Source: Nemertoderma westbladi
Lineage: Eukaryota; Animalia; Xenacoelomorpha
NCBI GenBank assembly: GCA_032718475.1
Contig: JAUCBJ010006927.1
Coordinates: 1 to 57,129 of the forward strand
DNA: 57,129 bases
Direction of reading: 5' to 3'
Below, one piece after another: positions 1-57,129 of this stretch; within the stretch, counting starts at the first letter, position 1, and each line of letters starts with the position of its first letter. The notes beneath the pieces were generated by a model. It made no database searches and had not been told where the DNA came from. It worked only from the letters and a program-made list of their open reading frames with translations. Both the position numbers and the translations under genes were made by a program.

Positions 1-51
1 ACCATATTATTCTTTCATCAATAGCTATTTATAATTTATTTATTATTACAG

Positions 52-1343
52 GCTAATAATGATGGACTATGTGGAGCCGTTAATGTAAGTGTATTAGTTA
101 TATTAAATTATTATTATTATTTTATATCCACAGTATTGAATCGCACATTTTCAACATTAAACTCAGATTTACCAGTAATGATTGGACTGGGAGGAAAAAG
201 TTGTGAACAATGTAAACAATGTACAATCAATAATATTTTTCTTCCCAATAAATATGATCTGAACAAAGGCTTATTTTCTTATCGTTACAAAGATTTTTAT
301 ATAAAGCAGACATCACTAATTATCCTACCCCATATAAAGGCGGCACAGTGCCGTTTTCAAAATTTGTAACTCTCTCTCATTTGAACCTCATGTGCGCCAC
401 ACTGCCGCCTTAATCATTTGTAACATAATTATTTGCTAAAGTTAATTTCATGCGATTTCATAGATATTGTAAGTGGTGAAAAGTTGAGTTGAATTCGTTA
501 TTAAAAAACATCTATAATACCATAGGCCCGCCCTCTAAAAGGAATCGGAATGGATCTTTGCACAAATCTTACCGGATCTCACACCCCCTCACTCAACGGT
601 ATTCACTAATATTTCCTAACAGGTTACAGAATTGGAAGAACAGAATAGAGTTGAAAGAAAATATTACTCAGTTGAGTGACCAAGTAATCGATATAAATAC
701 AACCTTAACTAACCAAGTCGATGAGCTAAAGAACGATGTTAGTTTCTTTAGCCAATTCTTGTTTGGGCAGGAGATAAAGATTCAACAAACAGTTGATGGT
801 CCGGAGATAAAGATTCAACAAAGAGTTGATGGATCTGTTGACTTCTATCGAAACTGGGATGAATATGTTGAAGGATTTGGCGACTCGAATAACAATTTTT
901 GGATGGGGTTGGACACGATCCACGAGCTGAGTAAAGGCGGGGTGAAGTTGAGAGTCGATTTGTGGTTCACTGGAAGGGGGTGGGATGTTAAAACCAAGGA
1001 GCGGGTAAATTACACCAACGAACACCGATACGCGGAATACAAGAACTTCTCTATCGGATCAGCTGCAACTAATTACACCCTACATGTATCCGGTTACCAT
1101 GGTACTGCTGGTGACTCATTGGAGTTTCACAACGGTCTCCCATTCTCTACCAAGGACCGCGATAATGACGAGTTAGACGACTACAACTGCGCCGTAGAAC
1201 TTACTGGGTCGTGGTGGTACAATGACTGCACGGCCAGTAACTTGAACGGAGAATATGGTGCGGAGTGGATGAAAGGACCTTATTGGGTTTATTTTACTGG
1301 AGTGAATCCGGCTTCTCGAGTTGAAATGAAGATTTTGATTTAG
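52..1343 (+). pseudogene. FReD (ficolin/tenascin-like) gene copy 1, 3' part: micro-exon 52-84 and terminal exon 623-1343, frameshifted
   Basis: Micro-exon ttacag|GCT..AAT|gtaagt encodes ANNDGLCGAVN; acceptor ctaacag|623. FReD motifs QQRVDGSVDFYRNW, GFG, FWMGL, FSTKDRDND, NCA, GSWWY, SNLNG, EMKI. Reads cagaatagag where copies 2 and 3 read cagaatacagag: a 2-nt deletion giving an early TGA in the spliced frame. Exon 1 lies outside the window. Confidence 0.85.
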
Positions 1344-3113
1344 TGAAACTGTAAGATTTATATAAAATTACTAAATAATTCCAACAGAGTAGCGTTGGAA
1401 ACTAACTTTTACATTTAATTATAAAATATAATAAATAATATTAATATAATTATAAAAAATTATAATAATAAATATTAAATAATATATTTATATAAATATA
1501 AATAAAATATAATAATATATTTGGGTGAAAAGTTAATAATAATTATTAATAATACTGTAGTTCCGGAATAAATATCGTTTTTTACTATAAAATTATTTAC
1601 TTTAACGTTTTTATTATTTATTTTACAGTTTGAATTCCCAATGAGTTGTAGAAGAGATACTGTACCTTGGTCTACAGTTCTATATGATTCATTAAACACA
1701 ACTGCTATATGTTACCGGTACCAGTTTATATGTGTGATGGTTATGGGTTATTGGTTAATGTTTGGTTAACCCCTTCCATATATGGTTATTGGTTTATGTT
1801 TGGTTTAACACCTTCCATATATGGTTATTGGTTTATGTTTGGTTTAACCCCTTAGATACTGAAGAGAAAGTAAAGGCCCCACCTAGATCACTGAATGTTT
1901 TCTTCTTTAATATAAATCCCACATGGCAATTTTATGTAATAACAGAGCACCTAAACTAATTATGAGAATATATATGCTACTTTTATCGACCTAATAAACT
2001 TTTTTTAAAGAAATTCTATAAGATAAATGTTAAAGAACTGCCGAAACCCTTTCGAATGAGCCTAAAAATCATTAGATTTGGTTGAAAAATGGCGGACGAG
2101 TAGTTGTGTTTTAAAAATGATAAATGTCATTCTGAGATAATTGATTTTAAAGGTTGCCTTCCCGCGCAAAAACTGTCTGCTAATATGTGAGAATGTCTGT
2201 CAATACTTTTCTAGCAACAAGAAAGAACATAACCATGCTCAGATTTTTGTCATGGGGATTTTCATGGTCGTTGATTTCATTTCTGAGGTCAGGTTTTACT
2301 TTGAATGAAATCTAGTTTGTCTGTATGTCTGTTTGGCGGTCTATCTGACTATCCGACAATATGTCCGTCAAATATAATAAAAGGGCACCCCTTCTCTCAA
2401 AAAGTTTTGCTATAGGTCGTTTTGCTGGTCGCAGAATTCATTTCGAGTGTCAGTTTAACATTTGTTGACTTTCAAATTGTCTGTTTGGCTGTCAGGCTGT
2501 CGGTTATATTTTGACGGACAGACTGACAGGCATATAGACAGAAACGAATAATTATTTGAATAATGATTATTTGAATAATCAGAACTGAAGTCACCGACCT
2601 GACAAGCCGTATATGGAATTTTTTAGGCAGTTTGTATGTTTTTTATTGACGGACAGACAAACTGAGAGACAGACCGACAATCAAACGGACAGACAGCCAT
2701 ATCTCGAGAATTAAAATAGATCTTGCTAAACGGTTTGAAAATTTGGAATCGTGATAAAAAAAATCTGCTGTAGATTAAATCGTAAAAAAAATTTGAAAAA
2801 ATTTTTGAAGGGGGGGGGGGGGGGGGGGTGAGTGCGTGAATATGAAGATTATAAGGTTTGTGACTAGCTGTCTGGTACTGGTCGTCCGTATATTCAGTAA
2901 GTCAGTATACCGGAATATCCATAACGCATACCGATACAACAAGACAAGGGGCGAGCCATCGAGGCGAGTCTACTATACATACCCCTTCGGCGAAGAGGGT
3001 GAGCTAAGTGCGATCTTGTTCGGATACAGGTGGGGGCGAGCCATCGAGGCAAGTCTACTACAAGTCTACTACATTAGAATAAGGGGTTGGGGCGAGCCAT
3101 AGGGGTGGGTCTT

Positions 3114-6100
3114 CTATTCATTACCATAACCATAATATGCTGGTGGTTGGACGAGTCTGTCAGAACGAGTATGGGTCGGGTTGGTTGGTTGTTGAGAGGC
3201 AACGGTGGACCATGGCCTCTGTGTTGGTGGATTGTGTGGTGTTTGAGTCACGGGTGTTGGTGGGGCGAGATGTGATGGCAGTGTGGGCTCAAGTTGGGCA
3301 GACGTAGGGGGTGGGGCGGGCGGGCCGCTAGGGGGCGCCTGAATGTGCGGACACACAAAAGGACGCAGTTCTGTCGCACAATTCGCCGGCTCTCTTGGCG
3401 CACGTGGAAGTCGTGGTTGGGGAGGGCCTCGACCATGGTTCCAAGGCCAGTCCAACGAAGGAAAACCTGGAAAACCTGGAAAGCCAGGATCCCCTGCGCG
3501 ATTGCGTCCGAGTCGTGGTTGGCCCTCAGGATGAGTTTCTTCATGGCCTTGACCGCGGCCTCGGCGCGGCCATTGGTGTGCGCCAGGTAGGGGCTGGAGG
3601 GCTCGAGCTGGACCCCCCACTGGTGGAGAAACTGGCGGACTTCGTTGGATACGAATTGGGGGCTGCTGTCGGGGTGGATGATTGTAGGGACAGTGGTGGC
3701 GAGGAAGAGGTGGTGGAGGCAGTCGATGATCGCGCGAGATGTTGTGTCTGAGTTGAGGCGGTACAGCATGGGCCAGTCGGTATACTCATCGGTGACCCCT
3801 AAGTATTTAATGGCGCCGACCTGGAAGATGTCAGCATGGGCGCGCTGGAAGGGCCTCATGGCCTCCGGGTTGTGTTGGAGGGGCTCAGGGGCGTGGGTGG
3901 GGAGGTTGGTCTGGCAGGAACGGCATTTACTGTTTGCTGGATGTCGTTCAGTAGGGATGTCCACCAGACCGACCTGGTCGCACGATCCCGAGTCTTGTTC
4001 AGCCCCTGGTGGGCGGCGTGTAGCTGTTGGGGGGTAGTGCGGCGCAACTCAACGGGGATGTAAAGTTGAGGGCCTTTTAGGATCACCCCCTCGTGGATCA
4101 TCAGGTCGGCGCGGTGGGCGAAGTAGGGCCGGAGTTGGTCGTCAACCACATTGTGTTTTGAGGTCGGCCAACCCTCTTGGATGACGTTGAGGAGGGCGCG
4201 GTAAACTGGGTCGCGTTGGCCGGCCTCCTGAACTTGCTTGATACGCGCGTCCCGGGAATCAAGCGATGGGAGTTGGCCGATGGTGGCGTTCACCATGAAT
4301 TCCTGGTCTGCGTTGTCATCGGGGGTCAGTAGTAAGTCGTCGGGCTGAGGTGCGTGGAGGGGGGCATAGGAAAACGCGTCGGTGACGAGGTGCTTCGAAC
4401 CGTATTGGTGGCATGCGGTGAAGTTGAACCGGGCCAACGCAGTCTTCAACTTCAGGAGGCGATCGTTGGTTACCTGGACCAGGCGGCAGTCATTGAGTAC
4501 TGGGATCAGGGGGTTGCAGTCCATCAGCAGGTCGAAGTGATGGAGGCCGTCGAGGAAGTAGCGACATTTGTGGGCAGCCCAGGCGGCACCCAAGGCCTCG
4601 AGTTCGGCCATCCCGGACCAGTTGGCCTCGTGTTTCGCGAGGTTCCGGGAACCGCACTGAATGGTCATCCACCCATTCCGGGCCAAGTCCCACCGCCTCA
4701 GAAGGAAACCAAGTCCATTCAGGCGGGAGGCATTGGTGAGGAGCTCGGTACGATGATTGGGATGGAACCTGGAGAGGTAGCGTGCGGTGGAGAGTGCGGT
4801 GCGGGTCACCTTGAATGCAGCCTGGTGCTGGGGGAGCCACAACCAAAGCGGAGTAGTTGGAGTTTAGGCTGCGGAGGGGCTCCACCAGTTGGGTGATCTC
4901 GGCGGTGGAGTTGCCGAGTTGCTGAGCCAGGCTGAGGAATGATTGGAGTTCTTTCCGACAAGTCGGGATAGGGAAGCGACGAAGGTCGTCCTTGAGCTCC
5001 AGGTCGATGCGGTGCTGGCAGTGTGAGGTAGCCGCCGAATCTCACCTCAGGAAGGCAGAACTGCACCTTCTTGGTGTTTATCGAGATGTCGGCGACGTCG
5101 CAGGCTGCGAGAACCCGGGCGACGGCTTCCTCGTGGTCTTCCTCGGTGTCGGAATACACCAGGATGTCCTCCACGATCCTGGCGATGTTGGGGATGATGT
5201 GCAGGGCCTTGGCCATTCGGGCGTTGAAAACGTCCGAACTGCCATGCTGTCCCATGGGCATCCTGCGGTACCAGTAGTGACCATGCGGGGTGACGAAGTT
5301 GGTCAACCCCTTCAGCCCATCCAGGACTGAGAAGAATTACGCGGATGGCGGAATCCGAGAGACAACCTGGAACGGGGCTGGGGAGAAGTAGGCAGGTCGG
5401 AAGGTGTGCCTGTTGAGTTGCCGGAGGTCCACCGTGATGCAAACTGAGTTGGGGTCCTTCTTCCGGGTGACAACCATGGGACTGAGCCTTGCGCTCGGGT
5501 CGTTCTCGTTGTCTGCAGGCTCAAGCATCCCCATGGTGACTTGGTCACGGAGTTCCCGGTCGAAGGCTTCCTCCAAGTTGGCGGGGATGGCACGGTTCGC
5601 ATACGAGAAAGTTGTAGAGGCATCCTCGCGGAGTTTATTGTTATTGGGCCGCCTCTCATTACCCAACAGATCCCCGACAGTGAACGTGGGAAACGGGCCG
5701 CGAGTTTATCCCATGTGGTGCTGGTGGTTGTAGCTGCTGGTGCAGTAGGCAGGGCTGGTGGTGGGGTGGTTGGGATGGCAACCGGTTCGGGCGGGGTCGG
5801 CTGTGCTGGCCGGGCCGCAATGGAGGAGCACTGTGGGCGGTGCAGCGTACCTCGGATCGGGCTCTATAGGATCCCGAGGAGGAAACACGCCTTGAAGGAC
5901 AGCAGTGGTTGTTGGAGACCGTCTAGCACCCAGACCTCGGTGGTGCATGCTGTGCGGAGCTCCACACTGGAAGGTGGCTTTGAAGATTCCTTTGAACGAC
6001 CAGCCAGTCCTACTGCCATTAGCGAGTTTGGGGGCCTGCGGGGCAGGGACTGGTTGCCGTAGGTTGGCCACCCGCCCCCGAAGGCGAGAAAAGTACGGAG

Positions 6101-6416
6101 CGGGATTCCAGTTATGTTGGCTCCGGAGTTGGGGAGGAACTGGAGCTTGCGGATGCCGAAGCAGGTGTTGGCGGCAACCTGGAACCCGACTGTGACGGTC
6201 TCCAGCGGCTCCAGCTGCTCCACGAGCTGCTGACACGAGTGGGGCATCAGTCAGTTCGGCGCTGGCGAGGAGGGACCAAACCTTGGCGAGGTTGGTCGAA
6301 GAGAAGTCGGAGTCGCTCTGAGTCGATATCGAATGGTGGGAGTGCGCTGCGGAGGATAAAAGTGAGAGGGTCGCGGTTGTACGCGCTGGGGCGGGTGCGT
6401 ATCCATGTTCAGTCAA
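3114..6416 (-). mobile_element. Degenerate Ty3/Gypsy (Mag-like) pol relic: protease, RT, RNase H and integrase, with many frameshifts
   Basis: Fragmented motifs on the minus strand: PNSGA (protease DSGA); RMPMG and IVEDILV (RT); LLTNASRLNGLG and ELEAL (RNase H); PFQRAHADIF and SSPYLAHTNGRAEAAVK (integrase). No paired LTRs found. Confidence 0.9.
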
Positions 6417-9140
6417 GTACTGCAGTAGGATCAGAAGATAGCAGTGACAGATAGTGGTTTTACAGTTTTAGGCAGTCAGGTGTGGCAGTTTGGGCAGTGA
6501 GTGTCACGGTAGGTTCGAGAACCAAAGCTGTAATATTCTACAGTATGAGACAATGTTGGGGGGGGGGAGGGGGGGGGGGGTTTAAACTCAATCAAAGGAA
6601 AAAATTTAGTAATTATCTAAGGGAATAATTTATTTACAGTAGGCCTACCTAGAGTGCTACAATATCTCAGGTTACAGTACCTACAGTTGTTATACAGTAG
6701 TACAGACAATATGTACTGTATTTAAATTTTCATTTGTACATTTTTGCAGTGAACAAAAAAAATATCAAACTGTCACAAATTAAACTGCATTTACATAAAC
6801 CACCAACCCCAACCCCAACCCCCCGACTCTACCTCAATTTGCAGAAAACTGAAATTATTGGATAGATATATGGTTTCTTATCTTAGAATAATCGATTAGA
6901 AACAGTTTACAATTTATTATTTTTAATAAATTCATAATTATGAATCATCTAATATGGTTGTAAATAAGATCAAACATATAGATTTTAATAATCGAATTAA
7001 TATTTTTTGGTGATCGCTTAAAGTTATATAGGATACTCCTAAGTCTTAATACATTATATATTCTGTTATTATACTCAAACGATTACATCTCAGTTTGTAT
7101 AGAGTATTGTAGGTGTAGGGCCGTAGGGTGTAGGCATAGGGTAAGTAAGGTAGGCTAACCACTCCAGCCCCCCCCCCCCCCCCCTCCCCTCATCTCTCCA
7201 CAGAGTATGCACAAGGAACGCCATGTGATTGGACAACGCGAATTTTTTTTAACCTGGGCAGCTATAAATGCCGCTAAATCCACGCTAAAGTGCCGCTAAG
7301 GAACCGCTAAAAACCGGATAATTATCCCGCTAAAAACGCCGCGATCGCGGGGACCACTTTTACGGCGATTATCCGGATATTATCTTATAAAAGTAGCGGG
7401 ATATTAGCAGGATGGTACATACATCCCGCTATTAGCGTGCTAATCGCTGGATATGTATTTGCGGGGGGGGGGGGGGGGGGGGGGGGTCTCTGCAAGCTAT
7501 CCTAGAAGAATTACAAATAGGAATAATGTATATAAGAATATGTAGACCTATATTGCTAACAATTAAATAGATGCTACATACTAATTAGACAAGTCATGGT
7601 GACATTTACTGTATTTTAATTTCCAATACTGGTGTTTACGAAAAGTTATAATTGGAGGGGGGTGCATGTTGATTGAAAGGCTGTTTGTTACCTTGACGAT
7701 CCAAATGAGAGTTCAAATGGGTCTGTATCTCTATATACAGCCGCGGTGGTCTGCATACTACTGTACTAATCGGGTTTATTGTAGAATTAATTCTAATTGA
7801 TTTAATTTGTAATTTTTTTTTTCAATACTGCTGAAGGAGAGGTAACAGTTAAAGTTCTATTTATATATTATCATTATTTATGAATTTTCTTCTGTTTTGG
7901 GTTCATTTTCTTTCACTTTTAACACTAAATGCAAGACTATATTTACAATGCAGGGCTACATACAGTACTTAAATACAACATTAAACAACAAAATAAATGA
8001 ACTTTATATTTATCAACCCGCAATATTTTTCAAATTCAATCGAATACTAAGGAAATTGGTGTGATCATAATTATACATTTTTTTACTACTGGTCTGGCAG
8101 GATGTTTCCCTTTTTCTTTACTACACAATGTTTACTACTACTTAACCACCTCCATCTCATATTTTGGATTTTGGAATATAATCTCGAGATCTCATTGGAA
8201 CTATCAACTTTATCTCCAGATTCCGAAACCGTTTTTAGCCCGTTTTCTATTTAGATGCAATACCGTAGCGACACCTAGCGGTTAATCGCTGCAAATAAAC
8301 TGTATAAAACATGGTGACCGAACATGCCGTTAGGCGTTCTCGAATTAGCGCACGTCCAGCTAGGTGACGGCTTTGTAGCTAAATCTAAATCGGGGCTTAA
8401 ATTCGACCGAGAATTGCGTGGCTAATTCGGTGGTGACACATCTAGGATCTTTTTAACGGCTTGATAAAGCGAAATAACTAGAAAAATTAGAAACCCGCCC
8501 AGGTCAGTACCGGTAGTAAGAAAACTATGTCGAACTTCCATCATTAGGAATGGAAGTTTTCCGGATATATGATTTATTGAGGAATTTTCCGATAGCCATT
8601 ATTAAGGAATAACTTTTTAATATAGTATAATACAGAATTGAAGCAGTATTATTATTATTTTTATGTATTATTTTATGGCTTTCTAGAACACTGAAATTTA
8701 ATTATAAATTTGCCTCCTGATATAATACTCATGAATTAATTTAAATATCGCTGTACAGCTCTGTTTGTAAATAAATGTGAATTTCTCAATTGCGTTTGAT
8801 AACTGGCAGATTGATTTATATTTCAGTTTTAGTTTATTTCAGTTATTATAGTTATAAACGAAAAATTATTAAAATCGTAAACTTTTCAAGAAAATTTCAG
8901 GTGTTTTCGGACTGTCATCGTTTGTAATATTATGGAAGACCTTGATGGCCTAAGTAAAACAAAAGTGGAACTAAGTGCATGGTACATGATTCTACTGCGG
9001 TATGGGCCTACTGCGGTACATGGCCTATTTGCTTCATAGTATTAGAATCAGGTTATATTTTGTAGAATGTAAATATATGTTATAGTTTAAATTATTCTTT
9101 TTTTTAAACTAATAAATAATTTTTACTAATTTTCTTTCAG

Positions 9141-9257
9141 TTTGTACAATACTGCTACGTATGCGAAGAAGAAGGTAATTCAATCGAGAATTCCTGCTCC
9201 TCTTCTGGGATCGAGTTGGAACGTTGTACTGCTGATACTAACTTTCAGGGATGTTGG
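9141..9257 (+). CDS. Ly6/uPAR three-finger protein, internal exon (FVQYCYVCEEEGNSIENSCSSSGIELERCTADTNFQGCW)
   Basis: Acceptor ttttctttcag, phase-0 donor TGG|gtcagt, N-terminal CYxC motif. Splices in frame to the exon at 24047. The signal-peptide exon could not be resolved. Confidence 0.75.
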
Positions 9258-9821
9258 GTCAGTGAATTATTTATAATATGAACCTAATTTACCTTACATA
9301 CCTTCCATTACACGAAGTAGGGACTTCGCGCAACACGTGTCATAAACTTATATTAAGTGTCAACACGAAAAATTATAAGCAAAGTATAATCAGATATCCG
9401 TTAATCACTTATACACCCCAAGCGGCAGACTGGGTTACTGCGGACGGTTTAATACCCCAGAAATACTCGGCCGTCGGCCTGGTGTCTTAAGAATATAGTT
9501 AGTTAGTTATTATTGACCTGCATGAGGTCCAATGGATTTAAATATACACTTTTACTGACACTGACAGACCAAACACTCTCATAATATAAATAAGGACAGT
9601 TAAATGTTGCGAATTATAAAACGGTACCAGCCGCGGCACAGTGTATATACTAATAGAGAACTCAAACGTTACGTACAAATAAATTAGTAATTAGAGTTAT
9701 AAAAATATATCGCTTACTTAATAATAAAGGTTCTAAATCAAAATACAATAAATTACAATAAAATATCTAACAGTTCGTATCTTAACAGTTCATATGTATA
9801 TGTTAGGAATGTATTGGAACA

Positions 9822-10106
9822 CTAGATAGGACTGGAAGGGGACGTGTAATCTAATGAGAATCTCTTTCTAATGGCATCAATAAAAGGGCAAACGCAAATA
9901 ACATGTGATTCAGATTGGGGCGAGCCACACTTGCAAATTCGTCGTTCATACAGGACTCGATTCCATCTCCCTATTTCTACACTTTGATTGGTCGACAGAA
10001 GACGGAACCTGGTCCGCGCTTTGCGATGTGATTCGTAGATATCCTGCAGTGGCCGTGTAGAAATGGTTGACGTCACGAGTAAAGGATTAAATGATTTGTA
10101 AACCAT
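9822..10106 (-). mobile_element. Non-LTR retrotransposon ORF2 C-terminal relic
   Basis: RTRFRL..VEIGRW..ERRICKCG..ESHVICVCP matches the C-terminal zinc-binding motif typical of LINE ORF2 ends. Confidence 0.7.
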
Positions 10107-10404
10107 ACTGTATTTCTAGTTGATCCGCTTATAAACACTCGGTTGCGTAGTTCGGACAGCTTCGTGTGGGTTGGGTCATCTTGTCAGTTTAAATGGCCTG
10201 AGATGACCCTACCCATTGGGGTCCAGCTTCGCAAACGAACTCGATCGCGAAAACTGCGGGTCTGTGCAAGTTTCTCCTAGCCTTGAGTTTACGCAAAAGA
10301 TTTCGTTGGCTAGTCAGAAACATTGGTTAACCAGATTCAATGTACAATAATATCTCTATAATTGTTGTTACGCACACATAAAGCAGCGCACAGTAGATTA
10401 TTGT

Positions 10405-10934
10405 TGTTAGCTTATTCAATCCCGCCAACACCCCATAAAGTTATTAGCCGATAAGCAATATTGGGAGCCACGAGATTGGGCAATTAACCAACTCGTGCCA
10501 TCCCAATAAGAATGGGAAGGAAGCACACAATAGAGGGTCAGGGGCCAAACCCCTAACCCAGAGAGAACAGGTGGAGTGAACGGGAATACTCCATGGGGCG
10601 CCAACAAGGGTATTAACCAATAAGAGGGGGGAATGGCATCGATTGAGTAGCAGTAAGGCCACCGTGCAATATAACCAATAACCTATTAATCAGTGATTCA
10701 GTTATCTCAGTGCAGCAGTGCTAGCGTAGGGTACAGCCAATTAGTTTAGTTAGGGGATCACGGGACTTTAGTTACCGTATCCCGCCTTGTACACATTCAC
10801 AATATATCTATATCCTGTAACCTCTTATTATACACCGAACTTCAGAACTCAATATTTCACTCTTATACACGGCGGGGACGCGTGGACTAAATACCACATC
10901 GGATAAATCGGGATCCCTCCTGGATCCCGTCACA
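10405..10934 (+). repeat. 5' LTR (530 bp)
   Basis: Matches 21494-21705 plus 23166-23483 with one substitution seen by eye (ccatgg vs ccacgg). Starts TGTTAG, ends GTCACA. Hairpin cgggatcc/ggatcccg near the 3' end. Confidence 0.95.
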
Positions 10935-11049
10935 GTAACTAAAACGGTGTTGCTTCCCCAGCTAAACTCAGTAACTAAAGACGAGCTGCCGCCCCAGTTA
11001 AACACAAAGAACTCCACCCTAGCTAGCCGAACCATCAGCCACAAACGAG

Positions 11050-14000
11050 ATGAGTGAGTCGGGCGAGACACCACCGCGGACCCCGGACGAAGACCTAACG
11101 ATCCGCGAGGCCGCGACCAAACGATACAGGCCCACGACGCCGGAGCCATCGATAACGGGCGAACCGGAAGCACAGGACGAGGAGGGCCTGGAACCCGAAG
11201 TCGAGCCAAGAGAGAGAGAGAACGAGGTCGAGGGAGAAAGAGACGAGTCGACACGAGACGGAGAACGGCGCGCCGATGTCGCCGGCCAGCTACCGGCCGA
11301 GGGCGACGAGCGGCCCACCGAAACGGCGACGGTGGGGCCGACGGTACGACGCCGGACGCGAAGAGACGGAGGAGAGATTGGTACCGATGTCGCCGGCCAG
11401 CTACAGGCCGAGGGCGACGGACGGCCCACCGGAACGGCGACGGTGGAGCCGCGGGTACGACGTCGAACCCGGAGGGCCGGAGGAGAGGTCGGCGACGAGG
11501 ACGTCGGGGTATCAGAGCGACTTCGACGGGCCTACAACGCGACCCGAAGGATGATAGAGGACGCCAAGAAGGAAGGGGCGAAGGTAGACGAGGTGAGACT
11601 GAGAAAGCGACTAGGTGAGTCGGATAGACACATAAATTACCTAATACGTTTTGGGCAAAGAGAACTAGCCGAAACGAGAGCACACGGGATTGCCGGGGAA
11701 CTGTTTGAACTATGGGAGTGTGGGAGTATGGAACCTAGTGTAGCGTCAGTGTACATAGGGCCATACTTGGTCAATGCCCGGGGAGTAAAACCAGTAGGCT
11801 GGAGGGAACCCGAAGGGGGCGAATCCGAGGTTAACCCCGAGGATTCGGCCTCGTCGGTCGGAGAAAGCTCCGGGAAGCGGGGGGGAATCAGTAGGTCGGG
11901 AAGGCGGGGGAAATCCGTCGTGACCGATAAGTCTGTTACATCCTCCGCGAAAGGAAGAGCGGTGAGAGAGATAGGTGCCGAATATCGCCTCAGCATGGCA
12001 GCGAAAGATCATAGAGAAATCAAGGAACGGCTAGAGGAAGGGAGAGTGCGGTTAGAAAGGGAAACGGCATTGCTTAAAGAAACAGGAGAGAGGGCAGAAA
12101 GGGCTTTGAAAAGCCTAAGGGAGTATGATGAGATAGAGGAAAGGGAGTGTAGGGAGCGTGAGGCGAGAGAGGAAAGGGGGCGCAAGGAGCGTGAGGCAAG
12201 GGAGGAAAGGGAACGCAAGGAGCGTGAGGCGGAACGCAAGGAGCGTGAGGCGAGAATGGAAAAGGAACGCAAGGAGCGTGAGGCGAGAGAGGAAGGGGAA
12301 CGCAAGGAGCGTGAGGCAAGGGAGGAAAGGGAACGCAAGGAGCGTGAGGCAGAACGCAAGGAGCGTGAGGCGAGAGAGGAAAAGGAACGTAAGGAGCGCG
12401 AAGTGAGACGAAGGGAGAGTATTAAGAGTGCTGCAGAGTCGGCCATTAGGGACACCCGGGAGCGTGAGAGAAGAGTGGCAGAGACTGAGGGAGAAAACAA
12501 GAAAATAGAGAGACAACAGAGTGAGTCTGCGGGAGATGAGATTAAACGGGCGCACGAGTTGCAACTCGTGCGAAGAGCGCCGTCTGAAAGCGGGGCCGGC
12601 TCGGGTATTTTTAGGGAGCCGGGGGCCGTAGAAACATTTATTAATACCCCACTGACAGGGACCGCACGACAGACTCAAGACTGGTGCGACCGTATGAGCG
12701 GGGGGGGTAATAATAATATTGGTACTGTAGACGTTGTTGATATTAATAGTACCGTATGGGATAACACTAATCAAACCTTTATTGCAGGAAATACTTTGCC
12801 TAGTGGTAGTAATTTAAATTTAAATCAGAACAATCCCAATACTAATGTAGAAAATAATCCTAATGTTGATGTAGTTACGCAAAATAATTCAAATAATCAA
12901 AATAATAATCCGAACTCGGACCTACAAAATAATTTAAATAACGCAATTACGCAAAATAATTCAAATAATCAAAATAATAATCCGAACTCGGACCTACAAA
13001 ATAATTTAAATAACGCAATTACGCAAAATAATTCGAATAATTTAAATAATGACCCATGCCCGAATTTACAAAATAACTCAGATAACGTAGTCGCGCAGAA
13101 TAATGCAAATGGTTTTGTCTCAAACGAGCAAATTGATTCCGTTTCTAATATAGGTGCTATTAATGCAAACAAGTCGGGCCTACATAACCAGGGAGCAGAG
13201 GGCCTGGTGGGCCACGTAGTTAGTGGACAGGGAGCAGAGGGCCTGGTAGGCCACGTAGTTAGTAGACAGGGAGCAGAGGGCCTGGTAGGCCACGTAGTTA
13301 GTAGACAGGGAGCAGAGGGCCTGGTAGGCCACGTGGTTGGTAGGGAGGGAGTAGAGGGCCTGGTAGGCCACGCAATAGCAGAGGGAGAGGCGGGGGTGAA
13401 CAGACCCGACCGTGGTAGGGTTGATGTGTCGACTAGAGAGGTATATAATAGCGGGGAAAGAGGTAGCGAAGTTAGATGTAGCGAGTGGGGGGGGGGGGGC
13501 TACGAGGGCCCCACAACAGAGAGTTAGCGGCGAAAAGGGGGGGGCAGAGAGTGTCCCACAGCCGTCAGCGGATAATGCGAGGGCCGAACAAGGTAAACCG
13601 CAACAACCGGCGACGGAAAGTAATAGGGGGATTGCGAGTATCCCCAGCGACGTGCGATCGAGCAGAGAAAGACAGGTTGACGTCGCGGGAGGGCAGACGG
13701 AGCGTCGAGCCCGATCAGAGGAGGAAAGAAGAACAGTGGGGCTTAACCGGGAGGTCGACGAGAGATCTCGTGAGCGGGAATATTCCACTGATAGGAGAAG
13801 AGAGGAAGACAGTAGTAGGAGTATCGCCGCAAACGATAGAAGAGCGAGGACGGACAGCGAGCCGTCGGTAGTCGAGATGAGAACAGAGAGTCAGTGGGGT
13901 CGGACTCCGGGAGATTGCCGTCGCCCCGGAGGGATGCGATCCGGTGAGACGCATTACACGGCGAGAGAGGGGTACGCGATGTACCGGTGCGAAGATGAAA

Positions 14001-14464
14001 ACAGTGGAGAGGGGGGTCGAAGAGAAACTTTCCGACGGAATATACCTACCGATCGAGAATACGGTAGCCGCGGGGAGGATTATTCGAGAAGAATAAACTT
14101 CAATCCCGAGCAACACATGCAGACTGTAGGGCATACTGTAGGTCATACTGCACATACCGTAGGCCATACTGAGAGAGGCAATGTAGGCGATAGGATAGCG
14201 CGGACAACGGGATTAAACCCGGAAGTCGCGGAATACATACCGGCGAGTAGGCCAGAAGCTGATAGGCCTATACCGGTACCAGCACAGCAGTATGACTACA
14301 GCGTGCAGGGACATAACATATACCCAGGGGAAGGGGGAATTATTGCGGATAGGTGCATGGGCCCCAACATATTAACATCAACCCCATTCCCAAACATACC
14401 GGTGTGGGGGGGGGACAGGGTGACATTCCCCCATCACAATATCAACAATATACCCCGATGGTAG
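11050..14464 (+). CDS. Long low-complexity N-terminal Gag extension (ORFs 11050-13527 and 13412-14464, joined across a poly-G tract)
   Basis: BEL-like PEDSASS motif, ERKEREAR coiled-coil repeats, Asn-rich tract and 13-aa GAEGLVGHVVSRQ repeats. The frame changes at G-runs near 13490 and 14410. Confidence 0.65.
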
Positions 14465-16338
14465 CAAGAACAACGAAACCCTTGGACGAAAACAGGTCGT
14501 GTGATACAGACATATGGAGGGGGCCGCTACCCCCGATGACATATCCGAGTCAGAGAATATCAAGAAATAGGACGGACGAACCGCACCAGACAGGGGAAAC
14601 TATACAGCACCCGTCGAATCCATTAGAAGCGCAGGCAATGGGGATGGCCACGTTGATCGATGCGTTGAAAACGAGGATCGAATTACCACCCGTGGAACCG
14701 TTCAAATTCGATGGGAGCAGGCCGGAAGAATACTTACAGTTTCGGCGAATGTATAGTAACGAAATACTAACAAAAAACTTGACGCAGGCGGAGTGCCTAA
14801 AATATCTACAAGTGTACACGGGAGGCCCAGCATACGATATCGTGAGGCAATACCAAGGAATAGAGGGCGGCTTCACGACAGCATGGCGGGCACTGGATAG
14901 GGAATACGGGCACCCGGCCAAGATCATCAGGCAGACGCTGAGAGGCATAACATCGGGTGGCCTACAGGATAACCCCGTTAGCATTAAGACGTTTGCTAAC
15001 AAAGTCGAGAAGGCGCTGATCGTGCTGAAGACGCTAGACGCGCCATACGAGCTCAACGCGTCCAATAACATCACCACGATAGCGCAGGCACTACCGAGTT
15101 GGCTGCGCAACAAATGGAGGAAGATCGCTTTCTCCACCCGAGACAAGAAGGGTGCGGAACCAGGTTTAGAAGAAATGTCAAACTTCTTAAATTACGAGGC
15201 CGAACTAATAACGGACCCAGTCTATAGTGAAGATAGCCTGGGAAAGGGACCAAAGACAGATCATTACAGGCCCAAACCAGAGCACAATACATCGAACGCG
15301 TTACCGAGACTCAGGCAATCATTGCCATATGCAGCGACGCAGGGGACTGCAAGTCCACAGACAAGCGAAGATAAAACAACATCAAGGGACGGACAGGGGA
15401 ACAATAACAACATGAATAAACATAACCTCAGTACGTCCAGTAGGCCAAATCCAGTCAATAAGAATAGTAGGGACTTTGGTACAAATATAACTGCGATACG
15501 CAACGCATTGTATAAAGAGGGCTACGACCCAAAGAGCAAATGCCAGTTACACGCAAATGCGCTTCATAAAACCATGAACTGCAGGTACTGGCAGGCGCTA
15601 CCGAGGCAAGACCAGATAGATTACGCGTCGAGCAATAAAATCTGCTCGCGATGTGTAAAGAGTGGACACAAGGCCAGGGAATGCCAAGAGAAGCCGGTCA
15701 AGTTTGGCCAAAGGAGAGGCCAGACGATGGCAACGAGCACAGTAGGGGCGAAGAGGAGAGGAACAGTGCTACTTGGAGTAGTACCAGTACGAGTGATCGG
15801 GGAAGGCAATCGATCAGTAACAACACTAATGCTGGTTGATAGTGGAGCTGCCTTCACATTAGTTGAGGAATGGGTAGCCGAAGAAATAGGGTTGAGAACG
15901 AGGCCAAGCAGGATGGCGGTGACAACCATCTCTAGCAAAGACGAGATCCTAGAGATGAGGACAGGACGGTGCGCAATTGCAGCAGTGGCACCAGGATGCG
16001 ATTATGGGGCAACAATCGACCCCATCCAAGTAATAGAGTCAATTAACATCAATGCCAGGCGGCCAACCAACATCGAGGTCGAGCAATACAAATTCCTGGA
16101 TAACATTGACTTCTCAATCCCAGACGTGGACGTTAGGAAGGTATCCATCATAGTAGGCATGGACTGCCCGACGGCCCACGAAAGAATGCAAACGGTCTTC
16201 GGCGAAGACAAGCAGAGCGACCCGGTGGCCATATTAACACCATTCGGGTGGACACTGACAGAGGCCCAATTAAGAGTAATATACCATTCCATGTGTCTGA
16301 GAGTTCAGGATGCATGGTGCCAGGAACTGACGAGATAG
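14353..16338 (+). CDS. BEL/Pao Gag core, zinc knuckles and aspartic protease
   Basis: LPPVEPFKFDG..EEYLQF..YLQVYTGGPA..AWRALDREYG is DUF1759-like. Knuckles CQLHANALHKTMNC and CSRCVKSGHKAREC; protease LVDSGA; BEL-typical PVAILTPFGW. Confidence 0.88.
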   Translation: MHGPQHININPIPKHTGVGGGQGDIPPSQYQQYTPMVARTTKPLDENRSCDTDIWRGPLPPMTYPSQRISRNRTDEPHQTGETIQHPSNPLEAQAMGMATLIDALKTRIELPPVEPFKFDGSRPEEYLQFRRMYSNEILTKNLTQAECLKYLQVYTGGPAYDIVRQYQGIEGGFTTAWRALDREYGHPAKIIRQTLRGITSGGLQDNPVSIKTFANKVEKALIVLKTLDAPYELNASNNITTIAQALPSWLRNKWRKIAFSTRDKKGAEPGLEEMSNFLNYEAELITDPVYSEDSLGKGPKTDHYRPKPEHNTSNALPRLRQSLPYAATQGTASPQTSEDKTTSRDGQGNNNNMNKHNLSTSSRPNPVNKNSRDFGTNITAIRNALYKEGYDPKSKCQLHANALHKTMNCRYWQALPRQDQIDYASSNKICSRCVKSGHKARECQEKPVKFGQRRGQTMATSTVGAKRRGTVLLGVVPVRVIGEGNRSVTTLMLVDSGAAFTLVEEWVAEEIGLRTRPSRMAVTTISSKDEILEMRTGRCAIAAVAPGCDYGATIDPIQVIESININARRPTNIEVEQYKFLDNIDFSIPDVDVRKVSIIVGMDCPTAHERMQTVFGEDKQSDPVAILTPFGWTLTEAQLRVIYHSMCLRVQDAWCQELTR

Positions 16339-17141
16339 AGGAGAGGCCAGAGATGGGCAATAGTGGTAGACAGCTAAAAGAAGAAGCAACACCAAGAGAG
16401 TGGGCGGAGGAGAATGGTATGGATGCAGAAGATCTAGAGACGATGGGTTGGAACAAGGGTCCCAGCAAGTATCGGTATGGAGATGGAGAGGAGCGGACGG
16501 TGGAGTGTCGGGAGGACAAACCGGAGAAGTGTCCGGTGGAGTGTCCAGAGGAGCGTCCGGAAGAGACGCCGGTCCGGTTGAGAGGCATACCGACAAGGGG
16601 GAAGCCGAGTAAGAATACAAGATGGAAAGGGAGAAGATGTGAGACGATGAGACCAGGGGCAGAGAAGCCCATGAATAAACATATGGTGGACAAAGGAGCC
16701 GGGAGAGTAGGAGGCGTGCAGCGTACGCACGCGGAACTGACAGAGTGCGAGGGGGCATTACATGCGCAGACATCGTGTATACCGAAGGACGAACGGGGGT
16801 CGTTGAAGCCTTTAATGCCAGCACACATATTAAGGGGGAGGCCAGCAGAGGTGACATCTAAGATTAAGGAGAAGAACAGGGGCGGCATTATACCGCCGGG
16901 TGACACGTTGAAGGGTGGCACTTTGCCGCCAAGGGACGACCACGAGATCAGAAACATAAATAACAGACAGCATTTGCCAAAACAGGAGAAAAGACCACCT
17001 ATCGAATTGACAAGAAGAGCGGAGCGAAGAATTAGAGAACCTATAGGGGGGCAGTGGGAGAGTTGCCTGCTGGAGGAATCACCCCTTGGGTCGCTGAGTT
17101 GTCCAACAGGTTGGACTGGGATGGAAGAGTTAGATCCGTAA
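16248..17141 (+). CDS. Unknown tail of about 290 aa, probably continuing gag-pro after a 2-nt slip (GWTLT-GPI); no RT motifs
   Basis: Restoring GWTLTGPI needs a frame change near 16261. No YxDD or other pol motif follows. Confidence 0.45.
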   Translation: MDTDRGPIKSNIPFHVSESSGCMVPGTDEIEERPEMGNSGRQLKEEATPREWAEENGMDAEDLETMGWNKGPSKYRYGDGEERTVECREDKPEKCPVECPEERPEETPVRLRGIPTRGKPSKNTRWKGRRCETMRPGAEKPMNKHMVDKGAGRVGGVQRTHAELTECEGALHAQTSCIPKDERGSLKPLMPAHILRGRPAEVTSKIKEKNRGGIIPPGDTLKGGTLPPRDDHEIRNINNRQHLPKQEKRPPIELTRRAERRIREPIGGQWESCLLEESPLGSLSCPTGWTGMEELDP

Positions 17142-17296
17142 AAGGTGCGGGCAGAGGTGTTACCTGTCTCTTAGAAGGAGCACCTTAGAGCGGAGTTAGT
17201 GTGGAGTTTAGTCGTCCAAGTTTTGGACTGAGGGGGGTGGGATTGAGGGCGAGACGCCCTTCCCACACAAAATAAAAATAAAATAAAATAAAATAA

Positions 17297-17733
17297 GAGT
17301 TAGTCAGTTAGTTAGTAGGTACGTAGTACCAATAGTTAGAGTTAGAGTTAGAGGGTACGTAGTACCGATAGTTAGAGAGTTAGCAGGTACGTAGTACCTA
17401 GTTAGAGTTAGAGTTAGAGGGTACGTAGTACCGATAGTTAGAGTTAGTAGGTACGTAATACCTAGTCAGAGTTAGAGTTAGAGGGTAGGTAGTACCGATA
17501 GAGTTAGAGTTAGTAGGTACGTAGTACCTAGTTAGAGTTAGAGTTAGAGGGTACGTAGTACCGATAGTTAGAGTTAGTAGGTACGTAGTACCTAGTTAGA
17601 GTTAGAGTTAGAGGGTACGTAGTACCGATAGTTAGAGAGTTAGTAGGTACGTAGTACCTAGTTAGAGTTAGAGTTAGTAGGTACGTGGTACCTAGCTAGA
17701 GTTAGAGTTAGGGGGTACGTAGTACCATTAGTT
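17297..17733 (+). repeat. Tandem array of about 13 GGTAC-GTA-GTACC hairpins spaced by GTTAGA repeats
   Basis: ggtacgtagtacc recurs about every 30-36 bp in alternating ..ccta and ..ccgata units, with a dimer period near 64 bp. Confidence 0.9.
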
Positions 17734-18241
17734 AGAGAGAGAGAGTAAGAGGTAAAAGGGGTAAAATAGGATATAGATATTAGTTAGTAGTAAGTAGAGT
17801 TAGTAGCGAGAGGGGGGCATATGAGTGCAGCTGGATAAATCGTGTGGCCACACGACGCATACTGCTGTACTGCATAGGCCCACTGAGTAGGCCAGAATAT
17901 GGATCAGAGAGAGAATAGAATAAATCCATAGGCAGTAGTAAGTAGTAGGACAGTAGAATCAAAGCAAAATAAAATAAATAAATAGAATAGGGCTAAAAAT
18001 CGGAAAATAGTGGTAACACAAGGAAAGTCGTTCTAGAACATAATAAAAGTAACGGACAGAAATTGTAAATTAGGCTGATTTACTAGCTCCGAAATTAATT
18101 AGGTAAAACTTAGCTTGAAAGGCGCAATTAAGTAGAAAGTAGGCCATTATCGAACTGTACGAAACATCCTAAATACTTCACTCATCTGTATTGCGCCTTG
18201 GTAAGGCACCACCCTACAGGTGAGCGAGTGTAGTGTTCGGA

Positions 18242-20773
18242 ATGGCGAGTAAGCTGATCAGGAAGAGAAAGGCGGAGTCAGGAGGAAAGGAAATATTGGT
18301 GGATTTCACCGAAAGACACCCGGAGGAGAAGACGAGAGGATACTACGAGAGGTTGGAAAGGGGTCACGCGGCACGAGCGCTGCAGGATCACTTCCGGGAG
18401 GCGCACGAACAGCGGTTGGTCGGGACCTACGGGACGCCGTCGCTGGACAACGCGATCTTCCAACACTTCCACTACGTGGTGAAAGGAGACGAGGCGAAGT
18501 TCGGGATTCCGAAGTATCCGAGGGAATCGCCGAGGAAGGACTGGAAAAGATTCATAGAGTCCGTCAACAGAGGAGGATATATGATCCTAGATGACGAGGG
18601 AACCGTGGAAGACGAAGCGGGTTCGAGACGAGGAACGGCAGGGTCGGCCAGGACCATACTCTTGCATTTGGCAGCGCCAAATGGGGACATCTTCTTATTC
18701 GACCTAGGGACGTATGGGAAGAAGGACGGGCCGAAATTAGACCGACTGCCGAAAGCGGTACAAGTCTTAGTAAGAGAGAAGTCGACGACGAAAGTGGGAT
18801 CGGCGATTCGCGAGGACGCGGAGAGGATCATCGGTCCGGACGCCACCAACCTCCTGGATATGCAGAAAGTCTTTATGGCTATGACGGCACCGGATGGATT
18901 GGGGGTGGTCGAGAACTCAGGCCAATGCGGGGCGGTGGCGATGGGCCAACTATTGGGGCTCGTATGCCACAAACCAATGGATTGGGGGAAGTTTAGGGAA
19001 GAATACGGAGCAGAACTAGCGAACTCGCTGAAGTGGGGAGCGAGACCGGGAAAGCAGGAGGTATATCAGTTTCGCAGAGGAGCGATAAAGGTATATCAGA
19101 AGCGATATATCCTGCAGGAGGACTGGATGATGATAAGTTTGCTTAACTTATTCATGACCGTAGTTATCGAAAGGGAACCAGGGGCATTTCTGTTATCGGG
19201 ATCACCCCTAAGCTACAGGAGAGCCTTTAAGACGGCCTTTGACGGTCTGGTAGACCACCCGGGGCTGAAGGGCGAGTCGGTGTACTACAACAGCCGACAT
19301 CTGGTAGATGGGGAGACAGATACACCGTATCAGAGATGGGAGCAGCTAGAGATGGATAGACGGGAAGCAAAGCGACTGGAAGAAGTCTCTAGACGGGAGA
19401 GGATAGAAGCAGAGGAGAGGGAAGAGGAGGCCAGAACACAGAGTTATGGCTTCGAGGAACAGGCGGGTCTAGACGAGCTTCATTGGACTTCGTCAGGGAG
19501 TTCGGGGGAGTCTCTAGGACGAGAATTGGGATGGACGGTGGGATCGCCGAAACAGTCGACGTTGGGGTTGCAAACGATGCCCATACCAGCGGGCGCCGAG
19601 GGCGACCAACCGCCAAGGAAGTTAAGGGAGCTAGAGGGATGGAGAGCTACGGGCGAGAGCCAAGGCGGGAAGGGACATAGTGGATCCATCGGGATACCGG
19701 GATTGGAGACACTACCAGAGGAGGACGACGACGACGAGTTCGGAGAGATGCCGCCCATCGAAAGGATAGGCCACTCGGACACAGACTGGGTTGGCGGAAG
19801 GGTGGTGACGGCCAGTGGGGCGAGGGCCTTCTGGAACAGATCCGGCAAGCGGACCTGGGTGCACGAGGAGCCGGCGATGGATTTCGCGGGGAGCACCATC
19901 AGGTTGGGCGAGCAACCGGGAACGGCACCACGGATAGTATTCGGGGAGACGATGCCCGAGAGGGGCGGAGAGATAGACGTAAACAGGGAGAGCAACGTAG
20001 AGAAGTTCGCCTACCAGCGACTCCATAGACCGCGGAGATCGCTTGGGACGAAGGACGAGGTGGGACGGGAGACATTGGTACTCGGCTGCGACTACTGTGG
20101 GAGACAGACCCATCAGGAAAGCAGCTGCCTATACCGGTTCCAACGGGGAACCTTTTGTCTCTACTGTAGAGAACCAAGTCACAGGATGGGGGCGTGTCCA
20201 CGGTTGCATAACCGATGTCCAAAGTGCCACTTTCGGGGACACTACGGACGCGAGTGCGACTGGATGAGCGACGAGGAGAAGTTCACGAGGTTCGAGGAGT
20301 GGGCCGACGTCGGGGCCATGACGCGCCAGCGCATGAAGGCCCAAGAGTTCAAGTGGGGTTTCTTCCTCATAAACCAGGAGACCCACATGGAAATCATAAA
20401 GCGAAGGTTACCGTTTACCTATCAAGAGGTAGCTACGGCGGCATCGTTCGCCGGAGTTATGAACACGCAACGGTACCTGGACAGGTGGACACCAGAGAAC
20501 CGGAGGGAGTTTAGGGATTTCTTGGCGGAACACGTACCAAAGGCAATGAAAATGATCCTATGGGACGCCACACGAGGGAGACAACCAGGCCATTCTGAGG
20601 GGCCACCGGCGAAGCGGTATCGGGCATTAATAACACCAGCGCCCAAGGAGCCGACGACCGGGATCAGCAAGGAAGTGGCGGCAAAGGTCCGGAAGCAGAA
20701 AGCGGATGATGCCAGAGGAGCGGTGATAACCAAGAAACGGGCCAGGGAAGAGGACGTGAGGAGGAACAGATAG
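18242..20773 (+). CDS. 843-aa protein: DEDDy (WRN/EXD/RNase D-like) 3'-5' exonuclease domain plus three CCHC zinc knuckles
   Basis: ExoI ILDDEG (near 18590); LLHLAA..IFLFDL..LPKAVQVLV..KVGSAIRED (ExoII); LLDMQ; QKRYILQED (ExoIII-like). Knuckles CDYCGRQTHQESSC, CLYCREPSHRMGAC and CPKCHFRGHYGREC at 20087-20257. Uninterrupted ORF with basic NLS-like termini. Confidence 0.8.
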   Translation: MASKLIRKRKAESGGKEILVDFTERHPEEKTRGYYERLERGHAARALQDHFREAHEQRLVGTYGTPSLDNAIFQHFHYVVKGDEAKFGIPKYPRESPRKDWKRFIESVNRGGYMILDDEGTVEDEAGSRRGTAGSARTILLHLAAPNGDIFLFDLGTYGKKDGPKLDRLPKAVQVLVREKSTTKVGSAIREDAERIIGPDATNLLDMQKVFMAMTAPDGLGVVENSGQCGAVAMGQLLGLVCHKPMDWGKFREEYGAELANSLKWGARPGKQEVYQFRRGAIKVYQKRYILQEDWMMISLLNLFMTVVIEREPGAFLLSGSPLSYRRAFKTAFDGLVDHPGLKGESVYYNSRHLVDGETDTPYQRWEQLEMDRREAKRLEEVSRRERIEAEEREEEARTQSYGFEEQAGLDELHWTSSGSSGESLGRELGWTVGSPKQSTLGLQTMPIPAGAEGDQPPRKLRELEGWRATGESQGGKGHSGSIGIPGLETLPEEDDDDEFGEMPPIERIGHSDTDWVGGRVVTASGARAFWNRSGKRTWVHEEPAMDFAGSTIRLGEQPGTAPRIVFGETMPERGGEIDVNRESNVEKFAYQRLHRPRRSLGTKDEVGRETLVLGCDYCGRQTHQESSCLYRFQRGTFCLYCREPSHRMGACPRLHNRCPKCHFRGHYGRECDWMSDEEKFTRFEEWADVGAMTRQRMKAQEFKWGFFLINQETHMEIIKRRLPFTYQEVATAASFAGVMNTQRYLDRWTPENRREFRDFLAEHVPKAMKMILWDATRGRQPGHSEGPPAKRYRALITPAPKEPTTGISKEVAAKVRKQKADDARGAVITKKRAREEDVRRNR

Positions 20774-21455
20774 GTTCCCGGAGACGAGGGAACGAGGGAG
20801 TGAGACTGAGACTGGAAAGTGGTGCGCCTGGAAGGCGCCGCATGGAACGTACGAACTATTAAATACAAATTTATTTAATTAATGCAAATAACCATATAAG
20901 TGCAATTCGTATGTACGTACGTAGTAATTAGCAGTAAAATACATACGTTTGGAGTAAGTACTATAGTCATACAACCTTTCTCAACTAGCTAGTGGGACTG
21001 GGGGGAATAACTGACTATGGCACTATGGACGAGACAACTGACAATTTCATACTTCTCGAGTGCGACGGCACGAGAGGGGGGGGAGGTTCGTCAGGAGAGA
21101 TAAAACAGCAGAAGTGAGGTTGAGGGACGCAGTGATAGAGTGGAGTGCAAAGAGAGTGCGGACGCGATTCTAGAGTGTGGGGGGGGAGAAGAAGAGGCTG
21201 AGTAGGGACGAGGAGGTCCGAGTGTGAGAGAGTTAGGGTGAGAGTGAAGGTGAGATAGGGCGAAAGTGTTGGGGAAACAAAAATCGCGTGAAGAGGTGAG
21301 CGCGATCGGCCCGACATGAGGCGCCAGGCACACAGGGTAGCGTTATCATACCCATAGGGGGCGGCCTGGAAAGCCGGCTCCTAGAGAAAAGAATTCCACC
21401 CCACACCCGATACTAGATCGGGATCCAGCGGGATTGTAACGCACTTTTTTGGTTG

Positions 21456-21493
21456 ATGCTATCTTCTTACCGGGAAGATAGCATGGGGGGGAG
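21456..21493 (+). promoter_or_regulatory. 11-bp hairpin followed by the polypurine tract of the LTR element
   Basis: atgctatcttc-ttaccgg-gaagatagcat, then gggggggag directly before the TGT of the 3' LTR. Confidence 0.8.
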
Positions 21494-23483
21494 TGTTAGC
21501 TTATTCAATCCCGCCAACACCCCATAAAGTTATTAGCCGATAAGCAATATTGGGAGCCACGAGATTGGGCAATTAACCAACTCGTGCCATCCCAATAAGA
21601 ATGGGAAGGAAGCACACAATAGAGGGTCAGGGGCCAAACCCCTAACCCAGAGAGAACAGGTGGAGTGAACGGGAATACTCCACGGGGCGCCAACAAGGGT
21701 ATTAACCCTTTAAGTACCGATACCACAAATTTCTGAACATATGGTGCGCCGACCAAAATACCACCGGCAACAAATGGTTTTCACAGCATATATTTTGACA
21801 TAGAATCGGCAATATTGTACAACAATTATATACAATAGATATATAATATATTTTATATATATATATATATATTTTTTATATATATATATAATATAATATA
21901 ATATATATTTTCGTAAAACAATGTAAACAATTATTGAAGATTTATTAATAATACGTTTGATAACATTATTATATTACAAACCGACATTTTTGTGCCATTC
22001 ACCAGCACAACCAATACATAAACAGGGTTTATATGGACAATCTGGGCAATAACACCCTGTAAGTACATTTTTACCTTTTGCATAGCAAACATGACAACGA
22101 TATCTAGGCTTATGAACCTTACTAGTTGGGGGTAGAAGTTTTATTGAATGCAGCGTCGAATTGTCGGAATCTTGTGAAGTAGATTGTTGGTCTGTCAGGT
22201 AAGATGTTGCAGTACGCTTCAATGGGCTCGCACACTTGATACCAGTCAACCACAGGACTGCTTTCTTTATAAATGGAACCAATCGTTCTTTGCTGTTCTT
22301 TTCCCGTTTATAAAGAAGAAATGCATTGATTAGTAAACGCATCATAAAACTGAAACCAATTTTTTTAAACCATGCGTGGCTTTTTCTAACCGGATTGTAA
22401 TACGCAATAAGTTGGTCTTGTACATCTACGCCTCCCATTTTCTTATTGTATTGGTCAATGGTCGTTGGCTTATCATAATCGATAGTATCACCTCCCCGAA
22501 CAATGCGAGATTTAGGAGTCAGATCAGCGTCGTCGACAGTCGATAAAATCGATTCCTCCTACCCACCCAACCGTTCCAGTAAAAGGAATAAAGTGGTTCG
22601 TAGCATAGGCGTCGGTTCCTGCCTCCACAAAGTTCCACGTCCAAGTACTGGTGCTGGTATTACTACTGTAGAATCGCTACTGTCACTCTCGCTTCCACTG
22701 CTACTCTCATCATCGTCGGTTTCACCTTTATCTCCTCCGGATTCGCTTCCATCGCCACCAGTTTCACTTTCGTCCGATAGCACCTCATCCTCACTTTCCC
22801 GGTGAAAAACATAATACTTGACAGGGTTCTTCCTCCTAACAGGCCTACTCATCCTAACTAGGCCTACTTAAAAAATTAATGAAAACACCCCACAATTCAG
22901 CAATTACTGAAGTAGAAGAGTGTCAGTACTGCAGTTGTAGGTGTGTTCAGGTGTTGTACCGGTTCATGAGCAGGAACATGACATCCAGACTTTATTTAGG
23001 TATCAAATGAAAGCCTAATGCGCGGGCTATTCGAAATGAGTGATTATTTATGCGCTGTACCTACCTATGGACCCGTAGTAACACATTAATGTCATGGATC
23101 AACATCTGATCCATGGCGCACTATGTCATGGATCACCTGTTGATCCATGGGACTCAAAGGGTTAACCAATAAGAGGGGGGAATGGCATCGATTGAGTAGC
23201 AGTAAGGCCACCGTGCAATATAACCAATAACCTATTAATCAGTGATTCAGTTATCTCAGTGCAGCAGTGCTAGCGTAGGGTACAGCCAATTAGTTTAGTT
23301 AGGGGATCACGGGACTTTAGTTACCGTATCCCGCCTTGTACACATTCACAATATATCTATATCCTGTAACCTCTTATTATACACCGAACTTCAGAACTCA
23401 ATATTTCACTCTTATACACGGCGGGGACGCGTGGACTAAATACCACATCGGATAAATCGGGATCCCTCCTGGATCCCGTCACA
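21494..23483 (+). repeat. 3' LTR interrupted by a piggyBac insertion
   Basis: The 212-bp and 318-bp segments reconstitute the 530-bp LTR around a duplicated TTAA. Confidence 0.95.
21706..23161 (-). mobile_element. Internally deleted piggyBac transposon (1456 bp)
   Basis: TTAA TSD at 21702-21705 and 23162-23165; imperfect TIRs ccctttaagtacc/gggactcaaaggg. The acidic N-terminus (22559-22852) is joined to the C-terminus MGGVDVQDQ..WFKK and a Cys-rich domain (21974-22438). Most of the catalytic core is missing. Confidence 0.92.
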
Positions 23484-23599
23484 ATTGTAATGTACTACAA
23501 TAGTGGGAGCGGCGTTGCCTATCTACGTATCAGACCCATAACAGATTGCCGATATCAATGTGGCACGAAAAACTTTCAGTTTCACATCTGTACAAATTG

Positions 23600-23880
23600 T
23601 TAAATACATTTATATCGTGTTTCTCATCGCCGATGTAAATTCCAAGTTAAATATTATATAGCCGCCTCCGCTTTACGGGGCATTTCGTTCGCCATGAAGA
23701 CCAGCCAGTGCATAATCTTGTGCTTTGGCAGCCCCATGGAGAAAATAAGCATGGTTTACTAGACGCCAATGGCTTTCTTGAAACACCTCTTAAAGGACAC
23801 TTTCCTTGAAGATGCGGATGATCTTGCAAATGTGATGTGTGATAGGGAGTTGTGGCGGCGCAATTTTATCGACAAGCCGG
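23600..23880 (+). mobile_element. RTE-like LINE 3' end relic
   Basis: Translates RLRFTGHFVRHEDQPVHNLVLWQPHG...LEDADDLANVMCDRELWRR; related to 52045-52195. Confidence 0.7.
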
Positions 23881-24046
23881 CACATTTGAAATTGTGCTAA
23901 TAATTTGAGTGGACCTGTTCATTAGGTTTAGTAATTAAATATACGTACATACATAGATACATACATACATATACACCATTATGCATTGCATATGTAACAA
24001 CTGCATGTTTATAGTGAATAAATATTGAATAACTAATAATTCCTAG

Positions 24047-24343
24047 GTCAGTAAACGTGGAACTCTGAACGCCACTAGCGGAGAGGTGACTGTCGTTTAC
24101 TACAGACAGTGCGGCGGTATCTGTACTGACCATTACGTTGTTCACGAGGGAACTGTTGACGTCACTCGTTGCTATGAGACCTTCGACAAGAACGGAAACG
24201 CTATTGGATACGAGTGTTTGGCGTGTTGCCGGGACGACCAATGTAATTCATTCGCATTCTCAGGAACAACCCGGACTGTTACGGAAACTAATGGAATTAT
24301 TCTTTATTTTTTTGTGATGTTGATTTTCAATATTTCGCAGTAA
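24047..24343 (+). CDS. Ly6/uPAR three-finger protein, terminal exon with probable GPI-anchor signal
   Basis: Acceptor ttcctag|GTC. Reads VSKRGTLNATSGEVTVVYYRQCGGICT..CLACCRDDQCN, the CCxxDxCN signature, followed by a hydrophobic tail and TAA. The two exons together have 12 Cys. Confidence 0.82.
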   Translation, partial: VSKRGTLNATSGEVTVVYYRQCGGICTDHYVVHEGTVDVTRCYETFDKNGNAIGYECLACCRDDQCNSFAFSGTTRTVTETNGIILYFFVMLIFNISQ

Positions 24344-26390
24344 ACTATTGTATACTGATATGAGATTTACTATGGCAATAATGTAGCTTTCGTCGGACTG
24401 TTATATCTTTATGGATCTAAAAAGATTATTTAATGTGATTTAAATAGTCAACAGAAACAACGGATTAAATAATAATTAATATAATAAAATATTGTAAATC
24501 CCACCATCTTTTTTGTTTATTTGACCCGAAACTAGGTTGTCCGTCTCACATCTCCGGGGACCTATCCAATAAAACTACATCCATAATTGATATCGATAAG
24601 TCCAATTCTTATAAAACACCTGTCAGTCAGTGGTCATCGAGAGTCGGCAGGGAAAACCTAAAAATTACATGATTCCAATCTACATAAGCAGATTGAGTAA
24701 ATCCCGTATGGGCTATTTGAAAGAAATTGTAGAAATTAAATACTGTTTGGTCCTGCTTACTTAATTCTTATTTAATTGTATATTTCAGAATAATTTTTAG
24801 AGAATAATAATTTTTAATTTTTTTCATTTGTTCAATTGGATAATATCATCGAATTCTAGAATATTCCGACTCTTCTACACGTTTTGTACCCCAGATTTAA
24901 AATAAATTATAATACTGTAATATTAAAACTCCACCTCTTATCGATCCATCATGTATGGGAGAGAGCATTAGTAATTACGATGAGATAGTGCGGTGCCAAG
25001 CCATTCAGATTCTTAAATATAATTAAATAAAATATTTATTTATTTACAGGCTATAATTGCAGTATTTTATAAGTGTTTTTTTCTACATTTATTTCAATAA
25101 ATTCTCGGAATGAAGTCTCTAGGTCGTTACGTGCTGCTTTCTGTGCTATTAATGTAAAATACGGCATGTACCGAGACATTAGGTCCGGGACCCTATTGCT
25201 TTGCCCAAATTCAATTCAGCTTAAATCTTTCACTATTTCAGTTATTGTTATTGTGTTAGGCCCTGGATGGAGGACTAAAGGACAGCCACTGTCCCTCTTG
25301 CAGTGGGGGCCATAACTGTTTTATTTCAAATTTATTATTTATATTTTACATTTTACATTGCTGTGGCAACAAAGTCTTGCAGGGCCTTTAAATTTGGATG
25401 TATTAAAGATGCTGAGCGGGTTAATAAAAGCAAAAGTTATGGCAGATTAAAACCAACTTATCACTTAAATTGTTCCTGAAAACTTTAGATCGATTTACTC
25501 AGCTTCATTTTTTTAGCACCAAAAATGCTAAGGATCCCCAGGTGATGGTTGAAATATTCTCATTTTTTGCACATACTGTACGTTCTTTGGGATGTGTTAC
25601 AGTTACACTACAAAGAAAGTTTCAAATTTTTTAAGTAAACTTGTTTTATAACAAAGTATGTTTCAAATTTGGGTGAGTTTTGACAAATTTTGAAAATTAT
25701 GAGCCACTAATTTGAAAAATCGCAGCTAAAATGAAAACGAAACAAGTTGTCAATTTTTGTCTGTACGGATGTTTTGTATTAGACCGACTCTTCTAAACGT
25801 TTTGTAACCCAGATTTAAAATAAATTATAATACTGTAATATTAAGAAAGAATTAGTGATTTAATTTATTTTGAATAAATTAGGCTAGTTAGGTCCAAATT
25901 TGAGAAAAATTAAAAATTTGAGCCACAACGAGCAACAATGGGGAACAATGGATAAACAGTAACTACAATAAGTAGCAGTAACTACAATAAGTAGCAGTAA
26001 CTATAATATAGTAACTACAGTAACAGTAACTATCATACAGTTACTTAACAGTACACCACTATGTAGATTAAAGATTCATTATACAGTATAATGTAATAGT
26101 AATTTATACTATACATCATATCCTGCAATTGTTGTCGTTATTGAGGCGCTACCACCCCCCCCCCCCCCCCCCCACCAAAAAAAACAAAAAAAATTACGCA
26201 ATGCTACTTTTTTGCTACTTTTTTTTCTTATTTTAAACGCAAATTGTATTGCTGAATCGTGACTTTTTCCAAATTGCGACTTTTTGCCGAAATGCATCTT
26301 TTTTGCCGAAACGTAACTTTATTGCCGAATCACGACTCTTGCCGAACGCAACAGTTGCCATGACGCGGTGTATCTGTCTGTGACCGATAA

Positions 26391-26625
26391 TCACAAGAAT
26401 GTAATTTAATGTGATAACTAACATACTGTACAATGGTATCTATAGGCCTACTAAGTTAGTTACTAATAATTGTTCTATAAAGGTCTTAATACTTGCCGCC
26501 TTTGATTGCCTTTATGATACTTTATTGATTGCATCAGCTCTTTTCCTTTCGCCAGTAAATCCAACGACGCCTGCGACAAAGAAGGGAAGTTGTAGCACAT
26601 CAAGTGCGGGTTAGATATTTCCTTA
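26391..26625 (+). pseudogene. Relic of a FReD promoter and exon 1 with an internal deletion
   Basis: Aligns to about 34077-34209 joined directly to about 34362-34457 (SALFLSPVNPT). The ATG region is deleted. Confidence 0.8.
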
Positions 26626-26849
26626 AGCCCGGTTTATACACTCAAAAAAATTTATTGTTTGCCAAGCGGCTAAAAACATTATCAGTACGACAAAATAATC
26701 TTGTCAAAAAAAGAGAAGAATATACAGTAGGAGAATATAAAGAATATAGGTTGACAGTTGGACGGTTGGAAGGACCACGTTGAGAAGCTTCTAAACAATG
26801 AAAGGGTATTGCCTGATAACTTTGAGGTACATCGTGTATCTGAATCGTG

Positions 26850-27395
26850 CCAGTGGAGTAGATGATGTGCCCCCTGAGGTCTTTAAAATTCCTCAGTGCT
26901 TGGAGCTCATTCACCCCAATTGTGGACATGTATAGGACAAAGAGAGTCCTTCAAGAACTGAAAACAAATAAGTTGGTCCCAACCCCAAAGAAGGGCAACC
27001 TAACAACCCGTGGATCTTTTAATGGAATCTAAAATGTCACTAATCTCAATTGCTTCAAAGCTATACAACAGAATTCTATTAAATCGCCTCATGGATCCTG
27101 TTGAGAGACTGTTACGTGGGGACCAAAATGGGTTCCGTAAAGGTCGTGGGATGATGGAGTCTATTCTGGCACTCTGATGGATAATCGAAGAGTTATCGAT
27201 AAAGAAAGACAGAAAAACTGGCTATTATCTTTGTTGACTTCTTTAAGGACTTCAGTCTCCCGACCACGTATGTTCAGCATACTTGCAGCATATGGGATTT
27301 CTGAGGAAATTATTGCAGCTATAAGATCACTGTGCGATGGTCCCACCACATTTGTGTCTACTGCTGATAGTGACACAGATCCATTCGAAGTCTTA
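26850..27395 (+). mobile_element. RTE-like LINE reverse transcriptase relic
   Basis: PGVDDVPPEVFK, PKKGNL, SIASKLYNRILLNRL, DQNGFRKGR and ILAAYGI, with frameshifts. Confidence 0.8.
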
Positions 27396-28392
27396 TACAG
27401 ATCCTTGCTAAGGAAATACCACTATCCTTAGCAAGTGATAATTAGGGGTCAACTCCATATTGACCCCAAACACCGGGTTCATAAGAGGCCACATTTCACA
27501 AAATCAGCCGTCAGAAACACTCGGCCTTGTAGATGGCAGCCCCCTGGCCCGCTATCTTGGCTCAGTTTCTCAGCAGTCGGGCTGGACTGTTCCTATACTC
27601 TCCTTTACTTCGCCTAGTATCGGTGGGGCTTAGGAGCGTGGCTAGTTCCCGCTGAGAACCGAGCATGTGGCCAACCAGCCCTCTAGCTAAAACTTGCGCA
27701 CTCTGCCCGCAGACTCATTGGAGCGACCTTTGGACAAACCTAAGTCGGAGGATAAAGTAGCAGCTAACTTTCGGCGTCCAATTCGGTCGCACCCCCGTTT
27801 GGACACAGAAGGTAACCTGGTGTTTGCACTATTGCCAAGTTTATTACAACTGTTTTAGAAACCTATTTTCATTTTAGACCTGTTAGACTGTTAGACATTT
27901 TAGACTGTTAGTATTTAAGTCCAGAAACGACTAAAATACTATATTTTGTGTATTATACTTTTGGTTACAATTATATGGATTGTATAATTTTTCGATGTTA
28001 TACTTTGGTTCCTAACGGACCCAAACCACCCCTCATCCGGTTTCTGTTTTTCCCTCTTCCCGGAGGTTTTTCTATGGTGTTACGTACCGTAGGTAGTATG
28101 ATAATAAGTAAGACAGGGCAATAACCAGCAATATAATGTCTATATTATTGTTATTTATAGATAGGCATAAAGTTATTGGAATATAAGCAATAATCTTATA
28201 TATGTAATCCGGTTCATTACGGTCAGACGGTACCAACCTACCGGTACTGCAATATTACCCTAGGCTAATAAGTAGTTAATTATATATCTAAATATATTCA
28301 GTTTAAATTTACCGCCCTTTTATATTAAGGGGCTAGGCCCTATAATTGATCCTATACCAAGTCCTTCTTTTTTTTTTTTTTTTTTTAATGAG

Positions 28393-31300
28393 TTAGTTAC
28401 TGCCACCAAAGTGATGATAGTTTAAACGATTTGGTATCTTTCGTTCACGTTGTGGTGAATCCTTTTGTACTTTATGGTCCATTATCGTTGACTCTCCCTT
28501 CTCTCCAGATAGTGGTATGGATGGAGATGCCTTTATATCATTTGGTGTTCTTAGGTCTTTCAGCACTTGTCTTAGGTGTCTTCTATTACGCCATAACGAA
28601 TGTCCATTTTCAAATCGAAGTAGATAGCAACGTTTGTTTTGTTCGCTGCGTATAACTTCAGCCAAACGATCCCAATGTTTGGTCTTTGGGTTCTGTACCC
28701 GAACAAGGTCGCCCTTTGGGATTTCTACGAGTGGGGTTGTGGAGTAGTCGTAATAAACTTTTCTCTTTTGGTCATTTATGATGCGTTTTTCATTCGCAAT
28801 GTCAAATTGTGATGAATGGTCTGGGATGTATGATTCCTTATTAGAGGGAACTCGGGAATGCAATGGTCTTCCAAATATTCGTTGGGCTGGTGATAAACCA
28901 TCTGCCCGTGGACCATTTCGCAACTCTAACAATCCACTGAGGAAATCATTGCTGTTGATATCACCACCACTTTTGGCTAGAAGGCCCTTAACCATCTTGA
29001 CAATCATTTCCGCATGTCCATTGCTTTGTGGATGGTAAGGAGATGAAGGCCTCCACACAACACCCCATTCCTTGAGGAACTGTTGAGTTAAATAAGCCTT
29101 ATATTGTGGTCCTCTATCGCTGCGTAAAATATTTGGAATACCCATAAGAGCAAAATTATATCGAAGGATGGAGACAACCTCTGAAGCAGTAGGATCATGA
29201 TCGAATTTATCTACTAGAGGATACCCTGACCATCTATCCGCATATACTAAGTAATGTCGTCCTCCATATTTAAATAGGTCCAGGTAGCCATTTCGAATGG
29301 TCTAGTGGGCATAGCTTGTTCTTGGATAAGAGGTTCTGGTGGATTTGAGGAATGATACCGTTGGCATTGTTCACACAAATCTAAAGTTGTCTTAATGTTG
29401 TTCGAAATACCGGGCCAATATACTGCCTGACGGGCTCGACGTTGAGTCTTCTGAATTCCTTGATGACTGACATGCAGTCGTTTTAGGACATCCTTTATGG
29501 CATTGGGAGGTATGATTATACGTGGGCCCCGGAACACAAGTGAACCCGAACTTGTTTTATCCACTGAGAGCTCCTCAGAAATTTTACTAAATTGACGGAT
29601 ATAAGAATTAGAGTTATCCGCAACTGACCCATTTATGACTGCCTCTACTAAGGCCCTGTAATCCTTACAGATGTTCGCTTGGGCTCTAAGAGAATCCAAT
29701 ATGAGATCTGGAACAACATCGGATATTGCTTGTTGGATTACGTTCACATGGATCTGAGATTCATGATTATGAACTGGGGTCATGTCATCTTCTTCTGGAT
29801 CACTGACTGGGGCTCTCGATAATGCGTCAGGAATCGCATGTTTCGATCCTTTCCTCCATGACACAGTAAAATTGTATGTTGCAAGTTTAGCACGATAAGC
29901 CTGTACCTTGGGATTCTCGATTTCAGCCATACTGTATTTATTGAATAATGATTCAAGGGGTTTGTGGTCTGTAATAACTGTGTAGGATGCCATTCCTGCT
30001 AAGTATACATGGCATTTCTGTGTGGCCCACAATATGGCCAATGCTTCAAGTTCTATAATGGCATATCGAGATTCCACATCCTTCAAAAAACGACTTCCTG
30101 CCTGTATAAGGCGCCAGTGTTCATCTTGTTTTTGAAGTAGTGCATATCCCAATCCATGTAGTTTACTAGCATCAGTTTCTAACATTGTCTCTGCCTGGGG
30201 GTCATACATTCCAAGTACTGGTGGGGATACCAAGGCTTGTTTAGTTGCTATAAATGCTTTATCATTAGAAGGATTCCAAACAAATTCATATTTTGTGGAC
30301 AAGAGTTCTCTAAGAGGTCTTGCTGCACTTGAAACTTCTGATGAAAATGACCCAAGTTGATTAACCAATCCCATGAATGAACGAAGGTCCGTTCTAGTGG
30401 TTGGGGTTGGGAAATCTGCAATTGCTGAAAGTTTTTTGCCATCTGCCCCAATTGAGCCATGTGTAATCTCATAACCCACAAAGGTAATCTTCTCTGCACA
30501 TAGGATGGACTTTACTTTGTTTACCGTAAAACCGTGCCGTGCGCATCTTTCTAAAACTTCACAGACTAATCGAATAAGGTCACGAAAGTTGGAATGACCC
30601 ATCCCTATATCATCTACTACTTTGTGGACTTTTAAGTCGTCCATTGCAGCGTCACCCCTCTGAGAGAACGAGTCTCCTGTTGAGATAAACCCCATTGGGC
30701 TACGAAGGAATTTATGTCTACCCCATGGGGTGATAAATGTCGTTAGTTCCTGGCTGTCAGCATGGAGGGGCATTTGCCAATACCCTTTAGTGAGGTCTAT
30801 CTTCGCAAAATATCGGTCATTCCTATCAAACCCTGATACTGCCTCTGTTGGGGTCTTTGTAGGGTATGTTGATCGGATAACCTGACCATTCAGTTTTGTC
30901 AGATCAACTGTAAATCGGATCTCTGATGATCCGGGTTTAGGAGCGATGACAATGGGGTGACACCATGTTGTAGGTTTGTCACCCAGGGGTTCAACTATAC
31001 CCCGTTTTACCATATAATCCAGAGCTTCCTTGGCCTTCTCTCGGTATGCATATGGGATCTGTCGTGCTGAATGAATCGCATATGGAACAGCATCCTTTTT
31101 GAGTGTAATTTTCATTGGCTCTCCTACTACCGGTCCACACATAGGCTTCAACGTATCTGTGTCATCAAAAACTACTGCATACTTTATATGAAGCATTTCT
31201 GATACCTCCCTAAATGTTTTCGATGTTGGTTCATTGGGTAATGTAGTTATCCAGGTTTCTCTTTCAGACCATATTTCTTTATCTAGTTTGCGTGGTTCCA

Positions 31301-33050
31301 ATTTTAATGATTTGGATTCATCTATTATATTGAAACCCGACTCATTGTTATTATAATTAAAAGTCAAAGAATTTATATCAGCAGTTTCTTCTGCCGTAGC
31401 CTGGACTGACTCAGACCCAATCTTACTCCCATTACCAAAAATGGTTTCGTTAGGAGTAGGTTTAGTTTTTTGTAGTGGTTGTGGAAAGTCGTGGTTAACA
31501 ATTGCGAATCCCTTGCATGCTTCCAAAGATAAATAGAAACCTTCAATATTATAACAAACAACTATTGTGTCTTGTACACTGTAACCATTTGCCGATAATG
31601 CTGCCTGAAATGTCCCAGCTTGAATGAGGGGCTTATTATCAATGGCTAAAATCTCCAGTCTAAGAGGTGGCTGAAGATAAATCCTTTCAGCCAATCCTGA
31701 GTGTTTAAAATCAGATATCCCCATAACTGTAACCCCTGCCCAAGTATCGGGCCAAGCTGGGTGAGCATACCTCTCACCATTTTCTATGGTAATTGTTACA
31801 GGTAAATAGTCAGAGGTCCGTTTCATAGAAGCTATAGTAAGAGAATCTAAATGACTTACGTTGAGCCTCCTTGGATTTTTGCGGCATACCGTTCCAAAGT
31901 GTCCTTTTTTATTACAAATTGTGCATATTGCTTTCCGGGCTGGGCAGTTATGTTGGCCCGATCGATATTCTCCGCAATGTGAGCAAACTGCTTTTCCAGA
32001 AGAAAAGTTCCCCACAGGACCTGCTGTTTGGCGTGTTTTGTACGCTGTAGGTTTGTTTGCATATACCCCGCAGCTATTATAATTTGACCCACCTGAATCC
32101 TGACCAATCTGGTGTGCCCCTTTTCGAGATGTTTCCAGATTTGTAAGGAATGTTCGTGCTGCAGCAAAATTTGGTGGGTCTTTTGCCATTAGCTTAGCTC
32201 GATCCTCGTCGCTTTGAATGGCTTGCACCAGTAATGCTGTATGCAGACGATCTTGTGTTATAGCTGCAGTATCTGCATAGTCCCCTAACTCTACAATTTC
32301 ATTGCAAATATGGACAATAGACTGGTTGTCTTTTTGTCTAACAGCTAACAAGTCTTTCATATCCACATGGCGATTACGTAATTCTCGAAGATGTCGAATT
32401 ATTGTTTCCAATATGTCACTGACATCGCGACCGGTGTTTGCTGGGATACCTAAAGTGTTATGTACAGTGCGGAGGAACCCAGGTGAGCAGCATTCCCATA
32501 AGGCCGCTACCTGTACCGTTCTTGGTCTCTTTCCTAGTTCCATTAAAGCCGCATAATTTTCCCATAACGCTTGCCATGCCTTAAACCCCCGGAAGTCGAT
32601 ATCTTCCTCCAGACTTTGTGGGCGTTTAGCCGAAAAACGTGGCAACTCCTGAGAAATGGGTTGTACGTGGTCTGGTAGTAGAGGGTTAGATATACTCATG
32701 TTAGCTGTAGAGTTATTTATTCCTTGTTGAGTTCGCCGGGCTTCCAGATCCCGTCGAATTCCCCGCACTTTGGCTGTCGCCTTTGACAAACCCATCTCGT
32801 GTTTGTAAAGTTCGGGGTCTGCATCCGTCGACTCGGCCAAAGGATGTGCTATAACCTCATTCTCTGCTGTCTGGTACTTTTCTACCTTAACTTTCCAATC
32901 TTCAACAAGGACTTCCAAGTAATCCGGGTCTTCATCCCAGTCATACTCCTGTATAGCATTATCAAACATGTTTGAGGATCTTGTACAGGCTGATTTATAA
33001 CCTGCTCTTGAAGATTTCAGCTTTGAGACCTCGACACGTGATGCTGACAT
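28393..33050 (-). CDS. Gag-Pol polyprotein with a 1-nt frameshift near 29281 in integrase
   Basis: Knuckle CTICNKKGHFGTVC; protease PDTWA (DTGA mutated); RT KIDLTKGYWQ and VVDD; RNase H ETDAS, ELEALA and TDHKPL; integrase HHCC, SDRGPQY and HPQSNGHAE. Confidence 0.92.
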
Positions 33051-33176
33051 TATGTAACTTACTTTTTGGACTGACCTGGTTTATTTTTGTATAGATTCAG
33101 AAATTATTATTTCCCCTCAATATGTTAGTTATGTTGTTATCGCCTTAGAATTTCATCTTCTAACTGAGGTCAACAA

Positions 33177-33188
33177 CTCGCAGCGCCA
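33177..33188 (-). promoter_or_regulatory. Primer-binding site TGGCGCTGCGAG, probably tRNA-Ser
   Basis: Immediately follows the 5' LTR on the minus strand and resembles the complement of tRNA-Ser 3' ends. Confidence 0.7.
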
Positions 33189-34325
33189 TAGTATGATAAT
33201 AAGTAAGACAGGGCAATAACCAGCAACATAATGTCTATATTATTGTTATTTATAGATAGGCATAAAGTTATTGGAATATAAGCAATAATCTTATATATGT
33301 AATCCGGTTCATTACGGTCAGACGGTACCAACCTACCGGTACTGCAATATTACCCTAGGCTAATAAGTAGTTAATTATATATCTAAATATATTCAGTTTA
33401 AATTTACCGCCCTTATATATTAAGGGGCTAGGCCCTATAATTGATCCTATACCAGTAGGCCTACACTATTTTTTATACCAATGAAGACATTAATAAATGG
33501 AAAATAGAAATCACTGTGATTTAGTACTATCATGAAAGGGTTGAGGAAGTCCGATTATAACAAGTCGTTGACGGACCGTGTTCTATGCGAGTCAGTCTTT
33601 CCGCCGAGGAGAAACCAAAACAGTAAACGAGTGTGTTAAAACTAGGAAATTTTGAGATACTTAAAAAGCCGTTTAGGATCTTATTGTGCTGAAAGGCACG
33701 AGAAATCCTTTACACCACCGCTGCGACGCCCTTGTCTGTAACGTAACTGGTAGCTAGGCGCCAGCAGTCAGTTTGTAACTTTTTAACTGGTAGCCAGGCG
33801 CCTACAGTCTGTCTGTAACTGTTAGCTAGGCGCCAGCAGTCCGTTTGTAACTGGTAGCCAGGCACCAGTTAACCATTAACAAACTGGTTCTCAATCGTCC
33901 ACACTAACATGTATGTGTTTATATTAATATATTTTGTATACCAGTAAGGAGGCATTTATAAAAGGTGGAGGTTATTTTCAACATTGAAAGAGAGAAATAA
34001 ACGAAACGAAACAATGTCCAGCAGTCTGTCTGTGACTGGTAGCTAGGCGCCAGGCAGTCTGTCTATAACTGTTAATCATAAGAATGTAATTTAAAGTGAT
34101 AAATTAACATACAATGGTATCTACACTAAGGTAGTTACTAATACTTGTTCTATAAAGGTTTTAATAATTGCCGCCTTTGATTGCCTTTATGAGACTTTAT
34201 TCATTGCATAAGTAATTGCCTTTGTCAAAAGTGTATAAATAGGAGAATTTTTAGGGCATTAAAACCATGCTCTATCAGAAAATTATCTTAACTTTAGTTA
34301 CAAGTTATTTACAAATACTATAAAA

Positions 34326-36596
34326 ATGTTACCAGTAAGTCTTAAACTATTTTCTCTGCTGTCAGCTCTTTTCCTTTCGCCAGTAAATCCAACAGGCGTC
34401 TGTGGCGATAAAGAAGGGAAGCTGTACCTCATCAACTTTGGGTTGGATGTTCCCTTATGTGACGATGGAAACAATGGAACTAAATCCGGTTTGATTCTAG
34501 AACAGGTTAGTTTCTTATTTAATCCATAAAGTATTCATTTAGCATTTTTATCGTAATTTTTCATTTAATAATTTGCTGTGATAATATAACCCTCCTCTAT
34601 GAATAGTGTTTGATTTATTCTTCAAAGCAGAGAAACGTTTTCTCACAGAATAATTCCATTACCTAAATAAAAGGTTAGCATCCTAAAGAGTGTGACAGCG
34701 CAGATATGACTGTAGCCAATAGCCAGTTCCTCACCAACCGTCTGTTATTTATTCAATTCAGGATTTATTTTTGTTTTTGTCGAGTATTGCAGACTAGTTT
34801 GCTATTCTGTATTTGAATATCCATCCATATTGGGTGTCCAGTTGTCCTTTTTGGTTCTCCAGTTGTCCGTATAGGTTATCCGCGTCTCCGACCATTTGGT
34901 GTTCCCTTGTCCACAACAGGTCTCCCCATGTCGCGTTGGATATCCGTCTGTCCACCCATGTCTGTTTCCCTGTCCACGTTTTATTCCCATGTCCATGTTT
35001 GCTGTCCCGTTGTTCCCACACTATAATCAGCCAGTTTGTCCCCAGCTCATATAAGTTGTCCCCAGCTCATATAAGTTGTCCCCAGCTCTTACCAGTTGTC
35101 CCCCAACTCATATAAGATTTCTTGTAATATTGTAATGTGGTGGACATTTTAACATTTTCTGCCACTCCCTCTTTTTGGAGTAGCATGTAAAATAATATTA
35201 GCGATCATACAGTAACACTTAATAACTTAACCACGTAAAAACAATACCATATTATTCTTTCATCAATAGCTATTTATAATTTATTTATTATTACAGGCTA
35301 ATAATGATGGACAATGTGGAGCCGTTAATGTAAGTGTAATAGTTATATTAAATTATTATTATTATTTTATATCCGCAGTATTGAATCGCAAATTTTCAAC
35401 ATTAAACTCAGATTTACCAGTAATGATTGGACTGGGAGGAAAAAGTTGTGAACAATGTACAATCAATAATATTTTTCTTCCCAATAAATATGATCTGAAC
35501 AAAGGTTTAATTTCTTATCGTCCCAAAGATTTTTATATAAAGCAGACATCACTAATTATACTACCCCACATAAAGGCGGCACAGTGCCATTTTCAAAATT
35601 TGTAACTCTTTCTCATTTGAACCTCATGTGCGCCACACTGCCGCCTTAATCATTTGTAACATAATTATTTGCTAAATTAAATTCCATGCGATTTCATAGA
35701 TATTGTAAGTGGTTAAAAGTTGAGTTGAATTCGTTATTAAAAAACATCTATAATTCCATAGGCCCGCCCTCTAAAAGGAATCGGAATGGATCTTTCCACA
35801 AATCTTACCGGATCTCACACCCCCTCACTCAACGGTATTCACTAATATTTCTAATAAAAATATTTCCTAACAGGTTACAGAATTGGAAGAACAGAATACA
35901 GAGTTGAAAGAAAATATTACACAGTTGAGTGACCAAGTAATCGATATAAATACAACCTTAACTAACCAAGTCGATGAGCTAAAGAACGATGTTAGTTTCT
36001 TTAGCCAATTCTTGTTTGGGCAGGAGATAAAGATTCAACAAACAGTTGATGGTCCGGAGATAAAGATTCAACAAAGAGTTGATGGATCTGTTGACTTCTA
36101 TCGAAACTGGGATGAATATGTTGAAGGATTTGGCGACTCGAATACCAATTTTTGGATGGGGTTGGAGACGATCCACCGGCTGAGTAAAAACGGGGTGAAG
36201 TTGAGAGTCGATTTGTGGTACACTGGATGGGCGTGGGATGTTAAAACCGACCAGTGGGTGAATTACACCAACGAACACCGATACGCGGAATACAAGAACT
36301 TCTCTATCGGATCAGCTGCAACTAATTACACCCTACATGTATCCGGTTACCATGGTACTGCTGGTGACTCATTGGAGTATCACAACGGTTTCCCATTCTC
36401 TACCAAGGACCGCGATAATGACCGCTATGACTTCGTCAACTGCGCCGTAGAACTTACTGGGTCGTGGTGGTACAACTACTGCGCGTGGAGTAACTTGAAC
36501 GGAGAATATGGTGGGGAGTATCCGAAAGGACCTTATTGGCGTCATTTTACTGAAGGGAATCCGGCTTCTCGAGTTGAAATGAAGATTTGGATTTAG
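34326..36596 (+). CDS. Intact secreted FReD protein of about 311 aa; exons 34326-34505, 35297-35329 and 35874-36596
   Basis: Signal-like MLPVSLKLFSLLSALFLSP. Phase-0 GT-AG junctions (CAG|gttagt, ttacag|GCT, AAT|gtaagt, ctaacag|GTT). Cys-containing N-terminus, coiled coil VTELEEQNTELKENITQL, then FReD. Confidence 0.88.
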
Positions 36597-38104
36597 TAAA
36601 ACTGTAAGTTTTATATAAAATTACTGAATAATTTCAATAGAGTTGCGTTGGAAACTAACTTTTACATTTAATTATAAAATATATAAATAATATTAATATA
36701 ATTATAAAAAATATTAATATATAATATAATTATAAAAAATATTAATATATAATATAATAAATAATATAATATAAATATAATATATATATTATAAACTATA
36801 ATAGTAAATAAAATAAATAAATAAATAAAATAATAAATAGTAGTAAATAGTAGTAAATAATAGAAAATAATAAAAAAATTAATATAATAATAAATATTAA
36901 ATAAAATATTTATATAAATATAAATAAAATATAATAATATATTTGGGTGAAAAGTTAATAATAATTATCTAATACTGTAGTTCCGGATTAAATATCGTTT
37001 TTTACTATGAAATTATTGACTTTAACGTTTTTATTATTTATTTTACAGTTTGAATTCCCAATGAGTTGTAGAAGAGATACTGTACCTCGGCCTACAGTTC
37101 TATATAATTCATTAAACACAACTGATATATGTTACCAGTTTTCAGTATGTGTGATGGTTATGGGTTATATTAGGTTATTGGTTAATGTTTGGTTAACCCC
37201 TTCCAAATATGCTTACTGGTTTATGTTTGGTTAACCCCTTCCATATATCGTGGGTAATCTGGTAAAACCCCTAAGTCGATTTTTGGCCATTTTCAGGTTT
37301 TTGGTGATTTTGGTACCATAGGAATCATATGTCTGTTGATCATTTCCATGACGGTAAATTGTATAATCAATAACAATATAGGCTTGACCATCTTCTGCAA
37401 AAAATGAATGCCTTACTATTGGCATAACCATATCGGAATCAGAAGACATTATTTAATTTATTTTATTGTAAATCAAACAAACAAACAAAGTAAAATTTTT
37501 AAACTAAAACCATTACAAATGATTAATTGTGATTAAAGCAAGATATTATATATAAGATATTTTCAAAAATAATACAGGTCTTAAACTGAAAAAAAATAGC
37601 CTAAATTCGGTTTATTGATTGGTTGATTAACCGGTAGGGAACTACTGTATAAACAAAAAAAATTATTTGGTTCTGCGTAATAATAATAATCACTAATGCT
37701 CGTATACGCCTAGCTGGAACGTGACGGAATCTCATGTATCATACTGGTTGGTTTGTTGATTTGGCGACAGCAGTCGTGGAGTTGGCAATCAATATAATAT
37801 GTGCATGATGCGTGTAGATGGCCACGTCGTTACCATATACAGTATACAGTGGTGGTGGTAACGTGGCAGTGGTGGTAACGTGGTGAAAAGGTGAATAACA
37901 TTAGGGTTAGTCAGTCAGTCGAGTAAGGCGGGCATCGTGAGGTTAGGCTACGCTACGATTGGTTGATGGTAACTGCTGATGGTGACATATGGTGGGGTAA
38001 GGCAGACATCGCGTGGTTAGGCTACGCGTAGGTGAATAAGCAACGATTGGTTGAAGGTAAGGCAACGACGCGAATCAATACTGTTGGTGACAGATGGTCA
38101 TTAA

Positions 38105-39669
38105 CCCTATTAGTACCGGGCTATAAAATGTTGTACAAATACCGGGAGGGGGTCATATTGACCCCCCCCTCTAAAATCTACAAATATTTACGAAAACGTC
38201 TGATTTTTTGTTTGTACGTAGGTATCACTTGTCTGGATCCGACCGAAAAAAAAAATTTTCGAAAAAATGTACTGGGGTGGTTATATTGCAGCACCAAAAT
38301 TACAAGTAGTGCACAATTTTCACCAAATTTGAAAGTTACATTTTCGGCTAATTATTTTTCAATACAGGTTTTCTGGGGTGTAAAATACATTGGAAAATAT
38401 TAAAAAATGATATCATTACTATAAATTGCTGTTTAGTCCTCTCTGCGTAGGAAAAAAATGAAAAAAACAAGTAACCAGCACTTTTCAGTTAGAACACAAA
38501 ATTTTTAATTCACTTATACGATGCTATAAATTCACATTTTCAGGTTTTCGAGGGCGCTGATTCTAATGGAATACATTTCTAATATGCTAGATCATTGCTA
38601 CTTGTATTTTTCGGCGTAATTTGGCAAATTTTGGTGCTAGCACCAAATTTCGTACCCATCACCAAAAAGTACAAGTTTGCGATGTCCAGTGCAGTTTTTA
38701 TTGATTCCATCGGATTCAGGACCCTCATAAACCCATATAACGCAAGAAACAAGGTGATACTATCTACTTATCAATTTGCATATTTTCCAAAATTTGGTGC
38801 TGGCACAACAATTTTCACCCACCGGCGAAAAATACAAGTTGGACAACTCTTATGAAATTTTTACTGATTCCATTGAATTCAGAACCATCACAAACCTGTA
38901 TAACGCAAGAAACAAGGTGACACAATCAATTGATATATTTGATGGTTTTCAAAATTTGGTGCTAGCACCACATTTTGCACCCACATCCGAAAAATACAAG
39001 TTTGAGATGTCTAGTTCGATAATTATATTTTCCATTGAATTCAGAACAGCCATAAACCTCTAAAACGCAAGAAATAAATTCTCACAAGCAATTTTATCTA
39101 TTGAATGGATTTTCAAAATTTCGTGCTAGCACCAAAATTTGCACACAGCACCGAAAAATACAAGTTTGATACGCTTCGTGCAACTCGTATATATTTCTTC
39201 GAATCCAGAAACCCAAAACAACCCCAATTGCGTAAAAAACAAGTTTCAAACGATCAATTTACAAAATTGACTTATTTCAAAATTTGGTGCTGGCACCAAA
39301 ATTTGGCACCCACCGAAAAAAACAAGTTTAAAATTTCTAAATCAATTTATATGAATTCCATCAAATTTCTAACACCAAATAGAAAATAAATAGTAAATAG
39401 TAAATAAAAAATAGAGATGTTACAATTCATATTTAATGAAATGTAATTTTCAAAAAACGTCTCAAAAAAAGTGCCAAAAGTAGGGTTAAAAAATGGCGCT
39501 ATAACTCGAAAAGTACCCAATATTTTTGAAAACGGTTTTCACTACTAGGAAGACAATAGATTTTTAGGAAAAGTCATAAAATTTCAGATTCCCAACTGCG
39601 TTTGTTTCAGAATTATAATAAAAAAACCACGGGAGGGGTCATATTGACCCCCCCCCGGGTTTAATAGGG
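38105..39669 (+). mobile_element. Non-autonomous TTAA (piggyBac-type) element with internal repeats of about 180 bp
   Basis: TTAA at 38101-38104 and 39670-39673; ends ccctatta../..taataggg. Subterminal ggggtcatattgacccc at both ends and repeated palindrome tttggtgctagcaccaaa. Confidence 0.85.
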
Positions 39670-39782
39670 TTAAACACCACGATTTAGCGCAGGAATTTGG
39701 CATTTTTAATAGCCCTCCGAGATGTAGCCCGTAGCCCAAGCTAGGGAGGAGTACGCTCAGGACTATGTTTCTCCTACTACTA

Positions 39783-41880
39783 ACGGCCCCCTCCATATTT
39801 TCTTGTCGCATGATCTGTTCTCGTCCAAGGGGTTCGATGTTCTTGCTCCTATTGGGGAATATTGTTGATATTGTGATGGAGGAATGTCACCCTGTCCCCC
39901 CCCCCCCCCCCCCGCCGGTATGTTTGGTACTGGGGTTGATGTTAATATATTGGGGCCCATGCACCTATCCGCAATAATCCCCCCCTCCCCTGGATATATG
40001 TTGTGTCCCTGGAAATTATAGTCATACTGCTGTACCGGTACCGATATAGGCCTATCTACTTCTTGCCTACCTACCGGTATGTACTCCGCGACTTCCGGGT
40101 TTAATCCCGTCGTTCGCGCTACCCTTTCGCCTACTCTATCTCTCCCAGCATGGCCTATAATAGTATGTGCAGTAAGGCCTACAGTATGTCCTGCAGTCTG
40201 CATGTGCCCTTCCGAATTGAAGTTTATTCTTCGCGAATCTCGAATCTCCCCGCGACTACCGTACCCTCGTTCGGCAGCTAAATCCCGTCAGGAAGCTCCT
40301 CTTCGATCCCCACTCCTGTTCTCTTCTTCGTATCGGTACATCCTGTACCCCTCTCCTGGCGTGCAGTGCGTTTCTCCGGGGCGACGGCAATCTCCCGAAG
40401 CTCGACCCCACTGACTCTCCGTCTCCATCTGTCCTACTGACGGCTCGCTATCCGTCCTCGCTCTCCGGTTGCTCCTAGCAATGACTCTTCTACTATCTTC
40501 CCTTCTTCTATCTTCGACCCCTCTATTAAACTCTACTAATCTACTTCTATCTTCGACCTCTCTATTAAACTCTACTAATCTTCTCATATCTTTGACCTCT
40601 CTATTAAACTCTACTAATCTTCTCTCTTCTGACTGGGCTCGACGTTCCGTCGCCCGCCCTCTCGCGACGTCAACCTGTCTCTCTCTGCTCGATCGCACGC
40701 CGCTGGGGATACTCGCAATCCCCCTATTACTCTCCATCGCCGGGTGTTGCGGTTTACCTAATTCGGCCCGCGCATTATCCGCCGACGCCTGTGGGACACT
40801 CTCTGCCCCCCCTCTCTCGCTACTAATCTCTCGTGGTGGTGCGCCCGTAGCCCCCCCCCCCCCCACTCGCCACATCTAACTTCACTATCTCTTACTCCAC
40901 TTCTACACCCCTCTTGTGGGGCATTCTCTGCCCCCCCTCTCTCGCCACTAATCTTATGTGGTGGGGCGCCCGTAGCCCCCCCCCCCCCCCCCACTCGCCA
41001 CATCTAACTTCACTATCTCTCACTTTACTACTACACCCCTCTCTAGTCGACACACTGTCTCTATTACGGCCGGGTCTATTCACCCCCGCCTCTCTCTCTA
41101 CTACTGCGTGGCCTTCCAGGCCCACCTCGGGTTGGCTCACCCCGCTACCTCCTGCCTACCAACTACTTGGCCTGCCAGGCCGCCGTCTGCTGGGCTATAC
41201 ACGTCTGACCAGTTCACATTAATAGCACCATTCCCAATATTATTCGTTAAGTCAATTAAATTATTAGAATTTGAAACAGGATTATTATTTAAATTATTTT
41301 GTGTATTTAGATTTAAATTATTTGAATTATTTTGATTATTTGAATTAATATTTAAATTACTACTACCAGGTAAAATATTTCCTGTAATAAAGGGATTAGG
41401 GTTATTTACTACGGTACTATTAATACCAACATTTCCTAACGTACTACTACTACCCCCCCCCCCCCCCCCCCCCCCCGCCCGTACGGTTACTGTATGTACT
41501 GTACGTGTACCGCACGCTCTGTTCTCTTGCCTCACGCTCTTCGCGTTCACTCTCTTGCTCCTTCCTTCTCCCCATTATCCGCTCTAATTCTTTCACTCTT
41601 AATTTATGCGCCAGATTTATCTTCCGCATCCGTCTTTCTTTTGCGGAGGATGTAGCAGACTCATCGGTTGCGACGGACTCCCGGCGCCCCTCCGTCCTAC
41701 TAACTTTCCCCCGCTTTCCGGGGTTCTCGCTGACCGACGAGACCGAATCCTCGGAGCTAACCTCGGATTCGCCCTCGTGCGGTCCCGCCCAACCCACTAA
41801 CTTAACTTCCCTGGCATCGACTAAGTATGGCCCTATGTACACTACACCAGGCCCCATACCCCTACCCCATACCCCTATTT
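39783..41880 (-). mobile_element. Diverged inverted fragment of the BEL element's Gag N-terminal region
   Basis: YIGPYLVDAR..SEDSVSSV, RSSRERQVDVA and TTGLNPEVAEYIP match 11750-14530. Confidence 0.9.
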
Positions 41881-42444
41881 GTGTCTGTTGAACAAAAATC
41901 ACGCACACCGAGTTGCGAACTAATGAAGCGTGTTGGTGAGTGTATTTCCACCAAATTTGTTCGAAAATATCTCAGGAACATTAATCCTAACGATATCAAT
42001 TCCTATAATTTGATCAGCTTTATCCGTCTAGATCCAGAGTATGGTGATTTGTTCATCAACTCGCATCCAGAGTTACGTGAAGTGTATCGACGGCCCTACG
42101 AATATCGAGCCCGAGAACGTGAGTTGGAAAGAACCATTAAACCGAGGAAGTTTCTTATCTAATATCTAATATCTAATAAACCTTCTTTTATCTATGGAGA
42201 ACCTTATTCACGACTTTGAAGTTGTTTGAACTGTAGTTGAGAGTGTTTTAAGGTCACTGGAGTTATTTACAATAATCCCTCTATAATATATCCCGTTTAT
42301 TGTTTTAGTTAGAAAAGCCCGTTAACCTGCTCCTTGCCCTCAATTGGTAATATGATCGTTTATTGTTGTGGTTAGAAATGCCTGCCTCTGTAACCCATTC
42401 CTTTCCCTGTATTGTTAACGATATCGTTTTGGTGAAAAAACGGA

Positions 42445-42902
42445 GTGTTTTGCTGCAGGCCTATGGAAACCGACTATCAGACTGTCAAGGAATCAATAAA
42501 TTTTGAATGTTTTGGCAACGTTTCGCTGACCATTTCGAAAAACATTATCTGCCCACGCTACAACTTCGAACTAAGTGGTTTGCGCAGCAAGAAAACGTCA
42601 GCGCTGGAGACATGGTCCTTATTGTAGATTCAGATCTTCCACGTAAGCGGTGGCAGACAGGTCGTATCATCGAGACTCACATCTCGGATGACGGTTTGGT
42701 GCAATCGGTAGAACTCGTCGTCATGCGACGTAACTTCAAGAAACCGGGAATTGTCTTTGAGACACAGCAGCTCAATCGCCCAGTTGGTCGTTTGTGTTTA
42801 CTGGAAAGAGACAGAGAACTCTCCGGAAACTATGGAAGACAAGATACTCTTCCCACGACCACCTCCCTAATCCAACAAACATCTAGGGACTCCCCAGCTT
42901 AG
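42445..42902 (+). mobile_element. BEL/Pao integrase C-terminal relic (DUF5641-like)
   Basis: FWQRFADHFEKHYLPTLQLRTKW..GDMVLI..PRKRWQTGRI..DDGLV..RPVGRLCLL. Confidence 0.88.
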
Positions 42903-42920
42903 TAGCATCTGGAGTGGGTG

Positions 42921-44224
42921 TGTGACCATATTATTTTATATTCTTATTATTTTATACTTATGTATGCATTATTATGTAATTTTATTATAATCGTTTTCTT
43001 TAATTTTATTTAGTAGAATATTATTTTAGCAATTATTTAGTGTAATATATTAGTGTTTATTACTTAATTACTTATATATTATATATTTAGTGCGACGGCG
43101 AGAAATAATTCTTTTCTCTTTCCTTACTGTCCGTATTACATTACAAATACGTAACTACAGTAAGATGAAATGTCCGTACTTATTAAAGTACAATAAAGTA
43201 ATAAACCTAAGGGTCGCAATACGCTAAATCCTCTTGAAACAGTGTAGTTACTATGACGACAGCTAACAGCTGATCTGTACACGTGTAGCTTTTCCCTTGT
43301 TCTCTGGTGTTTCTTTGTTCAGTCAACCAATCAGAGCGATTCTCTTGCTTTTTGTACAGAAACCTCCGAGAAATCGCGCAATGCATTATGGGTCAATGTT
43401 TACCTTTTTTCCTGAGCCCAGAAGACCGGCTTGGGAATCTCTGTGTTTTCAGGCTTTAGCCCAACATTAGTAGGCTTAATTATAGAACGTATATCTGTTA
43501 TCTTAACTAATCATACCAAAACTCTTACTTACTCACTAATCAAACACCGCATTTTTACTGCTATTTACTGTCGATTATTCATTATATCAGTTGATGGAAT
43601 ATTATTATATTTGGAATATCGATAAATAATTACAAAACCCTCAATCTTCTTGATATACTGAAGGTAAGAGAGACCGGTTACATATAACGATTGCGACTTA
43701 CATTAAAGTGGTTTTGAAGTGAATCTAATGCTATTTCATAGGCACTACATGTATCGGTTGTTGTTCTCTTTATATGTGACTAAAATTACTGAAGGTCGGC
43801 AGATCGGTGTGCAGCATTGTGCAGTAGTGTGTATGATTGTGACTGATAACAAAGCATCTCCTAAAGAATGCGCTATATACGTGAATCCATAGCCATCCCG
43901 TTGTGTCTAGTTTAAGTCATAACTCTGTTTACATATTTAGAGCGCCACGTCCTAAAGGAACTGTTAATATTTCCCGAAAGTGAATAATATTTGTCAGAGA
44001 TTATATATTACGATCAGTCGAATAATACAGTAGGCCTACACCGCAATAAGGTTAGGCTTCTGAATCCAGTCTCCCGGGTATATCCAGCGGGTGAATGGTC
44101 GCGCATAGACTGGCTTCGGCTAATGTAGTGTGTCAAATACTCGTCATAGGCTAAAGTCGATTTATTATCTAGAAGACATCCAAATTTGGCAGGTTAAACT
44201 GCTAAAGGTCTGAAAGCGCGAACA
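42921..44224 (+). repeat. 3' LTR (about 1.3 kb) of a second BEL/Pao family
   Basis: Follows the integrase relic and purine tract ggagtggg; TGT...ACA termini. Inverted copies start at the same end (tgttcgcgc) at 45314 and 53361. Confidence 0.72.
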
Positions 44225-44231
44225 ATGGAAA

Positions 44232-44570
44232 ACACACACTCACTCAGGTACAGAGGACAGTTCTACGTAACAGGTGGGTTTGGGTAACTATGGTAACACA
44301 CACTTACAGAGGACCAGTTCTACGGTACAGGTGGGTTAGGGTAACTATGGTAACACACACTCACTAAGGTACAGAGGACAGTTCTACGGTATAGGTGGGT
44401 TAGGGTAACTATGGTAACACACACTTACAGAGGACCAGTTCTACGGTACAGGTGGGTTAGGGTAACTATGGTAACACACACTCACTAAGGTACAGAGGAC
44501 AGTTCTACGGTACATGTGGGTTAGGGTTACTATGGTAACACACACTCACTAATAAGGTACAGAGGACAGT
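44232..44570. repeat. Minisatellite with alternating 55-62 bp units
   Basis: cagaggacagttctacggtacaggtgggttagggtaactatggtaacacac repeated about 5.5 times. Confidence 0.9.
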
Positions 44571-44571
44571 A

Positions 44572-45313
44572 ATCAAACATTTCCGGAACTATATCGAAGG
44601 ACGGCAATTTACATTGTTTACAGACCATAAGCCCTTAGTTGCTGCAATGACTGGCACCGCCGATCGCACCCCCCGCCAAACTCGCCACCTTTCCGTCATT
44701 GCCGAGTTCACTACAGATGTCCAACACATTAAGGGAACCTCCAATGTCGTAGCAGACACACTATCACGTGCCCCTGTTTAGTCCAATGAGCCCAACACCA
44801 GATCAGGTACAACAGTGTCAGCTATTCTAATTCCTACAATCGAATACGCACAGTTGGCTTCAGACCAGGCTACATCCAAAGAAATCGAAGCTTATCGCAC
44901 AAGCACTGCTGTCACTTCACTCAATCTCGAAGACCTTGCCTATAATGGCTACTCTATCTTATGTGACACTGCCACTGGAAAGGCCAGACCAGTCATACCT
45001 GCCAATTGGACAAAACGAATATTTGAGGCTATCCATGGCCTTTCTCACACTGGTTACCATCCCACACATACCGTGCAATAGCAAAACGATTTGTTTGGCA
45101 TGGGATGAAATCAGATATCCGCAACTGGTGTCGCTCCTGTCACCCGTGTCAAGTCTCTAAGGTCAGCCAACACATACACACACCCTTAGAATCCCGCCCC
45201 CCACCGGAATGGCGCTTTGGATCTCTTCATGTAGACCTTGTGGGGCCCCTTCCCATCTCTGAGAAAATGTGCTACCTGTTTACAATAGTAGATCGCTATA
45301 CCAGGTGGCCAGA
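44572..45313 (+). mobile_element. Ty3/Gypsy (CsRN1-like) RNase H-integrase relic
   Basis: FTDHKPL..RQTRHLSVIAEF..NVVADTLSR; HGLSH..CRSCHPCQ; LHVDLVGPLP..TIVDRYTRWP. Confidence 0.88.
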
Positions 45314-45587
45314 TGTTCGCGCTTTTAAGACCTTTGGCAGTTTAACCCGCCAAATCTATATGTCTTCTAGGTTATAAATCTACTCCAGCCTATGACAAGT
45401 ATTGAACACCTATAATAATTCTAACATTAGCCAAAGCCAGTCTGTGCGCGACCATTCACCCGCTGGATATACCCGGGAGACTGGATTTGGATGCTTTAAT
45501 TTGATTGCGGTGCAGGACTACCGTACTATTCGATTGATCGTTAATATATACTCTCTGACAAATATTATTCACTTTCGGGAAATATTA
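45314..45587 (-). repeat. Truncated inverted copy of the 42921-44224 LTR end
   Basis: Reverse complement of about 43965-44224. Starts exactly at the LTR terminus and interrupts the Gypsy integrase. Confidence 0.8.
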
Positions 45588-45588
45588 G

Positions 45589-47051
45589 CCTAAAAATCTA
45601 TTGTCTTCCTAGTAATGAAAACCGTTTTCAAAAATATTGGGTACTTTTCGAGTTATAGCACCATTTTTTAACCCTACTTTTGGCACTTTTTTTGAGACGT
45701 TTTTTGAAAATTACATTTAATTAAATATGAATTGTAACATCTCTATTTTTGATTTACACCGGTTTTTTGGTGTTAGAAATTGTATGGAATTCATATAAAT
45801 TGATTTAGAAATTTCAAACTTGTTTTTTTCGGTGGGTGCCAAATTTTGGTGCCAGCACCAAATTTTGAAATAAGTCAATTTTGTAAATTGATTGTTTGAA
45901 ACTTTTTTTTACGCAATTAGGGTTTTTTGGGGTTCTGGATTCGATGAAATATATACGAGTTGCACCAAGCGTATCAAACTTGTATTTTTCGGTGCTGTGT
46001 GCAAATTTTGGTGCTAGCACGAAATTTTGAAAATCCATTCAATAGATAAAATTGCTTGTGACAATTTATTTCTTGCGTTTTAGAGGTTTATGGCTGTTCT
46101 GAATTCAATGGAAAATATAATTATCGAACTAGACATCTCAAACTTGTATTTTTCGGATGTGGGTGCAAAATGTGGTGCTAGCACCAAATTTTGAAAACCA
46201 TCAAATATATCAATTGATTGTGTCACCTTGTTTCTTGCGTTATACGGGTTTGTGATGGTTCTGAATTCAATGGAATCAGTAAAAATTTCATAAGAGTTCT
46301 CAAACTTGTATTTTTCGCCGGTGGGTGAAAATTGTTGTGCCAGCACCAAATTTTGGAAAATATGCAAATTGATATGTAGATAGTATCACCTTGTTTCTTG
46401 CGTTATACGCGTTTATGAGGGTCCTGAATCCGATGGAATCAATAAAAACAGCACTGGACATCGCAAACTTGTACTTTTTGGTGATGGGTATTAAATTTGG
46501 TGCTAGCACCAAAATTTGCCATATTACACCGAAAAATACAAGTAGCAATGATCTGGCATATTTGAAATGTATTCCATTAGAATCAGCGCCCTCGAAAACC
46601 TGAAAATGTGAATTTATAGCATCATATAAGTGAATTAAAAAATTTGTGTTCTAACTGAAAAGTGCTGGTTACTTGTTTTTTTCATTTTTTTCTTACGCAG
46701 AGAGGACTAAACAGCTATTTATAGTAATCATATCATTTTTAAATATTTTCCAATGTATTTTGCACCCCAGAAAACCTGTATTGAAAAATAATTAGCCGAA
46801 AATATAACTTTCAAATTTTGTGAAAATTGTGCACTACTTGTAATATTGGTGCTGCAATATAACCACCCCAGTACATTTTTTCGAATTTTTTTTTTTCGTT
46901 CGGATCCAGACAAGTGATTCCTACGTACAAACAAAAACTCAGACGTTTTCGTAAATATTTGTAGATTTTAGAGGGGGGGGGGGGGGGGTCAATATGACCC
47001 CCCCCCCCCCCCGGTATTTGTACAACATTTTATAGCCCGGTACTAATAGGG
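45589..47051 (-). mobile_element. Second, inverted, one-end-truncated copy of the 38105-39669 element
   Basis: Near-identical reverse complement. The intact TIR ..ccggtactaataggg abuts TTAT inside the gag fragment. Confidence 0.88.
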
Positions 47052-49268
47052 TTATTGCAGGAAATACTTTACCTAGTAGTAGTAACTTAAATCTAAATAC
47101 AAATAATAATTTCAATTTGAACGTGCAAAATAATCCAAATAATTTAAATAATGATCCAAGCCCGAATTTACAAAATAATTCAAATAATTTTCCAATATGG
47201 GTGCTATTAACGTAAACACGTCGGGCGTGTATGGCCAGGCAGAAGGGGGCCTGGTAGGCCGTGTAGTTAGTAGGCAGGGAGTGGCTGGGTTGGGTAGACC
47301 CAGCGAGGGCCTGGTAGGCCACGTAGTTAGTAGGCAGGGAGTGGCTGGGTTGGGTAGACCCAGCGAGGGCCTGGTAGGCCACGTAGTTAGTAGGCAGGGA
47401 GTGGCTGGGTTGGGTAGACCCAGCGAGGGCCTGGTAGGCCACGTAGTTAGTAGGCAGGGAGTAGAGGGCCTGGTAGGCCACGTAGTTGGTAGGCAGGGAG
47501 TAGAGGGCCTGGTAGGCCACGCAATAGCAGAGGGAGAGGCGGGGGTGAGTGGACCCGACCGCGGCAGGGTTGGTGTGTCGACTGGAGAGGGATATAGTGG
47601 CGGGGTGAGAAATAGCGAAGTTAGATGTGGCGAGTGGGGGGGGGGGGGGGGGGGGCTACAGGGGCCCCACAACAGCGAGTTAGCGGCGAAAAGGGGGGGG
47701 GGGGGCAGAGAGTGTCCCACAGCCGTCAGCGGATAATGCGCGGACCGAAATAGGTAAACCGCAACACCCGGCGACGGAGAGTAGTAGGGGGATCGCGAGT
47801 GTCCCCAGCGGCGTGCGACCGAGCAGAGAGAGACAGGTTGACGTCGTGAGAGGGCGGACGAAGCGTCGAGCCCGATCAGAAGAGGGAAGAAGAACGGTGG
47901 GGTTTAACCGGGAGGTCGACGAGAGATCTCACGAGCGGGAACACTCCACTGAAAGGAGAAGAAGAGAAGACAGTAGTAGAAGTATCGCCGCGAACGATAG
48001 AAGAGCGAGGACAGATAGCGAGCCGTCGGTAGTCGAGATGAGAACAGAGAGTGAGTGGGGTCGAACTCCGGGAGATTGCCGTCGCCCCGGAGAGATGCGA
48101 CCTGGCGGGGCGCACTACGCGCCGAGAGAGGGGTACGCGATGTACCGGTACGAAGATGAGGACAGTAGAGAGGGGGGTCGAAGAGAAACTTTCCGACGGA
48201 ATATACCTACCGATCGAGAATACGGTAGCCGCGGGGAGGATTATTCGAGAAGAATAAACTTCGATCCTGAGCACTGAGCGACACATGCAGACTGTAGGAC
48301 ATACTGTAGGCCTTACTGCACATACTGAAAGAGGCTATGTAGGCGATAGGATAGCGCGGACGACGGGATTAAACCCGGAAGTCGCGGAATACATACCGGC
48401 GAGTAGGCCAGAAGCTGATAGGCCTATACCGGTACCAGTACAGCAGTATGACTACAGCATGCAGGGACATAACATATACCCAGGGGAGGGGGGAATTATT
48501 GCGGATAGGTGTATGGGCCCCAACATATTAACATCAACCCCAGTACCAAACATACCGGTGGGGGGGGGGGACAGGGTGACATTCCCCCATCACAATATCA
48601 ACAATATACCCCGATAGGAGCAAGAACAACGAGACCCTTGGATGAAAATAGGTCGTGTGACACAGAAATATGGAGGGGGCCGCTACCCCCAATGACATAT
48701 CCAAGTCAAAGAAAGTCGAGAAATAGGACAGACGGACCGCACCAGACAGGAGAAACTATACAGCACCCATCGAATCCATTGGAAGCGCAGGCGATGGGGA
48801 TGGCCACGTTGATCGATGCGTTGAAAACAAGGATCGAGTTACCACCCGTGGAACCATTCAAATTCGATGGGAGTAGGCCGGAAGAATATTTACAGTTTCG
48901 GCGCATGTATAGTAACGAAATACTAACAAAGAACTTGACGCAGGCGGAGTGCCTAAAGTATCTGCAAGTATACACGGGAGGCCCAGCATACGATATCGTG
49001 AGGCAATATCAAGGAATAGAGGGCGGCTTCACGACAGCATGGCGGGCACTGGACAGGGAATACGGGCACCCGGCCAAGATCATCAGACAGACACTGAGAG
49101 GCATAACATCGGGTGGCCTACAGGATAATCCCGTTAGCATTAAGACATTTGCTAACAAAGTCGAAAAGGCGCTAATCGTGCTGAAGACGCTAGACACGCC
49201 ATACGAGCTCAACGCGTCCAACAACATCACCACGATAGCGCAGGCACTACCAAACTGGCTGCGCAACA
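47052..49268 (+). mobile_element. Third fragment of the BEL element Gag region, truncated at both ends
   Basis: High identity to about 12779-15112, including the LPPVEPFKFDG core. Ends at ..WLRN, fused to the FReD intron. Confidence 0.92.
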
Positions 49269-49282
49269 ATATTTCCTAACAG

Positions 49283-50884
49283 GTTACAGAATTGGAAGAA
49301 CAGAATACAGAGTTGAAAGAAAATATTACACAGTTGAGTGACCAAGTAATCGATATAAATACAACCTTAACCCTATTCCACCTGGGGTTGGGCAGAATCT
49401 GCCCAACACTTTTTATTTTTAGAAATTCATTATGATGATTTTTATGTATTATTATGAAATTCATTGACTTTTCCTAGAATTTAATTGGCTTTCTGATGGT
49501 TACAAAATATTTTTTTCATCATTTATACTTTTTGTGCTATGGTGTGTTTTTCATATCATAGTCACATTTTTTTATTATAATATCTTTATTAGCCTAACTG
49601 GTAAAAAAGATAATCCCTGGTTGGATAGTTCCCCTGGTCAACAAGCTAGAATACAACCAATTACGGTCCAGGACATTCACTTGGCTGGGTTGTAAAGTTA
49701 AATTCAAACAGGAGATTGTCTACTACTTGGATTAGTACACATCAATCACATTATTTTTTTAATAACAAAATACTAAACTGACAGATATAAGCAAGCATAA
49801 GTCTACTAGGATAAAACAACAACCACCATTGAAACCAGTATATTCCTAATGTAATACAGCAGACATAAACAGAGGTGAATAAATCTATTCAATACAGCAC
49901 CCCTGCAAGCAAAATTTTCACTTGGGATGTCTGGCAGAGTTAGGCAGACAGTGGTGTTGGGAGGAGTATGTATAGTTATTGTCTCATCTTTTTACTATAA
50001 TGGGTTATCTTCATGATAATTAATTTATATGGATATATTATTTAAAATTATGAATATATAAAACTCAGAACAGATGCATTATATATTTTTCTATAAACCT
50101 GCGAAAATTTGGAAAGTTTTGATAAAATTATCATTACTTTTTAGTGTATAATAAACTGTTGGGCATATTATGCCCAACCCCAGGTGGAATCTCGGACAAA
50201 AGAGCCCAGGTGGAATAGGGTTAACTAACCAAGTCGATGAGCTAAAGAACGATGTTAGTTTCTTTAGCCAATTCTTGTTTGGGCAGGAGATAAAGATTCA
50301 ACAAACAGTTGATGGTCCGGAGATAAAGATTCAACAAAGAGTTGATGGATCTGTTGACTTCTATCGAAACTGGTTGTATGAAATGTTGGATGATGACAAA
50401 TGAATATGTTGGAGGATTTGGCGACTCGAATACCAATTTTTGGATGGGGTTGGAGACGATCCACCGGCTGAGTAAAAACGGGGTGAAGTTGCGAGTCGAT
50501 TTGTGGTACACTGGATGGGCGTGGGATGTTAAAACCGACCAGTGGGTGAATTACACCAACGAACACCGATACGCGGAATACAAGAACTTCTCTATCGGAT
50601 CAGCTGCAACTAATTACACCCTACATGTATCCGGTTACCATGGTACTGCTGGTGACTCATTGGAGTATCACAACGGTTTCCCATTCTCTACCAAGGACCG
50701 CGATAATGACCGCTATGACTTCGTCAACTGCGCCGTAGAACTTACTGGGTCGTGGTGGTACAACTACTGCGCGTGGAGTAACTTGAACGGAGAATATGGT
50801 GGGGAGTATCCGAAAGGACCTTATTGGCGTCATTTTACTGAAGGGAATCCGGCTTCTCGAGTTGAAATGAAGATTTGGATTTAG
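49283..50884 (+). pseudogene. FReD copy 3: terminal exon only, with a MITE insertion and a frameshifting insertion
   Basis: Almost identical to 35874-36596. Carries an 850-bp insert at TTAA and a net +25 nt at about 50374-50399. Upstream exons are replaced by gag. Confidence 0.92.
49371..50220. mobile_element. piggyBac-type MITE (850 bp)
   Basis: TTAA TSD at 49367-49370 and 50221-50224; perfect 16-bp TIR ccctattccacctggg plus a subterminal repeat. The empty site is visible in copies 1 and 2. Confidence 0.95.
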
Positions 50885-52044
50885 TAAAACTGTAAGTTTT
50901 ATATAAAATTACTAAATAATTCCAATAGAGTTGCGTTGGAAACTAAATTTTACATTTAATTATAAAATATATAAAAAATATTAATATATAATAGAATAAA
51001 AAATATAATATAAATATAAATATTATTATAAATATAATAATAAATAAAATAAATAAATAAATAAAATAGTAAATAGTAGTAAATAATAGAAAATAATAAA
51101 AAAATTAATATAATAATAAATATTAAATAAAATATTTATATAAATATAAATAAAATATAATAATATATTTGGGTGAAAAGTTAATAATAATTATTTAATA
51201 CTGTAGTTCCGGAATAAATATCGTTTTTTACTATGAAATTATTGACTTTAACGTTTTTATTATTTATTTTACAGTTTGAATTCCCAATGAGTTGTAGAAG
51301 AGATACTGTACCTCGGCCTATAGTTCTATATAATTCATTAAACACAACTGATATATGTTACCAGTTTATATGTGTGATGGTTATGGGTTATATTAGGTTA
51401 TTGGTTAATGTTTGGTTAACCCCTTCCAAATATGGTTACTGGTTTATGTTTGGTTAACCCCTTCCATATATCGTGGGTAATCTGGTAAAACCCCTAAGTC
51501 GATTTTTGGCCATTTTCAGGTTTTTGGTGATTTTGGTACCCTTGATTGATATCCACCTTCTGACAAAACCCCAGAAGTCATAACAGCGTTAATAACGGAG
51601 AAAAACGCAAAATAAGATCCCGTCTAAATACCGCTTGATCTGTTAAAACTCCCTAAGTACGAAAAAACTATGTTTAAGCACCTTTAATATGGGATTTAAT
51701 TTCTGATAAAACCCCTTAAATTCGATATTAGGGGGTTTCTTATTAGTTAAATGTCAGAGGGACTTTTAATTATTCGTTCTGATAAAACCCCCAAAATGCC
51801 TGTTTGCCACAATATGATAGGATAATTGGCCTTGAATTAATTAATGGAGTGAGTTTTGAAGTAGGTCTACGGTATTAGTATTAAATGAATAGGTTGCCTA
51901 CTCAACACCTAACAGTATTTTTAAATAGCGAAAATTTGTACTGCTTATTTTAACCTTTGGCGAAAATCTGGGGAGGGGGTCAATTTACAGTACTACTACT
52001 AGGATCGGCACGCTTCATTGGAGGTGCATTTTAAGAATGCTGTG

Positions 52045-52195
52045 CCGGCATGTCCACAAAATTGCAACGCCACAAATCCCTATTACCCATGACATTTGCT
52101 AGATCATCCGCATCTTCAAGGCCAGAGTCCTTTGAGATGCGCCTCAAGAAAGTCATGGGCTGTCTACTATGCTTATTCACTCCATGAGACTGCGT
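52045..52195 (-). mobile_element. RTE-like LINE 3' end relic
   Basis: HGVNKHSRQPMTF..LEDADDLANVMGNRDLWR; homologous to 23600-23880. Confidence 0.65.
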
Positions 52196-52270
52196 ACTTG
52201 AGTACAAGATTATTTACAAGTCTACTGGTCCATTTACAAGTTAATTTATAGAACTGTAGATATACTCTAG

Positions 52271-52686
52271 GTGAGTGTAGCTGAAGATGTTCAACCAGTA
52301 GAGAGTGTAGCTGAAGATGTTCAACCACTATTGAGTGCAGCTGAAGATGTTTAACCAGTACTACAGTAAGTGTAACTGGAGATTTTTAACTGTTAGTGAG
52401 TGTAACTGAAGATGTTCAATCGGTAGTGAGAGTAGCTGGAGATGTTCAACCGGTAGTGAGTGTAGCTGACGATGTTCAACCAGTACTGAGTGTAACTGAA
52501 GATGTTCAACCTGTACTGAGTGTAACTGAAGATGTTCAACTGGTAGTGAGTGTAACTGGATATGTTCAACCGTTAGTGTGTGTAGAGGGAGATGTTCAAC
52601 CGGTAGTGAGTATAGCTGGAGATGTTCAACCGCTAGTGAATGTAACTGACAATGTTCAATCAGTTGTGAGTGTAGCTGGAGATGAT
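52271..52686. repeat. 30-bp minisatellite, about 14 copies
   Basis: Unit gtgagtgtagctgaagatgttcaaccagta. Confidence 0.92.
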
Positions 52687-52699
52687 TTGGGTTCCGTAT

Positions 52700-53360
52700 A
52701 AATGTCGTGGGACCATGTGAGCCCATTTTTTCACTTAGAAGGATAAGTGAAGAGTTGTCAAAAAAGAAAGACAGACATCTGGCTGTTATCTTTGTTGACG
52801 TCTTCAAGGCCTTTAATTCAGTCTCTCGCTCACGTATGTTCAGCATACGTTCATTATATTGGATTCCTGATGGAATTATTGCAGCAATCAGATTAGTAAA
52901 ATGACTCGAAGACATTTGTACTATTTTTCCTATTGCTGCTACTGTTGACGGTGACACAGAACCATTCGAAATGTTATGGGGAGTCCTCCGAGGAGACACA
53001 CTTGCGCCATTCTTGTTCATAATTGTGGTTGACTATGTTCTACTAATGTCCTTAGATCATCATAATGGTGATAGGGTGATGGTAACTCCACCTACTGGCT
53101 CCAGAAGTCGAGGAAATCCTGCCAAGTACCTAACTGATCTAGACTTTTCTGATGACTTAGGAGTACTCTCATAATCACTAGAAGGAGCCGAACAGCTTCT
53201 CAGCTCATTAGGAAATTTTGACAGTTAACTGCAAGTCTCTAACCGGATGAGCATAAGCTCAAAGAATGGTATGCTTGAGCAAGTGGAAGACTTCTGTTAC
53301 CTGGGATCATGGATCCGGAAGTCAGATGAGGACCTTCGAATACGTAAGGGAAAGGCATGG
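52700..53360 (+). mobile_element. RTE-like LINE RT relic
   Basis: FVDVFKAFNSV, GVLRGDTLAPFLFIIVVDY, DLDFSDDL and VEDFCYLGSWI, with stops. Confidence 0.88.
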
Positions 53361-54570
53361 TGTTCGCGCTTTCAGACCTTTGGCAGTTTAACCCACCAAA
53401 TTAAGATGTCTTCCAGATATTAAATCGGTTTTTAGTCTATGACAAGTATTTGATTCACTACACTAGTCGAAACCACTCTGTGCGCGATCATTCACCCGCT
53501 GGATATTCCCGGGAGATTGGGTTCGACGGTTTAATTTTATTGCTATGTAAGCCTAATGTATTATTCGACTGACAGTATTATATAATCTCTGACAATATTA
53601 TTCACCTTCGGGAATATTAACAGTTCCTTTAGGACGTGGCGCTTTATCTATATAAACAGAGTTATGACTTAAACTACTCACAACGATATGGCTTAATTAT
53701 AATTCACATATATGGCGCATTCTTTAGGAATTGCTTCTTTAACAGACTCACTCATACGCAATGCTGCACAATACTGCACACTAATCTGCCAATCTTCACT
53801 GATTTTAATCACATATAAAAGGAACACAGACTGACTCATGTAGGGTCTATCAAATAACATTAGATTCACTTCAAACCACTTTAACATAAGTCACAATCGT
53901 TTATCTGTAACCTTTCTCTCTTACCTTCGGCATATCAAGAATATTGGGTTTCGGGGTTATTTATCGTTATTCCAAATATAATAATTCATCAACCATATTA
54001 TGAAGAACTGACAGTAAATAGCAGTATAAAACAACAACTGCACACTGATTGTTATGAGTTTGCAATGTTTCAGCAGTCAGTATGTATGATCAGTTAGCAG
54101 TTAAAGGATATATGTCCTTCGGCATATCAAGAATATTGGGTTTCGGGGTTATTTATCGTTATTCCAAATATAATAATTCATCAACCATATTATGAAGAAC
54201 TGACAGTAAATAGCAGTATAAAACAACAACTGAACACTGATTGTTATGAGTTTGCAATGTTTCAGCAGTCAGTATGTATGATCAGTTAGCAGTTAAAGGA
54301 TATATGTCCTTATAATTAAACCTACTAGTGTAAGACTAAAAACTGAAACACGGAGGTGCCAAAAGCCGGTTCTTAGGCTCTGGGCAAAAACATAACACTG
54401 AACTACTGAGTTTCTGTATATACCTCCAACACAGAGACAACAAACGCTCTGATTGGTCAACCTGAACAACGAGAGAACAAAGACAAAGAAACGTCGACGT
54501 GGCAATATCAGCTGCTAGCCGTCGTCATGGTAGCGACACTGTTTTCAAAGTATCCAGCTATTGCGTCACG
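53361..54570 (-). repeat. Inverted diverged copy of the BEL LTR, with an internal 192-bp tandem duplication (53924-54307)
   Basis: Begins tgttcgcgctttcagacc and is collinear with the reverse complement of about 43215-44224. The right boundary is uncertain (possibly 54790). Confidence 0.72.
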
Positions 54571-57129
54571 AGATTGTGGATTATGTCCTCTAAAGTACAA
54601 ATACAGTACAAATACATAAGAAATGACTTTTATGTCCTCTAAAACACCAGTACAGCAAGGACACGGCCCTTTTATGCCTGGCAAACCAACTACAGAGTAC
54701 TTTAAGGGAAAATAACCGGCTAATTACGCAAAAGCTTTTACACCGCTCCCAGAAAATGGGATTTAAGTCTATAAAATATAACAAATCACAGTTTCTAAAA
54801 TATAAAGATACTCTAAACAGTTAGCCTTTCTTACGCAGACGGCGTTTACGCAGTTTTTTGAGGCTAGCAAGAGTCCTTTTCTCTTTGGGGGGAGCCACTT
54901 TACTAGGAGGGCCATAACTCCTGGGTGAAGGGTGCAATATGATTGCATCAGAAGGTGTAGGATTGTGGTCGAGGTATCTGCCGTTTCGATATGCTTCTCC
55001 TCGAGCTGATTTTCCTCCGCTCGTAGCTGGATACGTTCATCCAAAAACTCTCGCAGAGAATAGGATCGTCCAAGTTCGATAACTTCTTAGAGATTCTGGA
55101 TTTCCCAATCAAATTGAGATAAGGCCAATTCGTTTATCGATTAGACTTACTGTTATAACTTACGTTTATCTGAACAAACGCAGGTTTCTCTTTTGATCTT
55201 TATAGAATAGCGTTTAACTCGTTTCGTACAATGCTCTCCTTCACCTTGATGAGGGGTTGTATCGCGTTAAACGGGGACGACCATACGGTTGGATAGTGAT
55301 ATTAGGTGTCCGCGTCACAATCCGGCTAGGTAAGATGGGCGGCTAGCTAGAAATCACTGTCGGAGTGTTACCGATTAATTGTTAGGGTAGCACTAGATCT
55401 TTGAACAGTGAATACCGTCCGCGAGGATCCGCGACACCACCAGGATCGCAGGTCTGAGGTCCAACTAAGGAATGAGGAGGTTTGACCGAGTATTCCGGGA
55501 CTCTGATCGTAGGTTTACTCCAGGATCGTTCGAGCCGAGTGAGCATAGGTGATACGTCAAACAAGTTTCGCTCGAAACTCCAGTAAATATAACGAGCACA
55601 ACTGTGTTTAACACAACGTTTCCGTGGATGTTTATGTCTTTCCGTTTATTAGTTGGGTCTAGGGCATTTATCATAATAATACCAAAGACGCACGTCTGGT
55701 AGGGGAAACGCGGGTGATATTTATTTGTTGTTACAATGCTTCTATCAAGAATTCCAAATATATGTTGGAGTTACCGCGTTTATTTGTTTCTTTAATGTCT
55801 TTTCTTCCGAGCCGATTTCGAATAGAATTTTCGCATTCGAATTTCAGTTTATGGTTCCGACTCCGCTGGGCAGGATATATAGTCGACATAGTCCGTATTG
55901 TGTAAATCGATAGGATGATCAGTAGTTAAGAAGCCCATATACGTACCATTACGCTGCGTATATCGAGCAGCGAATTTTCTATAGTCCAACTCTCGCGAGA
56001 GCTGCACTTGGGACATTGTCGGTTCGATATAACGACCATCGTCCTCCGCAGCAGTTGGACTAACGTCGCCGCGTATTAAGCTATCAACAAACGCTTGTAA
56101 AAGTAGAGTATATCGCTCCCCGATACCAAGACCATCTTCTATCAACTCCGTCATATCTGCTATATATGAGTTTATCCATATTATAAGGAGTTTATATTTA
56201 GGCTAGCGAGCGTCGCTGCCTACTCCAATTAACCCCCGGACAGTACGAGATCCTCAGCGCCGATGTGTCGTCGCCACTGTACTTTCGCCAACGACGTAGC
56301 CGCACAACGACAACGACAACCGGCACAAGTCACTCGACTGTCCGTCCCAAAGGCTTAGATGTACTTCAGGTTTTCCTTGGAGAGTTAGGTTACTTTTACG
56401 ATTGCGACTAGCTACTGTAAACACACCTTAGTAGTAACATTCGCCTATAAACTCACAAATGCCACACACACAACTTGTCACAAATTACACACACTCGGGT
56501 CACTTGTCCGTTAGTCAATGCCTTCCAGAATGTCACTGTATTATTATGTATCCTTGGATACTATCAGTGCACTATTTATTCCCTATGCTATTCAATGGGA
56601 CAAGCTTTCTATTGTTCTTTTAACTCAATTCTAATTCTAGCGTGGTTGTTGCTATGGTGACATTATGCAAAGCTAGCGGTAGAATTAGGGTGATTCCAAT
56701 GCATACAGATCTGGGATGTTATTTAATAGTATTCTTTAATAGTCAATGTTCTGTTTTATACATGACTTTATGAATTTTATCGGCTATTGACTATGTTTGG
56801 GAGACTTTCGTACACGCATACGCATAATAATATAAATGTCCGCTCCCTTGATCTATTAATTAATGGAATTTTGGGGAATGTTATAAATTGCGTAAAATGG
56901 CAATTTATTAAATTCATTAAAAGACATGAATTTAAATTTATTCCCTGAAATTTTATTATTTGATAATTAAATGGGCATATTTTGATTCTAGAACATGTCT
57001 AGGGACACAAGATCCTTAATTCTAAGAAAATTGTCTCTTTAAGAATATCGGTAAATGCTACGATATCTTAATTGACTAGAATTGTTGAAGGATCTGAATT
57101 TTACAGATTTTGACTTATTTGATTTGTAA

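Follow-up and report, generated by a model that had tools for sequence, protein, structure and literature searches.

A BEL/Pao LTR retrotransposon of Nemertoderma westbladi with gag, protease and a DEDDy/zinc-knuckle gene but no reverse transcriptase, RNase H or integrase core

The BEL/Pao retrotransposons (Belpaoviridae) are described as elements of 4.2-10 kb with LTRs of 0.2-1.2 kb, an 18-nt tRNA primer site and a 5-bp target-site duplication (TSD), and the only third genes named for them are env-like (PMC8742986); we found no published description of DEDDy ORFs in BEL elements. Pol-less LTR elements encoding gag and protease are already known in other superfamilies, as set out in parts of two reports (PMC9744471, PMC5408684). 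In wheat, RLG_Sabrina_SA and RLG_WHAM encode Gag and protease only and persist as families, with RLG_Wilma as their proposed helper in the relevant sections of one account (PMC9744471), and RLG_Quinta is presented in excerpts of another as semi-autonomous, with mobilisation by an autonomous partner proposed (PMC11302176). Among bdelloid rotifer LTR elements, Juno and Vesta have an RNase D-like DEDDy ORF3 downstream of pol, and the non-autonomous TelKA2n, without most of pol, retains an ORF3 that is env and not DEDDy; in the pertinent sections of that study none of the four rotifer lineages (Juno, Vesta, TelKA and Mag) is called BEL and no triple knuckle is described (PMC5408684). Self-priming is reported for Tf1/Sushi, Tcn1 and TAR, and for no BEL element in the corresponding passages of those papers (PMC4600332, PMC6317226).

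The window analysed here, a stretch of 57,129 nt from Nemertoderma westbladi, contains an 11.6-kb BEL/Pao LTR retrotransposon that is a derivative and not an autonomous member of the family; its features lie on the forward strand except where stated. The 530-nt 5′ LTR (10405-10934) has TG...CA termini and a GGGATCC hairpin at its end, and the 3′ LTR is present in two parts (21494-21705 and 23162-23483) split by a 1,456-nt piggyBac-type insertion at TTAA (21706-23161, reverse strand), which is TTAA-flanked and contains a partial DDE_Tnp_1_7 transposase (21974-22558). This piggyBac piece arrived later than the BEL element and is no part of it, although the span 10405-23483 of the first-pass annotation takes it in. 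The interior (10935-21493) measures 10,559 nt, in keeping with the 10.5 kb given there, and closes with a G-rich polypurine tract (21484-21493; GAG, then TGT) of the same type as in autonomous relatives. Of the features of BEL-type membership, direct LTRs within 0.2-1.2 kb, TG...CA ends, a TSD and a polypurine tract of about 10 nt are present. The TSD is ATTGT on both sides (10400-10404 and 23484-23488), the two LTRs differ by a single mismatch overall (214 nt at 99.5%; 322 nt identical), and the unoccupied site is found in two runs of two samples, as joints of 10399 to 23484 with five letters in common (X3) and of 10404 to 23499 (X2). The insertion of the BEL element is therefore likely to be recent, as had been proposed from the TSD and LTRs, and the empty allele in other samples agrees with this.

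As assembled, the gag-protease region runs through four overlapping frames. ORF A (11050-13527; 825 aa from the first ATG) encodes a low-complexity, repeat-rich N-terminal Gag belonging to no Pfam family, ORF B (13400-14464; 354 aa) is likely its continuation in another frame, and ORF C (14353-16338; 661 aa) encodes a BEL-type capsid (DUF1759, 3e-11), a zinc knuckle and an aspartic protease with DSG (Asp_protease_2, 2e-5), and matches a BEL Pol profile at 8e-17. Two of the three frame breaks fall at G runs near 13487 and 14406, suggesting local sequence errors, and the third near 16260. The interior had been described as gag-protease, a hairpin array and an intact DEDDy/CCHC ORF; all of these are present, but the gag-protease is not a single ORF. 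Its closest database match is 26% identical and bears Peptidase_A17 and RVT_1, and no close autonomous relative was found in that search.

Two sister gag fragments, both homologous to ORF A, lie elsewhere in the window, one at 39781-41871 (reverse strand; 77-79% nucleotide identity) and the other at 47052-49269 (about 93%, with 122 mismatches in 1,790 aligned nt, and 95% amino acid identity over residues 1-253 of ORF C). These diverged relatives, already noted in the first-pass annotation, are real and show the family to be multi-copy, but they are internally deleted and without LTRs, and are therefore uninformative on the layout of the element. Comparison with the second fragment reveals 32 synonymous and 9 non-synonymous codon changes, with 36 of 43 changes at third positions; on this comparison of gag only with one sister fragment, gag is under purifying selection.

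No TGG tRNA-type primer site is present in the first bases behind the 5′ LTR. Such a site occurs in 16 of the 27 relatives checked, and the contigs of most others seem to start within the coding region. The leader at the primer-site position (10935-11003) contains two 36-nt units, the first of which is predicted to pair with a segment of the LTR (10743-10775) that is complementary to it at both ends and is a candidate self-primer. The perfect complement is 9 nt, a match contained in 54 of 20,000 shuffled LTRs, and a second arm is predicted; it misses by one nucleotide the Tf1-type rule, which in part of PMC6317226 asks that the sequence beginning 0-5 nt after the LTR match the complement of an LTR segment over 10 nt or more. 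Priming by self-pairing rather than by a tRNA is possible, and we propose it tentatively.

No reverse transcriptase (RT), RNase H or integrase core was detected by Pfam among 116 six-frame ORFs of at least 40 aa, and profiles derived from 24 BEL Pol proteins likewise found none. The earlier report that these motifs are missing is thus borne out, a cryptic RT included, but pol is not wholly gone. The end of the protease and the end of pol lie about 0.9 kb apart here, whereas the distance is 3,408-3,780 nt in each of the 23 complete relatives, and 2.6 kb of pol is missing; what is left is a decayed remnant (16137-17185; the 334-aa ORF D and a short tail in a different frame) with a linker-like post-protease part, 12-nt repeats, an integrase C-terminal trace (16791-16850) and a DG.VR motif (17120-17143). 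The trace is weak. Its integrase-tail block, one of eight segments tested, scores 5.0 bits (a score that none of the 300 shuffles attained in either of two nulls), the decayed region at approximately 16.75-17.18 kb gives E = 6.2 with a whole-Pol profile, and DUF5641 has no Pfam match in the remnant. The DG.VR motif scored alone falls below background, and stands 120 codons from the block versus 109-116 in 17 complete Pols. N.RP[LI], kept in 24 of 24 complete Pols, is gone, and because the LTRs are near-identical the decay of the remnant predates the insertion. Variation in the remnant affects third positions in 10 of 29 changes, against 36 of 43 in gag (p = 4e-5). Pol appears to have been deleted with its decayed remnant persisting, and not, as first described, to have been replaced by an exonuclease gene, which is the normal post-pol gene of complete BEL elements.

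Downstream of the remnant are an array of tandem GGTAC-GTA-GTACC hairpins separated by AGTTAG spacers (17298-17743), without an Rfam match, and ORF E (18242-20773), which starts 1.1 kb 3′ of the integrase-tail trace, in the same slot as in autonomous relatives. ORF E is unbroken at 843 aa, as the first reading had it, and comprises a predicted DEDDy-fold 3′-5′ exonuclease domain (approximately residues 60-352), a 200-aa disordered linker, three Cys/His knuckles (residues 616-672) and a conserved, family-specific helical tail. The modelled domain has a DEDDy (DnaQ-like, Nibbler/RNase D) fold, aligning with Nibbler (7jw6; Z 14.3, rmsd 3.6, 207 aligned) and with Egalitarian structures (Z 12.5-13.6), and its profile matches EXD2 (E = 6e-11); because Z values across all DEDDy families are tied at 12-14, the fold does not single out a function. 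Any catalysis would rest on the motif residues (D117, E119, D192, Y289, E293), with Glu293 in place of the last Asp of the DEDDy set, as in 14 of 51 aligned domains. This Glu in the third motif, together with the absence of the first-motif D-x-E in 24 of 50 relatives, suggests that nuclease activity may not be the point. Pfam detects only 3 of 35 members, making the ORF E family easy to overlook.

Relative loci were retrieved from metagenomes through the exonuclease motif, so that helpers without an exonuclease could not show up among them. RT, RNase H and integrase core are found upstream of the exonuclease in 25 of the 29 loci with at least 5 kb upstream; pol domains lie directly upstream in 48 of 80 flanked loci, and all seven pol segments precede it in order in 23 of the 80. 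Complete relatives have the layout gag-pol-exonuclease, with Peptidase_A17, RVT_1, integrase and DUF5641 in one ORF, and to judge by gene order autonomous BEL elements carry the DEDDy/zinc-knuckle ORF as a regular accessory gene. The exonuclease tree matches the RT tree (Mantel rho 0.75, 0 of 2,000 shuffles, 23 loci). The Nemertoderma westbladi element sits on a long branch in each of two trees, and that of the protease places it only weakly. In 14 of 48 relatives the exonuclease is in frame behind pol after a single TGA, which is likely to be a readthrough stop, and through this link the exonuclease would be carried into the particle. Deletion copies also occur among the relatives, one (L071) without the RT end and RNase H, another (L017) without the segment from protease to integrase core.

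Other samples yield short-read contigs, each with 0-4 differences, that tile the remnant at depths of 305-1054, above the flank depth of 126-261, and these, with the sister fragments, uphold the earlier view that the gag lineage is multi-copy. Other contigs, diverged by 14-18%, run across the remnant and contain no pol (28 differences in 199 nt at 16551-16749; 44 in about 240 nt at 16623-16863), the joints listed within it are deletions (for example 16417-16732), and none of 24 loose ends, of 316, is RT-like. These short contigs suggest that the pol-less remnant is common to family members, and together with the purifying selection on gag they point to a likely long-lived semi-autonomous lineage. 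Summed unitig depth, which is not copy number, is the same for ORF E as for gag-protease, and drops about tenfold at 16256, the protease end; the drop fits faster divergence of the remnant, and also fits most copies continuing into an intact pol that differs from the remnant.

We therefore regard it as probable that this is a BEL/Pao element without RT, RNase H and integrase core that keeps gag, protease and the post-pol DEDDy/zinc-knuckle gene, likely a long-lived semi-autonomous lineage copied and inserted by a helper. Element RNA would be transcribed from the 5′ LTR and packed into Gag particles, with Gag and the maturing protease supplied by the element's family (the gag of this copy being frame-broken as assembled) and RT/RNase H and integrase by an autonomous BEL element whose LTR ends match and which is expressed at the same time. 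The ORF E protein, likely made from its own shorter RNA, would probably act on element RNA or cDNA inside the particle or en route, binding through its knuckles and exonuclease fold, and trimming 3′ ends where the catalytic acids are kept, as here. That Pol is borrowed in trans, as the first-pass annotation proposed, is likely; its bipartite system, in which the helper needs the element's nuclease, finds no support, as autonomous relatives carry their own exonuclease copy.

The same structure could belong to a minor subfamily that arose by deletion not long ago, or to a dead copy, within an autonomous gag-pol-exonuclease BEL family whose pol-less form is not maintained: complete relatives have exactly this layout, deletion copies such as L071 and L017 exist, depth falls tenfold behind the protease and the gag of this copy is broken. 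However, motifs present in all 24 complete Pols are gone from the remnant although only one LTR site differs, subfamilies 14-18% apart span it with no pol and show several additional deletions in it, and its variation shows no third-position bias, so that we consider this unlikely. That pol was lost only in assembly, through the collapse or misjoining of a repeat, is scarcely credible in spite of the hint of local errors at the G runs, as the TSDs match, the empty allele joins the flanks, and contigs from other samples both tile and cross the remnant. A true two-part system, in which a helper no longer has gag or the exonuclease gene and relies on this element for it, would accord with the selection on gag, the retention of the protease DSG and ORF E, and the equal depth of ORF E and gag-protease, and wheat Cereba/Quinta, with a non-autonomous partner giving Gag, is a precedent proposed in part of PMC11302176; but pol domains directly upstream of the exonuclease in 48 of 80 loci, albeit loci picked by exonuclease motif, make it very unlikely.

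It is doubtful that the main job of ORF E lies outside the particle, as an Egalitarian-like adaptor that binds the hairpin array and carries the RNA into germ cells or as a Nibbler-like trimmer blunting piRNA silencing. Nibbler (Z 14.3) is among its top structural neighbours, as is Egalitarian (Z 12.5-13.6), the latter on localisation hairpins including that of I-factor RNA, many relatives are predicted pseudo-nucleases, the array is just upstream of ORF E, and a silencing role is raised for rotifer DEDDy ORFs in a portion of PMC5408684; against this, the Z values are tied for all DEDDy families (12-14), and in 14 of 48 relatives its connection to pol through an in-frame TGA favours a place in the particle. 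The semi-autonomous reading could be extended to an old BEL satellite lineage that gave up Pol for good, uses its own RNA as primer, and exchanges capsid, protease and an active DEDDy/zinc-knuckle enzyme with its helper. The enzyme would come from an undescribed accessory family that co-diverged with BEL RT, in one clade as a dead RNA-binding readthrough fusion and elsewhere as a free, catalytic protein, and its targets would be the ends of retroelement RNA or host small RNAs. In this extended form we think the reading improbable.

Compared with the Belpaoviridae as described, the element is alike in LTR size, polypurine tract, capsid and knuckle Gag, protease and 5-bp TSD, and differs in having no RT, RNase H, integrase core or 18-nt tRNA primer site, in its length (11.6 kb versus 4.2-10 kb), and in a third gene that is DEDDy/knuckle and not env-like (PMC8742986). 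Taken by itself, the pol-less layout is already known from plants and rotifers. With Sabrina_SA, WHAM and Quinta the element shares gag and protease without RT or integrase, selection here being seen for gag only, in a copy with three frame breaks; those are plant Ty3/gypsy elements with an identified partner and a tRNA primer site in common, according to sections of PMC9744471, whereas the present element is a BEL from an animal and has, in addition, kept an accessory gene for an enzyme-like protein of 843 aa. The bdelloid elements, likened by description in parts of their account, offer a DEDDy ORF behind pol (Juno/Vesta) and an accessory ORF kept despite pol loss (TelKA2n). Among host proteins, Trypanosoma brucei RNase D, Nibbler/mut-7, EXD2 and Egalitarian (7c42/7c45, 7jw6, 6k17, 9rw3) have a DEDDy fold like that modelled for ORF E (Z 12.5-14.3), and RNase D has C-terminal CCHC knuckles matching the ORF E profile, but identities are 10-18% and ORF E adds the disordered linker and family-specific tail. 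As in Tf1/Tj1, the sequence behind the 5′ LTR is complementary to an LTR segment and there is no tRNA site, but the perfect match is 9 nt against the 10-nt rule, in the relevant parts of those sources (PMC4600332, PMC6317226); self-priming would, if it holds, be a first for BEL elements. The third genes named for the family are all env-like (PMC8742986); the DEDDy/zinc-knuckle gene is a third gene found widely among BEL elements and diverging along with them, and the loss of pol with retention of the exonuclease suggests that the gene benefits the RNA carrying it. Its catalytic and predicted dead forms, free or likely joined by readthrough, make the question posed by the rotifer elements, that of the role of a retrotransposon 3′-5′ exonuclease, testable by comparison.

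The element at 10405-23483 is bounded by direct copies of ATTGT and carries a 530-nt 5′ LTR and a 3′ LTR that begins at 21494, is interrupted at a TTAA by a 1,456-nt piggyBac piece, and finishes at 23483. A single site distinguishes the two LTRs. The interior is 10,559 nt, giving an element of 11.6 kb without the piggyBac piece, which is itself a low-copy deletion derivative (21706-23161, minus strand) matching DDE_Tnp_1_7 in Pfam. Empty sites are present in two short-read samples, with an X3 contig connecting 10399 to 23484 through five shared letters and an X2 contig connecting 10404 to 23499, so the insertion is likely to be polymorphic and young. The first-pass annotation had described the element as recently mobile, and the ATTGT copies, the one LTR mismatch and the empty sites bear this out. 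Directly before the polypurine tract (21405-21483), one arm of the LTR-end hairpin recurs as a 10-nt copy, and a strong hairpin is also present; an Rfam scan of 10300-23600 returned no match.

Pfam searches of 116 six-frame ORFs find no RT, RNase H or integrase, and profiles from 24 BEL Pol proteins match only the protease within the element, in agreement with the earlier failure to see these domains by inspection. The stretch following the protease is about 0.9 kb, compared with 3,408-3,780 nt in all 23 of the complete relatives (metagenome loci with all pol segments ahead of the exonuclease gene) among the loci listed. Alone of eight segment profiles, that of the integrase tail exceeds both nulls, scoring 5.0 bits at 16791-16850, a value reached by 0 of 300 sequences in each; the linker, RT, RNase H, IN-N, IN-core and DUF5641 profiles give nothing above shuffles in 16270-17300. 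A DG.VR motif lies 120 codons beyond the integrase-tail block where 109-116 are expected, which is not significant by itself, and N.RP[LI], which all 24 complete Pols retain, is lost. Blastp of ORF D, the last of the four leading frames, finds nothing significant against the 120 metagenome loci listed or against P0077. The remnant is position-consistent with, and weakly suggestive of, a pol end that decayed long ago. Pol was deleted and not, as had been proposed, replaced by the exonuclease gene: a remnant of it stays, and the gene normally sits behind pol.

Gag-protease is carried in the assembled copy by four overlapping frames, A to D, with ORF C matching DUF1759, a knuckle and an aspartic protease in Pfam. 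Two of the apparent frame breaks fall at G runs of a length not shared by either of the LTR-less sister gag fragments, A (39781-41871, minus strand) and B (47052-49269, plus strand), and at the third, near 16260, a small indel separates sister contigs. Word-index protein searches with ORF C yielded 0 of 5,166 candidates among longer proteins and 1 of 7,997 near its length, and a search of viral contigs gave no loci. Coding gag repeats of 39 nt and 60 nt (13189-13372 and 47247-47521) carry a GGCC hairpin and a GTAGTTAGTAG motif resembling the non-coding hairpin array. Fragment A lies between inverted arms of about 1.4 kb that are 97% identical and contain internal 162-163-nt repeats (38162-39568 and 45589-46980), with fragment B directly beside, and a segment bearing a fibrinogen C-domain ORF occurs three times, at 211-1853, 35447-37270 and 49278-51493.

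ORF E (18242-20773) has no Pfam match of its own and 75 relatives among 1.84 billion representatives; searches returned 0 of 7,992 near-length candidates by protein word index, 0 of 541 metagenome stretches, and no viral contigs with the knuckle pattern. A family profile of 35 sequences picks up EXD2 (6e-11), and also trypanosome RNase D, Egalitarian and WRN. The predicted model has pLDDT mostly of 80-95 across two folded parts and aligns with Nibbler (Z 14.3, rmsd 3.6, 207 residues), other DEDDy enzymes being tied; D117, E119, D192, Y289 and E293 are candidate catalytic residues. The family profile and the model thus sustain the original reading of a DEDDy/knuckle ORF. Contigs of sample X5, which we guess to be RNA, match parts of ORF E with one difference in 339 and 260 nt. 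Motifs resembling a splice acceptor or donor by eye lie directly upstream of its start (18200-18225), and sister-contig joints at 20251-20822 and 20058-20805 would shorten its end, although their anchors are short and they may be false.

A DNA pattern for the ORF E-type knuckle motif recovers at least 120 metagenome loci, 80 of them flanked and mostly from a few related projects. Among the matches listed, pol domains lie directly upstream of the exonuclease gene in 48 of the 80 flanked loci, all seven pol segments occur in order in 23 of the 80, and RT, RNase H and the integrase core are present together in 25 of the 29 loci with at least 5 kb upstream. The four exceptions in this last group are one locus that starts within pol (L043), one with an RT/RNase H deletion (L071), one with no trace of pol (L010), and L017, an old LTR-flanked element described below. 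Peptidase_A17, of the Pao family, is matched by 26 of 29 ORFs scanned, drawn from 45 picked by length or interest. The tree of the exonuclease-knuckle part is concordant with the RT tree (rho 0.75 over 23 loci, with related rows that are not independent); the ORF E protein forms a long branch and lacks close relatives. The position behind pol in relatives and the concordant trees argue that BEL elements have long carried the exonuclease/knuckle gene as a third gene, and that this element simply kept it.

L017 (5187-10931) has a second, older pol-less BEL layout, consisting of LTR, gag, integrase tail/DUF5641, exonuclease ORF and LTR. It retains nearly the same integrase-tail stretch as the element here, and with two cases this may hint at a cis signal. 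L004, L044 and L078 were considered as pol-less and rejected, as they have long ORFs like those of L037 and L043, with pol further upstream; in all five, the exonuclease ORF is extended N-terminally by about 900 aa, and a second long frame overlaps it.

At 14 of 48 loci among the matches listed (L006, L016, L024, L026, L029, L033, L055, L056, L058, L062, L065, L067, L074 and L076) the exonuclease ORF continues the pol frame after just one stop codon, the pol stop, which is always TGA. C is next to the TGA in 12 of the 14, with CAATTA in three and CGG in three. The first catalytic motif, D-x-E, is lost in 12 of the 14 and kept in only 2, versus 24 of 36 others that keep it. Judged by general stop-context rules, readthrough would likely give a Gag-Pol-exonuclease fusion.

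Whether the missing pol reflects a one-off deletion or a lineage depends on the sister copies. Three runs cover the whole interior, with depths that sum to about 7,000-200,000 versus 53-241 on the piggyBac piece, but such sums are inflated and we rejected them as copy number. Contigs that match the remnant with 0-4 differences have depths of 305-1054 there, versus 126-261 on the flank, and contigs 14-18% diverged span 16551-16863, where the joints, among those listed, are deletions. Third-position changes account for 10 of 29 in the remnant (from 40 listed rows of 121, leaving out two outside the frame, eight from one run only and one duplicate), compared with 36 of 43 between gag and fragment B. 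Copies with intact pol may exist in the family, as contig depth drops tenfold where the protease ends and the loose ends listed are 24 of 316; nevertheless, we consider a long-lived semi-autonomous lineage the probable explanation. A young Ty3/gypsy element in the window (28094-33454, minus strand, LTRs 99% alike) encodes gag-pol with RT and RNase H, and integrase in a second frame, but is an unlikely helper because it is not BEL; a broken gypsy-type pol is visible by eye at 3100-6500 (minus strand).

In such a lineage, the family's Gag would package the 5′ LTR transcript into particles that the family's protease matures, with RT and integrase supplied by an unseen autonomous BEL. Such trans-mobilisation, suggested from the outset, is likely because of the target site duplication, the near-identical LTRs and a pol decay older than the insertion. 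ORF E opens with an ATG of its own, 1.1 kb past the remnant with the hairpin array in between, and is therefore likely made from a shorter RNA. We favor a protein whose target would be the RNA or cDNA of the element itself; the matches to Egalitarian and Nibbler keep a transport role like that of the former, or an effect on small RNAs like that of the latter, as live alternatives.

No tRNA-type primer site is present behind the 5′ LTR. Predicted pairing of 10935-10968 with 10743-10775 places 10775 opposite the first base behind the LTR (z -4.1, for a region picked after the fact); its 9-nt core is found in 54 of 20,000 shuffles and is all that a variant leader in three runs retains (joint 10943 to 11067), and an alternative R/U5 fold is possible. 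The leader/LTR pairing is like that of Tf1 self-priming, but here falls one base below the minimum set by the published rule. A loose end at 16752 in sample X6 looks like a template-switch adapter, but was rejected as a start site since the genomic sequence at that point is itself similar to the adapter's end.

We found no DEDDy ORF in BEL elements in the literature searched, including passages of PMC2774666 and PMC12440569; Repbase, GyDB, subscription journals and supplements lie outside this coverage and may contain such elements. The terms exonuclease and DEDD are absent from the portion of PMC3118150 covered, and in the ICTV profile of the Belpaoviridae all third genes named are env-like (PMC8742986). 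Pol-less elements have known precedents in kind: published work describes Gag-protease-only families with helpers in wheat (PMC9744471; PMC11302176), and DEDDy third ORFs together with a pol-deficient family keeping ORF3 in rotifers (PMC5408684; PMC6431247; PMC5718144). Beside these, the BEL accessory-gene family itself is the more valuable outcome.

Follow-up and report, generated by a model that had tools for sequence, protein, structure and literature searches.

What primes reverse transcription in an LTR retroelement whose leader offers no site for a tRNA? The question is raised by a BEL/Pao-derived element that occupies positions 10405-23483 of the window, the whole 57,129-nucleotide stretch of Nemertoderma westbladi DNA analysed here (contig JAUCBJ010006927.1). 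The sequence directly after its 5' LTR is GTAACTAAA; TGG is absent from 10935-11100 and, even if one mismatch is allowed, from offsets -8 to +9. AATAAA is absent from the LTR, which has AATATA at 10668 and 10801 instead. The initial annotation of this locus was right about both absences, and it went on to propose that the leader pairs with the element's own LTR and that the element primes itself.

Some primer must have been at work, since the two LTRs differ at just one of 530 positions (10594) and the target-site duplication is intact. The duplicated 5 nt, ATTGT, flank both ends of the element (10400-10404 on the left, 23484-23488 on the right), and the element with its features is described here on the plus strand. 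The 5' LTR (10405-10934; 530 nt) has TG...CA ends. The 3' LTR (21494-23483) follows a polypurine tract (21485-21493) and is split at a duplicated TTAA by a piggyBac-type insertion (21702-23165, or 21706-23165, 1460 nt, counting one TTAA copy), without which the element measures 11.6 kb. The insertion has CCCTT...AAGGG ends and a DDE_Tnp_1_7 remnant; it sits in U3 of the 3' LTR and came after the retroelement. A low-complexity open frame without Pfam family spans 11023-13527 (first ATG at 11050). A strong donor-like GTGAGT is found at 11054, just past this ATG, and a possible splice acceptor near 18220, ahead of an 849-codon frame to which we return below. The frame at 14353-16338 encodes a BEL/Pao-type Gag (DUF1759, Pfam E 3e-11), a zinc knuckle and an aspartyl protease (Pfam E 2e-5). 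No reverse transcriptase (RT), RNase H or integrase was detected anywhere in the element by Pfam, and the matches of a complete BEL polyprotein, taken as query, are confined to the Gag-protease region. Where pol would be, a 334-codon frame (16137-17141) overlaps the Gag-protease end; it has no match in Pfam and none among the 116 BEL loci listed from our control set. Given the near-identical LTRs, ATTGT at both ends, the DUF1759 Gag and protease, and the absence of RT, RNase H and integrase, the element is a young, non-autonomous BEL/Pao derivative.

Two further fragments of its family, both without an LTR, lie in the window at approximately 39.8-41.9 kb and 47.0-49.3 kb. Inverted arms of approximately 1.3 kb (38247-39568 and 45589-46896; 97% identity), with subrepeats of 162-164 nt, lie on either side of fragments of this family and of what remains of a BEL integrase (42513-42746). 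A neighbouring Ty3/gypsy element on the minus strand (28094-33454) has LTRs of approximately 266 nt without TG...CA ends, a frame break between RNase H and the integrase core, and an ordinary TGG site. Three near-identical repeat copies (211-1844, 35447-37270 and 50163-51493) carry an intron-free frame for a fibrinogen C-terminal domain (480-1343, Pfam E 7e-38) and are possibly a mobile unit with a host immune-type domain.

The pairing between leader and LTR falls into two blocks, and here the initial annotation holds in every detail that we checked. The proximal arm, 10767-10775, forms nine Watson-Crick pairs with 10935-10943, an exact complement whose tenth position is unpaired. The last base of the arm precisely faces the first one beyond the LTR (10775:10935), which makes C10775 the predicted 3' end of a primer. 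Pairing resumes between the distal arm, 10743-10757, and 10955-10968, with 14 bp (13 Watson-Crick and one G-U) and a bulged A10752. The leader side is a 36-nt unit (10935-10970) made up of a candidate primer-binding site (10935-10943), a variable middle and the distal block (10955-10968). Its tandem copy, 10971-11006, contains a 10-nt complement of 10766-10775. Comparison of the two units confirms that the blocks were kept while the middle diverged: block 1 is identical at 9/9 positions, the middle at 5/12 and block 2 at 11/13.

Chance is a poor explanation for this arrangement. A complement of at least 9 nt at offset 0 arises in 44/20000 shuffles of the LTR and 56/20000 of R-U5, and 32 of the 8113 other positions tried in the window have one (a chance of approximately 0.3%). 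The duplex of unit 1 has -30.5 kcal/mol compared with -19.2 +/- 3.1 in shuffles, 2 of 1000 of which match it; for the distal helix taken by itself a match arises in 1 shuffle of 2000, and the fold of 10743-10970 has z = -4.2 (0/150 shuffles). Unit 2 alone is weaker, being matched by 81/1000 shuffles, and the predicted pair probability is 0.72 for unit 1 and 0.0 for unit 2. Hence folding predicts unit 1, and not unit 2, as the primer-binding unit in use, and the tandem copy is likely a slipped duplicate of that unit.

A fold need not be a primer. The pairing could serve packaging or translation, or be a relic of an old inverted LTR copy, with no role in priming. The LTR has a 22-nt internal period at 10743-10786 (15/22 identical) that doubles the primer motif, and the element is non-autonomous; both would suit such an origin. 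It would leave two features to coincidence, namely that the end of the helix falls precisely on the LTR boundary and that the leader blocks are kept while the middle drifts, and we consider it improbable.

Other predicted structures surround the pairing. Directly behind the predicted primer end, 10776-10791 forms a stem with 10866-10880 (9/2000 shuffles; pair probabilities 0.81-0.96). An 8-bp hairpin in U5 (10909-10929) ends 5 nt before the LTR end; self-priming of Tf1 reportedly requires a U5 stem, to judge from the title of a paper. A possible third helix, a weak one, joins 10720-10732 to 11016-11027 (56/2000 shuffles). The AATATA at 10801-10806 may act as a variant poly(A) signal. Far downstream, AGTTA, which forms the core of the primer arm, recurs 33 times in a tandem repeat at 17298-17800. 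The repeat has 28 matches to a Musashi-type RNA motif, and it could be a set of protein-binding sites or decoys for the leader.

Where the RNA begins determines how long a primer would be. The LTR has CCAAT motifs at 10503, 10616, 10675 and 10737. Two arrangements on the plus strand are candidate transcription starts. One (10670-10703) consists of a TATA-like box at 10670 and an Inr-like site that would place A+1 at 10700; such a pair occurs in 211/5000 shuffled LTRs. The other (10741-10774) is an Inr-like site with A+1 at 10743 followed at +28 by a DPE-like element (10770-10774), a pair found in 144/5000 shuffled LTRs. We also considered an unspliced register 10752:10936 and rejected it on folding energy, the 10775:10935 register being better by 15 kcal/mol for RNA that starts at 10743 and by 9 for RNA that starts at 10700.

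The reading that we favour, with a probability of roughly 0.55, is Tf1-like self-priming with an unspliced primer that ends at C10775. If correct, transcription would start at 10743 or at 10700, giving a primer of 33 or 76 nt. The first of these starts is also where the distal helix ends, and in that case one leader unit would hold the primer at both ends. The RNase H of a helper element would cut after C10775, where the primer helix would stack on the 10776-10791:10866-10880 stem, and an autonomous partner would likewise supply the RT. From the primer at C10775 the RT would copy U5 and the remainder of R. The strong-stop DNA would then jump by means of approximately 50 nt of R downstream of the cut, reaching up to a poly(A) site behind the AATATA at 10801.

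The initial annotation had suggested another way of obtaining the same primer end: the leader is bound by the 3' copy of R, and an exonuclease encoded by the element shortens the RNA from its 3' end as far as C10775, so that priming requires no internal cut. This is sterically possible, and pairing with the 5' end brings 16-25 kcal/mol to a 3' R copy that stops at 10775, a gain lowered by the 5' R copy, which can occupy the leader in cis. The candidate enzyme is the 849-codon frame at 18224-20773, which has three CCHC knuckles and an N-terminal region with some resemblance to 3'-5' exonucleases. The resemblance comes from language-model features, not from an alignment: the feature score is 0.92 and 24 of 30 hits are to PF01612, yet the shared features number 160/256, below the 170 typical of true family hits. 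A DFTE motif lies near the start of the frame, to be compared with the acidic motifs Exo I-III of DEDD exonucleases (PF01612). The predicted structure is unusable (pLDDT 32.5), and neither Pfam, PDB nor any of three protein searches gave a match or homolog; a single homolog hit proved to be a repeat artefact. By tblastn the frame has no homolog among the 116 BEL loci listed, which include the complete TGG-less element L062. The trimming proposed in the initial annotation is thus not supported, and we consider it most improbable.

If leader and LTR pair in the living element, other copies should bear traces of it. We aligned contigs of such copies from four runs over 10600-11100; they are too short to join primer and leader letters on one molecule. 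The three records of X6, which we can only guess to be RNA, stop at or before 10743, and this is left out of the argument. The 40 substitutions listed, out of 56, spare 10741-10755, 10760-10787, 10867-10896 and 10909-10943 entirely. In 10700-11049, 8 of the 37 sites listed fall in predicted pairs, as against 140 of 350 positions that are paired (Fisher p 0.011, on 40 of the 56 substitutions). Four of the five sites listed in the leader units (10944, 10981, 10995 and 11004) add a pair or remove the bulge in the unspliced register, two of them with the help of a 1-nt bulge; the fifth, 11006, costs a lone pair past the end of the helix. A diverged copy in run X5 has two of the nine primer-site letters changed, both in a G-U-compatible manner. 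Diverged copies also keep the U5 hairpin in other letters, with loose ends behind 10891 in X2 and behind 10914 and 10915 in X5. Against this, the variants listed at 10730, 10731 and 10759 break predicted pairs; the first two do so in the weak third helix, which also holds variant 11018. The initial annotation had proposed a search for compensatory changes. Among the substitutions listed, natural variants mostly keep or extend the pairing of leader and LTR, and a paired change on both sides of the primer helix was not seen in contigs too short to link both arms. The conservation of 10743 and 10770-10774 could also reflect promoter motifs.

Do relatives of the element lack a tRNA site too? As controls we collected at least 116 BEL/Pao loci from metagenome contigs by means of a degenerate RNase H motif, a choice that biases the sample. 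Among the loci listed, 43 of at least 4500 nt were aligned to themselves, and 23 of these have a flanking repeat. A search of the metagenome contigs with an LTR-end DNA pattern gave 0 matches, and viral contigs scanned by protein and by motif yielded 0 loci. Leaders are readable in 26 of the 116 loci listed, the other 90 being left unassigned. Twenty have TGG within 6 nt of the CA end (11 located from an LTR pair, nine by motif or by eye), and were called on TGG rather than on tRNA identity; six, in five families (L004/L026, L050, L057, L062 and L069), have none. Hence the statement in the initial annotation that BEL/Pao elements normally use tRNA agrees with 20 of 26 readable leaders and with the ICTV profile of Belpaoviridae (PMC8742986), and it overlooks a whole TGG-less group among the loci listed.

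The TGG-less families are not scattered. In a quick tree of RT-RNase H with 33 rows, rooted at the midpoint and built after six of 39 were dropped for short frames, the 17 TGG rows and five TGG-less rows need a single change (support 92; 0/500 shuffles). The element enters this comparison through its Gag-protease, whose best matches among the loci listed are L069 and L062 (tblastn E down to 1.7e-22). It scores 131 bits on a profile of four TGG-less relatives and 82 bits on one of ten TGG elements. In a quick Gag-protease tree, from which 8 of 26 rows were dropped for more than five stops, a branch with 99% SH-aLRT parts it from the ten TGG elements; its own branch is long (1.87; 20% identity). 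The TGG-less families thus seem to group on one side of the tree, together with the Gag-protease of the element.

What the leaders of these relatives match is their own LTR, across a splice junction. Four of the families were tested, with matches of 13, 11, 11 and 12 nt to a GT-AG junction (0, 3, 4 and 6 of 300 shuffles), and an 11-nt junction match was read by eye in L069; in nine TGG elements junction matches do not exceed 8 nt. The matches lie at offsets 0-4 and differ in their letters from family to family, and the introns are canonical GT-AG introns of 107-209 nt. The predicted primer helix dominates the spliced fold in three of the five families, the exceptions being L057 and L069. L004 offers a choice of two candidate donors and of two acceptors, and its sister L029 retains the same exon-2 start and a matching leader. 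L050 has, in addition, a direct 9-nt match at offset 0 (6/300 shuffles) which is a by-product of its splice junction, so that a direct 9-mer of the kind on which our own reading depends can mislead.

Because relatives use splice junctions, we looked for a junction match in the element itself. A transcript that starts upstream of approximately 10640 and loses a 79-nt GC-AG intron (10666-10744) would join the 6 nt of 10660-10665, which pair with leader positions 10944-10949 after this removal only, to 10745-10752, and the joined sequence pairs over 14 nt with 10936-10949. The match, at offset 1, is equalled in 0/1000 shuffles with GT or GC donors, and the added 6 nt together with the donor dinucleotide occur in just 54/20000. 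The helix of the spliced form has a pair probability near 1 and continues into an 11-bp U5 stem, and all five TGG-less families, L050 with its derived 9-mer among them, set a precedent with junction matches of 11-13 nt. The intron itself is a poor one. Its GC donor lacks the usual consensus, whereas the five relatives have GT donors; its acceptor has four AG in the preceding 28 nt and a pyrimidine fraction of 0.41, whereas theirs have 0-1 AG and 0.53-0.76. No GT-AG intron with a leader match of at least 11 nt was found in the LTR of the element, the best GT junction giving 6 nt (124/300 shuffles). The distal helix is significant in the unspliced register (17/2000) and at chance level in the spliced one (979/2000), the U5 stem that follows in the spliced form is marginal (106/2000), leader unit 2 has no junction match, and even in the spliced form the junction fold leads the direct fold by only 1.7-5.8 kcal/mol. 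Finally, among the 40 substitutions listed of 56, the letter that other copies most often have at 10944 is a mismatch to the junction; this variant, which breaks the junction register, makes up 86% of the depth in run X1, contig depths not being read here as copy numbers. A self-primer built by splicing is, in our opinion, unlikely in this element.

The relatives also bear on the suggestion that a host tRNA fragment or another small RNA primes at a site other than TGG, with the LTR match acting as a storage fold. Half-tRNA primers exist in Ty1/copia elements, according to the available part of PMC6317226. In the element, the absence of even a one-mismatch TGG at offsets -8 to +9 speaks against a tRNA, and neither Rfam nor ARAGORN has a relevant match in the region. 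The primer-site letters vary among the TGG-less families, in each case in step with the LTR of the family, a pattern not to be expected of a conserved host RNA. We regard a host primer as very improbable.

Self-priming of some kind therefore appears highly probable to us, on account of the match statistics, the variants in other copies and the TGG-less relatives whose leaders match their own LTRs. In this respect the initial annotation is strengthened. The letters of the primer are less settled than it assumed, since the weak GC-AG junction gives a match of 14 nt; it had missed this match, as it had the LTR start at 10405 and the absence of RT, RNase H and integrase.

We know of other elements that prime themselves. 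Tf1 and Tj1 do so according to the available portions of PMC7175516 and PMC4600332, where the Tf1 RNA pairs by its initial 11 bases and the RNase H cut falls between bases 11 and 12. Like Tf1 and Tf2 of Schizosaccharomyces pombe, Tj1 and the Tf1/sushi-Tcn1 group, as described in the portions available, our element has no tRNA site and a candidate primer-binding site complementary to its own predicted 5' RNA. It differs from the Tf1 group, which is Ty3/gypsy, in its superfamily (a DUF1759 Gag), in its tandem leader unit and in having no RT of its own. Instead of the 11-nt primer of Tf1 it would have one of 33 or 76 nt, with a core match of 9 nt supplemented by a 14-bp distal helix. Hence it may work like Tf1 while standing outside the Tf1 group, to judge from its Gag type and its lack of a Ty3/gypsy (chromovirus) coding region.

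In the accessible part of PMC6317226, Tf1/sushi, Tcn1 and TAR elements are called self-primers by a rule of at least 10 bp of complementarity to the own LTR at offset 0-5. The TAR lineage of plant Ty1/copia (Houba, Osr-1) resembles our element in that self-priming was predicted from sequence alone. Compared with this rule, as given in that part of the source, the element has an exact match of 9 nt in unit 1, one base short, of 10 nt in unit 2 at offset 36, and of 14 nt across the weak GC-AG junction.

The ICTV profile of Belpaoviridae (PMC8742986) describes tRNA-primed elements with an 18-nt site for tRNA-Arg or tRNA-Gly whose replication is poorly understood; in the available text of PMC4580426 a BEL element has a site for tRNA-Tyr. 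The element shares with the profile its LTRs (530 nt, within 0.2-1.2 kb), polypurine tract, and Gag and protease type. It differs in having no 18-nt tRNA site and no RT, RNase H or integrase, in its size of 11.6 kb with the insertion left aside, and in its extra exonuclease-like frame. It thus appears, by sequence, to lack two defining features of the family as profiled, a Pol with RT, RNase H and integrase and a tRNA primer site.

As for precedents within BEL/Pao, primer, PBS, tRNA and exonuclease all go unmentioned in the available part of PMC3118150, by a term search, and the accessible portions of PMC3601003, PMC13524379, PMC3286476, PMC3985635 and PMC11662393 contain nothing on self-priming in this superfamily. 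A wider search, made up mostly of titles and the beginnings of abstracts, with subscription papers, Repbase, GyDB and bioRxiv supplements outside its coverage, turned up no paper on a self-primed or splice-primed BEL/Pao element.

The closest parallels are therefore the TGG-less families themselves. They share with our element the lack of TGG, a leader that matches the own LTR, and a shared side of the trees built on RT-RNase H and on Gag-protease; they differ in that their match lies across a GT-AG junction, whereas the best-supported match of our element is contiguous in DNA. Since the primer of the element looks contiguous and five TGG-less families need splicing, the element is useful for ordering the two states. 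One order can be offered tentatively, as a possibility that we rather doubt: a deep, TGG-less branch of BEL/Pao dropped tRNA priming for a self-primer made by splicing an intron out of the LTR, and the element represents the next step, either with the junction hard-wired in its DNA or with a weak GC-AG intron that switches between two primer registers.

If true, self-priming would have arisen outside Ty3/gypsy and Ty1/copia, and could be gained with, and freed from, the spliceosome. A self-priming branch of BEL/Pao would mean that a mechanism demonstrated for Tf1 alone had a separate origin here. It would also explain why the search for a tRNA site fails in some BEL/Pao elements, and would alter the way in which these are annotated.

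Follow-up and report, generated by a model that had tools for sequence, protein, structure and literature searches.

A predicted DEDDy exonuclease joined to zinc knuckles and carried by a deep BEL/Pao retrotransposon lineage

DEDDy exonucleases are encoded by the third open reading frame (ORF3) of the bdelloid rotifer LTR elements Juno1/2 and Vesta2/5, and also in Athena/Terminon (Rodriguez et al. 2017, PMC5408684); two other papers cite, in the text available, only this rotifer case (PMC6431247, PMC6338049). The accessory ORF considered here, from an LTR element of Nemertoderma westbladi, resembles the rotifer ORF3s in being a separate frame after pol, in the env position, of the DEDDy type and devoid of a transmembrane segment. 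It differs in its host, a BEL/Pao element rather than Juno or Vesta, and in its three zinc knuckles, whereas only a Cys-His-Cys motif, and no C-terminal knuckle module, has been described for the rotifer proteins. Set side by side by description, the rotifer ORF3 carries a DEED change, whereas the present copy reads DEDE.

A close parallel in domain order is TbRND, the RNase D of Trypanosoma brucei (PMC7797062; PDB 7c42-7c4c), which the accessible portion of its description presents as a DEDD exonuclease followed by tandem CCHC fingers that bind RNA and raise trimming. TbRND is, according to the same text, a cellular mitochondrial enzyme with four fingers placed after a 28-residue linker, whereas the accessory ORF has about 270 helical and disordered residues ahead of its three knuckles and a helical tail behind them; the likeness is probably convergent. 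Another transposon-borne DEDDy exonuclease occurs in Dada, but there, as far as the consulted part of the report goes, the domain sits inside the DDE transposase of a DNA transposon (PMC3706591). BEL/Pao elements in general share with the present one a DUF1759 capsid, a CCHC motif, a protease and TG..CA LTRs; the differences are the extra non-env ORF and the absence of reverse transcriptase (RT), RNase H and integrase. Undescribed environmental BEL clades have been reported from plankton in a paper whose available sections leave an exonuclease gene unmentioned (PMC5029228). In the literature searched, subscription journals and Repbase aside and some sources in part only, we found no report of an exonuclease ORF in BEL/Pao, nor of any LTR element in which an exonuclease is fused to knuckles.

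The window, a stretch of 57,129 nt from N. westbladi (GCA_032718475.1 JAUCBJ010006927.1:1-57129), contains an LTR element at 10405-23483, delimited by self-comparison, which carries the accessory ORF (Table 1). The corresponding empty site is seen in a contig of run X2 that joins 10399 to 23484.

Table 1. Features of the element and of its accessory ORF (positions in the window)
Feature	Position	Strand	Basis or remark
5' target-site duplication ATTGT	10400..10404	.	identical 5-mer at 23484-23488
5' LTR, 530 nt, TG...CA	10405..10934	+	99.5% and 99.4% identity to the two 3' LTR pieces
Primer-site position, two 36-nt units	10935..11003	+	first 9 / 10 nt complement LTR 10766/10767-10775
BEL/Pao-type gag and aspartyl protease	11050..16260	+	Pfam; three frames in the present copy
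Tandem array of a 66-nt unit (6.5 copies) ahead of the accessory ORF	17310..17737	.	
Accessory ORF, 843 aa	18242..20773	+	open frame, intact
Predicted DEDDy exonuclease-fold domain, residues about 59-345	18416..19276	+	structure match, profile, conserved columns
Predicted catalytic codons	D117 18590, E119 18596, D192 18815, Y289 19106, E293 19118		
Disordered linker, residues 400-610	19439..20071	+	pLDDT < 50
Three CCHC knuckles (616-672) and conserved helical subdomain (677-778)	20087..20575	+	pLDDT 78-97
Polypurine tract	21485..21493	+	purine run adjoining the 3' LTR
3' LTR, split by a 1456-nt insert (21706-23161)	21494..23483	+	self-comparison

The element has the marks of BEL/Pao, namely TG..CA LTRs, a 5-bp duplication, a gag with a DUF1759 capsid (PF03564, E 3e-11) and one CCHC, and an aspartyl protease (PF13650, E 2e-5). 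A pol profile built from 16 BEL/Pao polyproteins matches the element at 14698-16260, stopping where the protease ends, and with this profile no RT, RNase H (Peptidase_A17) or integrase was found in any of the six frames of the element. Since gag-protease and the accessory ORF are present and the pol enzymes absent, the element is a young, non-autonomous derivative of a BEL/Pao LTR retrotransposon, an assignment that the first-pass annotation did not make. Tens of thousands of variant contigs map to it in two runs, which points to a large family, although their summed depth does not give a copy number; by all appearances the family is highly repeated and has been active recently. The first-pass annotation had called the accessory ORF the only lesion-free long ORF of the element, which is literally true; two breaks in gag, however, fall in G runs whose length varies between the three related copies that the window contains, and dN/dS for the capsid is 0.03 against the copy at 47-49 kb, so the accessory ORF is not the sole gene under selection.

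Several observations concern the surrounding sequence. The insert in the 3' LTR, perhaps piggyBac-like, has CCC...GGG ends and a TTAA duplication, looks non-coding and is covered by contigs at a depth far below that of the element. The 66-nt array occupies the place of the pol end in relatives and is a possible promoter or binding array; Rfam returned no match anywhere in the element. Truncated relatives of the gag region lie at 39781-41871 (minus strand, 77% identity) and 47052-49269 (plus strand, 90%), both without the exonuclease ORF. A Gypsy-type LTR element on the minus strand (28094-33474) has 286-nt repeats that are 97% identical and an RT, RNase H and integrase spread over two frames, while a 1.5-kb inverted repeat (38099-39568/45589-47057, 95% identical, composed in part of 163-nt subunits) encloses a piece of gag and, at 42504-42812, one from the end of a BEL integrase. 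A gene segment for a fibrinogen C-domain is present in three dispersed copies that are 89-93% identical (480-1343, 35871-36596 and about 49265-51500), which would by themselves suggest an animal host.

The primer region of the element is unusual. TGG primer sites pair with the ends of tRNAs, and no such tRNA-type site is present in 10935-11050. Directly behind the 5' LTR stands a perfect complement, ending at the LTR boundary, to 9 nt within the LTR, and the second 36-nt unit contains a 10-nt exact complement; LTR complements of 9 and 10 nt occur in shuffled sequence at frequencies of 0.0014 and 0.0003, respectively. Tf1 is a self-priming LTR element, and the LTR-complementary region offers a lead for Tf1-like self-priming in a BEL/Pao derivative; the literature search, covering some sources in part, found no published self-priming case in BEL elements. 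An ordinary TGG site follows the 5' LTR in 22 of 25 relatives, which rules out, at the level of the family, an exonuclease that serves self-priming.

The accessory protein consists, in order, of the DEDDy exonuclease-fold domain, a charged helix, the disordered linker, the zinc-knuckle module and a helical tail. Its gene occupies the place of env as the last ORF ahead of the polypurine tract and 3' LTR and, as the first-pass annotation had it, lacks the signal peptide and membrane anchor of an envelope gene: the N-terminus is, on inspection, basic and not signal-like, and there is no transmembrane-like segment, the best 19-residue Kyte-Doolittle mean being 1.3 (it reaches 1.8-2.1 in 5 of 33 relatives). 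The linker, initially described as acidic, is disordered but only mildly acidic, with 33 D+E vs 22 K+R in residues 401-600. Likewise, the three perfect knuckles are real in this copy, where exact CX2CX4HX4C motifs begin at residues 616, 639 and 659, but they are not a family trait, since among the matches listed the exact spacing of knuckles 1, 2 and 3 is kept in only 20, 3 and 11 of 119 loci. Ten Cys/His/Gly columns of the module are invariant across 34 sequences, and the family core H-x4-C-x2-LH-x2-C-x2-C-x2-RGH was found in 65 of 84 proteins. In the Atlas feature search the zinc module scored below 0.9, and fold searches were dominated by the exonuclease domain. Basic clusters resembling nuclear localization signals, defined by an ad hoc pattern, occur in 29 of 33 relatives, against 13.9 in shuffles.

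Searched by itself, the accessory protein matched no Pfam family and no sequence in the PDB, so that the exonuclease call needed its relatives. Divergence explains the failure to reach the cut-off of PF01612: none of the 42 aligned domains matches this family at E 0.01, and two of the 42 relatives fall just short of it, at E 6e-5 and 3e-4. A first indication came from the Atlas feature search, in which a cluster with PF01612 in half of its members scored 0.94. A profile of the whole protein family matches EXD2 (E 4e-10), both domains of trypanosome RNase D, Egalitarian and WRN, and with a profile of the exonuclease domain only (42 rows) the best sequence match is again EXD2 (E 2e-12). An AlphaFold model built from a 34-row alignment (the single-sequence model reached a pLDDT of only 31) has two confident parts, about 95-335 and 611-778, on either side of the disordered linker, with the exonuclease core at pLDDT 85-95. 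In agreement with the DnaQ-like fold proposed at the outset, the best Foldseek matches to this model are all DEDDy exonucleases, with VIA Z scores of 13.8 for Aedes Nibbler (7jw2; rmsd 3.3, 203 aligned), 13.6 for an NrnC-type enzyme, 13.4 for TbRND and 13.1 for WRN. Egalitarian, including its complex with I-factor RNA, is among the top matches, and the structurally nearest group includes both Nibbler and Egalitarian. The scores for Nibbler, NrnC, TbRND, WRN and polymerase proofreading domains are, however, tied within 1 Z, so that the fold does not discriminate between RNA and DNA.

EXD2, the WRN exonuclease, Nibbler (Mut-7) and Egalitarian share with the accessory domain the fold and the order ExoI-III, from which it departs by an identity of only 11-16%, an insertion between ExoII and ExoIII and a Glu in ExoIII; no HRDC domain was found with Pfam in the accessory ORF or the relatives searched. 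The motifs D117-x-E119, D192, Y289 and E293, recognized beforehand as being in the order of WRN, EXD and Mut-7, all fall in columns that are conserved across 72 rows of the family. The spacing of ExoIII, which had been considered atypical, turns out to be the normal Y-x3-E, with Glu in place of Asp; in the column of E293, 39 of the 72 rows have D and 21 have E, and the D-to-E change at the last acid is common to 7 of the 42 rows that have four acids. We thus predict a DnaQ-like DEDDy exonuclease fold for the N-terminal domain; the protein may have the metal-dependent 3'-5' exonuclease activity of this group. Profile and predicted fold both support the original description, in which a transposon carries a DEDDy exonuclease that goes structurally with WRN, EXD and Mut-7 and is joined to zinc knuckles.

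A phmmer search against 1.84 billion representatives returned 75 proteins at E 0.001 or better, and a local iterative profile found the N-terminal domain also in 34 of 74 relatives examined; P0042 (a repeat artefact) was left out, as were the partial P0001 from the tree and L071, a chance match on a gene-dense contig, from the knuckle census. With the single sequence, word-index homologue searches and scans of viral and metagenome contigs for related loci gave nothing, and neither did a pattern scan of viral contigs; no close cellular homologue appeared in the word-index and phmmer searches. A nucleotide pattern representing the conserved zinc motif recovered at least 120 loci in metagenome contigs, 80 of them with flanks, while the 40 with flanks of only 300 nt were left out of the context counts. 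Among the matches listed, the exonuclease domain lies upstream of the zinc motif in 60 of the 80 flanked loci, and a BEL/Pao RT-integrase lies upstream on the same strand in 36 of the 43 with at least 1.5 kb of upstream sequence, counts that are not of independent events because many loci come from few assemblies and some rows are near-duplicates. The other seven comprise one chance match, three whose flank is filled by a long extension of the ORF at its N-terminal end or by its remains, and three without pol, two of them identical. Relatives carry RT, Peptidase_A17, integrase and DUF5641, and a Pfam scan of 19 neighbouring ORFs detected Peptidase_A17 in 18, the remaining one being a gag-protease piece.

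Over 19 loci with both parts among the matches listed, identity spans 28-86% for RT-RNase H (median 42%) and 9-88% for the exonuclease (median 22%), and the two rise together (rho 0.85, a value reached in 0 of 2000 permutations), and the RT and exonuclease trees agree in their main groups. At the level of sequence this shows long joint inheritance of the exonuclease gene and RT, which is not proof of function, and by the same comparisons the accessory ORF is a lineage-wide gene carried after pol by a deep BEL/Pao lineage.

Variation in architecture was seen within the family. At L005 (all) and L051 (oriented 2452-7107) the accessory ORF takes 1550-1600-aa forms with a long N-terminal extension, and in P0001 the zinc module is duplicated within one protein. 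At three loci (L047, L056, L059) a BEL/Pao pol precedes a zinc-module ORF without an exonuclease match at E 0.001, whose N-terminal domain would appear to be either very diverged or replaced. An identical 507-aa member occurs at three more (L008, L032, L072), with no pol detected 1.3-2.3 kb upstream; this copy is possibly non-autonomous or domesticated.

Selection on the gene is evident in the variants. Among 40 of the 46 differences in 18560-19160, 33 are synonymous, against an expectation of 12.6 +/- 2.9 for 40 differences (0 of 3000 simulations reach 33), and the differences listed leave the catalytic residues unchanged. Among the matches listed, 15 of 17 variants across the accessory ORF are synonymous, at sites partly shared with the former set. 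All five catalytic residues are kept in 40 of 72 rows, the present copy included, while ExoI is lost in 28, of which 19 lie in a single clade that coincides with one RT clade of complete elements (3 of the 75 rows, which do not extend over ExoI, were left out). Ratios of dN/dS, taken from pairs that are close neighbours and hence non-independent, range from 0.03 to 0.32 in seven pairs without the active site and from 0.09 to 0.56 in nine pairs with it. The accessory gene, including the clade without catalytic residues, is under purifying selection, the outcome of the dN/dS check that had been suggested for it, and no sign of positive selection was seen. Because a lineage has lost the catalytic residues while its domain stays under purifying selection, catalysis appears to be optional, and RNA binding is the likely core role of the protein.

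These results narrow the range of functions. Complete elements can lose the active site, so reverse transcription is unlikely to depend on a cutting step; optional catalysis, tRNA-type primer sites and retention of the gene without RT or integrase together favour an RNA-directed accessory role. The persistence of the gene alongside gag in an element that has no RT, RNase H or integrase points to RNA rather than cDNA as the target, as do the knuckle and RNase D architecture of TbRND, which binds and trims RNA, and the presence of Nibbler and Egalitarian in the structurally nearest group. The parts predicted to be constant across the family are an RNA-end-binding fold and the zinc module. Our first-ranked reading, tentative as it is, is an accessory protein that counters silencing by trimming or shielding RNA 3' ends. 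Such a protein would be expressed from its own message, probably spliced, for which a candidate acceptor lies shortly before 18220; its knuckles would be likely to grip single-stranded RNA, and the zinc module would feed the RNA 3' end to the two-metal site in the manner of TbRND. The substrate would be RNA of the silencing pathway, either slicer-cut fragments of the element RNA or, alternatively, piRNA or siRNA precursors prior to 3' methylation, and in the lineage without an active site binding alone would serve this purpose.

Host relatives of the fold (Mut-7/Nibbler, EXD1) act in small-RNA and piRNA pathways. Against a counter-silencing role, mature piRNAs are 2'-O-methylated and resist 3' exonucleases, and genes for counter-defence are often under positive selection, whereas only purifying selection was seen in the accessory ORF. 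The best sequence match, EXD2, the inclusion of DNA exonucleases in the structural ties and the failure of the protein to match any Pfam family also count against it. An arenavirus exonuclease, in the available part of its report, dampens host defence (10.1101/2021.02.01.429129), but no clear link between the DEDDy ORF3 and copy number was found in rotifer elements (PMC5408684). The fuller version of the counter-silencing reading is more doubtful: an old animal BEL/Pao lineage would encode a knuckle-guided, Nibbler/EXD-like nuclease that disarms piRNA/siRNA silencing, one sub-lineage being a catalytically dead binder, in parallel to the path from nuclease to pseudonuclease among host piRNA factors.

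The second-ranked explanation, which we consider rather unlikely, is an adaptor for the element transcript, acting in export, germ-cell transport or packaging as an Egalitarian-like binding platform for which catalysis is secondary. It would account for purifying selection on a domain without catalytic residues and for retention of the gene with gag in the RT-less family, and it fits the place of Egalitarian and its RNA complex among the fold matches; the active-site residues of Egalitarian are, in the text accessible, dispensable for RNA localization (10.1101/2025.08.03.668247). A pure adaptor would not, however, need the five catalytic residues that 40 of 72 rows keep over deep divergence, and no motif for binding a motor or Gag was identified in the accessory protein.

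Less probable again is a replication cofactor that trims the primer or the 3' end of the RNA, or else edits the 3' ends of cDNA ahead of integration. The intact DEDDy site, the equally good matches of WRN and polymerase proofreading domains and the primer site complementary to the element's own LTR would suit it, and 3'-end processing has been proposed for the DEDDy domain of Dada in the part of that report consulted (PMC3706591). This has to be set against an entire RT clade of complete elements without the active site, the ordinary TGG sites of most relatives, and an accessory ORF that is separate from pol and is retained where RT and integrase are gone. Accordingly, of the functions proposed by the first-pass annotation, primer processing and cDNA editing are weakened, and the counter-silencing nuclease keeps the first place.

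A self-limiting or host-serving factor, which would degrade RNA of its own or competing elements and so restrain copy number, appears improbable to a still greater degree. Host relatives of the fold do act in silencing, and the option was raised for the rotifer ORF3s (PMC5408684), but the present family looks highly repeated and recently active, with LTRs 99% identical, an empty site and very many variant contigs, and selection for a self-harming gene in mobile copies would be hard to sustain. A recently captured host gene in neutral decay, finally, which the first-pass annotation had named as a finding that would overturn its own reading, is refuted by the synonymous excess and dN/dS, the BEL/Pao context, the old joint divergence with RT and the lack of a close cellular homologue.

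The kind of gene to which the accessory ORF belongs, a DEDDy ORF3, was thus already known from rotifers (PMC5408684), a precedent absent from the first-pass annotation; as far as our searches reach, its BEL/Pao host superfamily, the fused zinc module, the co-divergence with RT and the selected pseudonuclease branch are new. Little is known of the means by which LTR retrotransposons of animals counter piRNA and RNAi defence, and what third genes other than env do has been a standing question since the rotifer report. The elements described here provide a large natural series for it, in which dozens of diverged BEL/Pao elements carry the same gene, the sets with and without an active site are both under selection, and a family without RT has kept the accessory gene.
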